IMG/VR virus record: IMGVR_UViG_2920580016_000002
Span: 1-64,000 of that record
Direction: 5' to 3' (one strand)
DNA from: a virus
Lineage: Duplodnaviria > Caudoviricetes
DNA length: 64,000 nt
The position numbers were made by a program, and so were the translations under genes. The notes under the pieces are model-generated. The model worked only from the letters and a program-made list of their open reading frames with translations, did not search any database and had not been told where the DNA came from. Below, piece by piece: positions 1-64,000 of this stretch (within the stretch, counting starts at the first letter, position 1; the number at the start of each line of letters is the position of its first letter).

Positions 1-540
1 TCACCCGTTCTCCCTATCAGGCTCGTAGGTGTCGCCGTCGAACTCCTGCTCCGCCAGCCAGGCCAGCACCCGGCCCATCCCAATGTCGTCCAGGCCCTTG
101 TACGGGCGCGGATCCTCCAGCAACGTCGGGATGCCGGACGCGGTCCGATCCTCGGCCCAGATGTAGTCCTTGCCGCCGAAGACGTCATCGATCCATATGG
201 TCGGCCGGTCGCCAATGAACTTGGTCACCGGCCCGAACTTCGCCGTATAGCCGAATCCTGTGCCGCCGTACCGGCCGACCTCGATCTGCGGGAGGTCCTC
301 CGGCAACCCGAGTTGCCTGGCCATCCATGCCAGTGCGGACGGCTCCGTCCTCCAGCTCGTCGCCCAGACGGCCTCCACGCGCGGCAGCACCTCGGCCAGC
401 CAATCGGCGTGCGCCGGATTCACCCAGGCGAACCCAGACCGTTCCGGCCCGGAGTACATCCTGCGCTCGTAGCCGTCTGGCGCATCATCAGAAATCGGGT
501 TGAAGACGCCGTCCACATCCATCACCAGATAGGGCTTCAC
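1..540 (-). CDS. HAD-superfamily phosphatase (HAD_SAK_1 / RNA-repair-type HAD domain)
   Basis: N-terminal hhhhDVDGVFN motif I, VWATSW motif II and WIDD motif IV; family assigned from motif recognition only. Confidence 0.75.
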   Translation of the reverse strand: MKPYLVMDVDGVFNPISDDAPDGYERRMYSGPERSGFAWVNPAHADWLAEVLPRVEAVWATSWRTEPSALAWMARQLGLPEDLPQIEVGRYGGTGFGYTAKFGPVTKFIGDRPTIWIDDVFGGKDYIWAEDRTASGIPTLLEDPRPYKGLDDIGMGRVLAWLAEQEFDGDTYEPDRENG

Positions 541-785
541 AGCGAGCCCCCGTTCTTGAGCGGGTCGTCCTTCAGAGCTTCCGCAATCATCTGGTCCATC
601 AGCATCTTGGCTTCGTCGGCCAGCCCCGACATGATGCGCTGGTACTCATGCAGCGCCGCCGTCTGCTCGGCCTGGTTTGCTCCCTGGGCCTTGCCGACGA
701 ACAGGTACACCTTCTTCTGATTCTCCTTGAGTACGTTCCAGGCCGCCTGGACCGCGCGCAGCCGCGCCATCTGCTCGTCGCTCAC
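537..785 (-). CDS. hypothetical protein (helical)
   Basis: 82-aa ORF with 4-bp overlaps to both neighbours, typical of phage operon packing. Confidence 0.7.
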   Translation of the reverse strand: MSDEQMARLRAVQAAWNVLKENQKKVYLFVGKAQGANQAEQTAALHEYQRIMSGLADEAKMLMDQMIAEALKDDPLKNGGSL

Positions 786-1363
786 TCGTCATCCACCACT
801 TCATTCAGCGGGAACTCCTCGGCGCTGGCCATCCAGTCCGTGGTCCAGGCCATTGTCCCGTTCTGCGTTATCCAGACCGTTCCGTCCAGGATCTTCTCGT
901 TCGCGTAGACGGTCACGGCGTTGGACAGTCGCCGCACCGTGAGCTGCTCGCGCTCCTCCCGGCCGCACAGGACCTTGACCACGGCCTTGCGCATCTCCTC
1001 CTCTGTCGTGCACACAGCGACCTGAGTGGGGGCGAACGGCTCCAGTCCGTTCCGCCTGCGGTCGAGCGTCACCACCCACGCCTTCTCCAGCTCTGGCCGC
1101 TTCGCAGGCTCGGGCGTCACCGTCGGCGGCATGCACAACAGCGCGGCGGCCACGTCGTGCAGCGCCTCCATCTCGGCTTCGCGGTACTTGCGCATGTCCT
1201 TGTCGTTGAAGGTGTAGTTGTGCCCACCCCAGAACCAGAGCCGCTCGTACCGCTCGGCGAGTTCCTGCTGGACCGTCTCCATGTAGGCCAGCGCCACGGC
1301 GCTACCGGCCACGAGCGGGCGCAGGTGCCGGAAGATGTCCTTCTCCAGCGTCGGCTTGCTCAC
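782..1363 (-). CDS. hypothetical protein
   Basis: Start moved to GTG 1363 (MSKPTLEKD), which overlaps the stop of the upstream gene. Confidence 0.65.
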   Translation of the reverse strand: MSKPTLEKDIFRHLRPLVAGSAVALAYMETVQQELAERYERLWFWGGHNYTFNDKDMRKYREAEMEALHDVAAALLCMPPTVTPEPAKRPELEKAWVVTLDRRRNGLEPFAPTQVAVCTTEEEMRKAVVKVLCGREEREQLTVRRLSNAVTVYANEKILDGTVWITQNGTMAWTTDWMASAEEFPLNEVVDDE

Positions 1364-1626
1364 GCCGCATCCTCCTCCCACGTAAAGACGGTCTGGTCGG
1401 CCAGCCGCGCGACCTTCCATGTCTCGACCCAGACCTTGCTCCTGTCCTCGTCGGGCCAGCCGCCGTGCTCTGCGTACATTCGCCGGAGCGTCCGGAACAC
1501 GCAAACCTTGTCCTCCGCCAGCTCCAGAACCTCACCGAAATTGATCGTCGGCTTGCCGTAGTGCTGGCCCACGAAGACGACCTTGTCTCCCAGCTCCAGC
1601 TCTTGGCCGATTGCGTCGCGGGTCAC
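1360..1626 (-). CDS. hypothetical protein, SH3/KOW-like beta barrel
   Basis: GTG 1626 start (MTRDAIGQELELGDKVVF..GEV); the D..G.el..GDkV pattern is also seen in ORF 33911-34234. Confidence 0.6.
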   Translation of the reverse strand: MTRDAIGQELELGDKVVFVGQHYGKPTINFGEVLELAEDKVCVFRTLRRMYAEHGGWPDEDRSKVWVETWKVARLADQTVFTWEEDAA

Positions 1627-1988
1627 TTCGCCTCCCTTTCGGCCGCCCACTTGTCGAGCAGCTCGGCCAGCTCTTCGAGCTGCTCCAGGTTGAGCTTGGC
1701 CCCGAAGCGGATGTCGATGTGACGCTCGCGGATGCGCGTCATGGCGTCGGCGTAGCGCACGTCCCGCTCCGCCTGGGCGACCGTCTTGACGTGCGTCCAG
1801 GACTCCTTTTCGTTCTTGTTGCCGGTGTCCAGGCGGAACGTCGCCACGTGCTGGTTGTGGGAACCCCACTCGACGTCAAACAGAGCCCGGCGCACAGACG
1901 TCACCCTGCCCGGCCGTCCACCAGGAGGCTGGCTCTTGTCATAGCGCTGGAAGACGCGGACCTCGTCTCCCTCCTTGACCTCGATCAC
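1623..1988 (-). CDS. hypothetical protein
   Basis: GTG 1988 start (MIEVKEGDEVRV) with 4-bp overlaps. Confidence 0.65.
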   Translation of the reverse strand: MIEVKEGDEVRVFQRYDKSQPPGGRPGRVTSVRRALFDVEWGSHNQHVATFRLDTGNKNEKESWTHVKTVAQAERDVRYADAMTRIRERHIDIRFGAKLNLEQLEELAELLDKWAAEREAK

Positions 1989-2305
1989 GACGCCTCCTGG
2001 CGGGCGAGCTGGAGGAAGGAGCAGGCGTGCTCCGGAAGCGATTCGAGAGACCTCGGTCGCAGGCGAAGACCGCAGTCGTCGCACAGGACACTGCCGGACA
2101 TGGCGAAGTCCCTCTCAGCATCGTAGGAGATGGCCTCCGAGACCATGTCCCGGCTGAGCGTCCACTGGACGTGCCGGGAGTCGTTAGGCGAGATCGGCAA
2201 GAGCGACTCGGCGACGAGTCCCTCATCCCGGTAGTGGATGATGTCGGCCTGCTTGCCTTCGATGATGACGGGCATCCCGGCGTACAAATCAGCATGCGTG
2301 AGCAT
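1985..2305 (-). CDS. hypothetical protein with C-terminal CxxC...H/C zinc-finger-like motif
   Basis: GGAG RBS before ATG; LCDDCG...HAC. Confidence 0.65.
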   Translation of the reverse strand: MLTHADLYAGMPVIIEGKQADIIHYRDEGLVAESLLPISPNDSRHVQWTLSRDMVSEAISYDAERDFAMSGSVLCDDCGLRLRPRSLESLPEHACSFLQLARQEAS

Positions 2306-2391
2306 GGGTCTCCTGAGGGGTGGGGGATTTCAGGAGACCCATCTTCCTCTCCCGGTTTGGTAAACGCAAGCGGGCGCGGAGCGCCCGAAAA

Positions 2392-2850
2392 CTACGCCTC
2401 CACCGTGACGTCCAGGCCCAGCTCCTTCAGCTCAGCCTGGAGGTCGTGCAGAGTGCTCGCCAGGCCCTCCATCTCGTCCTTGGCCTCGGCGAGGGTCTCG
2501 CGGTCGCCCTCCTTGTCAATCCAGGTCGTGGCGTACCCGACGAAGTTCTCCGTCGTCTCGATGTACTCGCCCAGCTTCTCCTCGATCGTTTCGAGGTCGG
2601 CCGTCAGGTTGGCCAGGGCAGTGAGGTGCTCGGCGATCTGCGGGAAGATGCCGCCCAGCTCCTCCAGCGCCTCGGCGTGCTCCACGAGGCTCGGCAGCTC
2701 CGTCTCCGTGAGCGACTGGACCTGAGTACGGCGGATCTCGGCATAGCCGGACAGGGTCTCGAACTCCGCTACGACCTCGGCCGCGTGGTCGCGGTTGTAC
2801 GGCTTGCCCTGGAGCATCTTCTCCAGCGGGGTCAGTTTGGGCATAGGCAT
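2392..2850 (-). CDS. acidic coiled-coil hypothetical protein
   Basis: GGAG 8 nt before ATG 2850 (MPMPKL); heptad-rich, very acidic. Confidence 0.65.
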   Translation of the reverse strand: MPMPKLTPLEKMLQGKPYNRDHAAEVVAEFETLSGYAEIRRTQVQSLTETELPSLVEHAEALEELGGIFPQIAEHLTALANLTADLETIEEKLGEYIETTENFVGYATTWIDKEGDRETLAEAKDEMEGLASTLHDLQAELKELGLDVTVEA

Positions 2851-3527
2851 GCCAAGGGCTCCTGTCGCCAGGTGTGTGTTTGGGATGGCTCCACTCTTGC
2901 AGCCCCCGGCCGCCCGCCGCAACTGACGTCTGCGCAGGTCAAGATGCGTTTCAGAGGCCGTTTTTAAGGCTCGCGCACGCGTAATTAAGCGTTTCCCCAG
3001 CCCGCGAGGACCTCTCCGGCCCGCACTACGCGGGATTCTGGACGTAAACCTCGCCCGCAGCCGCGTAGAGCCACAATGTCACGGTTGCATAACACTGAGG
3101 TCCTGTCCGAGGAGCCGGTTAGGCTCCGGTTATGAACCTGCAAGAGATCATCGCAGCGAAGCGCCGAGAGTACGGAGCGGCCGAGTGGCGGCGCATGGAG
3201 CTGGAGGCCGAGCAGGCGACCGGCACGTGGATCGACTACCGGCGCGGTGTTGAGTGCTGGCGCTGCGGTCACACCAGCCGCCCCTGTGCCTGCCCCGAGT
3301 AGTCGCAAACGCGAAGGCGGACCTCCCGGCGACGTCTTGCTGTTCTTACGGGGAAAGCGCGACGGCAATCCTCGATGAAGGGCCGGGAGGCCCGCCACGT
3401 GCGCGGGAGGTGTTCATGTGGCCATAACCACCGTAAGGCTCTCTCGGGCCTCAATGGAGCCCGCGCACGCAACGAAGATACGCCTGCGCCCATGCTCCGG
3501 CAAGGCAATCACCAGAACTTGACGCCC

Positions 3528-3758
3528 TCACTCTGATTCGACCCAGAAGGTGGACGAGGCTCTGCCCGTGGCGTCGTACGTCAGCTTGACGATCTGCTCC
3601 GAGTCCGGCTGACCCAGGCACAGGCCGAACTCCTCCGCCAGCAGGCCCCGGTACTCCTCGTCCGAGATTGGCTCTCTGTGCCACGTCGAGACCGTGGCTG
3701 TTCCGTCTCCGTGATCACGCAGCACCGTGATCATCGTCTGCGGGTTCCCTCTGGACAC
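3528..3758 (-). CDS. possible small hypothetical protein
   Basis: 76-aa ORF with protein-like composition, isolated in the gene-poor region. Confidence 0.4.
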   Translation of the reverse strand: MSRGNPQTMITVLRDHGDGTATVSTWHREPISDEEYRGLLAEEFGLCLGQPDSEQIVKLTYDATGRASSTFWVESE

Positions 3759-5339
3759 GGGTTCGACCTTTCGCCGAATTAGCCCTAATTAATTGCTAAT
3801 TAGCTCGAAGCGAATTAAATCTATTGCACGTGCAATTAAGGGACTGGCTCCTCGCGGTGTTAGGCGCACAGCAAGGAGCCAGCCGATGCTCCATCCTGCC
3901 AGCTCGACCAGCTCGACGGTCACCGAATCCCCGCAATTCCCCCGATTCGCCGCTTGTGACGTTACGTTAGCTAGCAGGTGCCGCACGTACAGGCCACTGT
4001 CTTCACTCTCTGTACTCCCGCCGCGTGGCTGGTCGGGCCGCTAGGAGGGACCCGCAAGATCATTTAAGGGTGGGGGGTGCCTGTCAAGCGCGAGCGGCTG
4101 TCACAGCGCGTTCTAGACCTGTTGCAGAACGCTAGAGAGACTTGTGAGAATGGCACTACTCACACATAGGACGTGACCAGGCACGATGTCACACAGTGAT
4201 TTCTATACCATACGTGTCAAGCTCACGCTGTGTATCTAGACCAATCTCGGGGAAGCCCTACCGGCCACTGTCAGGAAATGATCTTCGGAGTCTGACAGTG
4301 CTGCCCGACCAACGGGAAACGGGAACGAATCCCCACTACTCTGGTTGGTTAACTGACAGCTATGTAAGGACATAAGCACAAAAGCGCTTGCAAGCCGCTT
4401 GCTCCAGCAATCACGGAATGCGCTTATATAAGTCAATTCGCATAGTTCCGACGGCGCGCGTGGCGCGCACGGAACGGGGGCACGCCGGGAAATCCATAGA
4501 TGCCTCTATGCGTCTCTGTAGTACATCTAGGAGGCTCTATGGGCCTTGTTTGGTAGTCATTCCCCGAGCCCGATTTTCTCGCCTCTATGGTGCCTTGTAG
4601 GCCCGTAAATTCGTTCTCGGAAACCTATTGACTCTCTACTCGGATCGAGTAGTCTATGGATTGTTCGGCCAGCGGGAACGGCCGGACCGGTCGCCCCACG
4701 AGCCACGATCCCCGCAAGGGATACGGGCACGGAAGCGGGTATGAGGGCCGACAATTGCATATGACTATGAGCGTGGAGAGGGCTTGCCCTTCCGTGCCCC
4801 GACTTTTCCAGGATGCTCGCGTTTCAGCCTGCGCATTGCGCGGCGCGCTTGAGCGGTCGGTGACACGCACGGACGGCAAGGGTCTAGCTAGGTCTTATTT
4901 AGTCATGCGCGGGAGTCGGTCAGATTCTTGAGTATTCAATAGTGGATTTGGGAGCACTGGACTTGTACCAATGCCCTGATGTGCCTATCTCGCAGTGTGG
5001 CAAGCGCACTGTGAGACTTGCGCGATGATCTCTCGCCGAGATACGCGGACCGTTGTCTCGCCCCGAAAATTTGGGCTGGTTGACCGGGAGCCGCTGGGTC
5101 AAGTTGTGGGAGCGTAGGCACATGTGGTTAGCCACCACGAAGGGAGCGCGTAAGCGCACGTCGCAAGCCGTAAGTAGGTCTTGGACCGGTGCCCCGGCGC
5201 GGACAGCAACGCACGAACCTTATTCACCGCGCCACACGCTAGAGATTGGCCTAGCGAACCAATCTCTTGTGTGTTCTCTGTACGGGCAGACGCGCGTACC
5301 GGGAATATGCACAAAGGCGAATCGTAGAGAGGTAAGAGA

Positions 5340-5519
5340 ATGATCACTCTCGAATACAACCCGTTCGCGAAGCAATTCGACGTCAAGCGGGATGGCGAAT
5401 ACATCGGTTTGATAGAGGAGAACCACGAGACTTACCGGGCGCGTAAGATCGGCTCAAGTTTCGCGAACACAACACAGAGCATGTGTGACGCAATCGACTT
5501 CATCACTGAGGGGAAGTAG
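5340..5519 (+). CDS. small hypothetical protein (59 aa, MITLEYNPFAKQFDVKRDGEYIG...), absent from the ORF track
   Basis: AGAGGT RBS, ATG 5340 to TAG 5519; apparent first gene of the rightward block. Confidence 0.7.
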   Translation: MITLEYNPFAKQFDVKRDGEYIGLIEENHETYRARKIGSSFANTTQSMCDAIDFITEGK

Positions 5520-5527
5520 GTAGAGGC

Positions 5528-5671
5528 ATGGCAGACAACATCGCTCGGCAAGCGCTTATCAATCGGGCGCGGAAGAACAACCACTACTTGCGGCGCGGGC
5601 TCATCTCATGGGCGGATTGGGCCGAAGAGGTGCGCCATATCCAGGCGTACGCATGGCACGTGGTCGGCTAG
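5528..5671 (+). CDS. small hypothetical protein (47 aa, MADNIARQALINRARKNN...), absent from the ORF track
   Basis: GAGG RBS, ATG 5528 to TAG 5671, followed directly by hammerhead 1. Confidence 0.65.
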   Translation: MADNIARQALINRARKNNHYLRRGLISWADWAEEVRHIQAYAWHVVG

Positions 5672-5674
5672 TGA

Positions 5675-5746
5675 TGGCGAAACGCTCGTCTCCCTAACCG
5701 GGAACGTGCGTCGTGCGTAGTTGGTCACTGCGCACCTGATGAGCCA
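5675..5746 (+). ncRNA. type II hammerhead ribozyme #1, predicted cleavage after C5712
   Basis: Stem II TGGC/GCCA, GAAA 5679-82, stem III CGC/GCG, GUC triplet 5710-12, stem I GTGCG/CGCAC, CTGATGA 5736-42. Confidence 0.88.
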
Positions 5747-5788
5747 AACCCAGCTCACAGCACCAACACACAGAAAGGCGGTAGACCC

Positions 5789-6022
5789 ATGGCACAGGGA
5801 CACATGGCGAACGTGCGGGCCGACGGGTACATGGCGCTCGTGATCGGAGCCGCGTTTTCGGACGGCTGGCATGTGGAGCAGACGGAAGAGGCTACCTACA
5901 TCTTCACCAGAGGTGACGAGACGGTCACACTGCCGTTCGTGGAGAACATGCGCGACGCGTTCGATGTCCTGCACTTCGCCGAGCGCTACGGGCTCATGAG
6001 CAAGATCACTGGCAAGCGCTGA
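5789..6022 (+). CDS. hypothetical protein
   Basis: CACACAGAAAGGCGG leader before ATG. Confidence 0.75.
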   Translation: MAQGHMANVRADGYMALVIGAAFSDGWHVEQTEEATYIFTRGDETVTLPFVENMRDAFDVLHFAERYGLMSKITGKR

Positions 6023-6139
6023 CCTTACTTCCGTGTTTCCCTATGTGCTAGCGTCTACCAAACCGGGAGGCGCTAGCACACAGCTCACACGCCCTCACCA
6101 GGGCATCTCTGTGCCCACACCCCAGAAAGGCGGCAAATC

Positions 6140-6454
6140 ATGGTCTCGTTCCTTCCGGATGGCGCGTACGACCGCGACCGTACCCAGACTCCCTACACGT
6201 GCCGAATCTGCGGAAAGGATAGCTGGGTATACAACCCAACCAACCCGAGCATGTTCCGGAGCACGCCGACGGCACACAGCTCATGTGAGAACGCGATCGG
6301 CTACACCAACGCTGACATGCGGCGTGCCACGCTGGCGGGCGATGAGCTGGGCGCGTTGCACCACTACGGCCGGTACCTCCGTGCATGCGCTGGTAACCCG
6401 GATCCCGACTCATGGGACCTGCCGTCGCTCCAGCAGTATCCCCACATTCGCTAG
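6140..6454 (+). CDS. hypothetical protein with CxxC motif
   Basis: CAGAAAGGCGG leader; CRIC...C...C. Confidence 0.7.
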   Translation: MVSFLPDGAYDRDRTQTPYTCRICGKDSWVYNPTNPSMFRSTPTAHSSCENAIGYTNADMRRATLAGDELGALHHYGRYLRACAGNPDPDSWDLPSLQQYPHIR

Positions 6455-6523
6455 GCGAAACGTGCGTCTACCTAACCGGGACGCGCGTCATGCCGGGATT
6501 GGTTACCCGGCGTCTGACGAGCC
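6454..6523 (+). ncRNA. type II hammerhead ribozyme #2, predicted cleavage after C6489
   Basis: GGC/GCC stem II, GAAA 6457-60, stem III CGTGCGTC/GACGCGCG, GUC 6487-89, stem I ATGCCGGG/CCCGGCGT, CTGACGA 6514-20. Confidence 0.92.
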
Positions 6524-6572
6524 AGACCGCGCACGGCAGAACCCCAACCATCACACAGAAAGAGGGACACCT

Positions 6573-7718
6573 ATGTCTCGCGAGTCCATGACCTGGCTGA
6601 ACACTCAGACTCTCATCGGCTTCGCCGCGAAGCGTGGGAAGGCGTGGCACTACCGGTCGGAGGAGCAGGGCGCGGAGTCGAACCACTACGACGGCGCTAT
6701 CCCGCTGGAGGACGTCAAGCGGCGGCTGTTCCACTGGGAGCCGCTGGAGATGCCCATTTTCACCATCATCCCCGCACAGATCACGGCGGACGGCGTCCAG
6801 CCTGCCCGCATCGTGCGCTTCAAGGACCGTAAGTCCATCCTTCGCTCTGACGAGATGGAGACGGTCGGTATCGACGTCGCCCACATCAGCGCGCTTGCGG
6901 CTAACCCGCATGTGGAGCTGGAAGACCTGGCGGACAAGGGCGTCCTTGCTGGCTTGGACGGCAACGCGCTGGGTGTGTTCATGGACAGCTACCAGCCGCA
7001 CCCGTACGCGCAATGGCTGCTCATGAACGTTGAGCGCATCCTTGACGGCAACCTCTCCATCGGCTCGGCCGGTCTGCTCAAGGGCGGAGCCCAGGCTTGG
7101 GTGTCCGTCGAAGTTCCCGAGAACATCAAGACGCCGGAAGGTGTGGACTTCCGCCCGAATCTGCTGGCCACCACGAGCTTTGACGGCTCGCTCGCCACCA
7201 CATACAAGAACGTGGTCACGGTGGTTGTCTGTGACAACACGCATGCGGTTGCCATGCGAGAGAAGGGGCAGGCGTTCAAGGTTCGGCACAGTTCCAAGAG
7301 TCTGAACAAGATTCAGGACGCGCGGGCCGCGCTGAACATCGTCTACGACACGGCCGACGCGTTCCAGCAGGAGGTTAAGCGGCTGTGCGAGACAACGGTC
7401 ACTGACAAGCAGTGGGCCGCGTTCATGAATGAGCTGGTGCCCGTTCCGACCGACCCGAAGAAGAAGCAGGGCATCACCATGGCGGAGAACAAGCGCGCCG
7501 AGTACGCCCAGCTCTGGAACTGGGATGAGCGTGTCAGCCCGTGGAAGAACACCGCATGGGGCGTTCTCCAGGCGGTCAACACCTACGACCACCACAAGGG
7601 CATCGTGAAGGGTGCCACGCGGGCCGAGCGCAACATGTCCAAGATGGTCAAGAACCACTTTGAAACCCTGCGTACCGACACGCTGGACACGCTGAACAAG
7701 GTTCTCGCGACGGTGTAG
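6573..7718 (+). CDS. DUF932 / phage-plasmid LGT_TIGR03299-type protein
   Basis: Start ATG 6573 after the leader; AWHY, YQPH, SAG.L.GG.Q.WV, TSFDGS..T, VVCDNT, VRHS and TAWG.LQAVNTY.HH motifs. Confidence 0.85.
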   Translation: MSRESMTWLNTQTLIGFAAKRGKAWHYRSEEQGAESNHYDGAIPLEDVKRRLFHWEPLEMPIFTIIPAQITADGVQPARIVRFKDRKSILRSDEMETVGIDVAHISALAANPHVELEDLADKGVLAGLDGNALGVFMDSYQPHPYAQWLLMNVERILDGNLSIGSAGLLKGGAQAWVSVEVPENIKTPEGVDFRPNLLATTSFDGSLATTYKNVVTVVVCDNTHAVAMREKGQAFKVRHSSKSLNKIQDARAALNIVYDTADAFQQEVKRLCETTVTDKQWAAFMNELVPVPTDPKKKQGITMAENKRAEYAQLWNWDERVSPWKNTAWGVLQAVNTYDHHKGIVKGATRAERNMSKMVKNHFETLRTDTLDTLNKVLATV

Positions 7719-7867
7719 GCCGCTCATGGGAGCGTCTCTCTAACCGGGAGATGCTCCCACCCCTTCCCCGATTTCTAGGCGAGCTAGGGGGACGCACGGG
7801 CCGCGTGTCCGTGCCTCCCTCAGTTCGATGTGACGTCGGACTCCCCACACAGAAAGGCGGTAGATCC

Positions 7868-8158
7868 GTGCTGCTCAACAAGCTCCGCACGTCCGATGCG
7901 GTCGCTAAGTTCCTCCGGCAGGCCGGTTGTCTGGGTGTGCAGATGGACAGTAGGACATGCCCGGTCGCGCAGTACATGCGGCGGTGCTATCCGCAGGCAA
8001 AGAACATCTCTGTCGGATTGCGTTTCTCGCACATCAACCTCCGTTCTGGTCTGCTCGTGATCAGGCACTCAGATGCGGTCAAGCTGTTCGTTGAGAGTTT
8101 CGACAGCGGGTATTACCACGACCTGATTAGCAAGCGTAACGACGCCGACCAGCGTTAG
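7868..8158 (+). CDS. hypothetical protein
   Basis: Leader motif followed by GTG 7868; CPVAQY and FV..FDSG.Y. Confidence 0.7.
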   Translation: MLLNKLRTSDAVAKFLRQAGCLGVQMDSRTCPVAQYMRRCYPQAKNISVGLRFSHINLRSGLLVIRHSDAVKLFVESFDSGYYHDLISKRNDADQR

Positions 8159-8160
8159 CC

Positions 8161-8409
8161 ATGCCTGCATATCCGCTCGGATTCATAGAGGCGCTCTCTG
8201 ATGACTCGCCCGAAATCCGAGAGGATGCGGCGCGCTGCATCATCGAAGAACGCGAGGTAGAGCTAGCGGGCCTTCAAGCACGCCTAGCAGTCGCGAACAC
8301 CGCAACCCGACGCCGGAATCTCCAGACGCGTCGCAAAGCCCTTAGAAACAACATCAGCGCTTGGCAGGCGTACATAGATGACGGCTGCCCGCGCTACGCA
8401 CCTTCATAG
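8161..8409 (+). CDS. hypothetical coiled-coil protein
   Basis: Tightly packed ORF. Confidence 0.65.
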   Translation: MPAYPLGFIEALSDDSPEIREDAARCIIEEREVELAGLQARLAVANTATRRRNLQTRRKALRNNISAWQAYIDDGCPRYAPS

Positions 8410-8411
8410 GA

Positions 8412-8711
8412 GTGAGTGTGTCTGAGATCCACGAGAGCACGCCCGAGCAGCCTGTTTATCTGCGGTTCCTGGTCGGCCGAATGGAGTTGCTGCATCAGGT
8501 CACCATTCCGAGCGACAACGCGGGCCGCGTGGAAATGGCGCTGGTTGTTCTGCGACGGGAGCACGACACCACGCCTTACATCGTGTGCTACGTCAGCGAG
8601 CATTCCGCGAAGTTCGGGGAGTGGTTTGAAGGTTTCTACACCTCCGATCACGTCACCGCATACGTGGAAATGGCGCGACGGGCAAAGCTCTACGGCATCG
8701 AAGTCAAGTAG
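8412..8711 (+). CDS. hypothetical protein
   Basis: AGGAG RBS; its stop overlaps hammerhead 3. Confidence 0.7.
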   Translation: MSVSEIHESTPEQPVYLRFLVGRMELLHQVTIPSDNAGRVEMALVVLRREHDTTPYIVCYVSEHSAKFGEWFEGFYTSDHVTAYVEMARRAKLYGIEVK

Positions 8712-8771
8712 GCGAAACGCGCGCTACGGCGCGTGTCGTGTCGGGAGTCGTTACCCGATGCCTGATGAGCC
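8711..8771 (+). ncRNA. type II hammerhead ribozyme #3, predicted cleavage after C8737
   Basis: GGC/GCC stem II, GAAA 8714-17, stem III CGCGCGC/GCGCGTG closed by a cUACGg tetraloop, GUC 8735-37, stem I GTGTCGGG/CCCGATGC, CTGATGA 8762-68. Confidence 0.93.
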
Positions 8772-8795
8772 AGACCACACAGAAAGGCGGGAGAA

Positions 8796-9314
8796 ATGGC
8801 ACCTCGCATTGACAAGAACCTGGTGATCGTTCTGGACCACACGCGATTTCAGGGGTTCGGTCACATCTACGCCAAGCCGTTCGTAGAGAACAACGGGTTC
8901 GAGCCGACCGGTAAGGGTGATCTCCTAGCCCCCGGACTTGGTAGCCGGTGGGGCTGGGAGCGTAATTACAACTGGCTGCGTGATCTCCGAACGTCAGCGC
9001 AATACACCATTGGGCACGCGGACGGAGGCTTGTACGGCTACGACATCCACTATTCACAGCCGTTCAGTGTCCAGCTCTACCAGGCGGAGGCGATGGTTAA
9101 GGCACTCCGCAAGATCCATCGAGAGATGGACAAGCTGAAGAGCACTCACGGCTACCCCGATTCCTATGGGGAGTACGTCGCGCACTTCGCTATAGCTATC
9201 GGCTGCAACCGCTTCGCCACCTGGCAGAACGGCACGCGTAGCTACATGTGGATGAACACAGCCGAGATGCGTACTTGGGTGGAAGGCGTCTTTCGCGAGG
9301 CGGTGGCGGCCTGA
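8796..9314 (+). CDS. hypothetical protein
   Basis: Leader motif before ATG. Confidence 0.75.
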   Translation: MAPRIDKNLVIVLDHTRFQGFGHIYAKPFVENNGFEPTGKGDLLAPGLGSRWGWERNYNWLRDLRTSAQYTIGHADGGLYGYDIHYSQPFSVQLYQAEAMVKALRKIHREMDKLKSTHGYPDSYGEYVAHFAIAIGCNRFATWQNGTRSYMWMNTAEMRTWVEGVFREAVAA

Positions 9315-9315
9315 C

Positions 9316-9549
9316 ATGGAAGACGTACGCGAGGCTGACAGGCCCATGGTGGGCATTGTGGCCTGGTCCAATCAGGTCTGTGTCTACCGTCTCCCCGATT
9401 ACGCCGATTGTTTCCAGTCGATTGCCGTTCTCTGGGGTGAATACCTCTCGGGAACGGTAGTGCTGGAAGTGACGCCGGACGCATGGGAAGCCGAGCGAGA
9501 CGAGCTGCTTTCCGCGCCGGATATCACGGTAGCGACCTTCGGTTTCTAG
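9316..9549 (+). CDS. hypothetical protein
   Basis: Packed ORF with GAGG RBS. Confidence 0.6.
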   Translation: MEDVREADRPMVGIVAWSNQVCVYRLPDYADCFQSIAVLWGEYLSGTVVLEVTPDAWEAERDELLSAPDITVATFGF

Positions 9550-9683
9550 GCGGTCTAGGGGGATGCGCGGACACGCGCCGCGCGTCCCTCAGTCCGATGT
9601 GACTCCGGACTATTCCCCACTGCTAGAAAACCGTGCGTCTCTCAAACCGGGAGGCGTGCGGCGCAACGCCCAAAGGATGAGCC

Positions 9684-10268
9684 GTGACACCTATTCCCCT
9701 CCCGGTTTCTGACGAGACGCACGAGCGTTTCGTGGCCAACATCATCTACACGTACGGCCACGCGACACAGGACCAGTGGGAGCGCGGTAAGACCTGGTAT
9801 CACCAGGCTAACCAGCTCGCCGCGATGATCTCGGGTGGCGACGTAGTGACCGGTGCAGGCGTCATCGCTGCCCTGTCGAGTAACAAGCGGTGGAGCGATA
9901 ACACGAAGCTGGCTGCTCGCGCGTTCCTGCGTGGCGAACCGTCGGGGCACGTCGGTGATGCCCTGACGAAAGCGGCTCGGATCATGGCGGGCGAGCGGCC
10001 TACTGATGTTCTCCCCATGTCCAGCAAAACGGGCCAGTTCTTTCTGTGCATCGCCAATCCGGCCGATCCTCAGGCGGTCTGTGTGGACCGGCACGCGCAC
10101 GACGTAGCCGTTGGCGTGAGGTACGGCAGCGAGAATCGCGGCCTTAGCTCTAAGGCGCGCTACCAGGCCATCGCGGACGCGTACAGAGATGCCGCGCGGC
10201 GGCTTGATGTCCTTCCCCTGACGGTTCAAGCCGTCTGCTGGGTTGTCCAGATCGAAAGCAGCAACTAA
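9684..10268 (+). CDS. HhH/endonuclease III-like phage protein (DUF7178-like putative base-excision enzyme)
   Basis: G..WY..A, AGVIAALS, KT..F, VCVDRHA and Y..IADAY..AA...LP..VQA.CWV motifs. Confidence 0.6.
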   Translation: MTPIPLPVSDETHERFVANIIYTYGHATQDQWERGKTWYHQANQLAAMISGGDVVTGAGVIAALSSNKRWSDNTKLAARAFLRGEPSGHVGDALTKAARIMAGERPTDVLPMSSKTGQFFLCIANPADPQAVCVDRHAHDVAVGVRYGSENRGLSSKARYQAIADAYRDAARRLDVLPLTVQAVCWVVQIESSN

Positions 10269-10286
10269 CACAGAAAGGCGGAAGTT

Positions 10287-10856
10287 ATGTCCACAGAGTT
10301 TCTGACCATGGCTCGCGACGTGGCCCGTGAAATGGGCGGCTGGGATGTGCGGGGCGGTCCCTGGCCGAATCAGTTCTACATCTACGACGGCGACCAAAAG
10401 CTGTGCCTGACGTTCGACGACCTTGACGACACAGGCCGGGTCAACATCAGCACCAGCTACCCGGAACGGTCGGGCGAGGTATACGGCGTGAGGCAGTACA
10501 ACATCGGCGTGTCCTTCAAGCGCGGGGCGGCGGTGATCGCCCGCGAGATCAAGCGGCGGCTTCTGCCTAACTACCTGGCGGAGTTGGAGCGCGTGAAAAA
10601 GGAAATCGCCGAATTCGTAGAGGCGGAGCGCCGACAGGTGGCCAACGCTAAGGCGATAGCTGGCGCTCTCGGCGTGGAGTGTGCGGCGGTTGTTCACCCC
10701 TCCGGCATCTACGTGCGTACCGGATACAGCGGCGACTACCAGGACGTTGGTCGCCCCGAATTCCGCGTGTTGGGAAGCGGAAATGTTGAAATCAAGATCC
10801 ATGCGCGGGCCGACGTCGCGCTGAAGCTCGCCGAATTCATGGCGACAATCAAGTAA
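10287..10856 (+). CDS. hypothetical protein
   Basis: Leader motif before ATG. Confidence 0.75.
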   Translation: MSTEFLTMARDVAREMGGWDVRGGPWPNQFYIYDGDQKLCLTFDDLDDTGRVNISTSYPERSGEVYGVRQYNIGVSFKRGAAVIAREIKRRLLPNYLAELERVKKEIAEFVEAERRQVANAKAIAGALGVECAAVVHPSGIYVRTGYSGDYQDVGRPEFRVLGSGNVEIKIHARADVALKLAEFMATIK

Positions 10857-10946
10857 CAACGGTCGCGAGCGCTTCTGGCATCGCCCGGATTTCCGGGCGG
10901 TGTCAGTGGCACGGCGAACGTGTCAGCCACACACAGAAAGGCGGTA

Positions 10947-11291
10947 ATGATGAAGCTGCTCAGTCTGTTCAAGCGCACGCCGCGCTACATCGTCGAGATC
11001 GCGCACGACGAGCTTTATGCCACATGCCTTAACCCCGACTGCCCGATGGACCTGGAGCAGATCAAGCTCCTAGACAACGGGGATGAGGCGGCCTATCACA
11101 TCGCGGTCTATCAGGTGTGCCCCGATGGCCACGGTAGCGAGTGCCCGCATGCCAATTTGATCGCCGACACCACCTGTATCGCGGACTACGGCCTTCCTAC
11201 GGGGCGATACAGCACCCCGGACGACATCGGCGGATCTGACTATCTACGCGATGTCGCTAGCGGCATCTGGCCTGGAAAGGTGGCGGCGTAA
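10947..11291 (+). CDS. Cys/His-rich hypothetical protein
   Basis: Leader motif before ATG 10947. Confidence 0.7.
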   Translation: MMKLLSLFKRTPRYIVEIAHDELYATCLNPDCPMDLEQIKLLDNGDEAAYHIAVYQVCPDGHGSECPHANLIADTTCIADYGLPTGRYSTPDDIGGSDYLRDVASGIWPGKVAA

Positions 11292-11542
11292 TGAATGAGC
11301 GGTCGCGACTCTGCGTGCCCATCGAGCGGGAGATTTACCGGCTGCTGCTGGAGCGCGTCCCGAACAATGCAGACCGGCTCCCCACGTTCGAGACCATCAA
11401 CGATATGGACGAGCAGGTAGCCCATGCGGCTATGAACTGCATAGAGAACTATCTGGCGGACAACGGAAGCCTGTGGCACTTCACCAGGCGGAGGCGCGTA
11501 CGCGAGTGGGCCGAGAACACCCTTAAGCGATTCGGTCTCTAA
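11291..11542 (+). CDS. hypothetical protein
   Basis: TAATG stop/start overlap. Confidence 0.7.
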   Translation: MNERSRLCVPIEREIYRLLLERVPNNADRLPTFETINDMDEQVAHAAMNCIENYLADNGSLWHFTRRRRVREWAENTLKRFGL

Positions 11543-11558
11543 GAGAAAGGCGGATGTA

Positions 11559-11822
11559 ATGAACGTTGCCCAAATCATCTGGTCTATGTCGCGGAGCCTC
11601 TCCCGATATGAGAATGCCCGCACGATCCTCGGAGAGACGTACGCGAAGCTCAGCCGTACCGATGTGCCCCCGCTAGACAGCGCACGGGAAGCGCTCGCGT
11701 ACGTGACAGACCACATCGGTTATGCACCCGGTCAGTCGCCAGACACCACGCTCAATGACGCGGTGGCTGTGCTGTCCATGTACGTGGCGATTCTCACTTT
11801 GGCCGACAAGTACGAGAGCTAA
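11559..11822 (+). CDS. hypothetical protein
   Basis: AGAAAGGCGG RBS. Confidence 0.7.
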   Translation: MNVAQIIWSMSRSLSRYENARTILGETYAKLSRTDVPPLDSAREALAYVTDHIGYAPGQSPDTTLNDAVAVLSMYVAILTLADKYES

Positions 11823-11838
11823 GGGAAAGGCGGAAGTA

Positions 11839-12141
11839 ATGGCACGCAAGGTAAAGCCGATGTGGACTCTCGTGCAGCACAGCGCTTATGGATGGGACCG
11901 CAAGGAGGGGTTCCGGCACATGGTAGAGACCAGGTCTGTTCTCGATCGTGTCCAGCAGCGGGAGATTGAGCGCCTGGGCGGCCTGCTCTTCGAGAGCTAC
12001 ACCGACGCCGATGAGGCGGAGTACCGGGAGAACTACCCCGAAGGTGCCGATCTCCTCGCCGGGAAGGTACGCGGCACCTTCGCCGAGTACAACCTTGACG
12101 GACTGAAGCTCTACATTCCCGCGAAAGACGACACGGCCTAA
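11839..12141 (+). CDS. hypothetical protein
   Basis: GAAAGGCGG RBS before ATG 11839 (MARKVKP). Confidence 0.7.
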   Translation: MARKVKPMWTLVQHSAYGWDRKEGFRHMVETRSVLDRVQQREIERLGGLLFESYTDADEAEYRENYPEGADLLAGKVRGTFAEYNLDGLKLYIPAKDDTA

Positions 12142-12233
12142 CGGGTCCTCTGGTCACCATGCCTGCCCCGAATTCTGCGGTGGGCATGGGCGGCTGGGGC
12201 GTCCGCTAGGGCGATCACACAGAAAGGCGGGAG

Positions 12234-12491
12234 ATGGGAAAGCACCGCAAGACCAGCATGCCGAATCCGACCAGCAACGTGGCCAACGAGCACGGCGCGA
12301 TGCTGGCGAGGTTCGGAACGACGGCACCCGAGGCCGAAACTCTCCTCCGTTTCGGCTCTTTGGTCCTGTCCAACATCGCTACTGGCTTCGCTCCTGATCG
12401 GGCAACGGCGGCGGCGCTGCGCTCCTTCAGCGATCCGGAAAACGTGGTCGAACTGGGGGCGTCGGTCTGGGAACGCATCGAAACCGAATAA
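12234..12491 (+). CDS. hypothetical protein
   Basis: Leader motif before ATG. Confidence 0.7.
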   Translation: MGKHRKTSMPNPTSNVANEHGAMLARFGTTAPEAETLLRFGSLVLSNIATGFAPDRATAAALRSFSDPENVVELGASVWERIETE

Positions 12492-12511
12492 CACAGAAAG
12501 GCGGTAGAACA

Positions 12512-12892
12512 ATGCGAGACGTTCACCTGGAATTCCGGGACAGCGTCGGCTGGTGCGGGACGGCACCAGAGGATGAGAACAAGATCACGGATGACCGGCA
12601 GCTCGCCACTTGCGACGACTGCCGTACGGCATGGGAGAACTTCGACGCCTCCCACGATGCCGAGCTGCCGGAGGACTACGACGGGTCCGAGCCGGAGCTA
12701 CTGGCCAAGATGCGCAGGATCCAGGCCGGTGTGGCGGGCCGCATCGGAAACACCCTGATCGACATGCAGAGCGCGAACCTCTGGGTGCAGGCATACGAGA
12801 AGGGCAACGACAACACCAAGGCCAAGCTACTGGAGATGGATCCGGGAACGGCGTGCCTTGCGCTCTGGCGCATTGTTGGGCGGTCGAAGTGA
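12512..12892 (+). CDS. hypothetical protein with C...CxxC motif
   Basis: Leader motif before ATG. Confidence 0.7.
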   Translation: MRDVHLEFRDSVGWCGTAPEDENKITDDRQLATCDDCRTAWENFDASHDAELPEDYDGSEPELLAKMRRIQAGVAGRIGNTLIDMQSANLWVQAYEKGNDNTKAKLLEMDPGTACLALWRIVGRSK

Positions 12893-13065
12893 CCGCCCTT
12901 GAGATTGCTGCTCGGGCCGCGTTCTACGCCCGGCAGCGAGAGGCACAGGCGGTCGTGACGGACCTGAGTCGGCGGGAGCGCGCGGCGCGGCGCTCGGGTG
13001 ACCGGGCGCACGTACGAGCCATCCGGCGCGAGGTGCGGCGCATCCGCTCCGAGGCATCGGCCTAA
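12889..13065 (+). CDS. small Arg-rich hypothetical protein (MTALEIAARAAFYARQRE...)
   Basis: GTGA overlap with the upstream stop; fills the gap to the next leader. Confidence 0.55.
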   Translation: MTALEIAARAAFYARQREAQAVVTDLSRRERAARRSGDRAHVRAIRREVRRIRSEASA

Positions 13066-13091
13066 ACACCACACACAGAAAGGCGGTAGTA

Positions 13092-14060
13092 ATGGCAGAG
13101 ATCGAACAGCGGGAGATCCTCCTCCCCGAAGGCAATGTGTTCGTGTCCATCGAAGAGGCTCGGGGTGAGCGCGGGGAGCTGCCCACGTTGCGCGTGGCGA
13201 CGTCAACCCACACAGGCACCGACGCCGTAGAGACCACGGTCAAGATCAAGGCGCACGAGTACACCTTCCTCATGCGGGTCATGCACGGGACGAAGAAAAC
13301 GTGGTTGTACTCCCGCCAGGAGTGGCAGGAGGAGCACGGATGGCACACGGCAGACAACGAGCACATTCGAACGGCGGGCGGTAACGAGCTGGGCCGGTAC
13401 TCTCCTACCGGCGAGCGGCTGGCCAACGTCGCCGTCATCGCAGCACAGGAGTACGAGAAGCTCGTACCTGACTGGCGCGTGCGCAGCAAGATCGCGGCCA
13501 TGCACAAGGCCATGAGAGCCGATTGGCACAGCTACTACCTGAACACGCGCGAGGCGGTAGGGCTGCGGCTGCACTGCGCGGAGTTGGAAGAGGGTATTCG
13601 CGCGCTGCTGCCTGACCTCACTGAGGACCTGCCTCTGCCCGATTTCGCTCTCGACCTCAACCAGCCCCACTTCCGCGAGATCTACGGCGAACACGAGTGG
13701 TGGCACACAGAGGGCGACGTCTACGGAAACCCCGGCATGTGGCACGTGCCTGGCTGCCCGGTGACGTGGCGGGCCGGTGCGGTCCGCAAGGAAACCGCGC
13801 CCATCATGCGACTCCTGGTGAAGGGCGGCGCGCTGTGCGGCTGCGTGCCTGACAAGACCACGGCTGTGGAGATGCCCGACGGCAGCCTGCGATGGCGGCC
13901 AAGCGGCCTGGCCTGGCACCGCTGGGCGGTGGTTGAGAAGGTCGCCGAGGAGTCACGGCTGGTGAGCTGGCACCTGACAGAGGACGACGTCATAGCCGCT
14001 GTCGGGCGAAGCCAGAACCCCACGGCGTGGGCCGCTCGCGCATACCTCACGCAGCCCTAG
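13092..14060 (+). CDS. hypothetical protein (322 aa; C-terminal H..GC / CGC possible metal site)
   Basis: Leader motif before ATG. Confidence 0.75.
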   Translation: MAEIEQREILLPEGNVFVSIEEARGERGELPTLRVATSTHTGTDAVETTVKIKAHEYTFLMRVMHGTKKTWLYSRQEWQEEHGWHTADNEHIRTAGGNELGRYSPTGERLANVAVIAAQEYEKLVPDWRVRSKIAAMHKAMRADWHSYYLNTREAVGLRLHCAELEEGIRALLPDLTEDLPLPDFALDLNQPHFREIYGEHEWWHTEGDVYGNPGMWHVPGCPVTWRAGAVRKETAPIMRLLVKGGALCGCVPDKTTAVEMPDGSLRWRPSGLAWHRWAVVEKVAEESRLVSWHLTEDDVIAAVGRSQNPTAWAARAYLTQP

Positions 14061-14167
14061 CGGGTCCTCTGATCACCGCGCGTCTACCTAACCGGGACAG
14101 GCGCGCGGCCGGTCGGGGCGTCCGCTCGGGCGATCACCAACACACAGAGAAAGGCGGTAGATCCGTC

Positions 14168-14437
14168 ATGCCCAAAGTCCTGATCTTCCCTTACCAGCGT
14201 CCCCAGAGCCGAGTTCCCGACGTGCGCGGCCTGGGCTGGGTGGCCCGTCGCGCCCTCATGATGCGGGCGTCATTCAAGCTGGAACGCCTGGAGAAGGGCA
14301 CGAGCATCCTCATCGGCCAGACCTTCGACGGCGACGAGCGGACCAAGCTCAAGGCGCAGCTCCAGCAGATCAAGGCGGATCTCCGCGCTATCCGGAAGTA
14401 CGCCAGCGATGGTTTCCCGGCTATCCGGGAGGTCTGA
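14168..14437 (+). CDS. hypothetical protein
   Basis: Leader motif followed by ATG 14168. Confidence 0.65.
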   Translation: MPKVLIFPYQRPQSRVPDVRGLGWVARRALMMRASFKLERLEKGTSILIGQTFDGDERTKLKAQLQQIKADLRAIRKYASDGFPAIREV

Positions 14438-15211
14438 GTGCTCGCCCGATTTTTCTGCGGTGCCCCTGAGCTGAGCTGGGCAGAAGAGCACGGCGACATA
14501 GGGCCGTTGTTCATCAGCTTCAACCGCATTTCCCGGTTAAAGTTTCGGCCGATCATCATCACCACGGATTTCGCTATCGACTCAGGCGGCTTCACACAGC
14601 TTTCCAAGGGCGGTTGGCCTGATGGCTGCGAAGAGCCCTACATCGCCGCGATTCGCAGGCTCAAGCGGCACATCTGGAAGGGTGCGCAGCACCTTCAGTG
14701 GATTGCCCCGCAAGACTGGATGTGCGAGGAAGAGCAGCTAGCCAACACCGGCCTTACGGTGCTCGAACACCAGCAGCGCACCGTACAGAACTTCGTTCGC
14801 CTCACCGAACTTGCCCCCGATCTTCCATGGGCCATGGCGGTGCAGGGCACGAAACCGTCTGAGTATCTCCGCATTCTCGACATGTACGCGGATGCGGGAG
14901 TGGATCCCCACGCGCAGAAGATCGTCGGTGTCGGTTCGATCTGTCGTATTCAGCACACAGACCTGGCCGTAGAGATCATCGAGTCCTTGCACAATGCCGG
15001 GCTGCGGAAGCTGCACGGATTCGGGCTGAAGACTGAGGGGCTCGCAAAGGTCGGGCACCTTCTTACCTCCGCCGATTCGATGGCCTGGAGTGAGCACGCC
15101 CGGAAACAAAAGATCCGTCTCGACGGGTGTCCACACAAGCGGTGCGTCTCTTGCCCGAAGTACGCCAAGCAATGGCGGAACAGGCTCATCCAGCGCGGCC
15201 TAGCCGCTTAA
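14438..15211 (+). CDS. DpdA/TGT-like (queuine tRNA-ribosyltransferase-like) base-exchange protein
   Basis: FAIDSGGF, APQDWMCE, VQG, VGVGSICR, LHGFGLK and SADSMAWS motifs plus C-terminal C.H..C..C. Confidence 0.8.
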   Translation: MLARFFCGAPELSWAEEHGDIGPLFISFNRISRLKFRPIIITTDFAIDSGGFTQLSKGGWPDGCEEPYIAAIRRLKRHIWKGAQHLQWIAPQDWMCEEEQLANTGLTVLEHQQRTVQNFVRLTELAPDLPWAMAVQGTKPSEYLRILDMYADAGVDPHAQKIVGVGSICRIQHTDLAVEIIESLHNAGLRKLHGFGLKTEGLAKVGHLLTSADSMAWSEHARKQKIRLDGCPHKRCVSCPKYAKQWRNRLIQRGLAA

Positions 15212-15229
15212 CACAGAAAGGGGAAAGAA

Positions 15230-15475
15230 ATGACGGATCTCAAAGCCTGGCATATGAACGTGCCGGAGCTGGGCGCGTGGAACGAGGTCGCGACCGGTGC
15301 ATGGCAGCTACACAACTTCGGCAAGCAGCTCGACGACATCGCCTTTCAGGTGCTCAAGCAGGCGCGGCACTACCCGAAAGCCGCTGAGCAGGTGATCACT
15401 GGGCTGAACGAGCAGATTGCCCACCTGGTCAAGCTTCGTGACGACCTGACCGCGTTCAACCAGAACCAGCGCTAG
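15230..15475 (+). CDS. hypothetical protein
   Basis: ACACAGAAAGGGG leader. Confidence 0.7.
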   Translation: MTDLKAWHMNVPELGAWNEVATGAWQLHNFGKQLDDIAFQVLKQARHYPKAAEQVITGLNEQIAHLVKLRDDLTAFNQNQR

Positions 15476-15507
15476 CCCCTACCCAATCACACAGAAAGAG
15501 GGAAGTA

Positions 15508-16026
15508 ATGCCCTTCGACAACCCCTCCCTTCTCGTCACCTTCGTTGGTGAGGGTGAGCACCGGCACGAAGAGCTGGAGTTCGACCTGCTTGACGTCGAG
15601 CTGGCGGAGCTGCAAGACGAGATCCGGAAGGCCATTGGGCCGTGCTACACGATCGAGACGGACGACGACGACTGGGAAGGCGTTGCCGTCGCAGAGGCGG
15701 CGTCGGCGCACGACCTGTGGCAGCTCGCCCGGACGGCTCACAAGCTGGACTATTCGGAGGCGTTCTTGGCCTGGGTGGCGCACGTCCGGCCCTACAGCAT
15801 CCGCAGCCTAAACCTGGAGGAGGCGGTTGAGGATTTCGGCAAGGAGTTCGTCGGAGCTTTCGAGAACTTCGAGGCGTACGGGCGTGACTCGCTGGCGGAT
15901 GAGATCTTGCGCTTCCCGGCGCTGGATACGTTCTTCGACTTCGAGGGGTACGGCGAATGGCTGGCTTCCGACTACACATCGGTTGACCTGAACGCGGGCG
16001 GCTTCGCGCTGTTCAGGAAGGTCTGA
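15508..16026 (+). CDS. ardA: antirestriction protein, ArdA family (DNA mimic)
   Basis: Very acidic; EAFLAWV, F.G.FE..E.Y and FFDFEGYG..L motifs with a FALFR C-terminus. Confidence 0.8.
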   Translation: MPFDNPSLLVTFVGEGEHRHEELEFDLLDVELAELQDEIRKAIGPCYTIETDDDDWEGVAVAEAASAHDLWQLARTAHKLDYSEAFLAWVAHVRPYSIRSLNLEEAVEDFGKEFVGAFENFEAYGRDSLADEILRFPALDTFFDFEGYGEWLASDYTSVDLNAGGFALFRKV

Positions 16027-16030
16027 GGCC

Positions 16031-16402
16031 ATGGCCAACAAGGTCATTCGCAAGTCTGACGGTGCGCGCGGCCAGTGGGTCTTGCGGGCTCAGCCGCAGA
16101 ATCACTCCATCTACGAGTGGCACGACACTCAGCCGATGTTCGCCCAAGAGATCCTTCCTCATAGCGATGTGGCCGACCCGCACGACCGCGAGGGCGGGCG
16201 CTGGGGGCAGGTGGCGGAGCTGGCGCAGGCTGCTTCTGGCGCGGCCGGAGTGCTGGGCGAGATCGCCGCACACTGCATGAACGGCGGTTGGTACAACGAG
16301 ACGGAGCGGGACGCCAAGCGGCAGCTTGAGCGGCTGGAGCACATCACGGCTCTGATGCGCGAGCGCGTAGAGGCTGCGTGCTGTACCGGGCGCAATCGCT
16401 GA
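16031..16402 (+). CDS. hypothetical protein
   Basis: Packed ORF with GAGG RBS. Confidence 0.65.
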   Translation: MANKVIRKSDGARGQWVLRAQPQNHSIYEWHDTQPMFAQEILPHSDVADPHDREGGRWGQVAELAQAASGAAGVLGEIAAHCMNGGWYNETERDAKRQLERLEHITALMRERVEAACCTGRNR

Positions 16403-16411
16403 AGGTCTGAC

Positions 16412-16454
16412 CGGGGTTGACTCCTAGAATCGAGTAGAGCTGGAGTCAACCCCG
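16412..16454. promoter_or_regulatory. perfect 13-bp inverted repeat CGGGGTTGACTCC-N17-GGAGTCAACCCCG upstream of the RHH gene
   Basis: Read directly from the sequence; intergenic, 13 nt before the ATG. Confidence 0.55.
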
Positions 16455-16467
16455 ATCGGAGTACACC

Positions 16468-16803
16468 ATGGCGTATTCAACGAGCATGTACCTGCCCGTC
16501 ACAGTCATCAAAGCAATGAACGAGAAAGCGGAGAAGAGCGGCCTTACCCTATCCGCTGTTGCGGCGGCTCTCGTAACGAGAGCACGGAGGGGCGAACTTC
16601 CCGCCGAGTTTCTCATTCCCCCGAAATTCGAGCGGGGCGAGACCAAGAAAACCCAGAACGTCTACCTTTCAGACGATGTCTGGACGGAGGGCGAAGGCGC
16701 TGCAATAATTCCTGAAAAGGACCGCCCGCGATTCGTTACGGCGCTGATGTACGCCTACTCGCGGTGCCTGGTAGACGTGCAGCTAACCGTCACCATTACC
16801 TAA
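16468..16803 (+). CDS. tandem ribbon-helix-helix-like DNA-binding protein
   Basis: Two beta-strand + helix-helix units: STSMYLP..VIKAMNEKAEKSGLTLSAV and TQNVYLSDDVW...PRFVTAL. Confidence 0.55.
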   Translation: MAYSTSMYLPVTVIKAMNEKAEKSGLTLSAVAAALVTRARRGELPAEFLIPPKFERGETKKTQNVYLSDDVWTEGEGAAIIPEKDRPRFVTALMYAYSRCLVDVQLTVTIT

Positions 16804-16829
16804 CACACACAGAAAGAGTAGCGGAGCAT

Positions 16830-17627
16830 ATGAAGGACCGGGAAAGCATCGAGAAGCGGGCACAGGCCATCCTTGCCAAGGCCGAATCCGCAGCCAAGCT
16901 CGGCAACCATGAGGAGGCGCAGACATATTTCGCTGCCCTCTCTGAGATGTTCCACAAGTACGACCTTGACGCGGCAGCGCTGAAGCCGGAGACGGAGGCG
17001 GGCCGCAAGGCAATCAACATCGTCACGTACTCCTTCCAGGTGTCCAACCAAGGCCAGCACGGGCGCGAGCGCGTTGAGGCTCTGTACGAATTCATCTGGG
17101 CCATGGGCTGCGCCGCCTCCGTGTGGGGCTGCAAGCGCAACACCTACGGTGCGCCGATCCGCTTCGAGGTGCTCGGGCCGGATGACGTTATGGAGCGGCT
17201 CAAGGTCCTGATCCCGGCTCTTCTGCTCCAGATGGACGCAGCGGCCAGCCAGTCGGCGAAGGCGTACCGGGAGCGCGAGCGGAAGGGGATGGAGTGGTTC
17301 TACCGCGACTATCCAGGCGAGCTGGCGTACAAGGTCAAGATCTGGTACCGGTCCGTCATCGTCGGCTACGGCAAGGGCGTAGCGCAGAAGGTATACGAGC
17401 GCATGCAGGTCATCCAGGAGGAGGCGGCAGGCACCGGCAAGGACCTGGTCTTGCTGGACCGCAGGACCGCCGTTGAGAAGGCGTACGAGGAACTCTGGCC
17501 GGACCTCAAGCAGATGCGCGAGATCAAGACTCGTGCTGACGCCGTGGAGGAAGGGCGCAAGCTCGGGCGAGCGGCCGACCTGGGAGACCAGCGTCTCGGT
17601 AACGAGCGCACGAGCATCACTGCTTAG
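16830..17627 (+). CDS. DUF2786-domain protein
   Basis: N-terminal I.KRAQAILAKAES....EEA..Y......HKY.L helix hairpin; leader motif upstream. Confidence 0.75.
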   Translation: MKDRESIEKRAQAILAKAESAAKLGNHEEAQTYFAALSEMFHKYDLDAAALKPETEAGRKAINIVTYSFQVSNQGQHGRERVEALYEFIWAMGCAASVWGCKRNTYGAPIRFEVLGPDDVMERLKVLIPALLLQMDAAASQSAKAYRERERKGMEWFYRDYPGELAYKVKIWYRSVIVGYGKGVAQKVYERMQVIQEEAAGTGKDLVLLDRRTAVEKAYEELWPDLKQMREIKTRADAVEEGRKLGRAADLGDQRLGNERTSITA

Positions 17628-17707
17628 CCGGATTCGTGTCGGGGCGGCGTCCTACGATGGGGCGTCGCCTCTCTTCTTCCCCGAAATGCAGCAGATCAGG
17701 AGCAGAT

Positions 17708-18217
17708 ATGAGCACCCCCGACGAGGGCTACGACGAGCCGCGCGAGCCGATCGCCTGGAGCACTTACCACATCCACGGCACCGATGACGCAGCCGAGATG
17801 CACTGGGCCACGAACGACGATGAGGACACCGGATACCCCGGCGTTCACGCGCAGGACACCTACCGCTTCCAGCGGAACGAGCGCGGCACCGCGATTCAGC
17901 AAGCCGTCCGGCAGGCGGGCGGCGGCTCACGTCAGGGTGTCGGCCACAAGGTGTCGGTCTTCATCAACGGCGAGGAGTACAAGGGCGGCAAGGATTACCA
18001 GCCGACTCCGCCCCCGAAAACCTCTGTGCCGCTGGCGTCGGCGGAGATCGACAAGGATGCGTACTCCGGTTCTCCCGCAATTCGCTTCATGGTCCGCGAC
18101 ATGATCGGCAACGCTCACGGCCAGCTCGTCAGCCTGGAAGTGGCGATGAAGTTGCACGAGGAGCTGGGCCGCGCGATCCAGGAGGCGCAGCGGCAGCAGC
18201 GGGAGAGTGGCGAATGA
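17708..18217 (+). CDS. hypothetical protein
   Basis: AGGAG RBS before ATG 17708. Confidence 0.7.
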   Translation: MSTPDEGYDEPREPIAWSTYHIHGTDDAAEMHWATNDDEDTGYPGVHAQDTYRFQRNERGTAIQQAVRQAGGGSRQGVGHKVSVFINGEEYKGGKDYQPTPPPKTSVPLASAEIDKDAYSGSPAIRFMVRDMIGNAHGQLVSLEVAMKLHEELGRAIQEAQRQQRESGE

Positions 18218-18405
18218 GCTACAGCAGCGCAGGACCGAATTACACCCCCTACCTTGAGGCCAACGCGATTCTCGCAGCGCAGGAAAACGACCGTGAAGAG
18301 GTGCGCCGGATACTGCGGGAGATGCTGCCCGGCGAGCGCGAGCGGCTCGCGGATGCATGCGATGTGCTGAGAAACCAGATCGAATACATGAGGGGCGAAG
18401 AGTGA
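18214..18405 (+). CDS. hypothetical protein
   Basis: ATGA overlap. Confidence 0.65.
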   Translation: MSYSSAGPNYTPYLEANAILAAQENDREEVRRILREMLPGERERLADACDVLRNQIEYMRGEE

Positions 18406-18686
18406 ACAAGATTCACCGAAGTGTCATCACGTCGGCTCTGGATAATGCGGGCGTCGATACGACCGCCGAAATTCTCGACACCTACGAGACGCCTACCGAG
18501 CGGAGCGGATTCGGGATCGAATTTAAGTCGCACGGAGACGCCGCCAAGTTCTTCGTCGGCCTCGGAATGTACCTCTACAACGGGGAGGACGAGGACCGCG
18601 CTTACGAGCTGGCGGAGGCTATGGCCACCGGCTACACGGCCCGAAGCCAGGTCTACTTCTTCCCCGGCTGGGAGCTGGAGGACTGA
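18402..18686 (+). CDS. hypothetical protein
   Basis: GTGA overlap (MNKIHRS). Confidence 0.65.
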   Translation: MNKIHRSVITSALDNAGVDTTAEILDTYETPTERSGFGIEFKSHGDAAKFFVGLGMYLYNGEDEDRAYELAEAMATGYTARSQVYFFPGWELED

Positions 18687-19283
18687 ATGAGCGGACATGG
18701 AGAGCACCAAATCTGGGCAGCCGAGACGGTCACCAACTGCCCGAAGTGCGACACCAAGGACATTCGGTCCGGCCCTGATCCCGAGATCTTGGGATGCCCG
18801 GCGTGCAACATAGCCTGGCGAAAGGGCACAGAGCTGTTCGTCTGCACCTGCGGCGGCTTCCTCGGTGACAACGACCAGGCCATCATGCACGCCCGCGAAA
18901 ACGGCGTCTGCGAGACGTGCCTGGGCACGGGCGAGGCAACGCCGATGGGCGGGCCGCACGGCACTTGCACCTCGTGCGCCGGTAGTGGCGTTGGGTACTA
19001 CGGAATCGAGGAGACGGTGACGCTCCAGGTCGTTCTCAAGGTCCGGAGAAGCGACATCAGGCCGAACAGCGACACCAACCAGCCCGCCGAATTCATCCGC
19101 AACGAATTCGCGACGCGAGCGCGGCGGATCCTCAGCGGGCAGTACCCGCCTGGTGATCCATGGGACGGCGTAGTCGTCGGCACCATTGGTCCGGCTGGTC
19201 GTTCGCTCACGATCTACACGGGCCGCGTGGCTGACGTGAAGGTGATGACTAACGAGATCAAGGCGGAGGACGCGGCGAAGTGA
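18687..19283 (+). CDS. zinc-finger protein with DnaJ-type CxxCxGxG repeats
   Basis: CPKC, CPAC, CTCG, CETCLGTG and CTSCAGSG. Confidence 0.65.
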   Translation: MSGHGEHQIWAAETVTNCPKCDTKDIRSGPDPEILGCPACNIAWRKGTELFVCTCGGFLGDNDQAIMHARENGVCETCLGTGEATPMGGPHGTCTSCAGSGVGYYGIEETVTLQVVLKVRRSDIRPNSDTNQPAEFIRNEFATRARRILSGQYPPGDPWDGVVVGTIGPAGRSLTIYTGRVADVKVMTNEIKAEDAAK

Positions 19284-19531
19284 CGTACTACGGATTCCCC
19301 GAAATCCTGGAGAAGGCGGCGGCCGACAAGGGCGTGACGACGGATGACCTCAAGGGGCAGCACGTCAGGGTGACGGTGGAGCTGGCGGAAGGCGACACGG
19401 CGGTGATCACCGGCAGTACGAAGAAGGAGTGGGTCGGGCCGGGCAAGGTCACCTACGTGTTCTGGCCGGATGGTGGAGTCGGTGAGGACGTCATCGAAGG
19501 CGCAACCTACAGGCGGAAGCCGGGTTACTGA
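19280..19531 (+). CDS. hypothetical protein
   Basis: GTGA overlap. Confidence 0.65.
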   Translation: MTYYGFPEILEKAAADKGVTTDDLKGQHVRVTVELAEGDTAVITGSTKKEWVGPGKVTYVFWPDGGVGEDVIEGATYRRKPGY

Positions 19532-19609
19532 GCACTCGCCTTTGTCGCCCGAATTCGGGGCGGGCGGCATTGGGGTCTGCTCAGGACACACAGAGACGGG
19601 AGAAAGAAC

Positions 19610-19999
19610 GTGGCGATACACGGTAACTACGGCCAGCGCGGTGACGCTATGGACTGGGCCTTCGCTCAGATCCGGGCGGGCAAGGGAATGCGCCCGAATG
19701 AGCGGCTCGTGCTGCTCACCATGACGGCACACGCCGTGCGGGCGACCTTCGACGGTGACGGCTACAACTGGATAGAGGTGCCGGAGCTGGTGGAGCTGAC
19801 GGGCCTGACGGAGCTGTTCCTGTCCATGGTGTTCAGGGACCTCACACAGCGCGGCCTGGTGGAGTGGGGCCTGCCCAGCACGCCGTACAAGTATCGCACG
19901 GACCAAATGCTCGGCATCCCGGAAGGAGTGCGGCTGCGGATATCTCGGGCTGCCTTCGAGACGATCAACGTGCCTGAGGAGGCTCTGCGCTATGCGTGA
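19610..19999 (+). CDS. winged-HTH DNA-binding protein
   Basis: ERLVLL.M...IEVPELVELTGLT...S..FRDL..RGLV pattern. Confidence 0.6.
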   Translation: MAIHGNYGQRGDAMDWAFAQIRAGKGMRPNERLVLLTMTAHAVRATFDGDGYNWIEVPELVELTGLTELFLSMVFRDLTQRGLVEWGLPSTPYKYRTDQMLGIPEGVRLRISRAAFETINVPEEALRYA

Positions 20000-20513
20000 G
20001 CGCAAAATCATCGAGCTGTTCGATGACGGTACACAGATTTATGACTGGGACTGGTGGAAGCGGAATTACATCGCAAATCAGAGCCGAGTTTTCCGGGGCG
20101 ACGCAACGGAGTACGAGCGGGAGTTCTGGGGTAAGGCCGTCTACTACGTTCGCGAGGTCGGTTCCCCGGTACTCTCTCCGGCGCTGAAGCTTCGCTGGAA
20201 GGCGATTCTGAAGACACCGTCTGAGCCGTGGAACAACGATTACGCCTGGTTCGAGGACGAGAACGGGAACAACTACGCATATAACGGCGAGGTTCTGAGC
20301 TTCTCCTACAACCCCGAATTCGAGTGCGAGGTGCCTCCGGTCGCGGTCCTGGACGGTCCCCTGACGCGCGAGATCCTGCGGGCGTGGTCGAAATGGTTCT
20401 TCGGTCCGGCCTACCACGTGACCAGAGCCACGCAGTGCGATCACGGATACAGGCTGAGCGACTCGTGCCCTGGCTGCGATGCCGACGAGGAGAGGATGAG
20501 GAAGAGCGCATGA
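19992..20513 (+). CDS. hypothetical protein, C-terminal C.H...C..C
   Basis: Overlapping packing. Confidence 0.65.
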   Translation: MRERKIIELFDDGTQIYDWDWWKRNYIANQSRVFRGDATEYEREFWGKAVYYVREVGSPVLSPALKLRWKAILKTPSEPWNNDYAWFEDENGNNYAYNGEVLSFSYNPEFECEVPPVAVLDGPLTREILRAWSKWFFGPAYHVTRATQCDHGYRLSDSCPGCDADEERMRKSA

Positions 20514-20923
20514 GCGAGAACCTCAAGCAGAAGATCGTGTACGCCTACGTGGAGCATGGGGACTTCGAGCCTCACGGGCTGCTGGTGCGTGCGTCGCTGG
20601 GCGGCGTGACGACCATGACGGTGGCCGCGTACCTGGACGAGCTGACCGACGGCGACATCTACGTTCGGGACGGCAAGCCCATGGGGAACGCCCAGTACTG
20701 GTACAAGGGCATCGGCGATCTGGACCTCATCCCGGTTACTTTCGAGGCGGAGAACGCACTCCACGAGGGCGGCGACACGGGGGCGAAGATCACCATGAAG
20801 ACCGCCGACGGCATGGTGGTTCAGCACTGGTACGCGTGGGGCATGGCCGTCATGACGCGGGGGCCGCTCGGTCAGGCGATCCCGGACCCTAGGCCGATCG
20901 TAGTTGTGAAGGAGAGCGAATGA
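20510..20923 (+). CDS. hypothetical protein
   Basis: ATGA overlap at 20510 (MSENLKQK). Confidence 0.65.
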   Translation: MSENLKQKIVYAYVEHGDFEPHGLLVRASLGGVTTMTVAAYLDELTDGDIYVRDGKPMGNAQYWYKGIGDLDLIPVTFEAENALHEGGDTGAKITMKTADGMVVQHWYAWGMAVMTRGPLGQAIPDPRPIVVVKESE

Positions 20924-21240
20924 ATCCGCGCGGGTACGAGAGCACCGACGCCGTCAGGGACGCCCGGCACATCCGGGATTATCTGGGAGCGGAGTGGGAC
21001 GTCACGGTAGACGCCTTGACCCTCCTCCCGAAAATTCCGGAAGGGGAGACGGCCGAGCACCTCTACGCCCTGGCGTTCTGCTACGAGGCGGGCGAGAACG
21101 TCTACCAGGTCAGGTACGGCCCCTTGGAGCGGCCAAGAGACCACATGCTGCTCTACAGCAAGTCGGGCCAGGCGGATGTGATGGCTCACTATCTCGAACG
21201 CATGGAGAGCTACGTTAACAGCCCTGAAGGCGGCATCTGA
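20920..21240 (+). CDS. hypothetical protein
   Basis: ATGA overlap, AGGAG RBS. Confidence 0.65.
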   Translation: MNPRGYESTDAVRDARHIRDYLGAEWDVTVDALTLLPKIPEGETAEHLYALAFCYEAGENVYQVRYGPLERPRDHMLLYSKSGQADVMAHYLERMESYVNSPEGGI

Positions 21241-21299
21241 GCAAGTGATGGACGGCGGGTAAGATCCTTGCGAGAGTCGGACGAACGAGGATCTACCGC

Positions 21300-21554
21300 A
21301 TGCCTACTCGCAGGGTCGTACATTCCACCACGACGGGCGACCGGCCAGCCGACGAGGGCCGGGACGTCGTACCTACCTGGGACGAGTACAGGCGTCCGTA
21401 CTCGCTCGACTGGGTGAAGTCGCGAGGCAAACTGGACAGCCACATCAAGATCTCTCCCGAACTTCGGCAACGTGCCCAGGAGGAGTGTGCGAGCAGGGGG
21501 TTACGGCTGATCGACTATGTGATCATCGACGAGCACACGGTCTACATCCCTTAA
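21300..21554 (+). CDS. hypothetical protein
   Basis: Last ORF before the terminator; GAGG RBS. Confidence 0.6.
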   Translation: MPTRRVVHSTTTGDRPADEGRDVVPTWDEYRRPYSLDWVKSRGKLDSHIKISPELRQRAQEECASRGLRLIDYVIIDEHTVYIP

Positions 21555-21557
21555 CTC

Positions 21558-21589
21558 AAAAGCCCTCGGCTGACGCCGGGGGCTTTTTT
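21558..21589. terminator. bidirectional intrinsic terminator between the convergent blocks
   Basis: AAAAGCCCTCGGC-TGAC-GCCGGGGGCTTTTTT: GC stem with an A-run 5' and a T-run 3'. Confidence 0.85.
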
Positions 21590-21634
21590 GTTGCTCAAAC
21601 GCGGTTCCACCGCATTTCCCTATGATCCCAGTTA

Positions 21635-23107
21635 CTAACTTTCCCTGATAATTTCGCCAGGGATCACGCCCATCTGCTTCAGCACGTCGTCTGCGGGCAC
21701 GGCCTCGGGGAGCGCCTGCGCCTTCTCGGCGGCCTTGTCTCCGAAGAGCTGGCCAACGAGACCAGTCCCGGCCGCCGCGCGTCCGCTGGCCTTGATGGTC
21801 ATGCTGAAGCCCTCGGCGTCCTGGGACATGACAGTGCTCAGCATCTTGTGCAGGACCTCCACCTCGCGCGTGAGGTTGGGGTCAGCGTAGCCGCCTTCCT
21901 GCTGCTCAGCGGCATACATGGCGGCTACGCGCTGGCTCTGGATCTCGATATACATATCCTGAATGCGGCGCTTCTGCTCGACTGTACGAGCCTCCACCGG
22001 CAGCTTGTAGACGCACGTTGCGCCGGGCTCGAACTCCTGGCATGAGGGGTTCAGGAAGCACGTATCGCAGAGCCGCTGGCTCTCTCCGCTGACATTGATC
22101 AGATTGAGCTTGCGTGTGGTGAAGTTCCCGTCTTCGCCGACAACGCGCTCTTCCACCTCTTCGACCCCGAATCCAGGGGCGATTTTCGCGGCTTCACGAC
22201 GCCTGGGAGTTGCTAGCCTTTTCCGCTTCTCGGAGGGGTCGTTGGCAACTGTTTCGTCGCCTTCTTCCGCAAAACTCCATCTACGGTTTTCAGTGTCCAC
22301 AGTAACTAGCCTTTTCTCATTCAGATGGTCGATGTACCGCTGCCAGCTCCACAGGGAAAGGCGCAACAGCTCGTTGGAGTCGCCGGACTCGATCAGCTCA
22401 GCATCGAACCCGTTCTTGACAAAGAGCTGCCGGTGACGCTTGCGCGCCTGCTCCGCGTATTTCTTGGGATACCTCTTCAGCTCATTTCCGGTCCAGACGA
22501 TCGTGTCGTTGTACTGGCTGGGGGATAGCCACGAGGTACTCGCGGCCGAGTCCCACGGAAGAGCCTCAAGGATGTCCGGCTTCGTCATGGCAACGCCGTG
22601 TAGCTTGATTCCAGAGCGAGCCAGGGTACGGAGTACCGGCATGATGTCCCGGCCGCCCACGCTCGTCTGGGGGACGCCTACGCGCCCGTACGTGTCGGCC
22701 AGTTCCCGCAGGCGCGGCAGGCCGTCCTCTGCGTGCCAGATGGGCAGGTACTTGTCTCCGGCCATCTCGGCGACTTCGAGGTCTGTGAGCGGGTAGCAAG
22801 GGACGTCCCAGCCGCCGATGAGCGAGGCGCGCTCTACGTTGGCGGCGACGAATGCCTTGTACTTCTTCGCGAAGTCCATTAGCTGGTGTTCGCGATACTT
22901 CTCCGGATTGGCCCGTAGGCTGTACCCGCCTGAGTCGAGCAGGATTTCCGTATCATCCCGGAATTTCGTGGATAGGAGCCACGGGCGGACGAATTTGACG
23001 CGTCTGGAGAGTCCGATGAAGGAGAGCGAGACGTGGCGCACTCCCTGCGAGTGCAGGAAGGTACGCCACGATGGAATCTCAGCTCCCGCGTAGTAGAGGC
23101 GGGTCAT
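21635..23107 (-). CDS. TGT/DpdA-like TIM-barrel protein fused to a Cys4 motif and a helical C-terminal domain
   Basis: LLDSGGYS, YLPIWH, KLHGVAMT and DSAASTSW motifs; then CDTC..C..C and a helical tail. Confidence 0.65.
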   Translation of the reverse strand: MTRLYYAGAEIPSWRTFLHSQGVRHVSLSFIGLSRRVKFVRPWLLSTKFRDDTEILLDSGGYSLRANPEKYREHQLMDFAKKYKAFVAANVERASLIGGWDVPCYPLTDLEVAEMAGDKYLPIWHAEDGLPRLRELADTYGRVGVPQTSVGGRDIMPVLRTLARSGIKLHGVAMTKPDILEALPWDSAASTSWLSPSQYNDTIVWTGNELKRYPKKYAEQARKRHRQLFVKNGFDAELIESGDSNELLRLSLWSWQRYIDHLNEKRLVTVDTENRRWSFAEEGDETVANDPSEKRKRLATPRRREAAKIAPGFGVEEVEERVVGEDGNFTTRKLNLINVSGESQRLCDTCFLNPSCQEFEPGATCVYKLPVEARTVEQKRRIQDMYIEIQSQRVAAMYAAEQQEGGYADPNLTREVEVLHKMLSTVMSQDAEGFSMTIKASGRAAAGTGLVGQLFGDKAAEKAQALPEAVPADDVLKQMGVIPGEIIRES

Positions 23108-23112
23108 CGTGG

Positions 23113-24798
23113 TTAGTCGGCGCTCCGGCCCAGGCGCTTGCTCCGGGTCTCGACCTCTTCAACGCTGGGGGAGCGGTAGCCCGGTGTCTTGGCGGCAGCC
23201 ATGCGGGTTTCCCTGGGGATGCCGGGAACGAGGGCATCGACGTGGGTCCCGTATTCCTTGGCGTCCGGTGTGTCCTGATGGGACCAGGACGCCTTGACGC
23301 CGCTGCGGCCGGACGCGTCGATCCGCTGTGTTCCCCCGATCTGACGGGTCTGAACGGGGCGCTGGTGGAGCTGGGACACGGGGGTGCCTCCTCTTGGAGC
23401 CGGATTCTTGGTGGGGGTAGTGGACGGGCGGACGTCAAGGGCCTGCTGACCCGCGCCGACGGCGGGCTTTCTGGTCCTGCTGGACTTCGGCCTGGGAGCC
23501 TTGGGCGCGGCGGGCTCTGGCTCGCGGGTCGGTGCCGGGATCTGCTGCTGATTGACGGGGGAGGGCTGTACGGCGGCAGACTTGGGCGAGCTGAGGGGGC
23601 CGTAGCTGCGGGTAGAGCCGCCGGTCACCGGCTTGGGCTCGGCCGCTACCTTGGTGGCCTTTGGCTTGGGCTCAGCAGGCAGCGCACCGCCCAGCCTCCT
23701 GCCCGGCGTGATGGTGGGCTCGGTTGCCCGGATCTGACGAGCGTTGACGTTGCCCTGGGCGCGGATCTGTGCGGCACGAGCGTCTCCCTCTGCCCGGATT
23801 CGCGCTGCTGCCGCCTCGTGGTCAGCGATGCCGGGGGCAGCGGAGGCAGCGTCGAGCTTGCCACGCGCGATCTTGCGGGTAGCGTCGGCGCGGCCCTGGC
23901 CGACCTTGCGGGCGGCGTCGGCGGTGCCCTGTGCACGAATTAGGGTGGCCTCGGCCTGGTGGCCAGCGGCGGTGACGTCGTCGCGGGCGGCTCCGATGCG
24001 GGCGCGGGACTTGATCCGCTCGGCGTCGGCGGTGCCTCGGGCACGCAGGCGGGTTGCCTCGGCCTCGTGGTCGGCGGTGGTGAGTCCGATCTTCGCGGAG
24101 GCGGCCTTGCCCCGTGCCTTGATCTTGTCCGCGTCGGCAATGCCCGTGGCCCTGGTGCGGCTCGCGTCGGCATCTGCCGCTGCGTGCATGCGGATGTTGT
24201 CGGCCCTGACCTGGCCCTGCATCTGCGCGCCGTCGGCGACGCCCTTTCCCTTGCCGTAGGTGGTGGAGTAGGAGACGTTGAAAGCCGTCTCCGCCTTGGC
24301 TTCGCCCACCTTCCGGACAGCCTCGGCGTTGATGTCGCCCATGGTCGCTGCGTGGCTCTGGGCGGTGCGGTTCATCGCGTCCTCGTGGGACACGCGCTGC
24401 GACTGGAAATCCCCGGTGTGGCGGAGCTTCTGAGCGTGCTGGAATTCCGCACGGCGACCACCGGTAACCGTCGAAATATCCGCCTGTGCTTCGGAGTCGC
24501 GGAATGCTGCCCAGCGCTCGCGTGAGCGCGCCTGCGCCTTGGCCGCGTCGTGCGCCCGTGCGGCATCCCAGCGGATTCGCTGGATGTGCTGCTCCTTCTC
24601 GATGTCCTTGCCAACGCTGTAATCGCGCCTGTCGTAGAAGTCCTGCTGCCTGGTGCGGCGGACTTCCTCGCGGTATCGCTTCTCCCGCCTTTCCTTGAAT
24701 GTGGTGAAGCCCCACTTCTGGGAACTCTTGGTTGCGGTGTTCTTGGCGTTCGTGCCCGGCGAAGACACCGTCGAGTAGTTAAAAGGGGATGCGGACAC
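23113..24798 (-). CDS. low-complexity Ala/Arg-rich repeat protein with a Pro-rich tail
   Basis: 561-aa ORF with repeated DHEA.A.RIRA.G.ADA units. Confidence 0.6.
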   Translation of the reverse strand: MSASPFNYSTVSSPGTNAKNTATKSSQKWGFTTFKERREKRYREEVRRTRQQDFYDRRDYSVGKDIEKEQHIQRIRWDAARAHDAAKAQARSRERWAAFRDSEAQADISTVTGGRRAEFQHAQKLRHTGDFQSQRVSHEDAMNRTAQSHAATMGDINAEAVRKVGEAKAETAFNVSYSTTYGKGKGVADGAQMQGQVRADNIRMHAAADADASRTRATGIADADKIKARGKAASAKIGLTTADHEAEATRLRARGTADAERIKSRARIGAARDDVTAAGHQAEATLIRAQGTADAARKVGQGRADATRKIARGKLDAASAAPGIADHEAAAARIRAEGDARAAQIRAQGNVNARQIRATEPTITPGRRLGGALPAEPKPKATKVAAEPKPVTGGSTRSYGPLSSPKSAAVQPSPVNQQQIPAPTREPEPAAPKAPRPKSSRTRKPAVGAGQQALDVRPSTTPTKNPAPRGGTPVSQLHQRPVQTRQIGGTQRIDASGRSGVKASWSHQDTPDAKEYGTHVDALVPGIPRETRMAAAKTPGYRSPSVEEVETRSKRLGRSAD

Positions 24799-24806
24799 TT
24801 TCTCTC

Positions 24807-25247
24807 CTAGGCGGCATTCGCTTCGAGCTGGCGCGTGGTGTCGATGACGTGCTCCAGGTCGGCCCAGGCTCGAAGTCCGGGGCGGTGCCGCAGGTGGGTG
24901 TACCGGGGATGGCTGTAGAGCAGGGTTGCCTGGCCGACGTTGAACAGGTCAGCGCAGACGCGGGGATCGGGATCCACAACGAGGTCGAGAGGTCCGCCCG
25001 CGCGGAGCTGGGCGACCTGATAGAGGCGCTCGTCATGCATCGGGTGTCCGGGGCGGGGGAGGCTGAGCGATACGTAGCCGGTGAACTTCTCCAGGCGCAG
25101 CCACTCTTCGTCGGCCGGTTCGTCGGCGAGCAGGTGTACGCGGTAGCCCTGCATGAGGGAAGCAAGCAGGGTGCGGCCATGGTCGCTTGGCTGGCGGCTG
25201 ATGGGGTCGCGGAGGATGCCCCAGATGGTGAGGGCGCAGGAGATCAC
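24807..25247 (-). CDS. degenerate HAD-like hypothetical protein
   Basis: Rossmannoid pattern with LVVDPDP; similar in type to 51124-51561. Confidence 0.5.
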   Translation of the reverse strand: MISCALTIWGILRDPISRQPSDHGRTLLASLMQGYRVHLLADEPADEEWLRLEKFTGYVSLSLPRPGHPMHDERLYQVAQLRAGGPLDLVVDPDPRVCADLFNVGQATLLYSHPRYTHLRHRPGLRAWADLEHVIDTTRQLEANAA

Positions 25248-26194
25248 AGGCGTACTCCGGGAATGGATGCGAGTTGGGACTTGAGCAGCTCGTTGTGGAT
25301 GTCCTCGATCGACATGCTGGGCCGGTCGCGGAGCTGGGAGATTGCGCGGAGCGCGTTGACGACGCCGTTCTTCTTGTGGCTCTGCCAGCGGAAGTTGGCC
25401 CAGTCCGAATAGCCCGCTCCCTGGTCGGAGAAGGCAGCTCGACGGCCGGTGTGGATGTCCTCGAATAGGGCGGCGGCCTGAGCCTCAGCGAGGTTCATGA
25501 CGGCTCGGGCGTTCGTCCAGGCCCCCGAATTCGGCTGCGCCTGCTCGGCGTCTACGGCGGCCTTGTGGAAGCGCTTGACGATCTGGGCAGCCTGGCGAGC
25601 CTCCGTGGCGATGGCGGACTTCCATGCAGGCGGGAACAAGCTGGCCGGGTCGCTGGGAAGCTTCGGCGGCCGGACGCTCCACGTGTCGGTGGTCAGGTCA
25701 TACGCCGCATAGGGCCTGATGCTCCTGATGTCCAGGCCCGTGTTGACGTTGACGTAGAAGGTCAGCTCGTAGAACTGCTTCCCGAAACGCGTATGAGCGG
25801 TGCGCGGCCACAGGTGGTCACGGAGCAGGGTGTTGATGAGCGTGGCCGCTTCGCTATTGCCCAATCCCGCGTAGTTCGGGTTGTGCTTGCGGAAGGCTAT
25901 CCAGTCCACGCCGAAAAGGCAGTCGAGGTCACCATTTCCGCGCCCGGCTGCCCACTGATAGGAGACGCCGGAACCGGCAATCCAGACCTTGCTCCATGCC
26001 TGTGGCCGGTGGAAGTGCTGGGACAGAAATCCGTACAGGGTATTGAGGACGTGAGTCCTTACCTCGGGCCGGATTTTCTGGCCCTGGAAGATGTTCGGGT
26101 CGAGATCGTTTCGTGGCGTCGAGAAGTAGCCGGATTCGCCTTGTGTGATAGCTATTCCGGCTGCTTGGCGGAGGTATTTGTTCTCGATGGCCAC
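25244..26194 (-). CDS. Pol-beta-superfamily nucleotidyltransferase
   Basis: hhGS...GDLDC(h) signature (WIAGSG...GNGDLDCLFG) and a third acidic residue in ELTFY. Confidence 0.75.
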   Translation of the reverse strand: MAIENKYLRQAAGIAITQGESGYFSTPRNDLDPNIFQGQKIRPEVRTHVLNTLYGFLSQHFHRPQAWSKVWIAGSGVSYQWAAGRGNGDLDCLFGVDWIAFRKHNPNYAGLGNSEAATLINTLLRDHLWPRTAHTRFGKQFYELTFYVNVNTGLDIRSIRPYAAYDLTTDTWSVRPPKLPSDPASLFPPAWKSAIATEARQAAQIVKRFHKAAVDAEQAQPNSGAWTNARAVMNLAEAQAAALFEDIHTGRRAAFSDQGAGYSDWANFRWQSHKKNGVVNALRAISQLRDRPSMSIEDIHNELLKSQLASIPGVRL

Positions 26195-26260
26195 ATTCCA
26201 AGCCTACCTTTTTAGGCTTTTAGCTCGTTAGTGCAGAAAGCGCCGGTCGCCCGGCGCTTT

Positions 26261-26509
26261 CTATATGGCAGCGTGGCTGATGACCTTCAATCCCATGAGT
26301 TTCAGTGACGCAACATATGCGAGCAGTTCGGTCATGTCGCGTCTGTCGTAGAAGCCTGGTCCGATCACGATGATCGCGTCTTGCCCCACGCCCTGAAGCC
26401 GGGTCAAATCATGCGCGTAATCAGCGTGGTGGCCCAGCTCCTTGAGCTTCCTTATGGTGGGCTCGGCGTAGCGGTAACTGCCTGCGATTATGACGAAGCG
26501 TTTGATCAC
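26261..26509 (-). CDS. hypothetical protein
   Basis: GTGA overlap start (MIKRFVIIAG). Confidence 0.55.
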   Translation of the reverse strand: MIKRFVIIAGSYRYAEPTIRKLKELGHHADYAHDLTRLQGVGQDAIIVIGPGFYDRRDMTELLAYVASLKLMGLKVISHAAI

Positions 26510-26832
26510 TGGCCGGGCATCCGCATGTTCTGCATGATCTGCTGCGTCATGGCCTGCTCCTGAGAAGCTCGCGCAGCGGCCATCATGCCGTGGTGGACCT
26601 GCGCCGCCGTCTTCTGGGCCGCGATATCCGTGCGGGTGGTCGCGCACGCGCCGTCGATCTCATCAGCCGTCGGCTGGCGAACGGGCTTGATCTTGTCAGC
26701 CAGCATCGACGGGTCATCCGTCGTGACCACCATGCCCTGCGGCGTCATTAGGGTGACGTACGCCCAGGTGACCTGAAGCTCCTCGGTCTCCGGCCTCGTC
26801 TCGCCGATATTCGCAGCACCGCCAGTGTTCAT
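26506..26832 (-). CDS. hypothetical protein
   Basis: Packed ORF. Confidence 0.65.
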   Translation of the reverse strand: MNTGGAANIGETRPETEELQVTWAYVTLMTPQGMVVTTDDPSMLADKIKPVRQPTADEIDGACATTRTDIAAQKTAAQVHHGMMAAARASQEQAMTQQIMQNMRMPGQ

Positions 26833-27182
26833 CAGGCGTCACCTCCGGCGCTCGTGACGAGCTTGGTGTCCACCGGGAGACCCCACTCGGCGGCGACCAG
26901 CTCCCGAGCAGCAGCGTCGGAGAAGTCGGTCAGACGGCGGCGCAAACCGGCAGACTCACCACGGAGGTACGCGGCCTCCGCGTCGGCCTTGTACTCCGGA
27001 GTCATCTGGAGCTGCTCAGCTCGTGCCCGCCAGCGACCGGTCTCCCTCTTGGCGGCCTCAGCCTCGCGGTAGGCGTTGTCACGATCGCGGTAGGCGGTGT
27101 CGCGAGCACCCTGAGCAATGGCCAGGTCGTAGCGCAGATCATCCACGATCCGTTCGTGCTTCGATTTCCTAATGAACCACAT
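26832..27182 (-). CDS. hypothetical coiled-coil protein
   Basis: TGATG overlap, AGGAG RBS. Confidence 0.65.
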   Translation of the reverse strand: MWFIRKSKHERIVDDLRYDLAIAQGARDTAYRDRDNAYREAEAAKRETGRWRARAEQLQMTPEYKADAEAAYLRGESAGLRRRLTDFSDAAARELVAAEWGLPVDTKLVTSAGGDA

Positions 27183-27191
27183 ATCTTGCTC

Positions 27192-27683
27192 CTATTCGTT
27201 GTAGTCGTAATACTTGGCCTTGTTGCGCCGCTGCTCGACGATCTGGTGGTAAGGGCAGAAATTGCAGAGGAAGGTGTTGGGCCGGTTCTTGTAGTCGAGC
27301 CCGGCTTCCTTGCGCTCAGCTCGGGTGTCCGGCAGAAGGCGCTTGCGGTCTGACATGTAGTCGCCGCAGTTCTTCGTCCTGTTGTGCTCTTTCCAGCACT
27401 TGCCAGCGTCTTCCTGGAAGGTGTTCTTCGAGTCGTAGAAGTGGTTGCCGAGACCCTCAGCGGTCCGGGCGTCGATTTGCTGGATGATCTGCTGGCGGAT
27501 CTGCGGATCGGCCCAGTGCTCCTCCTTGATGTCCCGAATCAGCAGCCCGCCACCGTGCTCAGCACCCGACGGGAAACGGTGGCGGGAAACGAGGACATCA
27601 AGGAGATGGTCACCCTCAACGGGGCCTTCGTAGTCCGGCAGCTCCTCCATGGAGCCGCATGTGCCGCAAAGCAGTAGACGCAT
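27192..27683 (-). CDS. conserved phage hypothetical protein with Cys motifs
   Basis: C..C, C..H..C and LC.FC. Confidence 0.65.
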   Translation of the reverse strand: MRLLLCGTCGSMEELPDYEGPVEGDHLLDVLVSRHRFPSGAEHGGGLLIRDIKEEHWADPQIRQQIIQQIDARTAEGLGNHFYDSKNTFQEDAGKCWKEHNRTKNCGDYMSDRKRLLPDTRAERKEAGLDYKNRPNTFLCNFCPYHQIVEQRRNKAKYYDYNE

Positions 27684-27703
27684 AGTGGTTCGGGTATTCC
27701 TTC

Positions 27704-28522
27704 TCAGGTGATGGGGGCGGTCCAGAAGAGGGGCCAGGTACGGGCACCAACGAGGCCGTCTGCCTTGACGCCCTTATCCGCCTGGAAGTCCATGACGATG
27801 GCCTTGGTCTGGGGGCCGAATTCGCCGTCAACGGTGATCTTCCAGCCGCGTTCCTTCAGCCGGGACTGGAGAAGCCGGATGTTCTTCTTGTCCACGGGCG
27901 TGGTGCCAGCGTGACATTCCGGAATGGCGGACTTGATGCCGAAATAGTGGCCGGAGGGAAGCGGAAACTTTGGCGCGGTCTTGACGCTCGGCTTGTCATC
28001 CTTCGCAGGCTCGGGCTCGACCTGGCCGGGCTCCGCGTACGAGGGGTAGCCGAAGCCAACGATGTTTCGGTAGCTGCGGTAGAGCTTCCTGAAGCCGTTG
28101 CTGACGTTGCCCTCATAGGTGATGAGCAGGCCGTCAGAGGTCCTACCGGCGACGACGCCGACGTGGTCAATGGCGGAGATGCCCTTGCTCGCGCCCCAGT
28201 CGAAATAGACGAAGGCACCCTTCCGGGCCTGGGTGCCGAAACGGCCCTTCTTGGCGAACCACTGGGCATGCCACACGGTGTAGGCGAAACATCCGGCCTG
28301 CTTGAGGGCGTTCTCTGCGACCTGCTCGCCGCCCTTACGCCTGCCCGCCTCGTAGGCGATCCACGCGAGGCTCATGTCACACCAGGCGGCGGCGTCGAAG
28401 GCAGCGTTCGCGACGCGGTCCCCGTACCACTTGCCGTACTTAGTGACGCCGCCCTTACCTTCGGTCGTGCCGATCTGCTCCTTGGCCACGGCCAGGAATT
28501 CGGCGGAGCTGATGCCGATCAA
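27704..28522 (-). CDS. endolysin, CHAP catalytic domain + C-terminal PG_binding_1 domain
   Basis: AWCDM and DHVGVV/EGN catalytic motifs; LQSRL...VDG.FGP.T...V..FQ...ADG.VG..TW. Confidence 0.9.
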   Translation of the reverse strand: MIGISSAEFLAVAKEQIGTTEGKGGVTKYGKWYGDRVANAAFDAAAWCDMSLAWIAYEAGRRKGGEQVAENALKQAGCFAYTVWHAQWFAKKGRFGTQARKGAFVYFDWGASKGISAIDHVGVVAGRTSDGLLITYEGNVSNGFRKLYRSYRNIVGFGYPSYAEPGQVEPEPAKDDKPSVKTAPKFPLPSGHYFGIKSAIPECHAGTTPVDKKNIRLLQSRLKERGWKITVDGEFGPQTKAIVMDFQADKGVKADGLVGARTWPLFWTAPIT

Positions 28523-28671
28523 TGCCGGTACTCCTCAACCCACTCAGGAAGCTCCAGCTCGTCCACGATGTGGATGGCCGGGTCGCGGTCGTGCTCGGTC
28601 AGGCCAGCGCCGTGCTTCGGCCGGACGGGGACGGGTTCCATGGGTGCTCCTTATCCCGGTTAGATAGACGG

Positions 28672-28827
28672 TCAGCGGACGCCGTAGCTGCGCCGGTAAG
28701 CGCGGAACTCGATGGCAGTGGGCGCGGAAACGGCACCATCGCGATTCGGCGTCGGGTCGTACTCAGCGCCCTCGCGCACGCCCTTAGCGAGGCTGGCGTT
28801 CATGGATCGCGGCTGCGGATAAGCCAT
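28672..28827 (-). CDS. small hypothetical protein
   Basis: GAGGA RBS before MAYPQPRS. Confidence 0.55.
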   Translation of the reverse strand: MAYPQPRSMNASLAKGVREGAEYDPTPNRDGAVSAPTAIEFRAYRRSYGVR

Positions 28828-28902
28828 GTCCGGTCCTCTTCCATTGCTGACGATGAAACGTACAAGCAATAGGTTATGGGGAGGAACCGGACTTTTTATA
28901 AT

Positions 28903-29409
28903 TCAGCCGAGACGCCAGCTCGGGAGAAACTCGGCCAGCCGGTGAGAGGTGTACTGACTGGTCGAGAACTTGTCTTCCTTCTTGCGCATTTCCACGGGGC
29001 CGAGAACTTCCGTCTTCCCGTTATTCACGAGGTGCTCTTCCGGTGCTCCCTTCGGAGCCCACTTCTTCCCCTGTGCCTGGTGTTCGAGCGACGTCGCCAT
29101 ATTGAAGTCGCTCGGCCAGTCGTAATCGTCAGGCGAGATCCGGATACCGGCATGAACACCAGTCGGCCCAGGCCGCGAGTTGATCTTCAGCTTGACGCGG
29201 TCGAGCAGCCGGTCACCACGCCTGGACGGCACGTTGCCCAGATAGCCGTCCGGGTACTGGGCCTCCGGCGTACGCGGATCGTCACCACTCCGGCGCGCGT
29301 CCAGGACGTCCCGCCAGTTGACGGGCAGGCTCCCGCCTCCGCCTGTGGCCAGAGCCTCACTCTGGCCCTGCGGGACGTACCAGGAGTTAGCGGAGTACTG
29401 GCGGGCCAT
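28903..29409 (-). CDS. conserved phage hypothetical protein
   Basis: P.AQYPDGYLG motif; overlapping packing. Confidence 0.65.
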   Translation of the reverse strand: MARQYSANSWYVPQGQSEALATGGGGSLPVNWRDVLDARRSGDDPRTPEAQYPDGYLGNVPSRRGDRLLDRVKLKINSRPGPTGVHAGIRISPDDYDWPSDFNMATSLEHQAQGKKWAPKGAPEEHLVNNGKTEVLGPVEMRKKEDKFSTSQYTSHRLAEFLPSWRLG

Positions 29410-29684
29410 CAGATCCAGATCGATCGCTGCTCGGTCTGCTGCGGCTGTTCAGGCTGTCCGCCGTTGCCGCCCAGGCTGCTGACGCCGCTGACGATGTTGC
29501 TGGTAGCCGAATTCGCGAACTCGCCGACGCGAGAAGCGGTTCCGGCCGACGCGCCCATGCGGGTAGCGCCGCTGGCAGCCGTACGCGCGACTGCGCCACC
29601 GGCAGCACTGGCAACACCGCCAGCCTCACCAGCCAGCATGGGCAGCACACGAGAGGCGATTGCTGCGATTGCGGGAAGCGGCAT
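29409..29684 (-). CDS. Ala/Gly-rich hypothetical protein
   Basis: TAATG overlap. Confidence 0.55.
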   Translation of the reverse strand: MPLPAIAAIASRVLPMLAGEAGGVASAAGGAVARTAASGATRMGASAGTASRVGEFANSATSNIVSGVSSLGGNGGQPEQPQQTEQRSIWI

Positions 29685-30019
29685 TACATCCCCTGCCCGT
29701 ACTGGCGCTTCGCCCAGAAGTCGCGGTTGCCGACGGCCGACCGGACGATCCGGGTGTTACGCAGGTTTGCCGACTCGGCCGGGTCGTTGCCGACGACCAT
29801 CTGAGCACGCGGAGCGTAGGTCGCGCCGTGACGCTCGTGGGTCTGACGCCGGACGCCCTCACTCAGCGCGGCCTCGATCATGCCGCCCTTGGCATTACCG
29901 GACTTCCGAACGGGCTTGGTGTACGAGGACGGAGCGCCGGAGACGTTGCGGACGTTGGCCGCCTCCGTACCCATGGTCGGGAACTTGGTCGTGGTCTTGT
30001 CACCCACGATTTCCTCCAA
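29684..30019 (-). CDS. hypothetical protein (possible virion protein)
   Basis: Packed ORF; start uncertain. Confidence 0.55.
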   Translation of the reverse strand: MEEIVGDKTTTKFPTMGTEAANVRNVSGAPSSYTKPVRKSGNAKGGMIEAALSEGVRRQTHERHGATYAPRAQMVVGNDPAESANLRNTRIVRSAVGNRDFWAKRQYGQGM

Positions 30020-30024
30020 AACGG

Positions 30025-30207
30025 TTATTGGAACCAGAGCAGCTTTTGATACGTGGACTCTGATACGCCGTTTCTAGAGGGAAGCACTTGGCCCGGCAGG
30101 AGCCTGTTTCTCTCCGATTCCCCGAATCCCAGAGTGCTGGGCTGGATCTGCTCCAGCACCGAAGTAGGCCGGTAGCCACCCTGATAAGGGCGCGTGCCAG
30201 ACGACAT
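30025..30207 (-). CDS. small hypothetical protein (MSSGTRPYQGGY...)
   Basis: Fills the gap between SpoVS and the next ORF. Confidence 0.45.
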   Translation of the reverse strand: MSSGTRPYQGGYRPTSVLEQIQPSTLGFGESERNRLLPGQVLPSRNGVSESTYQKLLWFQ

Positions 30208-30279
30208 GGCCGAAGATGCGAAGGCTTCGGTTCTGTTCTCCACTGCGCTCCTTAGCAACGGGTCTCTATCAGCCTACGG

Positions 30280-30573
30280 TCAATCGACGAGAATCTTGTA
30301 AACCAGCGCACTGACCTTGCCGTCCGCCATTTCTACCGTCGTGAAGCCGATCCTCGCGGCCAGCGTGATGCCGCGCGAGCCGACGTACGACTGAGCGATG
30401 GCGATACCCTTCGAGGTCTGATTCACCGCACCCGCCCCAATGGCTCGAAGGCTGACCTGCTTGCCGTTGTAGATGGCGTGGGCGATGGCGCTCGCAAGCT
30501 TCGCAGCGTCGCTGCTGGCAGACACGCGGAGCAGCACCGACTTGTCGTCATTCTCTTCAATCTCGGAAACCAT
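30280..30573 (-). CDS. spoVS: stage V sporulation protein S-like (Alba fold)
   Basis: LLRVSASS....LASAIAH......V.LRAIGAGAVNQ..K.IAIA..Y, essentially the SpoVS consensus. Confidence 0.88.
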   Translation of the reverse strand: MVSEIEENDDKSVLLRVSASSDAAKLASAIAHAIYNGKQVSLRAIGAGAVNQTSKGIAIAQSYVGSRGITLAARIGFTTVEMADGKVSALVYKILVD

Positions 30574-30651
30574 GTGTTTCTCCTTTTCGGGTTTCCCAAT
30601 CTGAGCCGTCTGTTTCAGATTAGGGAAAAGGAGCGCAAGGTTTATAACGAG

Positions 30652-30684
30652 AAAAGCCCCCGCCCGCTCAAGCGGGTCGGGGGC
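30652..30684 (-). terminator. intrinsic terminator ending the ruvC-containing transcript
   Basis: Minus strand GCCCCCGACCCGC-TTGA-GCGGGCGGGGGC-TTTT. Confidence 0.75.
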
Positions 30685-30694
30685 CTCTCCCAGG

Positions 30695-30717
30695 GATCAC
30701 CAACACACACAGAAAGG
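30695..30717 (-). ncRNA. candidate 3'-UTR sRNA seed antisense to the early-gene leader
   Basis: Minus RNA CCUUUCUGUGUGUGUUGGUGAUC is complementary at 22/23 nt to the leader at 14132-14154 and to the shared CACACAGAAAGG core. Confidence 0.45.
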
Positions 30718-30750
30718 AAAGTGCATGACTCCAGTCCGATCTGTGTCCTA

Positions 30751-31299
30751 TTATGCCACACGTTCTGTGTGTAGCACTACCTCCTTGATTGCCCGAATTT
30801 CGTGGAGGCGGGCGTCAGAGCCGTATCCCTCGGTGAGATACTTAGCCATTCTGGCGAGAGTGTAGGAGTCGGCCTCGTTGTCGTTCTTGCACTCGATTCC
30901 CCACCTTTCCTTCACGCCGTCGATCACCTCCTGTTTGCTGGCGTTCCCCTTTCCGGAAGCAAAGAGTTTGACCTTGGTCGGAGCGATGATCGTGGGGTAG
31001 CAGGCTGGCTCGGGAAGGTGCCAGCGCAGTACCCGCTTTACCGCGTAGGCGAGAGATCCGGCCTCTTCCCGCCGGTTCTGGGAGTCGCGCGAGAATCCCT
31101 CCATCGCCACGTGAACCGGATACTCCGGCAGCAGACAGATCTGCTCCCCCAACCACCGTTCAACGTGCATGAGCCGGTCCACGCCCTTGCCGTACTTGGT
31201 CGCGGTGAATTTCACCACGGAGATATCGGCGTAGCCGTCGTACAGTCGCGTCAGGCCGAAGCCACCAAAGGACTGGTCGATCCCCAAAAAGAGGCTCAC
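30751..31299 (-). CDS. ruvC: RuvC-like Holliday junction resolvase
   Basis: FLGIDQS, hAMEG, PTKVKLFASGKGNASK and DNEADS motifs. Confidence 0.85.
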   Translation of the reverse strand: MSLFLGIDQSFGGFGLTRLYDGYADISVVKFTATKYGKGVDRLMHVERWLGEQICLLPEYPVHVAMEGFSRDSQNRREEAGSLAYAVKRVLRWHLPEPACYPTIIAPTKVKLFASGKGNASKQEVIDGVKERWGIECKNDNEADSYTLARMAKYLTEGYGSDARLHEIRAIKEVVLHTERVA

Positions 31300-31901
31300 C
31301 AGGTCTCCACCAGCTCGGCCAGCTCACGCACCTTGAGCGGCATGTCGGACAGGTCAGTGGCCGAGAGGTCGAGCAGGTGGTCTTCCGTCCCTGGCGAGAA
31401 GTACTCGCTAACGTGATCGTTGACGGGTCCTACGCCATCGCGATGAACGCGAACCACCTTGAACTGACCGCGAAGCATGTGGACACGATCGCTCAGGGCC
31501 TTTGCCTCGTGGAGGAAGCGCACGTCGGAGATCACCACCCGCCCCGAGTTCGGGAGCTGCTCAAGTACCTGGCCAACCCAGACATACGGGTTGATCAGGC
31601 TCTTGACGGCCTCCCCGGTGACCTGGAGCAAACGACGGACCTCCGGGAACTTGCGCTTGGCGTCGTCCCATCCGAGATCCTCTACAAGATCGCTCACACG
31701 GCGGCAGGACCAGTCGAGCGGCACTCCACGGGTGTCCTCGAAGCCGGGAGCATCAATGATGGGGTCGATCTCCAGCAACAGCTCTTTGAGCCGGTCGGCG
31801 AAGGCAAACTTCCTGTAGCCGTGCTCACGGACCAGAAGGTCGGCTACCGTGTCCTTCCCCGCGCCCGCGTATCCGCTCAGGCCGATAATCCGGAGACTCA
31901 C
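31296..31901 (-). CDS. deoxynucleoside monophosphate kinase
   Basis: IIGLSGYAGAGKDT P-loop, FAFADRLK, RRLLQ..G and VVISDVRF..E. Confidence 0.88.
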   Translation of the reverse strand: MSLRIIGLSGYAGAGKDTVADLLVREHGYRKFAFADRLKELLLEIDPIIDAPGFEDTRGVPLDWSCRRVSDLVEDLGWDDAKRKFPEVRRLLQVTGEAVKSLINPYVWVGQVLEQLPNSGRVVISDVRFLHEAKALSDRVHMLRGQFKVVRVHRDGVGPVNDHVSEYFSPGTEDHLLDLSATDLSDMPLKVRELAELVETW

Positions 31902-32221
31902 TTCGGCACCTCGTCATCAGGAATGCGCTGAATGCCGAAGTAACCGCTGCGCTTGACGACTCGCCACCACCCGACAACTACGCCCTTCCCGAGATAGATG
32001 TCCGGAAGCATCTTGTCGAAGTCGCTCCAGAACATCGGGAATTTGTGGCCGTTCCGGTCTTCCCAGAGAATCGAGAACGACGACGTCCGCCGGTCATATC
32101 CGGCGTACATCAGAGTCGCCAGGAAAGGCGTGACAGTGCGGCGAGTGATTCCCTGTATCCAGGACGTATCACGCACCATGTTGCCCTTCGAGTCGAAAGG
32201 CACGTCTTCGAGAATCATCAT
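31898..32221 (-). CDS. hypothetical protein
   Basis: Overlapping packing. Confidence 0.65.
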   Translation of the reverse strand: MMILEDVPFDSKGNMVRDTSWIQGITRRTVTPFLATLMYAGYDRRTSSFSILWEDRNGHKFPMFWSDFDKMLPDIYLGKGVVVGWWRVVKRSGYFGIQRIPDDEVPK

Positions 32222-32550
32222 CAGCCGCCCGAACCTCCGCGTCCGCCGCCACCGAATCCGCCCCGAGAAATAACCGTTCCGGAACGGGTAGAGATGTTGG
32301 CGTTCGACGGCCGGATGGTGGTTCCGCCACGGACATATCCGCCATGGCTGGAGCCGCCGTAGATGTAGTAGAAAGCGCTGTGGCCTCTGTCGCAGTTCTC
32401 GTCAGCCACGATTCGATGCGTACCGTCCGGCTGCGGGGTACGTTCTACGCAGTCGGCGACCACGTCAGGTCCGGACGAGCAGGCCGTCATCACCAGGGCG
32501 GCAATGGTGGCGATGCTCGCGAGTTCGATCTTCTTGGAGGACTTTTTCAT
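32221..32550 (-). CDS. lipoprotein with Gly-rich RGGFGG tail
   Basis: Signal peptide and lipobox LVMTA-C; two further Cys; RGGFGGGG end. Confidence 0.7.
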   Translation of the reverse strand: MKKSSKKIELASIATIAALVMTACSSGPDVVADCVERTPQPDGTHRIVADENCDRGHSAFYYIYGGSSHGGYVRGGTTIRPSNANISTRSGTVISRGGFGGGGRGGSGG

Positions 32551-32897
32551 TCGCCCGACTTTCTGGAACGCGGCCCCGGTCCCTGTGCTCGCACAGCGAG
32601 TTGACGGAGCTTAATTTCAGCCTGGTCAGGGTGCGTTCTCATGACACTCCTGAAGTCATCGCTGAGCACGCACGCCACCAGATCGTTGATGGCCTTGCTC
32701 TGGCGCACCAGCTCCGGAGCGACCTCGCGCATGACCAGGTAGAAGGTGAGGTCTCGGCCGTATTCGTCGTCGGTCAGGCGCAGGCCGTCAGGGAAGCGCC
32801 TGGCGGTGAACTCCGGGTCTCCCGGCTTGCCGGGCCAGAAGTCCTGGACAACCTCATCCGCCAGCTTCTCCAGGTAATTGAGCGTCTCAGCGTTCAC
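32547..32897 (-). CDS. hypothetical protein
   Basis: Overlapping packing. Confidence 0.6.
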   Translation of the reverse strand: MNAETLNYLEKLADEVVQDFWPGKPGDPEFTARRFPDGLRLTDDEYGRDLTFYLVMREVAPELVRQSKAINDLVACVLSDDFRSVMRTHPDQAEIKLRQLAVRAQGPGPRSRKSGE

Positions 32898-33562
32898 GCC
32901 GCCTCCAACAGCAGGTTCTTGGCGCGGACCATGAGATTGGCCGCCTTGGCTTCCCAGCTCTGGTCACCGCTCGACCGCAGCCATTCGCCGGAGGCCAGCT
33001 CCACGAGCAGGTCCAGCGTCGGCCGGTTCAGCTCGGCCTCGTACTGGGTGAGGAAGTCGCCGATCTCCTTGTTCCAGCGGGCGTCGTACAGCGCGTGGTG
33101 GACGATGCCCTGCTGGTCGGGGAGCTTCGGCCTTCCGAGCCTGCGGGCCTCCGTCATCAGGTCGTTCGTATACATGGGGACGTGCTTGGGAAGCTCCGCC
33201 ATCGGCCCGAAAATCTGGGCCAGGCCGACGTGATCGTAAGCGCCGAAGTAGGCGAACAGCTCCGGGTGCGGCGTGTCGGCAACGAACTTGGAGACAGCCT
33301 CACGCATCTGGCTCTGGTACAGGACCTTGGACATGTCCTGGTGCTGGAAGTCCCAGCACTCCCAGCCGTCGGCCTCGGTCAGGCGCACTGGCAGGTGCGG
33401 GGCGACGTGCTCACGCAGGAACGCGTGCTCCTGGAGCGCGGTGTACGGCAGTTCTGCGCTGATCGCGTACAGTTCACGCCCATCGTCAGCGACCATGCCG
33501 ATCGAGATCAGGTCGATCACGCGGCCGGAGTCGTAGAACTCCAGGTCGTAGTAGATCCTCAC
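32894..33562 (-). CDS. DEDDh 3'-5' exoribonuclease (Rv2179c/RNase AS-like)
   Basis: YDLEF...LISIGMV, AYDHV and HHAL.DARW motifs. Confidence 0.88.
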   Translation of the reverse strand: MRIYYDLEFYDSGRVIDLISIGMVADDGRELYAISAELPYTALQEHAFLREHVAPHLPVRLTEADGWECWDFQHQDMSKVLYQSQMREAVSKFVADTPHPELFAYFGAYDHVGLAQIFGPMAELPKHVPMYTNDLMTEARRLGRPKLPDQQGIVHHALYDARWNKEIGDFLTQYEAELNRPTLDLLVELASGEWLRSSGDQSWEAKAANLMVRAKNLLLEAA

Positions 33563-33849
33563 GCGTCCTCTCCCTCTTTGGTAGACGCGTCCTGCGGGAG
33601 GATGAAGCGGTCAGTGACGTCCACCCAGCCGGAAAGGCCGTAGTGGATCCCCGTCCATGTGGCGTACACCTTCGTCCTTTCCAGCTCGGCGTCCGACATG
33701 GCGTTGAGACGCTGGGTGAGGTGACCCTTGGTGGTGTAGGGCCGGTCGCGGTTGCTGCCAACGAGCAGGTAGATGGTCTTGGGGAGCTTCTCGTCCACGA
33801 TGCGCGGGGAGCGGTCGAAGGGCGGGACGTCGAGAACGGTGTCAGACAC
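33559..33849 (-). CDS. hypothetical protein
   Basis: GTG 33849 start, overlapping stop. Confidence 0.55.
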   Translation of the reverse strand: MSDTVLDVPPFDRSPRIVDEKLPKTIYLLVGSNRDRPYTTKGHLTQRLNAMSDAELERTKVYATWTGIHYGLSGWVDVTDRFILPQDASTKEGEDA

Positions 33850-33910
33850 AGGGATTCCTTTTAGAGTTCGAGTGAGAGGCCGCGCCGGGCGGCGCGGCCT
33901 GCGGGGGTGG

Positions 33911-34234
33911 TCAGCCAACGACGGTGAGGTTCTCGATCCGAGAGATGGTCACGGTGTCGGCCTGGTAGTACCGACCGTTGCCACGCGAGCGACGCTCCGG
34001 CTTGACGGTGACCTTGGTGACCGTCTTGTCGCTCTCCCAGGACCAGCCCTTCCGGGTGACGATCTTCGTGACCTCACCTTCGACCATGGAGTAGGAGGAT
34101 CCGTACTCGGAGGCGTAGAGGACCTTGCTGCCGACGGTGATGTCCCTACCGCGCCAGTCCTTGATCACGATGTTCACTTCGACGGTGGGCTCAGCAGCAG
34201 GGGGAGTGAGGTAGGAAGGCAGGAAGCTGTTCAT
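33911..34234 (-). CDS. hypothetical protein, SH3/KOW-like
   Basis: KDWRGRDITVGSKVLY..GEV; GGAG RBS. Confidence 0.6.
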   Translation of the reverse strand: MNSFLPSYLTPPAAEPTVEVNIVIKDWRGRDITVGSKVLYASEYGSSYSMVEGEVTKIVTRKGWSWESDKTVTKVTVKPERRSRGNGRYYQADTVTISRIENLTVVG

Positions 34235-34245
34235 TTCAGTTCTCC

Positions 34246-34935
34246 TTAGATGAGGTCCGCGAAGGCGGCCGAGTCGATTTCGGACAGGACAGTGAGCGCC
34301 ATACGCGCGAATTGCTGAATTTCGGCGTCGGCAGCGGGAGCGATGCGACGCTGGATGACCTCGCGCCAGGCCCGGAAATTGCCGGTGACGACCATTTCGA
34401 CGGGCGTCATGTTCGGCAGGACGGCGCGGGCGGCTTCGCGCGCCTGCTTGCGCTTGAGGCCCTTGGAGATGAGTTCTGTGGCGAGGGAGTTGTACCAGCT
34501 CAGCATTTCCTCATAGCGAGCGGTAAGGGCCATGACCAGCTCGTGATCCCCGGCGATAGCGGGCGGAATGACCGGCTTGTCATCCGGCGCGCAGTAGCGC
34601 TGGCTGATGACGCTGAAGGACAGGTGCCGGTGTCTGGTGATCTCCGCCAGGAAGGCCCTGGAGACGTCCTGCACGTACAGCGTGGCGGAGGAGTGCTCCA
34701 GGATGGACAGGTGTCCCTGGGCGATGATGTGGGCGACGTAGTCGGCGTTCTTCTGCGTCGCCGGGTTCTTCTTCTCCCAGCTCTGGTAGCACAACCTTCC
34801 CGCGAATTCCGTCAGGGATTCGGTGTGGCCTGGCCAGCCGCCATCCGGCTTAGGATCGACTGGCAAGTACTTGAGCTTCTCATCCACGACCCTCCCGCCG
34901 TTGAGGCGAGTGGAGGCAATTACAGTGACTTCCAA
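34246..34935 (-). CDS. thyX: FAD-dependent thymidylate synthase
   Basis: AGR.CY.S, H.S.LEH, RHRHLSFS..SQRY, AREAAR.VLPN, GNFRAW and EIQ motifs. Confidence 0.95.
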   Translation of the reverse strand: MEVTVIASTRLNGGRVVDEKLKYLPVDPKPDGGWPGHTESLTEFAGRLCYQSWEKKNPATQKNADYVAHIIAQGHLSILEHSSATLYVQDVSRAFLAEITRHRHLSFSVISQRYCAPDDKPVIPPAIAGDHELVMALTARYEEMLSWYNSLATELISKGLKRKQAREAARAVLPNMTPVEMVVTGNFRAWREVIQRRIAPAADAEIQQFARMALTVLSEIDSAAFADLI

Positions 34936-34947
34936 ATTGTGCTCCGG

Positions 34948-35463
34948 TTAGTTGTTCCAGCGATTGTTTCTGGCCTCGCGATCGGCGCGGCCGGTCCTTC
35001 TGGTGAGTTCGCGGGAGACGAGGAAGACATCCCTTTCCAGGGCCTCGTAAACGGTCTCCGTGAGTTTCCGAACGGCGTAGGCGTTGGTCACGACCTGGCG
35101 GGCCTCTACAACGTCGGGGTCTTCATCGGCGGCGGCTTTTGCGGCGGAGACTGATTTCGCGGCTTTGCCGCTGATGAGAACCCGAGCCCGGCGCACGTCC
35201 AGCTCTGCCTCCGCGTCCTTCTCATCGATCGCCGCCAGACTGAGTTGGCCTCCGGCGTAGGCGACCCATGCGTTGAGCAGGGCGAACAGCTCCATCAGCT
35301 CGGCGTCCGCCAGCTCCGTCAGGTCCTTCGGCAGTCGCGGCCGGGACTCGTCGGGCTGCTCGGGCAGCTCCAGTCCGGCGGCTTCCAGCGCGAGCGTTGC
35401 TGCGCGACTTGCTTGGCTGGTCGGCTTCGTCTCGGACGTCTTGGTTCTGCTGATTCGGCGCAA
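34948..35463 (-). CDS. helical hypothetical protein
   Basis: GGAG RBS before TTG 35463; track start is 35562; start uncertain. Confidence 0.6.
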   Translation of the reverse strand: MRRISRTKTSETKPTSQASRAATLALEAAGLELPEQPDESRPRLPKDLTELADAELMELFALLNAWVAYAGGQLSLAAIDEKDAEAELDVRRARVLISGKAAKSVSAAKAAADEDPDVVEARQVVTNAYAVRKLTETVYEALERDVFLVSRELTRRTGRADREARNNRWNN

Positions 35464-36451
35464 CGTCGCTCCAGCACTGGGAGAAGTAGGGGCAGGCTTT
35501 ACAAGTGGAGGAATCGCGGTCGAATTCGCGCTCTGGGATCGTCCCGGTTTGGTAGACGGCATCCTTGATCGCGGTGGCCTTCTCCAGAAGAGGCTCTACG
35601 ACGGACAGGTCCAGCGTGATCCCGAATTCCTTCGTCGCCTGGTTGGGCTTGAATTCGTAGATGAAGGAGCCGCGCCGGACCTCCAGGCCCATGAGGCGCA
35701 TCGTGATGTAGAGGTATATCTGGAGCTGGCGGACATGGCTAGGCAGCGGCTCCTGAAGGTCGGCCCACAAGCCGTCCAGGTCGTAGAGCTTCTTGCCCGC
35801 CTCTTCGCTCTCGAAGTAGTACTTCTGGAGCAGCTTGGGCGCGTCCATGCGGAGGGTTCCCATGCCGATCGTCTTGATTTCGATCAGCCGGGCCTTCTTC
35901 AGCAGCATGCCGTCGGAGTGGCCCTCAATCAGGAATTCCTTCTCGGCCCGAATCGGCACCTCGGCATACCGCACGGCCGGGGATTTGCACTGTGGGCAGG
36001 TGACCGGGTCGAGCTGAATGCCGGTAAGCCAGCCGCAGTGCATGCACTTCCACTGGCCGTAGAGGTCGCCACCCAGTCGGAGCCAACCCTGCCATTTGTC
36101 GTGGAGCGCGTGTCCTGTGGCGAAAATGCCTTCCTGCTGGAAGTTGAACTCGCCCTTGGTCATCAGCTTACCGGCGCGGGCGTTCATGATCCGGTAGAAG
36201 GTGTTGCGGGCGCACCAGTCGTCCTTCGCCATCTCCGAGGGGTGGATGACGTCGGTACGGCGGTCGATCGGCTTGAGGTGCTCGGCGGCCAGGTCGTTGG
36301 AGATGTCCCCGAGAACGTCCCAGTGCGTTCCCTTGCGCTTGCTGATTTCGGCGAGAGTGCCGGTCAGCTTTACGGCAGGTCGTCGTCCTCGTCCGCTGCC
36401 TGCGCCAGGATTTCTTCCTCCGGCGCGTCCGGTTCCGTTGGCGGGTGCCAT
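35222..36451 (-). CDS. Cas4-like PD-(D/E)xK exonuclease with 4-Cys cluster
   Basis: HPS....WC.R, G..H, GH.DG, EIKT, QLQ.Y and C..CPY..QC; start and C-terminal extension uncertain. Confidence 0.8.
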   Translation of the reverse strand: MAPANGTGRAGGRNPGAGSGRGRRPAVKLTGTLAEISKRKGTHWDVLGDISNDLAAEHLKPIDRRTDVIHPSEMAKDDWCARNTFYRIMNARAGKLMTKGEFNFQQEGIFATGHALHDKWQGWLRLGGDLYGQWKCMHCGWLTGIQLDPVTCPQCKSPAVRYAEVPIRAEKEFLIEGHSDGMLLKKARLIEIKTIGMGTLRMDAPKLLQKYYFESEEAGKKLYDLDGLWADLQEPLPSHVRQLQIYLYITMRLMGLEVRRGSFIYEFKPNQATKEFGITLDLSVVEPLLEKATAIKDAVYQTGTIPEREFDRDSSTCKACPYFSQCWSDVAPNQQNQDVRDEADQPSKSRSNARAGSRRTGAARAARRVPAATAEGPDGAGGRRADGAVRPAQRMGRLRRRPTQSGGDR

Positions 36452-36759
36452 TCCCAGTTCACCTCCTTCAGGGGAATCCCTGTGGCCTTAGCCTCTTGCC
36501 GCAATTTGTGCCGATCGTGGGGGAGCATTCCGCCCCACGTTCCGGCGCTTTCGTTGTTCACACAGGCGAATCTCAGGCAGTAGTCCCGAGCAGGGCAGGG
36601 GCCGTCGTAGACGTCGTTGCCGTTACAGACGCCCAGGACTTCCGGGTACTGCGCGGGGTCGAACCAAGGGTCGTCGTCGATATGTGGCCTGGCGTGGTGC
36701 ACGCAACGAGCCCCGGCAGACCCCCAGTTGATCGATGGGATACGGAGACGCAGAACCAC
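36370..36759 (-). CDS. whiB: WhiB-family Fe-S transcription factor
   Basis: C....PWF, VC.....CP.R..CL.FA....E..GTWGG. Confidence 0.88.
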   Translation of the reverse strand: MVLRLRIPSINWGSAGARCVHHARPHIDDDPWFDPAQYPEVLGVCNGNDVYDGPCPARDYCLRFACVNNESAGTWGGMLPHDRHKLRQEAKATGIPLKEVNWEWHPPTEPDAPEEEILAQAADEDDDLP

Positions 36760-37061
36760 TACTCACCGACCATCTCGCGTAGATCTTCGTCGGCGATGAC
36801 GTCCCACTTTCGGCCGCACATTTCGATCTGGAAGACCATGGTTCTGCCGTCCATGAGCGCTATCTTCTCCGCTTCCCGCAATTCCTTGTCCGTGAGCCGG
36901 TAGGAGGCGGCGGAGGTGGTTTTGCATTCGATGGAGAAGCGCGCGGATCTGACGTCGTTTTTTCTGACCCAGCCGTTTCCAGAACCCGAGTTTCGAGTGC
37001 CTTCCCACTGCTTGGCCGTCCGCTTCTCTTGGTTCTGAGAGGCTCGGTGTATCTTGCTCAC
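36759..37061 (-). CDS. PD-(D/E)xK nuclease, archaeal-type Holliday junction resolvase-like
   Basis: QEKR.A, SGSG, K.DV and IECKTT motifs; AGGAG RBS before GTG 37061. Confidence 0.7.
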   Translation of the reverse strand: MSKIHRASQNQEKRTAKQWEGTRNSGSGNGWVRKNDVRSARFSIECKTTSAASYRLTDKELREAEKIALMDGRTMVFQIEMCGRKWDVIADEDLREMVGE

Positions 37062-37270
37062 TTCTGCTGACTCCTGCGCATCAGCCGCTCGGTGAGCCAA
37101 CCCATCATGATGACGAAGACGGCGAGGTTCTCGGCGATCCGCACCACATTCCACTGGAAGATCCCAGCGACGACCGCCATGGCAGCCCACATGGCCATGA
37201 ACCCCAGAACAGCGGACACGAAATCGAGCTGGTCCAGCCAGGTGGCCAAGGTCATGAGACGCTTACGCAT
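37058..37270 (-). CDS. small membrane protein
   Basis: Two hydrophobic segments. Confidence 0.6.
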   Translation of the reverse strand: MRKRLMTLATWLDQLDFVSAVLGFMAMWAAMAVVAGIFQWNVVRIAENLAVFVIMMGWLTERLMRRSQQK

Positions 37271-37505
37271 TAGCGGCCTCCTTCACCCACGCCGCCGGAA
37301 GTTCGCCCTCGCGGGGCTTGCCCCAGAGGATCTGGTTGCCAGACGTGTGGAGGGCTTCCAGACCGACCTGTCTTGGCGGCCAGCACTCGCCGCCCTTGTG
37401 GTGCACGTCGAAGGCCGTGATGCCAGTAAAGGTCCGGTGACAGCCGGAGCAGTGAGCGCGGGTTTCTCCGCCCCACTCAGCAGGGCAACCGCCGCAGGTA
37501 ATCAT
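37263..37505 (-). CDS. FDXHR-type zinc-binding protein
   Basis: CGGC...AHCSGCHRTF..ITAFDVH..C. Confidence 0.7.
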   Translation of the reverse strand: MITCGGCPAEWGGETRAHCSGCHRTFTGITAFDVHHKGGECWPPRQVGLEALHTSGNQILWGKPREGELPAAWVKEAANA

Positions 37506-37734
37506 CAGAGCACCACCAGCACAACAAACAGAGCGATGAGACCGAGGATGAGCGCGCCGACGCCTGCGAGGATCCACACCACGCCGTCTTCGACACGGCG
37601 ATCTCTTCTGTGAGCGGACATTCAGCACTCCCCGTTTTCGCAGCGCTTGCGCATGTCCTCGTATGCGCTCCAGATGGCGTCAGCGGCCAGGAGGGTGAGC
37701 ATTCCGGCCAGCAGGCCGAGACCGAGGATTACCT

Positions 37735-38031
37735 TCATCGCGTGATCTCCCTGTGTGGGTGGGTCCAGTCGCAGGAGGGGCCACCTGCGCGGTAGCCGTC
37801 GTAGATCACGCACGTCACGTACCAGCCGTCAGACAGCCGTATCTGTGTCTCGGCCCAGAAGTTTCCGCCTGTGTCCTCGTGCGTCCAGGAGTAGATCACT
37901 GGGGGGTTCTGCTGGGCCACAGCCGGGGTGTTGGTGCTGCATCCAGCCACGATGCCGACCACAGCGCCAGCGGCAGCGGCGATCAGCCAGCCGGGCCTCA
38001 CTAGTCTCTCCACATCTTCAGGCCGATCCAC
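37735..38031 (-). CDS. putative lipoprotein
   Basis: Hydrophobic segment ending VAG-C; start uncertain. Confidence 0.5.
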   Translation of the reverse strand: MDRPEDVERLVRPGWLIAAAAGAVVGIVAGCSTNTPAVAQQNPPVIYSWTHEDTGGNFWAETQIRLSDGWYVTCVIYDGYRAGGPSCDWTHPHREITR

Positions 38032-38095
38032 GCCATGCCGAGGAGGAAAGCGCAGAGGAGCAGCAATCGCAGGGTGTAGAAGATCTCAGCAGCCA

Positions 38096-38380
38096 TTACT
38101 TGCCCACCTTCACCTGCGGCTTGGGCGGCTCCACCTTGGGAGGCGTGACGATCTTGGGCTGCGTCTGCACCTTCGGTGGGGTCACTACCTTCGGCTGCGC
38201 CTGCGTCGGCCGGACTGGCACGTAGCGGGTGGCGGTGGGGCGGTGGTTGATGTCGAACTCGATCTCGACGCCACCATCTCCACTCGCGCCCGTGTCGGTG
38301 TAGCAGGCGTCATTCGACCCGCAGGCCGACAAGGTCAGGGCCGCCGCAGCGGCGAGACCGGCGATGAGAGGGCGATTCAC
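38096..38380 (-). CDS. lipoprotein with Pro/Lys repeat tail
   Basis: Lipobox LSA-C; QPK(V/I)VTPPKV occurs twice. Confidence 0.65.
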   Translation of the reverse strand: MNRPLIAGLAAAAALTLSACGSNDACYTDTGASGDGGVEIEFDINHRPTATRYVPVRPTQAQPKVVTPPKVQTQPKIVTPPKVEPPKPQVKVGK

Positions 38381-38760
38381 TGGGGGTTCTCCATGATCTG
38401 GGTGAGTAGGTCGATTGCTTCGGCCCGAAATTCTTCAGTCTTGGTCGGCTCGCCGGAGGTCCACTGGAGCGTCTGGAGGTAGTCCCGCATCGCGCGGGCG
38501 TTGTGCTTCCAGACGATGTCCCGGCGGATACCTGTAAGCAGCCGGTCGGCCTGCTCCTGGGTCCGGCACACGGCGGCGAGGTAGCAGCCGGAGCAGCCCT
38601 CCAGGTTGACCACGCCGTACCGGCCTTTCGTGTCACGAAGAAGCAGACGGGTGTTTCCCCTGTAGAAGCCGTCTTCGACTCGGAGGAGTACTTCGTGGCC
38701 GAGAACCTTGATGAACTCCTCCAGGCCGCCGAATTCGTCGCTCCAGTCGAGTTCGCTCAT
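38377..38760 (-). CDS. hypothetical protein
   Basis: Y.G.T.LLL...GSCSGC-like pattern; overlapping packing. Confidence 0.65.
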   Translation of the reverse strand: MSELDWSDEFGGLEEFIKVLGHEVLLRVEDGFYRGNTRLLLRDTKGRYGVVNLEGCSGCYLAAVCRTQEQADRLLTGIRRDIVWKHNARAMRDYLQTLQWTSGEPTKTEEFRAEAIDLLTQIMENPQ

Positions 38761-38854
38761 CGACTACCGATCATGTAAGCGAGCAGGACGTAGACAACAG
38801 CAGCGACGTAGCAAAAGCCGATGCCAGCGAAGATGTAGACGATGATGTCCCAGA

Positions 38855-39928
38855 TCATTCGGATTCCTGCTCTCTCATGCGCTCGGAGTCGGGCTTTGCG
38901 GCCTCGATGAGAATCTTCGAGCGAAGCTCTTCTTGCAGGTCCAGCTCCTCGCGGATGCTGCCGAGAAGATCTTCCTTGCCCTTCCACTTCCGATCGCCGT
39001 AGGTGTAGATAGCACCGCCACGGCGGATGACGTCGTACAGAACGGCGTACACGAGGTATTCCTTGGCCAGGTCGTAGTCCCCCCGGAAATATCCGAGAAG
39101 GGGCGCGTCGGCGAAGTAGAAGTCCACGCTCGCGACCCGCTGCGGGGGAGCGCTCTTGTTCTTAACCGTCTTCGCCTTGATGACCTGACCGACGCGCACC
39201 TTGCCCTTTCCGGGGCGGGCTTCGTCGATGAACTCGTCTCGTGTGATCTCGACCCGGCACCAGAAGGCGTAATTCTTGGCGTTGCCGCCGGGCGTTGTTT
39301 TCGGTGTTCCGCGCGGGCTGTATCCGCCGATCTGGTCGCGCCACTGGTTGATGAAGAAACAGGTGAGTGCCCTGTCGCTGCCATCCATGCTGCGGATCAT
39401 GGCCTCACCGACCTTGCGGAAGAACTTCCCGGTCAAGCGAGCGCCGACCGCCATGACGGCCTCGCTCATTTCCTTTTCCGACTCCTCAGAGGGAGTGAGG
39501 GCGGGGTAGGAGTCCAGGACTATGCAGTCAACGGTGCGCGAGGCCGCGAATTCCAAGATGGTCTGGTAGGCGAATTCCATCGCCTGCGTAGGGATGACGA
39601 TTACTCGATCATTGTCTACTCCCAACTCTTCCGCGCGTTCGCGGTTGTAATGCTCGGCGGCTATCCAGAGGGTGGTGAATTCTGGGTTGAGAGCCTGGTT
39701 GGCCGCGATGGTCTTGAGGACGATCGTGGTCTTCCCGTGGCTTTCCTTCCCGATGATTTCGGTCCACTTGTTCGTGGGCCACCCGCCGCCGAGCATTACA
39801 TCCAGCGCAAGGGACCCGCTGGTGATGTACTGCCCAGTCGCGATGTCGGAAGCGAGGGTGATCGAATTCTCCCCGTGCGTCTTCCGAACCTTGGCGATCA
39901 GCGCGAGTGCATCGCTATCGAGTCCCAT
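38855..39928 (-). CDS. recA: RecA-like recombinase
   Basis: TGSLALD-like ITSGSLALD..LGGG.P, EI.G.ES.GKTT, VLDS, FINQ.R and TPGG motifs. Confidence 0.93.
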   Translation of the reverse strand: MGLDSDALALIAKVRKTHGENSITLASDIATGQYITSGSLALDVMLGGGWPTNKWTEIIGKESHGKTTIVLKTIAANQALNPEFTTLWIAAEHYNRERAEELGVDNDRVIVIPTQAMEFAYQTILEFAASRTVDCIVLDSYPALTPSEESEKEMSEAVMAVGARLTGKFFRKVGEAMIRSMDGSDRALTCFFINQWRDQIGGYSPRGTPKTTPGGNAKNYAFWCRVEITRDEFIDEARPGKGKVRVGQVIKAKTVKNKSAPPQRVASVDFYFADAPLLGYFRGDYDLAKEYLVYAVLYDVIRRGGAIYTYGDRKWKGKEDLLGSIREELDLQEELRSKILIEAAKPDSERMREQESE

Positions 39929-40025
39929 GAGTGAGTTCCCTTTACTGACCATCGGCTTTGAACACGATCAACGCTATTGGGTCCGCTCGCCCCGGTTCCA
40001 CTAACCTAGTAACTGGTTAAACGAG

Positions 40026-40056
40026 GAAATCCCCGCACCAACTGGCACGGGGATTC
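40026..40056 (-). terminator. probable terminator hairpin after RNR
   Basis: Minus strand GAATCCCCG...CGGGGATTTC stem followed by a pyrimidine-rich tail. Confidence 0.5.
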
Positions 40057-40072
40057 TCTGAGAAATGGCTAT

Positions 40073-42199
40073 CTACTGCACGTCGCAGCCCGCTGCGGAG
40101 CAGGCGTACTCCTGGCTGCCGGTCGTCATGTCGTCGAACTCATAGAAGCTGAGGTCGGCCCAGCGGACGGACGGCATGGCCGCGACGGCGGCTTCGTACT
40201 CCTCCTTCGTGACCTCCTGGTAGGGGGCCTGCTTGTACGTGTGATCGGAGAAGGGGAGGAAGGAAACGCCGGACAGGTCGGCCCGGTGCTCCCAGACCCA
40301 CTCCCGAACTTCGTCCCACTCGTAGGTGTAGGAGACCAGGGAGCGCATGAAGCTCAGAGCGTCGCCCTTGTCCGGGTCGTAGCCCTTGAGCAAGGCCGGG
40401 TTGTCACCGGCCATTCTCATGAGGGTGACCTTGTCTTCCAGCGTCAGGGCGTGAGCGATGAGCCGGAGTGCGAGGTCCTCGGGGAAGGGGCCGGGATCGG
40501 TGACCTTCGCGCCGCGAACCGAAACGGTGATGCTGGGCTTGTGCTCGCACCAGTACTTCTGGAACGCGAGCCACAGTTCGAGGTGCTCGATGGCGGTCAT
40601 GTCCTTGCGGGTCAGTGCGCCCTTTGGAGCCCGCATGGGGAAGGTGAAGACCCAGTTGCTCGGCTGCATCACGTCGCGCTCGTGCGGAATCCCGGCGTCG
40701 ATCATGAGAGCGGCCAGCGGGTCCTTCTCATCCGCCCGGACCGTGCGCAGGTAGTACGGCGCGTGGTAGGCGTGGATGCCAGCCGAGACGCCAGCGGCGG
40801 AGCTGGCGGTACCGGAGGGCTTGACACAGGTCGCGGCGGCGCTGGCCGGAATGCCGATCTCGTCGGCGAGGTTGAGGTTGACCCAGCGAACCGCGTCGCG
40901 GAGGTCCTCCAGCTCCGCCCAGGACCAAGGGTCGCCCTGACCGGCGGCCACGAAAGCGGGGCTGTTGACGATGCCCGTCTGGCTCACGCCCAGCAGGCGC
41001 TCATCTTCCGCGTTCTTCGTCCACTCCGGGCGCAGGATGTCGGTGTTGAACTTGGTCAGGGTGGACTGCCAGGTGCCGAGAATGGCGGCGATCCTGGCCT
41101 TACGCAGCAGGTCTTCGTGGGTGTCACGGCTCTGGACGACGACCTCGGACAGGTTGCACAGGCCATAAGGTCGCATAACAATTTCGCTACAAGGGTTGAC
41201 ACCATACTCAATATTGGGGTTACGGCGGCCCCAGCGGGAGGCGGTCCGGCGCAGAGCGTCACGGTTGATCAGGCCACGCTCACCGCTGCCGGAGGCGACC
41301 AGGTTGTCCCACTCCTTGTCGAATTGCTCGCGCGTGAGGCTGTCGTAGATGACGGCGGAGTTGTTGGCCAGGCTGCGGTGGGGAGCGACCGTCCACCACT
41401 CGCCCGACTTTGCCTTGGCCATGTCGGTGTCTTCGAGGTCGGACAGGCTGATCATCGCCGACCGGCGCACACCGCCCACGACGACGACGCTGGCGATCTT
41501 GCAGGCCAGGTCGTGGACTTCGAGGGACGTGAGCTGGCGGCCCTGGGCCTCCCACAGCAGCTCGGCGGTGTACGCAAACAGCTCGGCCAGAGGTCCGGGG
41601 CCGGAGGCCCTGCCACCGAAGGTCTTCAGCCGCGCTCCGGCCGGGCGGATCAGCGACAGGTCCCAGCCCGGCTGCTTGCCCTCGATCCACATGCTGCGCA
41701 GCAGCTCGCGGTAGGCGATGGCCCAGCCCTCCTTGGAGTCCTCCACGACGATCACGGTCTCTGGCGTCTCGAAGATCTCGGCCACGGCCGGGAGCTGGGA
41801 GATGTAGCGGTGCTCGACGGAGAATCCCACACCCGTGCCACACATGAGGATGTAGAGGATCTCGTGGAAGGCGGCCAGGTCGGCGATGGGGAGATAGCTA
41901 CAGTTGAAAGCCGCCATGTTCTCCCGCTGAAGCGCGGGGCCAGCCGTCATGAGCGCTCTCATGGACGGCAGGACTTCCATCTCGCGAATCGCCTCGCGAA
42001 CCTCGGCGTAGGTGTCAGCCGGAATCTCATAGGCGAACTTCTCGGCGAGGTGACCGCGCATGAAGTTCATGTAGCGGTCTACGGTCTCGGCCCACGTCTC
42101 GCGACGGCCTTCCTCCTCCAGCCACCTGGCATAGCGGGAAAGGACGATGTAGTTGCGAAACGGGTCCTTGAGGGAACCATCGGGGTTAAGAATGGTCAC
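40073..42199 (-). CDS. nrdJ: class II (AdoCbl-dependent) ribonucleoside-triphosphate reductase
   Basis: PSMRAL, FNCS, GTGVGFSV, GGVRRSA, NPCSEI, CNL.E, TCVKPSGT, EHKPS and C-terminal CSAAGC. Confidence 0.93.
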   Translation of the reverse strand: MTILNPDGSLKDPFRNYIVLSRYARWLEEEGRRETWAETVDRYMNFMRGHLAEKFAYEIPADTYAEVREAIREMEVLPSMRALMTAGPALQRENMAAFNCSYLPIADLAAFHEILYILMCGTGVGFSVEHRYISQLPAVAEIFETPETVIVVEDSKEGWAIAYRELLRSMWIEGKQPGWDLSLIRPAGARLKTFGGRASGPGPLAELFAYTAELLWEAQGRQLTSLEVHDLACKIASVVVVGGVRRSAMISLSDLEDTDMAKAKSGEWWTVAPHRSLANNSAVIYDSLTREQFDKEWDNLVASGSGERGLINRDALRRTASRWGRRNPNIEYGVNPCSEIVMRPYGLCNLSEVVVQSRDTHEDLLRKARIAAILGTWQSTLTKFNTDILRPEWTKNAEDERLLGVSQTGIVNSPAFVAAGQGDPWSWAELEDLRDAVRWVNLNLADEIGIPASAAATCVKPSGTASSAAGVSAGIHAYHAPYYLRTVRADEKDPLAALMIDAGIPHERDVMQPSNWVFTFPMRAPKGALTRKDMTAIEHLELWLAFQKYWCEHKPSITVSVRGAKVTDPGPFPEDLALRLIAHALTLEDKVTLMRMAGDNPALLKGYDPDKGDALSFMRSLVSYTYEWDEVREWVWEHRADLSGVSFLPFSDHTYKQAPYQEVTKEEYEAAVAAMPSVRWADLSFYEFDDMTTGSQEYACSAAGCDVQ

Positions 42200-42232
42200 A
42201 GAAAGCGGCTTTCTCTGCGAAATTGCGGGGGG

Positions 42233-42667
42233 TTAGCTGACCGATCCGTTCGGTCCGATGTGCGCGAATACGTTGCCGAAGCTGAAATTGTTCGCGGTGC
42301 TGACCTGTCGAGCGGGCGCGACTGGCGCTCCAGGCTCGGTCGGCACATGCATGCCGGACGTGGAGTGCTCCACGGGATAGCCACAGGCGGTGCAGCGCGG
42401 CCGGATGTTGGGCTGGCCGGGCACTGGCAGGAGCGTGTCCTTGTAGCAGGACGGGCAGGTGGTCTCAGCCTGCGCGCTCTTGGCCTGGTGAGGCTTGTAC
42501 TCCTGCGGCTGCTCAGGCTGATGCTGGGGCTGAGGAGCTGGGACGGGCTGCGGGCGCTGGGGGATGCCCTGCTGCCACCATGCCTGGCTTGCGGCCTGGG
42601 CAGGCTGAGCGGCCGGTGCCTGCTGCGGCCGGGCCTGGGCGAGACGCTGCTTCCAGAAGTCGCTCAC
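42233..42667 (-). CDS. Gln/Pro-rich protein with CPxC..C..CG zinc ribbon
   Basis: TCPSC...RCTACGYP. Confidence 0.65.
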   Translation of the reverse strand: MSDFWKQRLAQARPQQAPAAQPAQAASQAWWQQGIPQRPQPVPAPQPQHQPEQPQEYKPHQAKSAQAETTCPSCYKDTLLPVPGQPNIRPRCTACGYPVEHSTSGMHVPTEPGAPVAPARQVSTANNFSFGNVFAHIGPNGSVS

Positions 42668-43065
42668 TTCTGCATGCCTCCCTTGCGGACCATGGAGCGA
42701 AGTCCGGACGCTTCGTCGGCCATGAGGTTGCCGATGATCGCCGACGAGCAGATGGAGATGATCTGCGTGTAGCTGGCCTTGAGGGCGGCGAGCTGCTCGG
42801 GCTCCAGGTCCTCCAGGTCGGAGGGGTCCAGCACCTTCATGAGGATGATGTCCGTGCAGATCTGGGACATCAGCTCGATGCGCGGCTCGTAATGCTCGAC
42901 GGCCTCGGACCGGGCATGGGAGTGGGCGTGCTCCATGTCGGCGGTGTCGCCGGACGGGGGAGTCAGACCCATGGCGATCATGCCCTGCACGGCCTCGTCA
43001 CACGGGAGCAGGTCATATGCGAGGCGCGTCTGGTACATGGGCTTGGCGTTGATGTAAGCGGTCAT
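42664..43065 (-). CDS. hypothetical protein
   Basis: Overlapping packing. Confidence 0.65.
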   Translation of the reverse strand: MTAYINAKPMYQTRLAYDLLPCDEAVQGMIAMGLTPPSGDTADMEHAHSHARSEAVEHYEPRIELMSQICTDIILMKVLDPSDLEDLEPEQLAALKASYTQIISICSSAIIGNLMADEASGLRSMVRKGGMQK

Positions 43066-45017
43066 TTGGCTTCGCTCCAGCGGTCTACGACTTTAGTGTC
43101 TGATTCAAGGGGGACGGATATGAGGTTCTTGATTCCCTCGCCAAGCATTCCCTCGTGGATTGCCACGCGAGCTTCTTCGATAAGGGTGTCGGGTACTAGT
43201 GTGACCAATTCGTCGTGAACAGTGAGAATGAGCTTCGCTCCCTCGGGCAGAAGCGAGTGTGTTCTCACCATCGCGATTTTGATGATGTCGGCAGCGCTGC
43301 CCTGAATGTGGCTGTTAATGATCTGCCGCTCTGCCTTCTGCCGAATCCACTTCGTGGGAGAGATCACATCCGGTACCCGGCGGATGCGGCCGGTGAGAGT
43401 GCGGATGTGCGGCGGGTTGCGCGAGCGCGCGACAGATAGCAGCTTCTTCTTGTAGGCGTAGATCTCCGGGAAGCTCGCCTCGTGCTGTCCAATGATGTTC
43501 TGGGCCTCGGTCAGCGGGATTTTCGCGACTTCGGCGAGGAGGTGTTCGCCTCCGCCGTATCCGATGAGGAAGTTGATTCTCTTCCCGTAGTCGGTGCGCT
43601 GCTCGCCAGTAACCTGGTCGTGCGGCAGATTAAGGATCCCGGCGGCGGTAATAGTGTGCGGGTCAATGCCGTCCAGGAAACCTTGATGCAGTGCGCCAGG
43701 TCCAGCGAAGTGAGCCAGAATGCGCAGCTCAATCTGTGAGTAGTCCGCTACGATGAGCTTGTAGCCGGGCGGCGCGATAAATAGCCCGCGAATACGCTTG
43801 CCGAGATCAGTACCGGGCCTAGGGATGTTCTGAAGGTTCGGCTCGGAGGAACTGAAGCGGCCAGTGACCGTCCCGTACTGTTTGAAATTCGTGTGAATCT
43901 TGCCGGAGTGGATCTGGCAGGGCCGGTCCTTGGCCGTGGCGTCGCCCAGGTAGCCGTAGACGTACGTGGACAAGAGCTTGCTGGATTCCTTGAAAGCCAG
44001 CAGAGCGTCCACCACCGGATTGCCTGCGGCCTTCTCCAGTGCATCGGCGTCCGTGGTGTAGTCCAGGAAGGTGACCCTCTCGCCCGCCTGCTTCTTCTTC
44101 TTGCCTCCGGCCGTGAGCTTGGTGGGCTTGATGCCCTGACCGCCCTTGGCCTTGGGGGAGTAGAGGACCTCGGCGACCTGGCGCGGGGCGTTGAGGTTGA
44201 ACGCCTTACCGGCGCTCCGATAAACGTCCGCCTCCTGCTGCTCGATCAGCTTCTCCAGGTGGTCCTTGAGGCTGTGGAGCGCGGGAACGTCGAGAGGTGC
44301 TCCCTCCATGCCCATGGAGAGCAGGACTTCGAGGACGTCCATCTCCAGCCGGAAAACAGGGAAGAGACGCTGATCTTCGAGCCCCTTGAGGTTGCGGTTG
44401 CGCAGCCAGCGCGTGAAGCGGGTGTCGAGCAGGTTGTAGCGGGCGACGTCGTTGAAGAGGGTGGTGGCGATGTGCTTGCCGGTCTTGCCCTGGTCGTAGT
44501 CGGAGCCGAATTCCTCCCGGACGCGGGGCTTCAAGCCGTTCAACCGGTTCTCGTCAAGGAGCCACGAGGAGACCAAGGTGTCGTGGAACGGGGGCTTCGG
44601 CAACGAGCCGCCACGGTGCTTGGCGATCGAGATGGCGTCAAAGGTCAAGTTCTGGGCGACCTTCTCCCGGTCGCTCTCGAACAGCTCGTACGTCTCCTCG
44701 AAGACGATTGACGGGCGGAGCTGGGGAGGCGGCTCGTCCCATACAGGAACGCGGAAGTTCCGAACCTTGCCGTTCTTGTCGGTGCGCGGTTCCTTGCGCT
44801 CCCCGATGATCTTGTTGCCGATCGGGTGGCGCATGGGGATGACGGCGTCCACGCCGGGCGCGGAGAACGCGATCCAGGCGACATCATTTCGGATGGGCGT
44901 GGTCGCGTACTCGCCGATGGTCTCGATGTCCCACGCAAAGTGGTCGTGTCGGGAGATCTCCTTGACGACGTGCCGCAGGTGCTCGACGTCGGAGACGATG
45001 TGTCGTGCCAGGCGCAT
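43062..45017 (-). CDS. polA: family A DNA polymerase with 3'-5' exonuclease domain
   Basis: WDIET, DT, Y..D exonuclease motifs; TGR.SS..PNLQNIP, DYSQIELR, K.INF...YG, IQGSAADI and TVHDEL; GGAG RBS before ATG 45017. Confidence 0.95.
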   Translation of the reverse strand: MRLARHIVSDVEHLRHVVKEISRHDHFAWDIETIGEYATTPIRNDVAWIAFSAPGVDAVIPMRHPIGNKIIGERKEPRTDKNGKVRNFRVPVWDEPPPQLRPSIVFEETYELFESDREKVAQNLTFDAISIAKHRGGSLPKPPFHDTLVSSWLLDENRLNGLKPRVREEFGSDYDQGKTGKHIATTLFNDVARYNLLDTRFTRWLRNRNLKGLEDQRLFPVFRLEMDVLEVLLSMGMEGAPLDVPALHSLKDHLEKLIEQQEADVYRSAGKAFNLNAPRQVAEVLYSPKAKGGQGIKPTKLTAGGKKKKQAGERVTFLDYTTDADALEKAAGNPVVDALLAFKESSKLLSTYVYGYLGDATAKDRPCQIHSGKIHTNFKQYGTVTGRFSSSEPNLQNIPRPGTDLGKRIRGLFIAPPGYKLIVADYSQIELRILAHFAGPGALHQGFLDGIDPHTITAAGILNLPHDQVTGEQRTDYGKRINFLIGYGGGEHLLAEVAKIPLTEAQNIIGQHEASFPEIYAYKKKLLSVARSRNPPHIRTLTGRIRRVPDVISPTKWIRQKAERQIINSHIQGSAADIIKIAMVRTHSLLPEGAKLILTVHDELVTLVPDTLIEEARVAIHEGMLGEGIKNLISVPLESDTKVVDRWSEAK

Positions 45018-45127
45018 GTGTGAGGACTCCGGGGGTGGCGAGGCCCCCACGACCTACCGTCCGGCTGGGGGGTTACCGGGCGGAAAAGGGTTTGGGTCGT
45101 GGGGGCCTGGTTGTGTGGAAGAGCTGA

Positions 45128-45964
45128 CTAGGCCGCGAGTCCTTCGGCCAGCTCTTCCAGGTCCTCTACGGGGTCGATGCGGACGGTGCCCTCAGCGTCG
45201 AACAGGTTCTCCATCAGCTCGTCGCGCTCCGCCTGGGTGAGCGGATCGATGTCCCACTCTTCCGCCAGGTCACGGGCCTTGACGGGGACGATGCTGTAGT
45301 CATACTTCGTCTGGCCGCCCGACTTCTTTTCGATGCGCTTGATGGCCCAGTACAGGTCCGGCTTGCCGTCGGCGTCGTCGAAGCGGTTGATGGGGCTGGT
45401 CTTCTCGCTGGTGGCCCAGTCGTGGATCAGGTCAGAAAGCTGCACGCCAGCGCGGAGGATGACGACCTTCGGGTCCCCGTCGTCGAAGGTCACGACGTTG
45501 AAGAGAACCCGTAGTGCGGGCTTCTTGTCCGTGACCTCGCACAGCGGACAGACGTTAACCTCCTTGCCCTTGGAGTCCCGCTCCGTGCCGTGGCAGGTGA
45601 ACGACTGGCGGCCCTCCTGCTTGATCCAGTGCTCGCGGTAGACGGCGAACGGTTCGTCCTCCAGGAAGGCGATGATCTTGGGCTCGGAGCCGACCTTCAG
45701 GTTCTCACCGAAGGACTTACCGCCCTTGGCCTTCTCCTCGTTGTATCCGCCCCAGCCGCCAGCAGCGGAGGGGCCGACGTTGCGCTTCCCCTTGCTGGTG
45801 GCGCGCGGGGCCTCGTCGTCGGCGGAGCGGTTGATCTTACGGAAGGTGGGGCGCTGGGGCTTGGCCTCGGGGCTCTCGTGCTGCTCGTCGGTGTCGGGCT
45901 CGGGGGTGTACTGGCTGGCAGTGGGGGTGCTGGTCGCGCTACGGCGGGAAATGGAACGTGCCAT
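45128..45964 (-). CDS. gp32-like single-stranded DNA-binding protein
   Basis: FLEDEPF..Y.EHW, C...CPLC, FNVV and an acidic C-terminus; real start ATG 45964. Confidence 0.75.
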   Translation of the reverse strand: MARSISRRSATSTPTASQYTPEPDTDEQHESPEAKPQRPTFRKINRSADDEAPRATSKGKRNVGPSAAGGWGGYNEEKAKGGKSFGENLKVGSEPKIIAFLEDEPFAVYREHWIKQEGRQSFTCHGTERDSKGKEVNVCPLCEVTDKKPALRVLFNVVTFDDGDPKVVILRAGVQLSDLIHDWATSEKTSPINRFDDADGKPDLYWAIKRIEKKSGGQTKYDYSIVPVKARDLAEEWDIDPLTQAERDELMENLFDAEGTVRIDPVEDLEELAEGLAA

Positions 45965-45984
45965 GGTTGGGGGTGTTGCCTCTC

Positions 45985-46221
45985 TCAGGCTGCTTCTTGG
46001 TCGTGAACGTGGGAGCGGTTGATGGCCAGGTCGCGGAGCCGGATGATGTCGTCGGCCAGGAACGTGTTGACGATGTTCTTGGCGCGGTTCAGAAGCTCTT
46101 CGGCGGTCAGGTCGCTCTCGTCCGGGAAGTCGGTGTCGGCCAGCTTGACCTGGCCCCCGTTCTCCTCCCACTCGAACTGACCGAGATTCGTGCGGATGAC
46201 GCGGCGGTAGCTGACTTCCAT
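45985..46221 (-). CDS. hypothetical protein
   Basis: Packed ORF. Confidence 0.65.
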   Translation of the reverse strand: MEVSYRRVIRTNLGQFEWEENGGQVKLADTDFPDESDLTAEELLNRAKNIVNTFLADDIIRLRDLAINRSHVHDQEAA

Positions 46222-46222
46222 G

Positions 46223-46654
46223 TCAGGCGGCCACCTTCTGTGCCAGGGCGGCTTGCGCCGCGTCGAAAAGGGCTTGAACGCGGCGAGTGAAGGCCGTGCG
46301 TGTGATCTGGACGTTGTAGCGCTCCAGGACGCCCTCTTCGCGGGCGATGCGCACGATGCCGAGCATCATGTCTTCGCTGTAGTAGTAGCGGATGCCGTGC
46401 TTGGAGCCGGTGGCCGTCGTGGCGATGTTCTGCCAGAACGGAGAGCGCGGGAGCGTGCCGTTGGATCTCCAGAGGCGGATGACGCTGGGCTTGCGGTTGA
46501 GCATCTCGGCCAGAGCCGCGATCTCCCAGAACTTGATGGTCTTCGTAACGCCGCGCACCGTGACTTCCCGCTCGATGTAGGGAAGCTCGTACAGGCGGGC
46601 GCGGTCTTCGTCGGCCGGAAGGGCAGACCAGAGAGGGCGACCAGGGTGTTCCAT
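46223..46654 (-). CDS. MerR-like HTH DNA-binding protein
   Basis: IAALAEMLNRKPSVIRLWRSNG.LP and R.Y. Confidence 0.7.
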   Translation of the reverse strand: MEHPGRPLWSALPADEDRARLYELPYIEREVTVRGVTKTIKFWEIAALAEMLNRKPSVIRLWRSNGTLPRSPFWQNIATTATGSKHGIRYYYSEDMMLGIVRIAREEGVLERYNVQITRTAFTRRVQALFDAAQAALAQKVAA

Positions 46655-46661
46655 GTGCGGC

Positions 46662-47120
46662 TCAGATCCTCTTGATCGTGTACGTAGTGGAGCTGGTGAA
46701 GAGCGATTGCAGCTCTTCGCGGGTGATCAGCCCTTCCTGCTGGAGGGCGAAGAGGGCGTCCTGGTCGATCTCCTCGATCTCGACCTTGCGGATGACCCGG
46801 TCCAGGAGGCCCTTCTCCTCTGCGAGGTCGTAGACGGCGTCCTCATCCAGGCGGATGCTCTCGCTGCGCTGGCGGACGAAGCCCTTGACCTGCTTCCCGC
46901 CGATTTCGATGGGCTCGGAGAAGCGGACCCTGCGGTGACCTTTGGCGTCAGTAACCCCCGCCTTGGCCGCGTAGGCGTCCATCGCATCCCGCAGGGTCTT
47001 GACCCGCTCCCCGAGCCTCTTGACGTCCTCGTCGAGGGCGAACTTCTGCCGTGCCGTCACCGTGATCTCCTCCAAGCTCGGCAGCGGCGCTGAGCTGGTC
47101 GGATTGCGGCGGATGGGCAT
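46662..47120 (-). CDS. hypothetical protein (coiled-coil plus beta region)
   Basis: GAGGA RBS; composition typical of phage DNA-metabolism accessory proteins. Confidence 0.65.
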   Translation of the reverse strand: MPIRRNPTSSAPLPSLEEITVTARQKFALDEDVKRLGERVKTLRDAMDAYAAKAGVTDAKGHRRVRFSEPIEIGGKQVKGFVRQRSESIRLDEDAVYDLAEEKGLLDRVIRKVEIEEIDQDALFALQQEGLITREELQSLFTSSTTYTIKRI

Positions 47121-47238
47121 GGGGGTCGTCCTCGTAGGGCTCGTCGGCAGAAACTATTAGAAATCTACCCCGATATTGCCCCAGTTACTTAACCCCCACC
47201 GGTAACGATCCGGACATCGAGGTTAGTAACTGTCCAGA

Positions 47239-48870
47239 TCACCCGGCGGCTGCCTGCTCAGCATGCCGGGACAGGCTTCCGACCAGCGCAGACACGCTGC
47301 CGTCGGCGTCGGCTCCGTGACCATCCACGATGGCTGAGGCAACCGTGCCCTTGACTTGGAGCCGGTCGTACTGCCGGATCTCGATCGTGTCCAACGTCGG
47401 CACATCCACGATCGTCACGGTCTCATGCTTGCTGCTCGCCCGGCGGATCCGACCGTTGATTTGGATACGCTGACCTGCGGAAAGAGGCGGGTCGTAGTTG
47501 ATCAGATGGGAGCCTCCGGGCAGGTCAACGCCATAGGCTCCGGCGTGACTCATCAAGATCACCCGAGTATCGGGGTCGCGATTGAAGGCATCAGCGGCCT
47601 CCTCTTTAGCTGCCTCCGACAGCTCCCCGTGGTACGCGACGATTCCGATATCAGGCCCGATATTGGACCGGAAAATCTGCTCCATACCCCGGTACCTACT
47701 GACAATCACCACCTTGTACGCCGGGTCAGCCGCCAAGATCTCCCGAACCTTGGTCGTGACCAGGTCCAGCTTGGGCGAGCTGGCCAGCTCCTTCAGGTGG
47801 TAGGCGGTGGCGAACTTCGCGGCGTACGCGGAGCCGGGAAGGTCCTTGGGGACCTTGCCTCCGGCCTCCTTCCTCGCCTGTGCCTGCTCGTACTCAAAAG
47901 CCGACGTCACCACCAACTGCGGGTGGTTGATGAGCATCTGCATCGTGCTGTAGACGGCCATCGCCTTACCGGCCTTGGAGGTCTCGTCGTAGCCGCCGTA
48001 GTAGGCCGCCAAGTCAAAGTCGCCAGAGCCGCTGACCTGCGCCAACTCGTAGGACAGGTCGGCCGCCGCCTGCCCGTACAAGGTGCGCGTCGCAACGTCC
48101 ATGGTCACTGGCCACGTCTCGTAGAGCGTCTTGGGCATGTACGCGGCGACATCGGGGTCCTCGATCCGCAGCCGGATCATGGCCGGGGAGAGCTTCCGGT
48201 GCAGCGTCGGCAGGTTTCTGTACCGCCTCGGCCGTCCCCAGTGATCACGGACAATGTACGCCTTGTCGAAGTCTGAAGCGTCTCCAAGCAGCTTGTCGTC
48301 TACCCACTCCATGATCCCGAAAATGTTCTCCGGCCGGTGCTCCACAGGAGTCGCCGTCAGTGCCAACCGGAAGGCGGCCTTGACCGTGCGCAGCCGCTTT
48401 GCCCGTGTGGAGGTACGGCTGGACAGGACCGTGGCCTCATCGAGAATCACCATGTCGGCCAGGTGCTTGAACTTCCTGATGTCGCGGGCAACCGTCTCGT
48501 AACCGGCGATGACGTACTGCGGGCGGCGCTCGATCACGTCGGCGATCTGCCGCTTGCGCTGCTCGGGTGTGCCGCCGACGATTACGCACCACCGGTCGGT
48601 CGGGACGGTGATCTCGCGCTTGCCGACCTTCTTCGTGGTGGTCTCCACGTCGGTGTGCTCGGCGATGGCGCGAGCCCACTGGAGCCGGAGAGAAGCCGGG
48701 CAGATGATCAGGACCAGCGTGTCGTTACCGGCCTCCAGGATCTTCTCTGCCATGGCGATGCTCGTGACGGTCTTGCCCAGACCGGTGTCATAGGCAAGCA
48801 AGAGATTTCCCCGATCGGAAAAGCGGGGAACAGCGGGAGCTTGGTAGGGAAACAGGTGTGTGAGAAGCAT
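47239..48870 (-). CDS. SNF2/SF2 DEAD-like helicase
   Basis: GLGKT, ICPASL..QW, ILDEA, LTATP, GVDL and QINGRIRR; start ATG 48870. Confidence 0.9.
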   Translation of the reverse strand: MLLTHLFPYQAPAVPRFSDRGNLLLAYDTGLGKTVTSIAMAEKILEAGNDTLVLIICPASLRLQWARAIAEHTDVETTTKKVGKREITVPTDRWCVIVGGTPEQRKRQIADVIERRPQYVIAGYETVARDIRKFKHLADMVILDEATVLSSRTSTRAKRLRTVKAAFRLALTATPVEHRPENIFGIMEWVDDKLLGDASDFDKAYIVRDHWGRPRRYRNLPTLHRKLSPAMIRLRIEDPDVAAYMPKTLYETWPVTMDVATRTLYGQAAADLSYELAQVSGSGDFDLAAYYGGYDETSKAGKAMAVYSTMQMLINHPQLVVTSAFEYEQAQARKEAGGKVPKDLPGSAYAAKFATAYHLKELASSPKLDLVTTKVREILAADPAYKVVIVSRYRGMEQIFRSNIGPDIGIVAYHGELSEAAKEEAADAFNRDPDTRVILMSHAGAYGVDLPGGSHLINYDPPLSAGQRIQINGRIRRASSKHETVTIVDVPTLDTIEIRQYDRLQVKGTVASAIVDGHGADADGSVSALVGSLSRHAEQAAAG

Positions 48871-48872
48871 GA

Positions 48873-49880
48873 TCACCAACGCATGAGGGAGAAGGGCATG
48901 GCTCGTTCGAGCTGGGCATGGATTTGCTTGGAGGTGAGGAGGACGGTGTTGCCGTCGGCGTCCTTGTAGCCGCCGGGATCGCAGCCCCAAGGCAAGTCCT
49001 CGTGGGTGACGACGGCGACGGAGGTGTAGCGCTTGTGCAGCTCCCAGCCGACGTATTCGGCGGAACGCCAGCCCGCCTCGTCGTTGTCCATCCAGACAAT
49101 GACCCGCCGGAACCTGCTCAGCAGGGCGATCTGAGCGGCGGAGACCTTCGCTCCGAACGTCGCCACGGGGTACTCCACACCGAACGTCGCCAGGACAGCG
49201 CAGTCCAGCGGGGATTCGATCAGGACGCCGGTACCCGGCACAGGCGGCGTCAGATGCAGACCGAAGACGGTTTCGCTCTTCTTGACGCCGTACGGCCGGT
49301 TGCGCACGTAGCCGGACGACTTGGTCTGCCAGCCCATGAGCCTGCCGGAGACGTCGCGGATGGGGGTGATCCACGCGGAGTGCTTGGGGTCCCAGAGGAT
49401 CCCGAATTTCCGGGCCGCCTCCAGGAAGATGCCGCGCTTGTCCAGCTCGTCAGCCGGTGGATCGACGTACAGCGCGAGCGAGGCTTCGCTGATCTTCTTG
49501 CGCTCCGGCTCCGGCTCGCGCTCTTCGTACATGCGGGTGACGGCGGCCACGGTGCCTTTGCTGCGGATCCACGCGACGGCCTGGCCGTGCTCGACCCCGA
49601 GTACATAGGCGACCAGCTCGGCGAAGCGGCCGGAGAAGCCGCACGAGAAGCAATTGAACTTCCCATGATCGGCGTTGACCGAGAAGGACGGGTTCCGGTC
49701 CTCGTGGCCGAGACGCTCCAGGTGTGCTGGGCAGCGGGCGGAGACCTCGCCGTACTCCTCGCTGAGGATCTCCAGGCCAAGGGCTCCCATGGCAGCGGCC
49801 ACGTCTCCGGGTACGACGTCGGCGAAGGCGTCCCAGCCCTTCGCGATCTTTTCCCGGTTAGGTAGACGGTTAGAAGCCAT
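48873..49880 (-). CDS. DNA primase (CHC2 zinc finger + TOPRIM)
   Basis: CP.H...F.CFSCG..G, IESPLD and MDND.AG. Confidence 0.9.
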   Translation of the reverse strand: MASNRLPNREKIAKGWDAFADVVPGDVAAAMGALGLEILSEEYGEVSARCPAHLERLGHEDRNPSFSVNADHGKFNCFSCGFSGRFAELVAYVLGVEHGQAVAWIRSKGTVAAVTRMYEEREPEPERKKISEASLALYVDPPADELDKRGIFLEAARKFGILWDPKHSAWITPIRDVSGRLMGWQTKSSGYVRNRPYGVKKSETVFGLHLTPPVPGTGVLIESPLDCAVLATFGVEYPVATFGAKVSAAQIALLSRFRRVIVWMDNDEAGWRSAEYVGWELHKRYTSVAVVTHEDLPWGCDPGGYKDADGNTVLLTSKQIHAQLERAMPFSLMRW

Positions 49881-51123
49881 GGTTGTCGTCCGCGTCATCG
49901 TCGTCGCCGAAGGGGTTGTGCTCCAGCTCGTAGAACTTGCCTTGGACCCAATTCCGGTAGAACCAGAAGTCCATCGGGCTACCGTTGCGGCAGGCCAGGA
50001 TCTTGATCATGGCAATGATCGGGTCCTCGGTCACCTGCACACCGATGAGCACGTCCGCCCACTGCTGGAAGCCGGAGGAGTAGCCGAAGCTGGCGAGGGT
50101 GACTTCCTCGCCATGCATCTTGGACTGGAGCATCTGGGTTGAGGCCAGGATGGGGATGTTCCGCCGCATCGCCCCGAATTTCAGGTGGGCGCAGATGTGA
50201 CGCAGGGCCTTGTCCGAGCCGACATCCTCCCCAAGATCGTCCTGCATCATGTAGAGCCCGTCCACGACAATCAGGTCCGGCTTGAGCATGTCGGCCATGG
50301 CCAGGATCCCACTCGGGGTCGTGGAAGTATCAGGGTCGGTCGCAAGCCAGAAGTTCGGGAACAGCTCCATGCCCCTGACAGCGCGTTCGACCTTGCGGAA
50401 TTCCTTGAGAGCGAGCGAGCCGTCCCGCAAGGCGTTATGAGCAACCATGGCCTCGATGGCGTCCAGGCGCTCTTCCTGCTCCTCGCGCGACATCTCGAAG
50501 CCGACGAACAGGATCTTCTTGCCCGCCTTCCACGCGGCAATGGCCGCCAGCAGCAGGAACGTAGACTTCCCGCTCTTGGGCCTGCCACCGAAGACGACGA
50601 AGTTCCCTCCACGCCAACCGCCGATGGCCTCGTTGAGCAGTTGGAACCCGGTAGTGATGCCCTTGAGCGCACCGTCATGGTCGCGGAGTTCCTGGTAGCG
50701 GTCCAAGCGCTCTTGGCCGTTTGCGGTGACGTCCACAGCCACCGACGTGGGCACGTCGGCCATCACGCCCGCCACGGCGGCGGCCAGGCCCTTGAGCGCC
50801 CCTTGGGTGTTGCCCGCCTGAAGGTCGTGAGCGGCGCGGTAGACCGCTGTGTCGAGCAGGAACCCCGTCCGCTTGTCGCGGGCCTGCTCCAGGACGTACT
50901 CCAGCGGCTCCAGCTCGGAGTCCAGCTCGTAGTTCGGGTACTCGCTGGCGAAGACGCGCTGGGAAGGAACCTTCCCGTAGCGGCCGTAGTACTCCAGGAT
51001 GAAGTCCCAGGCGTCCTGGGCGGCGGGATCGGCGAACCATTCGCGCTTGACCCCGGCGTCCACGGCGGCCTTGAGGCCGTCGGCCCAGACGGTGTGGCTG
51101 ATGATCTGCCGGAAGATGTCCAT
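49870..51123 (-). CDS. dnaB: DnaB-like replicative helicase
   Basis: ITTGF..LN...GG, GRPKSGKS, FEM, VDG, STQ and ACRNG. Confidence 0.92.
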   Translation of the reverse strand: MDIFRQIISHTVWADGLKAAVDAGVKREWFADPAAQDAWDFILEYYGRYGKVPSQRVFASEYPNYELDSELEPLEYVLEQARDKRTGFLLDTAVYRAAHDLQAGNTQGALKGLAAAVAGVMADVPTSVAVDVTANGQERLDRYQELRDHDGALKGITTGFQLLNEAIGGWRGGNFVVFGGRPKSGKSTFLLLAAIAAWKAGKKILFVGFEMSREEQEERLDAIEAMVAHNALRDGSLALKEFRKVERAVRGMELFPNFWLATDPDTSTTPSGILAMADMLKPDLIVVDGLYMMQDDLGEDVGSDKALRHICAHLKFGAMRRNIPILASTQMLQSKMHGEEVTLASFGYSSGFQQWADVLIGVQVTEDPIIAMIKILACRNGSPMDFWFYRNWVQGKFYELEHNPFGDDDDADDNHGF

Positions 51124-51561
51124 TCAGAATGCCCCGAGAAATTGCTTGTTGTGGCTGGTCACGATGCGGGTCCGGTTGCCGTAAGTGAACTGGCGGACAG
51201 GATCGCCGTCGTAGACAGCGCTGACGTACGGCATGTAGGCGAGCTGGCGGGCCAGGGCCTCCGGGCTGTCGGCTGCCCAGGCAGTACGGGCTGGGAAGTT
51301 CTGGGTACGGAGCACTTCCCGGATGCTGGAAGCGACTTCCTCCCCCATGAAGGTCACGAGTTCCACGTTGACGTCGGCCCGGAGGGTGAGCCGCCACAGC
51401 GCGGCCTCTGCCGTCTGGTCCCAGGCGAAGGCGTCGGCGGCCGGAGGCTTGGCCTTGCGCCAGCGGCGCGTGGGACCGGCGGCCGGAGGCGTGGCGATCA
51501 CGGTCTCGAAGACCACGAGGACGGTCGGCAGCACCTCCGACGAGAGGTCACCGCCCTGCAT
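51124..51561 (-). CDS. degenerate HAD-like hypothetical protein
   Basis: hhVVFE at motif I position; YDGDP. Confidence 0.5.
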   Translation of the reverse strand: MQGGDLSSEVLPTVLVVFETVIATPPAAGPTRRWRKAKPPAADAFAWDQTAEAALWRLTLRADVNVELVTFMGEEVASSIREVLRTQNFPARTAWAADSPEALARQLAYMPYVSAVYDGDPVRQFTYGNRTRIVTSHNKQFLGAF

Positions 51562-51787
51562 CGTCGTCCATCTCCAAGATGGTGCCGGTGAAGGTCACCG
51601 TGATGTGGATGTGGTCGCCTTTCGGCGCGTGGAAGATCTCGCCCTGGGCGTTGTGAAAGCCCTCACTGGCGGCCTTCTCGTACAGGTAGCGGCCCATGTT
51701 CGCCTGCACAACATGGAAGTTCTCCAGGTCAAGCCAGCGCGGGAGGGTGGCTGTGGCGGTGAAGACCTTCCGGGTGATCTTAGGCAC
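51548..51787 (-). CDS. hypothetical protein
   Basis: GTG 51787 start, overlapping packing. Confidence 0.55.
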   Translation of the reverse strand: MPKITRKVFTATATLPRWLDLENFHVVQANMGRYLYEKAASEGFHNAQGEIFHAPKGDHIHITVTFTGTILEMDDDAGR

Positions 51788-52400
51788 GGCGCATGTCCTT
51801 TCCGGCGAGATGGATGATCGTGAAAGCCTGGTGGGCGAAGGACGACATGCTGGCGTCATACATCTCGTCCCACTTCTCCAGCTTCTCGTTGGTGCTGGCC
51901 ACGGTGGGCAGGCCGTCTTCGTACCGGCCGCGAATCAGGTCGGTGATCTGGGAACCGACGTAGCCAGATTCGGTGCGGTACTCCTTGCCGACGTCATCGA
52001 TCACCAGCAGGCCGACCGTCCGCAGGCGCTTGATCCGCTTGGCGATCTTCGGCCCGGCGGTGCCAGCCACGACGGCGCGCATGTCGGAGAGCATGCGGCT
52101 GGCCTTGTAGTACAAGATCGTGTTGTCGTGCGTCCAGTGCACTTCGCTGGCGGTCATGCAGGCGAGCGTGGTCTTGCCGGTGCCGTGGGAGCCGATGAGG
52201 AGGATCCCCTTGCCGACGCGCGAGCGGTCCGTGGACGTCCGGCCGTAGTGCTGGTCGAAGTCGGCCGCGAACTTGGCGCAGGTGGCGATGGCCTGCTCGC
52301 TGGACGGGTTGTGGATCTTCCAGTCGTCGAAGCCTCGTCCCCGGCATTCGTGGGGGATCTGCGCGGTCTCCCAGCGCCAGGCGTAGTCAATGGGCAGCAT
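51780..52400 (-). CDS. DnaC/IstB-like AAA+ helicase loader
   Basis: GSHGTGKT, LLVIDDVGKE, IRGRY..LPT..STN. Confidence 0.9.
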   Translation of the reverse strand: MLPIDYAWRWETAQIPHECRGRGFDDWKIHNPSSEQAIATCAKFAADFDQHYGRTSTDRSRVGKGILLIGSHGTGKTTLACMTASEVHWTHDNTILYYKASRMLSDMRAVVAGTAGPKIAKRIKRLRTVGLLVIDDVGKEYRTESGYVGSQITDLIRGRYEDGLPTVASTNEKLEKWDEMYDASMSSFAHQAFTIIHLAGKDMRRA

Positions 52401-53400
52401 TGGCGGCCTCCCGTTCGGCCTTGAGTTCGGCCCAGGTCTTGGGGGTGTCGTATTCGGTGACGTCGTCTTGGCTCAGGCCCCAGCTCTCGGCGTAGCCGTC
52501 GGCGGCCGGGTTGAAGTGGGTGTCGGCCTCCTCCTGCGCCTGGAGGCGCTCGGCCAGCGCGGCGCGGCGAGCCAGGAAGGAGACCCAGGCGACGCGGCCC
52601 CTGAGGTGGAGGCTGGGGTCGCTGGCGTAGATGTCGATCATGGCCCGGATCTGGTCCGGCGTGACGCCTGCCTGCTTCCAGCCGTTCAGGCTCTTAGCCA
52701 AAGCCGGAAGATTGACCGTGCCAACCTTGGCGGCGAGGTCGTCGCTGGCGCGCATGGTCTTCTGGAAGTAGTGGGCGAGGCCCAGGCCGGTGTCTGGGTT
52801 GATGAGCCGGTCCTTGGGAGCCGGTACGACCTCGGTCATCGGGAAGAGGCCCAGGGCCTTAGCCGGGTCACGCTCCGAGTCGCTCTCCCGGTTAGGGAGA
52901 CGGTCCTTGGACCGGCTTCCCTTCGCCGCTCGCGCGGAGCGCGAGTGTGTGTTCTTACTACCTTCAGTACTTGGTACAACTCCGTAATTACTAAGGCCCG
53001 GATTTCCCGGATCCGGGTTTCCCGTATCCGGCTTTTCAGGACGTCGGCTCTGACCTGCGGTTTCTTGGGTGGGTTCCACGGGGAACTTGCCCTCGTTGTC
53101 GCAGAGCATCCTGTAGAGCTTGCGCGGGCGCTTGGTGGTCTCGTCGTACACGTTCTCGATGGCCATGTATCCGGCGTCTACCAGCTCCTTTAGTGCCGTG
53201 TAGATGGCGTCGCGACCCTCGACGAATCTGTTCATGAGGTCGCTCACCCGGCAGACCCAGTTGTCAGGGCGGGTCACGAGGTAGACCAAGATGCCGTAGG
53301 CGCGGGCGGAGATGATCCCGTCTTCGAGCAGGTCGTTCGCGAGAACTGTGTAGCCGCTGCGGCGGCGGCCAATGCGGATCTCGGAGGAGGCGTCAGCCAC
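52387..53400 (-). CDS. replication initiator protein (N-terminal HTH)
   Basis: YTVL.N..L.D..IS..A.GIL.YL..PD.W, G.DAI..ALKEL..AGY; lies upstream of the loader and DnaB. Confidence 0.85.
   Translation of the reverse strand: MADASSEIRIGRRRSGYTVLANDLLEDGIISARAYGILVYLVTRPDNWVCRVSDLMNRFVEGRDAIYTALKELVDAGYMAIENVYDETTKRPRKLYRMLCDNEGKFPVEPTQETAGQSRRPEKPDTGNPDPGNPGLSNYGVVPSTEGSKNTHSRSARAAKGSRSKDRLPNRESDSERDPAKALGLFPMTEVVPAPKDRLINPDTGLGLAHYFQKTMRASDDLAAKVGTVNLPALAKSLNGWKQAGVTPDQIRAMIDIYASDPSLHLRGRVAWVSFLARRAALAERLQAQEEADTHFNPAADGYAESWGLSQDDVTEYDTPKTWAELKAEREAANAAH
52950..53040. repeat. 15-bp tandem repeats plus AT-rich tract inside the initiator gene (putative ori)
   Basis: ATTTCCCGGATCCGG (53002-16) and GTTTCCCGTATCCGG (53017-31) with partial flanks, next to an AT-rich stretch. 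Confidence 0.5.
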
Positions 53401-53517
53401 GTGTGGTGCTCCAGGAGTTTGAGCTTGAATATCGGCCTCGATATCTAAAGATTAGCTTGCGCTTGGCCGATTTATCCGGTAATGTCCGGATTGTTGATGG
53501 AGACAACACCTTGCCTT

Positions 53518-53553
53518 AGCGGGGGTCCCTTTCCTTGATCGGGGACCCCCGCT
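53518..53553. terminator. strong GC hairpin GCGGGGGTCCC...GGGACCCCCGC after gene 53563-54588
   Basis: 11-bp perfect inverted repeat; U-tail weak. Confidence 0.55.
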
Positions 53554-53562
53554 TCGTGCTTT

Positions 53563-54588
53563 CTAGGCGGCCTCGTCCGCCAGCAGGTTCAGCTCCTCGG
53601 CCTCGGTGCGGCTGATCTGCACCTTCTGCGCGCCCCTGGGCAGGCGGCCCGGCTTGAGCCGCGCGTAGCTGCCGTCCGCCTTGCGGATCACGGTGACCAT
53701 GTCCTCGGCGGCGCGCGGCTTGCCGGGAGCGGTGTTGGCGGCGATGACCTCCTCGCGCTTTTGGGCCTCCTGACGCTGCGCCTCCCGGCGGTCCAGCTCC
53801 CTGGTCACGCGCTCGGCCACGATGGCGTCCACCATGCGGTAGAAGTCCACGATCACGTCGGCGGCCAGGTTGGTGATGCCGTCCTCGGTAGCCGTCAGCG
53901 GGCGCTCGGTCTGCGCTTCGTCCGGAGCGGCCCTGGGAGCCTCGATCTCGGGCTGGGGGTCCTCCGATACCGGGGACGGGCTGTTCTCCTCTGAGATTTT
54001 TGCGGTGCGAGCGTTTCGGGGCATCTCCGGCTCGTCCTCTTCCTCGGTTTCGGGTGCTTCCTCCTCGGCCGGAGCTTCTTCCTCCTCGTCGAACTCGATG
54101 TCGTCCAGGCCGGTGCTGCTCAGGGCCTTGACCTTGATGCCCCTCCCGGCCGCCTCGGTGGCGATCTCCTCCATGGGGCCGTCGTCGGTACCCTCCTCCC
54201 ACAGCAGGATGAGCCAGCGGTCGGCCTCGCCCAGCTCAGTGTTGACGAGCTGGTCCAGCAGCTCGGAGACCAACGTCGAGCCGTCGATCTCGACTACCTG
54301 TTCGGCGCTCTCCGCGATAGCTCGTCCGCGCACGCCGAGCGTCTTGCTGGCCACAGCGCGGCGGATGTCGTTCTCGGTGCTGAAGTACTCGGCGACGGCG
54401 GCGACGCCGGGCGTGGTGTAGGTCCGGTCGGCAGGCAGCCAGACGTGGACCTGGACGTCGGCGTCCTCCGGTGCGATGGAGTCGATCCAGTCGGTGAGGG
54501 CCTGGTCGATGAGTTCCTGCTTCGGGTTGGCGGTTCCGAGCACGCCAACGGCAAGGGTGTAGTCAGACAAAGGGGATCCTCGACTCAT
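53563..54588 (-). CDS. hypothetical protein (alpha/beta N-domain, acidic linker, basic C-terminus)
   Basis: 341-aa ORF. Confidence 0.65.
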   Translation of the reverse strand: MSRGSPLSDYTLAVGVLGTANPKQELIDQALTDWIDSIAPEDADVQVHVWLPADRTYTTPGVAAVAEYFSTENDIRRAVASKTLGVRGRAIAESAEQVVEIDGSTLVSELLDQLVNTELGEADRWLILLWEEGTDDGPMEEIATEAAGRGIKVKALSSTGLDDIEFDEEEEAPAEEEAPETEEEDEPEMPRNARTAKISEENSPSPVSEDPQPEIEAPRAAPDEAQTERPLTATEDGITNLAADVIVDFYRMVDAIVAERVTRELDRREAQRQEAQKREEVIAANTAPGKPRAAEDMVTVIRKADGSYARLKPGRLPRGAQKVQISRTEAEELNLLADEAA

Positions 54589-54711
54589 GTGGTCGGATTG
54601 GGCACGGACAGTTCTACCCTCTCAGCGATGCATTTGGAAAGTCACCACGATATCGATCGTGAAACTGCGAAGCCCCCGGCGCAGGGCACCAGGGGCTCAC
54701 GGGGCAGGTGA

Positions 54712-54990
54712 TCAGGGCATGCGGGTGGTAGGCCGGATCATGACGGGACGCTCGGTTCGCTCGACCCAGACTGATGCCAGACGCAGCACCGCCACGAGAG
54801 CGGCAACAGTGCCCGTGTCCATCACCAGGGGCCACGGGCACCAGAGCAGGCCGACCGCCACGGCGATCACGAGAAGCGACTGCACGATGGTGGGAAGTCG
54901 GGAAGTTCCCGCAGCTAGGAGAACTTCCCAGACGACCCAGCACGTCAGCGCGGCCTGCGCTAGCGTGAGAAGATCAGCTTCAGGCGGCAA
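54712..54990 (-). CDS. membrane protein (holin-associated)
   Basis: Three hydrophobic segments. Confidence 0.6.
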   Translation of the reverse strand: MPPEADLLTLAQAALTCWVVWEVLLAAGTSRLPTIVQSLLVIAVAVGLLWCPWPLVMDTGTVAALVAVLRLASVWVERTERPVMIRPTTRMP

Positions 54991-55297
54991 GGTCCTGCCG
55001 GTCCTTCACGAGCGAGTTCTTGGCCCAGTCAGACACGCCGGTCGGCTTCCACAGACCGAAGTGCGAAGCGACCGCGCCGACGAAGGCCGTGAAGGCGGTG
55101 ATGAGCGCGCTCCGCCAGTCCCAAGCGACGCCAGCGTTGACGGCGTCCAGGGCGCTGGCGACGACACCACCGGCCACCGACAGCAGCGCGAGCAGGACGG
55201 CGCGCGTGCCGCCGCTCACGCTGGCCTTGGTGACCAGGCCGACCAGGACCGGAAGGACAGTGGAAATGGCAACGGTGAGAAGCTGGACGGTATACAC
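54980..55297 (-). CDS. holin
   Basis: LP.LVGLVTK and hydrophobic helices ending VASHFGLWKPTGVS, typical of actinophage holins. Confidence 0.75.
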   Translation of the reverse strand: MYTVQLLTVAISTVLPVLVGLVTKASVSGGTRAVLLALLSVAGGVVASALDAVNAGVAWDWRSALITAFTAFVGAVASHFGLWKPTGVSDWAKNSLVKDRQDLAA

Positions 55298-55304
55298 CTG
55301 ACTC

Positions 55305-57560
55305 CTAATTGTCGAGGTACGGGATCTTCCCGAATTCCGGGAACTCGACGATGACTCCTGTTGGCGCGGATTCGTCGAGCGCCTGCTTCAGAATGTAGCT
55401 GCGGCGCGCGAAGTCTTTGTAATGGAATGTGCCGCCGGAAGCGTCGGTGTATCCGTATCTGCGCCAGAGGTCGATGTTGCCTTCCTTCCAGAAGAAGTAC
55501 GGTTCCATCGCGATTCCCTCTTCGAGAAGATGGCCTGCCACGAGGAAGTCTTCATCCCCTATCTGCGGCTGGGTGATCTGCGGTTCCCACAGCATGCGAA
55601 CTCCGCCGTCCGCAGGTGCCTGGAAGACGGTGACAATGCGCTTCCACCCTTCCCCGGCTTCCGGAGCATCGATGCCGTCGGCGTAGGAAGCGGTCTTCCC
55701 GAGCTGCGCGCCCGTGGCCGGGTTGTAGACCTTCAGGTGCAGATCATCCATCCCCTCTGACTTGTAGATGTAGGCGGAGACGGTGTACCAGGCGTTGCCG
55801 CGCAGAATGTCGTAGGAGGTGAAGATCTGCTGTTGGACATCGAGCGGGCATACCACCCATTGAGCAGACTGCGTGTCATCAGGGAACGGAGACGGCACGT
55901 CGAAAGAACTCGACTCCACGCCGTCAGCACTGATACGCAGATCGGTAGCGGCGATGTTCAACCGGTCCGGGTACACGTACGGGACCAGCGAATTGGCCAT
56001 GCGATAGAGCGTCGGTCCATTCGGGCCGGAAACTTGGACCTGGTACATGGTGAACTGCTGCCAGTTCGTGGCCGCGACATTATCGAATCGGATACCTGGT
56101 ACGACGTAGGCGGCGCGCTTCCACAGGGTGCCGTCGGAGGTCGTAACGTCCTCGGGCGCGACGAAATCGCAGTAGATCCTCACCCACTCAGCGCCGTTCG
56201 CGCCCGTATTGGTGCCGCCATTGGAGCGGGCACGGACTGACAGGAGCGGGTCCGTCTCGGTCACCCCGAAAACCGCGAAGTCAGCGAAAGCGCCAGGCGG
56301 AATTGCCTGCCCCAGGTCCAGGCTTCCGGAGGAAGACCCGATGCCATGCCCGGCCGTCTGCCCAGCGATGGCGGCGGTCAGATCACCCGTGGAAGAGCTG
56401 GTGCCGCTGGCCTGAAGCTCGGGCGGGAAGGTGAGTTCCGCACTTCCCGTGCTGCTTCCCGTGCCGGACAGCGAAATCGGGTAGGTGATGTCCAGCATCA
56501 AGCCGCCGTCGGAAGTTCCGTCGCCGACTGCGCCGATGTAGATCACCGGGTAGGCGTCGAGGCTTCCGACGGAATCGGCGCTTCCGCTGGCACCCATGGG
56601 GCCGTACGGCCACAGTGCGAGCTTTCCAGTGGAGGAGGCCGTCCCCTTGGCTTCCATGCCGACAAGATCGCCGTCCAGGGAGCCGGTGGAAGAGGCGGTG
56701 CCTGCCAGGGTCGGCAGCAGCACTGTGAAGGTATCGAGGCTTCCTGTGGAGTTGGCAGTGCCGGAAGCCTGGGCATAGGCGATGCCCAGAGTGGCCGACG
56801 CGTGCGGGGTGCCTGACCATACGTGGCCAGGCGAGTCGCCATCCACATACGCCGTCTCGACACTCCCGCGTTCGAGCTGGAGGGCGTCAAGCCAGCCGTT
56901 CGCGGTACCGCCGTTGACCTCGGGAGACCACGTTAGCTCGTAGTACGTGACCTCGTAGTATCCGGTTCCGTCGCCGGATGGGCCGACGGAACCGTAGCCG
57001 TTGATAGTGGAGTTGTACTTCGAGTTCGCGAAGCTTGTGGTGGCAGACCAATGCGATTCGTAGTCCGGGTAGTCGCTGCCGTAGAAGCGGCGGTAGTAGG
57101 GGCCGGTCTGTACCCACTCCCCGGCCTTGAAGTACGTGTTGCCCATCGCCAGCCGCGCGACCAGGCGGTTAGCTCCCGCGCGTGGGGTCAGGTTGCGCAG
57201 CGCCCATCGGCCGGTCGCCGTGACCGTGAGCGTGCCGACCTGCTGCCGCTGGGCGTTGGTCTCCTCGGGCAGCATGTCGTAGACGGTGACGATCAGCCTG
57301 TTGTAGGTGGCACCGTTGGCGGCGGCGCGCGTGATCAGGTAGCCGCTCAGGGTGAGCGGCGCGGTTCCAGGGTCGATGGCGACCGTGGTCTCCATGCCCT
57401 TGGTCTGCGTGCTCGTCGTCGAGACGGAGAGCTGGAGGCCGTAGGAGCCGATCTGCTTCTGCGTGGTGCCGCGTGTCAGGGTCGCGCCGTCGCTGCTGGC
57501 CCAGCTCGTGGTGTTCGTCTCGAAGCTGGGGTTAGTCAGATAGTTCGCGTAGACGGTCAC
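55305..57560 (-). CDS. tail fibre / minor tail protein with carbohydrate-binding-like domains and a G/S/T repeat shaft
   Basis: NYLTNPSFE, DALQLE.G...T.Y.DG and about 8 G.A.S.G.L repeats. Confidence 0.75.
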   Translation of the reverse strand: MTVYANYLTNPSFETNTTSWASSDGATLTRGTTQKQIGSYGLQLSVSTTSTQTKGMETTVAIDPGTAPLTLSGYLITRAAANGATYNRLIVTVYDMLPEETNAQRQQVGTLTVTATGRWALRNLTPRAGANRLVARLAMGNTYFKAGEWVQTGPYYRRFYGSDYPDYESHWSATTSFANSKYNSTINGYGSVGPSGDGTGYYEVTYYELTWSPEVNGGTANGWLDALQLERGSVETAYVDGDSPGHVWSGTPHASATLGIAYAQASGTANSTGSLDTFTVLLPTLAGTASSTGSLDGDLVGMEAKGTASSTGKLALWPYGPMGASGSADSVGSLDAYPVIYIGAVGDGTSDGGLMLDITYPISLSGTGSSTGSAELTFPPELQASGTSSSTGDLTAAIAGQTAGHGIGSSSGSLDLGQAIPPGAFADFAVFGVTETDPLLSVRARSNGGTNTGANGAEWVRIYCDFVAPEDVTTSDGTLWKRAAYVVPGIRFDNVAATNWQQFTMYQVQVSGPNGPTLYRMANSLVPYVYPDRLNIAATDLRISADGVESSSFDVPSPFPDDTQSAQWVVCPLDVQQQIFTSYDILRGNAWYTVSAYIYKSEGMDDLHLKVYNPATGAQLGKTASYADGIDAPEAGEGWKRIVTVFQAPADGGVRMLWEPQITQPQIGDEDFLVAGHLLEEGIAMEPYFFWKEGNIDLWRRYGYTDASGGTFHYKDFARRSYILKQALDESAPTGVIVEFPEFGKIPYLDN

Positions 57561-60016
57561 TATGCCTCCACGGCGATGCCGAATTTGGTATTGGCCTGGT
57601 TGAAAGTGCTTGTCGCCGTGGCGACCTGCACGCCGTTGCGAAGCACGGTGATCGACGTACCGCTAGCCTTGACGGTCAGCCGGTCGCCGTCCTTGACCGG
57701 CGTGGAGTAGGTGACGAGGTCCGTGATCGCCGCGCCGTTGACCGTCTGTACCTTGGTCCTGGTCGCGCGGATGTAGCTCGTGGTGCTGGCGGCCCGGAGG
57801 ATGAGCGCCTGCACCATGCCCGTGGGTGCGTTGGTGGAGAAGGTGGCGGCCACCGTGGCGTTACCGCTGCCGTAGTCGAGCAGGGCAAAGGATCGCGCGG
57901 CCGGATCGGTGGGGCGGACGACGCCGTACAGATAGGAGTCGCGCTGGAAGCCGAGCATGCCATCGCCCACACTCCAGACCTTGCTGCCGTACTCGGTGGT
58001 CCGCCCGGACAGACGGCTGAGGGCTGAGATACCAGTGGGAGTGATCTTCATGCTCGGTGCGGAGGCATGGCCGATGGTTGAGCTGAGGGCCAACGTACCG
58101 CCATAGGTCATGTGCCAGTTGCCCACGCCGCTGGAGAAGGTGCTGTTGGGGTTGATCGGCACCGTGGGCGCGGCGGTGGTGGCGAGCTGGATCTCATCGA
58201 CGTAGAGCGGCTGCGTCTGGACCGCGCCGCCCTTGTAAATGATCACCATCTCGGCCTGTGCGGCTCCGGCCGGTGCGTTCACTGACCCTGTGGTGACCTG
58301 TGTCCACGTCGCCAGCGCCGGAGTGATACCGACGATCGTGGAACTGATGTAGCCGCCCGCGCTGGTGAGCCAGTTGATGAACAGCTCCAGGTACAGGGAG
58401 CTGGACGGCTGGTAGAGCCACGCGGTTCCGGTGTAGGCGGTGCCTGCGGTGACAGGGAATCGGTCACAGACAACCATGGTGGTGTCGGTGACATGGTGGG
58501 TGGTGAAGGTGTCCAGCACGCGAGTGTCCGTCGCCGCCCCGAATTCGCGGCCCAGGAATGCGCCGCGCTCGTCGTAGAACTCCGCGTACACCTGTGCCGG
58601 GTTTACCGGCTTCGAGGTCGCCGTGTGCGGCTGGTGGGTGTAGGCGCTCAGGGTCAGCCTGACGCGCGTGTCGGTGCCGACCACCTGCCAGCGGTCGGAG
58701 ATGCGCGGCGCGACGCCGAGACGGCCAGGCCGCACAGCCGTATACAGCCGTCCCTGGAAGGTCACCAGAGAGCCAGCCGGATACTCAGTCGTGGCGTCCC
58801 ATGGCTGCGGCTTGGGGATGGGGATGCCGTGCGTGATCGCCGTCAGCGGCTTGACGGGCTGCCCGGCCGCCTCGGGCAGGCAGCGAGCGCCGATGTTGGC
58901 AGCAGCCGTGTGGTTGTTCTTCACTGTCACGGCATTGATGCTCAGGTGGGTTTCGAGCGGCTTTGGAGCGCCCAGCACCAGTTCCGTGGCGATCTTGTCA
59001 TCTGTCGTCACGCTGAACGCCTGTGGTGCCCATCCGTGCTGGGACCGGCTGGTCGGATCGTAGGCCGCCGTCGCTGCGTCGAGCACGAGCAGCGGGTCCC
59101 ACCAGGTGTTGCTCACGCGCTCGCCAGCGGGCGGCATCTGCGCATATCCGGTGGCTCCGGCGACCTTGCAGACGAAGTGCGCGCCCTCCAACTCAACGCG
59201 GTCGCCTACCTTGTAGATGATCGTCGGGTCCCACTCGCGTGGGCGGGGGTTGAGCATCTGGGAGCGGTCGGCCGTGAGCATGAGATTCGGTGACGGGCGC
59301 AGGGCGAGATCCCAGCCGGACGCGGCTCGCGCCTCGGCGATCATCGCGTCCATGGTGCCGCGCCGGGCCAGAAGGCTTGCGGCGTCGCGGACGAAGGCTC
59401 GCTTGCGTGCGCCGGACAGGCCGGGATAGGCGGGCAAGCCGAACTGCTGGATGAGAAGGTCGATACTTCCGATGTGCGCGAACGCCGGGTCCTGGCTGCG
59501 CCATGCGGCGGCGAAGGACGTGCGGACCTTATCCAGGCCCCACCCGATCAGCCCCAGATACCGCATGAGGGTCGAGTTGGTGTCGGCTTCGAGGTCGAGC
59601 CGGTTTCCTCGCATGATCTGGTAGTGGATCGGCAGACGCGACCACAGCCATGCCGCGCTCTTCATGTCGGCGATGTGCAGGCATGAGGCTGTGGCCGCCC
59701 ACATCCACTGCCCGCCGAGCTGGAGGAACGCGGAGTAGTAGACGAAATGGCCGGGGGCTACGTAGATGTCGTTGTAGGAGTTCTCCGGTGTTTCCGAATC
59801 GAGCAGGATTTCGCCGTCGATCTCCGAGACGGGGTAACCCCACCGGTTCTTCAGCAGCCGGAAGCGCGTGAACTCGCCGGTTGGCGGATCCCAGGTGATG
59901 TGAACGGTCCGGTAGTCGCGGCTGTAGGCGATGAAGGAGTCCGGATTGAAGTTCGGCAGGTCCGGCTCAGGGCCGTAAAACCTGGTGCCGTAGTTATGCG
60001 TTAGATAGATGGCCAA
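57560..60016 (-). CDS. baseplate/tail protein (P2 gpI-like domain, CBM-like and chitin-binding-type repeats)
   Basis: FN3-like N-terminus, L.RYL..IG..LD, ..RRGT, WD....Y..G..V repeats. Confidence 0.72.
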   Translation of the reverse strand: MAIYLTHNYGTRFYGPEPDLPNFNPDSFIAYSRDYRTVHITWDPPTGEFTRFRLLKNRWGYPVSEIDGEILLDSETPENSYNDIYVAPGHFVYYSAFLQLGGQWMWAATASCLHIADMKSAAWLWSRLPIHYQIMRGNRLDLEADTNSTLMRYLGLIGWGLDKVRTSFAAAWRSQDPAFAHIGSIDLLIQQFGLPAYPGLSGARKRAFVRDAASLLARRGTMDAMIAEARAASGWDLALRPSPNLMLTADRSQMLNPRPREWDPTIIYKVGDRVELEGAHFVCKVAGATGYAQMPPAGERVSNTWWDPLLVLDAATAAYDPTSRSQHGWAPQAFSVTTDDKIATELVLGAPKPLETHLSINAVTVKNNHTAAANIGARCLPEAAGQPVKPLTAITHGIPIPKPQPWDATTEYPAGSLVTFQGRLYTAVRPGRLGVAPRISDRWQVVGTDTRVRLTLSAYTHQPHTATSKPVNPAQVYAEFYDERGAFLGREFGAATDTRVLDTFTTHHVTDTTMVVCDRFPVTAGTAYTGTAWLYQPSSSLYLELFINWLTSAGGYISSTIVGITPALATWTQVTTGSVNAPAGAAQAEMVIIYKGGAVQTQPLYVDEIQLATTAAPTVPINPNSTFSSGVGNWHMTYGGTLALSSTIGHASAPSMKITPTGISALSRLSGRTTEYGSKVWSVGDGMLGFQRDSYLYGVVRPTDPAARSFALLDYGSGNATVAATFSTNAPTGMVQALILRAASTTSYIRATRTKVQTVNGAAITDLVTYSTPVKDGDRLTVKASGTSITVLRNGVQVATATSTFNQANTKFGIAVEA

Positions 60017-61008
60017 TGGATTCCGCTTTCTACAACGTTATCGGCAGTTGTCCAGGCTCCGCGCCAGCCGGTCATCTGGTACCACAGCTCGTCCCGGTAT
60101 TCCATGACCTCGTCCAGCGTCGAGAATTCCGGGTGCGGGGACAGGTCGTAGAACCGATGCGAGTTGTCGATGATCTGAATCCGCGACAACGCCGAACCGC
60201 CTCGCGCGATATCAACGCGAGGAACCTGCCGCAATCCCTCGTATGTGCAGTACACGGTGTAGCGGCATTCGTCCGGCGGCGGGATGGGGATGCAGACTGG
60301 TGGTCGATCGCCCGGCACCTGGTCGGGCAGTGGGTCAAAAGGGACCGACTCACCCTCTCCCTTGTACTCGTTGCACCGGACCAGATGGGCTCGCAGATAG
60401 CAGTGCGCATCCAGCTCGCGCGTGGACGCATTCAGGTTCGTGCGGATTCCCATGCTGATCCGCGTGCCCTTGTCGAGCGTCTCCGTCCACGTGATGTGCT
60501 GGTGCAGGGCGCTGCGGTTATGGCTGCCCTCTTCCAGGACATGGCGCACGCCGATGTCATTGCCGTTGACTTCCAGGCGCAGCAGCCGGATCGCCTCATA
60601 GCGCTGTGTATCGTTGTTGGCCTGCCAGTCAACTTTGATGGTGAAGCACCACAAGCCGGATTCATTGAGCCGAATTCCGGTGCCGGTGCTCATGCCGAAA
60701 GGATCTTCGTCGGCGCGCAAGGTCGGCCGCTGCCAGATGTTCGGAGTCACGTCGAACTCGCGGATGCTTCCCCGGAAGTAGGGAACGTGCTCGCCTCGCG
60801 CCACTGACTGAATGCGGGCAGCGACAGTCCCGTGATCCGGCGTGAGGCCGCCAGGGTTGTTCGTGGCGCGCTGCGGCACGATTCCAAGCGTTCGCTGAAT
60901 CGCCTCGATTTCTTCCTGGACGCGATTCATGTGGTCGGCCCACACGATATCGACGTAGTTGCGCTTGGTCGTCCATACGGGGATGGACTGTGGGTATGAA
61001 GCGGTCAC
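60001..61008 (-). CDS. tail/baseplate-associated protein, paralog of 61018-61995
   Basis: Shared N-terminus (YP..W.TKR...N..Q.E..AI.RTLG..PQRATNNP). Confidence 0.7.
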   Translation of the reverse strand: MTASYPQSIPVWTTKRNYVDIVWADHMNRVQEEIEAIQRTLGIVPQRATNNPGGLTPDHGTVAARIQSVARGEHVPYFRGSIREFDVTPNIWQRPTLRADEDPFGMSTGTGIRLNESGLWCFTIKVDWQANNDTQRYEAIRLLRLEVNGNDIGVRHVLEEGSHNRSALHQHITWTETLDKGTRISMGIRTNLNASTRELDAHCYLRAHLVRCNEYKGEGESVPFDPLPDQVPGDRPPVCIPIPPPDECRYTVYCTYEGLRQVPRVDIARGGSALSRIQIIDNSHRFYDLSPHPEFSTLDEVMEYRDELWYQMTGWRGAWTTADNVVESGIHWPSI

Positions 61009-61017
61009 AGTGCTTTC

Positions 61018-61995
61018 CTAAAAGCCGTAATGGACATAGCCGGGGAACCCCGTACGGAGATCGATATTGGAGTGCGTCCCGTCCCACCTGCCCGAATAGA
61101 GTGTGCCAGCGTTGGGAGACCTGTGGATTTCTACGACATTGCCGCACGAGTCGTAGGTGGCGCTGGTATTCAGATAGGGATGCCATCGAATGCTGTAGGG
61201 CTGCCCACATGGCCCTTGCGGCTGATAGCCGGTGTGATTGAGGCAGCCGTCATCCGGATAATGCTCCTGGCATCCGTCATCTGGAGGAGGCGGCGGAGGA
61301 GGCGGCGGATCAGGATCGAAGTTCGGGTTGGGCAGGCCAGGCCCACCCTGTCTCAGGCATCGCACCAAATGCGCGCGAAGATAGACGTTGACCGGCTCCA
61401 CGATGCGCTCGGTGTCGGCGAGAATCGCGTGCAACGCAACGGTGATATCCGTGCCCTCCACGAGGTTTTCTTGCCACGTGACCGTGGTGGTCATGGAGTC
61501 GCGGTTTTTGTCGCTCTCCAGGAGAACGTCACGCAGGCCAACATCGCGCTGATTGATCTCCAGCGACAGCATGCGGGAGGTGATCTGCCGCTGGGACGCT
61601 GAGGTGGCCAGCCAGTCAGCTTTGGCCGTGATCATCCAATAGCCCGTCTGGTTGATCCGGAAGCCCGTGTTGTGCGCCATGCCGTGGGTGTCTTCAACGG
61701 CGGTGAGGCGCGGCCGGAAATACTCGTTGGGGATCACTTGAGCGCCGATGTGTGTTCCCCGGTAGGCGATCATCGGCTCGCCACGGGCGGAGGCCAGGAT
61801 GCGAGCGGTCACCGTGCCGTAGTCGGGCGTCCTGCGGGCCGGGTTGTTGGTGGCCCGCTGCGGCATCAGGCCCAGCGTCCGCTCAATCGCCGCCAGCTCG
61901 TCTTGCGTCTGGTTGAAGTTCGCGGCGAAGATCGGATCCTGGAAGTCCCTCTTCGTGCTCCAGCCGCGCAGCGCTGCGGGATAGGTGGCTGGCAT
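61018..61995 (-). CDS. tail/baseplate-associated protein, paralog of 60001-61008
   Basis: Same N-terminal motif; jelly-roll-like middle and poly-Pro linker. Confidence 0.7.
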   Translation of the reverse strand: MPATYPAALRGWSTKRDFQDPIFAANFNQTQDELAAIERTLGLMPQRATNNPARRTPDYGTVTARILASARGEPMIAYRGTHIGAQVIPNEYFRPRLTAVEDTHGMAHNTGFRINQTGYWMITAKADWLATSASQRQITSRMLSLEINQRDVGLRDVLLESDKNRDSMTTTVTWQENLVEGTDITVALHAILADTERIVEPVNVYLRAHLVRCLRQGGPGLPNPNFDPDPPPPPPPPPDDGCQEHYPDDGCLNHTGYQPQGPCGQPYSIRWHPYLNTSATYDSCGNVVEIHRSPNAGTLYSGRWDGTHSNIDLRTGFPGYVHYGF

Positions 61996-63458
61996 CAGAC
62001 CACCCCGCCCGAGGTCGCCATGGTGATGGTGCCGAGCTGGGGCAGCTCGTAGGCGGCCATGACCGCGTCGGCCAGCACCGTCTGCGCGGCGTCGTGCCTG
62101 GCCAGTACCGGGATGGTGATGTTGACGACGCCGGGGATCGCGGTGAGCGCGCCGTAGACCTCGCCGATCGTGATCCGGCTGCCGAAGCCGTTGTCCGGGC
62201 TGTTGACCAAGCTCGTGAGGGTGTTGCGGACGTTGGTCTCCACCTGGAAACGGCGGTATGTCGGGGCCACGGTGAGCTGCATCGGAGTCGCCTCCGACCC
62301 GAAATTGACCTTGATGATCGTCGGGCCTTGGACGTTGACGCGCACACCGGCCGCGCTCGCGGAGGTGAGCTGCGCCGTCACGGAGTTGATCAGATCCACG
62401 CTCGGGGTCGTCCGGCCAGGACCGGCGATGTAGACAACCACGGAGCTGCTGACGTTGCTCACCGCATTGGCCGCGCTGACGCCGGGTACCGTGAGCGCGA
62501 TCTTGCTGTAGTCGGCCAGCGTGATCGCACGGCCGAAAGCCGCATACGCGAGCGAGGCGTTACGCCGGATCTCCTCGATATCCTCGCGGTCGCCGCCGCC
62601 GACCATGGCCGTGGAGATCGGCGCACCCGCCGTGTCCGTGGCGATCGTGACGCCGTCAACGCCATCGGACATGGTCCAGATCTGGCCTGCGCCGAGATTT
62701 CCGTTGCGGCCCTCGCCGCTTCGATAGGTGGCGTAGACGCGGCTGCCGAGCGGAGGAATCATGCCGTTGACGCCGTCGCCGAAGTAAATGCTGGTGGTCC
62801 CCTCAGGGTCCGGCCGGACTGTGAAAACGGGGTCAGTCGGGCCGGAGTAGATCATCCGGGCGACGTAGGTCCACTCGATATCCGCGTACGGCGCTTCGAC
62901 GTGGACGCGGATGCTGCCGTCGATCACCCCGATATTTGGGATGGCGAATCGCTGAAGCTCGGTGCCGTCCGAGGCTCCGAGCAGCAGCTTGGTCGTGGTC
63001 CGGCCTTCGGCCACGGGGACCTGGACCGTGCCGCCGTTGGCGGGAACGGTGACGTCCTGCGTGGACTCGAAGCGCAGGACGCCGTCGATCGCCTCCAGGT
63101 AGCGTGACGCGAAGCCTGTGCCTTTGGGGACGGTGACGGCCGGGCCGTCCGGATCGGTGACGAGAGTGACAGTGCCGGTGGCGGGAGTGGCGTTGTGCGC
63201 GACATAGCCGAGCACGTCGGCGATGGTCATGACCGCGTGCATCGTGGTCGCCGTAGGCAGGTAGCTCTCCGCCAGCAGGCGATCGATGCTGTAGTTGTTC
63301 AGGTCGGCGGCATGCGAGAACAATTCCGCCAACACAACGCCAAAGTCTGCCTCTGACCTGCTGGTCCATTCCGGGAGCAGGATCTCGGCGTGCCGCAGGA
63401 GGTCTCTCTTGATCTCCTGGTAGTCGGCGCTGGTGTAGTCGATGGGGACGTCAGCCAC
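61995..63458 (-). CDS. baseplate J-like wedge protein
   Basis: IDYT..DY..I...PEWT....DFG.VL.ELF, FGDG..G.IPP, GG.D.E..E.IR and RA.T..DY. Confidence 0.9.
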   Translation of the reverse strand: MADVPIDYTSADYQEIKRDLLRHAEILLPEWTSRSEADFGVVLAELFSHAADLNNYSIDRLLAESYLPTATTMHAVMTIADVLGYVAHNATPATGTVTLVTDPDGPAVTVPKGTGFASRYLEAIDGVLRFESTQDVTVPANGGTVQVPVAEGRTTTKLLLGASDGTELQRFAIPNIGVIDGSIRVHVEAPYADIEWTYVARMIYSGPTDPVFTVRPDPEGTTSIYFGDGVNGMIPPLGSRVYATYRSGEGRNGNLGAGQIWTMSDGVDGVTIATDTAGAPISTAMVGGGDREDIEEIRRNASLAYAAFGRAITLADYSKIALTVPGVSAANAVSNVSSSVVVYIAGPGRTTPSVDLINSVTAQLTSASAAGVRVNVQGPTIIKVNFGSEATPMQLTVAPTYRRFQVETNVRNTLTSLVNSPDNGFGSRITIGEVYGALTAIPGVVNITIPVLARHDAAQTVLADAVMAAYELPQLGTITMATSGGVV

Positions 63459-63870
63459 GCAGGCGCTCCCGCAGTCGGCCGCGCGAGTCGATCGACGCGG
63501 TATGGATGGAGCGCGCCAGCCCGTCAGGGGAGTCGGGCGCGTCGGTGCGCGTGTAGCGGATGTCGATGACGGCGATGCTCTGCTGGTCGGCCTTCGGGAT
63601 CGGCTTGACGTCGTTGACGATCACGCCGGGTTCCCACATCGCCATCTGCGCCTTCGTGCGTTCGGTCAGCTCGACCGCGACCAGGCCGCCGCCCGGCTCG
63701 AAGATGTAGTCGTTCACGGGCACGCCGAACTGAGGCAGCATCACCCTCTCCTCGGGCTCAGTGCCGACGACCGTGACGATCCTCTGGACGATCTGCTTGG
63801 CCGGGTCATGGGTGGTGGCGATGCCGCCGTCCGCGCCGATCCGGAAGGGCAAGTCCATCGCTACCGGCAT
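63451..63870 (-). CDS. baseplate wedge subunit, gp25/GPW-like
   Basis: LPFRI...G, T.P.ERVM.P.FG and WEP.V.V. Confidence 0.88.
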   Translation of the reverse strand: MPVAMDLPFRIGADGGIATTHDPAKQIVQRIVTVVGTEPEERVMLPQFGVPVNDYIFEPGGGLVAVELTERTKAQMAMWEPGVIVNDVKPIPKADQQSIAVIDIRYTRTDAPDSPDGLARSIHTASIDSRGRLRERLRG

Positions 63871-64000
63871 CAGGACGCCCCGTACTGACCCCAGCCGATA
63901 GCCTCTCCCGGTTTGGGAGACGCATCCTGGCCAGGAGCGGACTCCGCTGGACGGTACAGGAGCACGAGCGTCTCCAGCTCGCGAATCCGCGCGTGCGCGG

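Follow-up and report, generated by a model that had tools for sequence, protein, structure and literature searches.

An inverted copy of the early-gene leader in the ruvC 3' untranslated region of a prophage from a Streptosporangium-like bacterium

The leader that precedes early genes of a large prophage is present in one additional, inverted copy within ruvC's 3' untranslated region (3'UTR) (30695-30717, plus strand), between the ruvC stop codon and the terminator of the operon. This copy is real and does not come from chance. Its best explanation, which has about an even chance of being correct, is a lineage-specific insertion of ~30 nt without dedicated function, as suggested by comparison with the closest relative. 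A second reading, in which the end of the ruvC-operon mRNA acts as an antisense RNA on early genes, appears unlikely. All positions refer to the window, i.e. the whole stretch of 64,000 nucleotides that was analysed, unless another record is named.

General features of the prophage

The window corresponds to G000:C1:654950-718949 of a 12.4-Mb genome with 70% GC, within a prophage of ~110 kb (roughly C1:634-746 kb) that is flagged by a drop in GC to 63%. The host of the prophage is a Streptosporangium-like bacterium; the RuvC of the closest relative carries the name Streptosporangium sp. NPDC050855 in the protein search, and the comparison at genus level covered 110 species genomes of 8-14 Mb each. 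A block of small genes is encoded on the plus strand (5340-21554), followed by a minus-strand block (21635-63870) encoding a DNA polymerase, a helicase, a ribonucleotide reductase, a UvsX-like recombinase, a thymidylate synthase, an exonuclease, an RNase H-like nuclease, a dNMP kinase, an endolysin, a RuvC-like resolvase and a SpoVS homologue. The RuvC-like Holliday junction resolvase (30751-31299, minus strand; 182 aa) matches phrog_159 (E 4.7e-21), and the SpoVS-family gene downstream of its terminator (30280-30573, minus strand) matches PF04232 (E 9.2e-19) and phrog_35646 (E 7.3e-28).

In the plus-strand block, a small gene (14168-14434) is separated by one stop codon from an in-frame DpdA/TGT-like gene (14438-15211) carrying a DSGGF motif, and this stop codon lies at the identical place in the closest relative. 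Another TGT-like gene (phrog_887) is encoded in the minus-strand block (21635-23107, minus strand). The presence of two TGT-like genes suggests a deazaguanine-type DNA modification.

The leader of the early genes

Thirteen sense copies of the leader (core with at most one mismatch), the potential targets of an anti-leader RNA, are found on the plus strand between 5767 and 16817, each 5-13 nt before an ATG or GTG. They open ORFs of 77-381 aa, or 51-381 aa when the leaders of the closest relative are included. The early leader sequence is AGAAAGGCGGTAGATCC and its 12-nt core is CACACAGAAAGG. This core has 18 matches in the window at two mismatches or fewer, against 3.98 expected, and 17 of the 18 are on the plus strand. 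Perfect copies number seven in the 12.4-Mb genome, all of them in the window and on the plus strand, and the reversed-pattern control returned no match in the same genome. Elsewhere, single copies of the core occur at chance level (14 of the 109 other genomes of the genus), and the 55 single matches of the leader pattern in the genome contig collection are likewise consistent with chance.

The 3' end of the host 16S rRNA is GGAUCACCUCCUUUCU (contig C60). Nearly all of this tail can pair with the consensus leader (AGAAAGG-C-GGU-A-GAUCC), at a computed -20.4 kcal/mol and far beyond a normal Shine-Dalgarno (SD) interaction; the leader is therefore an extended SD site preceded by an unstructured CA tract. 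The predicted opening energy of the leader regions is 0.9-6.8 kcal/mol, which would leave them accessible. One more leader core is present in the left arm of both this prophage (G000:C1:641089, minus strand) and the closest relative (position 8996, minus strand); it is sense to the local minus-strand genes and lies ~80 nt from the next start codon, and is hence not start-associated.

Processing elements and other repeats of the early region

Three type II hammerhead ribozymes are located in early intergenic regions on the plus strand (8710-8779, 6453-6531 and 5675-5749), with 42.8, 37.1 and 27.9 bits for a gathering score of 37. Two of them are the only matches to Rfam 15 that reach the gathering score over the window, with none at the ruvC 3'UTR. 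Each of the three ends directly upstream of a leader copy, and early mRNAs are therefore probably cut into units that start shortly before the leader. Furthermore, a long hairpin of ~80 nt is found twice in the window (14052-14142 and 12132-12218, plus strand) and twice in the closest relative (35099-35192 and 36088-36176). It comprises 30 pairs, six of which show compensatory changes among the four copies, begins at the upstream stop codon, and leads into a single-stranded 3' tail, CGAUCACC, and then the leader. This hairpin is a candidate RNase III-type processing site, whose role would be the same as that of the hammerheads.

Two other repeats were observed. A 17-nt motif, CGTCTNYC(T/A)AACCGGGA, has 12 copies in the window (2350, 5687, 6052, 6465, 7733, 9636, 14081, 28654, 35542, 49852, 52886 and 63906) against 0.08 expected. 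It is always sense to local transcription, in both arms of the phage, and two of its copies form stem III of a hammerhead; conceivable roles are those of an RNA hairpin signal and of a promoter element of the phage. A repeat of ~75 nt (7769-7845 and 9540-9615, plus strand), which carries a GC hairpin and the near-palindrome CAGTCCGATGTGACTCCGGACT, is kept in the closest relative; it is a candidate for either an early promoter/operator or a further structured RNA.

The inverted copy and the ruvC 3'UTR

An earlier note, made from the sequence alone, had recognised an inverted leader copy at 30695-30717, and the present analysis bears this out. Indeed (i) these 23 nt match 14132-14154 at 22 of 23 positions, the two sites being the only matches at three mismatches or fewer, against 0.00 expected from shuffled sequences, (ii) they also match one leader of the closest relative at 19 of 19 positions, (iii) the 12-nt core, at 30706, is perfect (12/12), and (iv) this is the sole leader copy that runs against local transcription in ~125 kb spanning the prophage. 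As the other repeat families of the phage follow the strand rules strictly, the inverted copy stands out as a single exception. It consists of a GATCACC prefix, a CA tract and AGAAAGG, and its 23 nt match one subfamily of the early intergenic modules, over the single-stranded tail and the leader. GGCGGTAGA, the SD-proximal second half of the leader, is not present in it, and the computed 16S-tail pairing is -11.6 kcal/mol versus -20.4 kcal/mol for the consensus.

The copy opposes local transcription, ruvC, spoVS and the whole of the block 21635-63870 being on the minus strand. Because the surrounding genes are all encoded on that strand, the minus-strand RNA carries the complement of the leader (anti-leader). 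In the order of this RNA, the ruvC stop codon (30751-30753) is followed by a 65-nt 3'UTR (30686-30750) containing the anti-leader, a stable GC stem-loop (30656-30685) and UUUU (30652-30655). The stem-loop and U tract were predicted by a terminator scan and by folding to be the intrinsic terminator of the ruvC operon (30650-30685, minus strand). Short pieces that the UTR has in common with an element near 9590, which the earlier note had already suspected to be fortuitous, are at chance level (11 matches at three mismatches or fewer versus 7.5 expected).

Minimum-free-energy and ensemble folds of the minus RNA predict a local hairpin (30707-30746) in which the anti-leader core is sequestered by base pairing of 30707-30713 (UCUGUGU) with 30740-30746 (ACACAGA). 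The 5' arm of this hairpin begins 4 nt after the ruvC stop codon. In the thermodynamic prediction, the anti-leader core CCUUUCUGUGU has an unpaired probability of ~0, except for two U residues, and would cost 9.2 kcal/mol to open. A mask formed by the last ruvC codons had been proposed in the earlier note; the 10-nt complement is present at 30763-30772, but the fold pairs the anti-leader with 30740-30746 instead, and the last ruvC codons form their own small hairpin. These codons (CAC ACA GAA CGT, 30760-30771) resemble the leader core in the minus-strand sense, and are the only look-alike in the ruvC unit, where no minus-strand leader copy was found. The proposed mask is accounted for by protein coding, because the codons in question encode the C-terminal T-E-R tail of RuvC, which is conserved in G134, the closest relative, and in the more distant G007 (T-E-L in L104, from IMG/VR 3300027317).

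The only sigma-70-like promoter match between 29000 and 32000 lies at 30725-30754 on the plus strand (ATGACT, 18-nt spacer, TATTAT) and would drive an RNA antisense to the 3' end of ruvC. Read on the minus strand, the same AT-rich patch gives a -10-like hexamer, CATAAT, immediately past the ruvC stop codon. The intergenic regions of the minus-strand block, when inspected for a promoter motif in common, yielded none that could be used. On the other side of the terminator, the spoVS upstream region (30574-30649, minus strand) contains a hairpin (30595-30625) directly 5' of the SD and shares 88% identity with G134 over 113 nt. This region and the terminator are better conserved with G134 than the flanking genes are; IMG/VR 3300027317 likewise has a similar hairpin ahead of spoVS, and a regulatory 5'UTR structure is likely. 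A search of 30200-31000 against Rfam 15, including the phage C4 antisense RNA, yielded chance-level matches only (E of at least 0.55).

Comparison with relatives

The closest relative, G134 (IMGVR_UViG_2935054407_000001), is a Streptosporangium prophage of 108,967 bp that is colinear with the window at ~77% identity (range about 70-81%) and carries the same leader 5-13 nt before 11 starts. Its ruvC 3'UTR is ~36 nt long: the terminator is kept and ~30 unrelated nt replace positions 30690-30747, which have no alignable counterpart in pairwise alignments. There is no leader copy in this 3'UTR and no antisense leader copy elsewhere in G134, and the alignment of the right half of the window-specific UTR with the G134 UTR is not significant (p about 0.58). 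Among distant relatives, the order ruvC-terminator-spoVS is maintained, with 3'UTRs of 14 nt (G007), ~21 nt (L104, IMG/VR 3300027317) and 23 nt (Streptomyces phage Alone3), and hairpins analogous to the terminator follow ruvC in all three. A start-associated repeat family was not found in G007 or in the 53%-identical G135 (a contig of IMG/VR 3300027317).

Searches for further relatives were largely negative. Megablast against phages found none, the distant phage search recovered only spoVS in Streptomyces phages, the conserved intergenic 30-mer matched G134 only in the viral contig collection, and no RuvC closer than 78% was found among 5.8 billion proteins. Since the other relatives have 3'UTRs of 14-23 nt, the 65-nt UTR with its leader copy looks derived and specific to this lineage, as far as the alignments indicate. 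With a single close relative available, the absence from G134 could equally be a loss.

Origin and possible roles of the inverted copy

The reading of the copy as a lineage-specific insertion of ~30 nt would account for these observations as follows. A segment comprising the leader and the GATCACC tail of the long processing-type hairpins would have been copied, in inverted orientation, between the ruvC stop codon and the pre-existing conserved terminator, with illegitimate recombination or template switching between leader repeats, which are numerous, as the most likely mechanism. As a by-product, every ruvC-operon mRNA would end with an anti-leader that is presumably mostly locked in the local hairpin and pairs only weakly with early mRNAs. 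We infer the polarity of the change, a gain in the lineage of the window, and the origin and lack of function proposed here are conditional in the same way. A recent insertion is likelier than an antisense brake because the sole close relative does not have the copy. The relic that the earlier note had listed as an alternative is the part of its interpretation that fits best.

Several observations count against the insertion, among them the strict strand rules of the other repeat families, to which this copy is the one exception, and the possible loss from G134. A perfect 12/12 core indicates a copy that is either young or under selection, which look alike, and the site is the one at which regulatory RNAs derived from 3'UTRs carry their seeds, transcribed and directly 5' of a terminator hairpin. 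The three leader-core-like elements within 70 nt exceed chance and hint at an origin mechanism or at a selected structure. Two other routes to the copy were considered and rejected. Quasi-palindrome copying from the ruvC codons does not account for the 23-nt match, which includes the prefix GATCACCAAC and the suffix AGG, both absent from these codons, and an inversion between the ruvC codons and a leader is excluded by the colinearity of the window with G134.

It is improbable, though conceivable on the energy calculations, that the 3' end of the ruvC-operon mRNA, or a stable fragment of it protected by the terminator, is a functional anti-leader RNA. Such an RNA would pair with the CACACAGAAAGG box 8-31 nt upstream of ~13 early starts and compete there with the 16S tail for the extended SD. 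A shut-off of early-protein synthesis by this RNA once the replication genes are transcribed is similarly improbable; under this reading, the local hairpin might be opened, and the seed freed, by ribosomes that terminate at the ruvC stop codon. Taken as a whole, the model of a replication-operon mRNA whose tail is a built-in anti-leader, mimicking the 16S 3' end, reaching into the CA tract of the leader, unmasked by ribosomes and silencing ~13 super-SD early genes in trans, is unlikely to hold.

Several observations are nevertheless in favour of an anti-leader RNA. Transcription of the copy is unavoidable, its core is perfect and it is the sole exception to strict strand rules; its seed lies directly 5' of a conserved intrinsic terminator and includes CCUUUCU, identical to the 3'-terminal 7 nt of host 16S rRNA; and the position of the 5' arm of the masking hairpin, starting 4 nt past the stop codon, would suit an opening by ribosomes. 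Complementarity is perfect over 12-15 nt for ~9 leaders and extends over 23 nt (22/23 match) for one, and the target leaders are predicted to be accessible. As duplexes predicted with the whole 60-nt UTR did not discriminate between starts (all from -30 to -45 kcal/mol), seed-only and accessibility-corrected estimates were used. With the seed only, the leader-bearing starts give -23 to -28 kcal/mol versus a median of -14.8 kcal/mol over all 114 ORF starts, and -20 kcal/mol or lower is reached by 11 of about 30 starts in the plus-strand block versus 2 of 84 others.

Against this, the copy is absent from the only relative that has the same leader system, and no antisense copy replaces it elsewhere there; the fold predicts a paired seed core, and the net pairing is weaker than in typical validated sRNA-target pairs; no Rfam family matches; and no credible promoter of its own was found, only the -10-like CATAAT, read by eye. 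Indeed, the duplex of the 12-nt core is worth -14.7 to -18.3 kcal/mol, and -2 to -8 kcal/mol after opening costs, so that pairing between anti-leader and leader is predicted to be possible and not strong. The earlier note had expected pairing across the SD of most early genes; in silico it is possible with 13 leaders, across the upstream SD element, but "most" overstates the 13 starts, or the 11 of about 30 at -20 kcal/mol or lower. With regard to the sRNA-like architecture that the note had described, the leader complement followed by a terminator in the minus-strand 3'UTR is present, but a selected sRNA function is not supported, the copy being absent in G134, its core predicted to be paired and its Rfam search negative. 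Among the features of an antisense sRNA, a predicted Rho-independent terminator (kept in G134) and plus-block-specific complementarity to initiation regions were found; the seed is predicted to be inaccessible, and it is not conserved in the closest relative, G134 having the targets only.

A role as DNA is highly improbable: the leader would be a protein-binding site whose extra copy acts on double-stranded DNA, e.g. as a roadblock or operator at the ruvC-spoVS boundary, and its orientation would matter less. Repeat families bound by phage repressors are known, such as the stoperators of Cluster A mycobacteriophages, which have been contrasted with start-associated sequences (PMC3203893), and the copy is placed at a transcription-unit boundary. 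However, the other copies lie at a fixed distance from start codons and are complementary to 16S rRNA, pointing to a translational role at the RNA level, and G134 has no copy at the same boundary.

Finally, an action on the plus strand, as the start of a 46-aa ORF (30725-30865, plus strand; antisense to the 3' end of ruvC) or as the 5' end of an RNA antisense to ruvC, can be largely set aside: the ATG follows the core of the copy at 30706 by 7 nt, a spacing that falls in the range shown by the 13 true leaders (5-13 nt), and the plus-sense order of hairpin, GATCACC, leader and ATG mimics the early intergenic modules, but the ORF has a GC content by codon position of 0.40/0.62/0.57 versus ~0.6/0.45/0.8 in real genes here, matches no Pfam or PHROG family, has a start without counterpart in G134 and a leader deprived of its SD-proximal half (16S-tail pairing falling from -20.4 to -11.6 kcal/mol), the region upstream of this leader is the minus-strand spoVS control region, and the only plus-strand promoter-like site sits downstream of it. 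The ORF, which the earlier note had offered as a possible real gene, is judged not to be one.

Comparison with known systems

In phage T4, the proteins RegB and RegA carry out a temporal shut-off of early mRNAs at ribosome-binding sites, and c4 of phages P1 and P7 is an antisense RNA that masks a ribosome-binding site and acts within its own operon. The anti-leader reading would resemble RegB and RegA in that a later-expressed phage factor recognises a motif common to early ribosome-binding sites and stops translation. Unlike the present 3'UTR, c4 has its own Rfam family, which has no match in the window.

In Staphylococcus aureus, a C/U-rich motif in the icaR 3'UTR pairs with the SD, blocks initiation and makes a substrate for RNase III (PMC3868564). 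The ruvC 3'UTR is similar in carrying a C/U-rich anti-SD motif. In icaR the target is the SD of the same mRNA; in the ruvC operon, by contrast, none of the genes bears the leader, and any action would therefore have to be exerted in trans on other transcripts.

The nearest analogue so far described is the start-associated sequence (SAS) of Cluster K mycobacteriophages (Pope et al. 2011, PMC3203893). This short, asymmetric and SD-containing repeat occurs more than 10 times, in one orientation, a few nt before the (mostly ATG) starts of non-structural genes, and virtually absent from the host genome (PMC3203893). Cluster K phages also carry a lone inverted SAS that is not tied to a gene start (PMC3203893), and no function has been assigned to the SAS in the literature (PMC3203893, PMC12699233). 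In Mycobacterium phage Anaya (Cluster K1), there are 16 plus-strand SAS and a single minus-strand one, which falls between gp96 and gp97 in a gap of 385 nt. This inverted SAS (34871-34883 of the stretch L108, 59870-59882 of the record) lies in the non-coding gap after the gp96 terminator, and a rightward RNA would therefore carry an anti-SAS.

The leader described here is like the SAS an asymmetric SD repeat whose copies number more than 10, keep to one orientation and are scarce in the host genome, with a lone inverted copy in addition; 13 of its copies in the window lie before starts. It differs from the SAS consensus GGGATAGGAGCCC, reading CACACAGAAAGG-CGGTAGA, and is an analogue rather than a member of that family. 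The host genus and the type of phage (here a prophage of ~110 kb) differ as well, hammerheads or long hairpins often precede the leader, whose pairing extends over nearly all of the 16S tail, and the inverted copy, unlike that of Anaya, lies in a 3'UTR next to a terminator and not after one. By analogy, the inverted SAS of Cluster K1 may be regarded as a parallel, not as evidence.

Significance

If the inverted copy is only a scar, it shows that leader repeats are copied around the genome, and that complementarity plus a terminator is insufficient for calling a phage sRNA unless conservation or a transcript supports it. If the antisense reading were true, it would be a class-specific early shut-off borne by a 3'UTR in an actinobacterial phage, would account simply, and in a testable manner, for how a large phage of this kind makes the early-to-middle switch, and might explain the lone inverted SAS of Cluster K mycobacteriophages, which has been noted without explanation since 2011. 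The early region is of independent interest, as hammerhead ribozymes and long, co-varying intergenic hairpins occur there together with a leader complementary to nearly all of the 16S tail.
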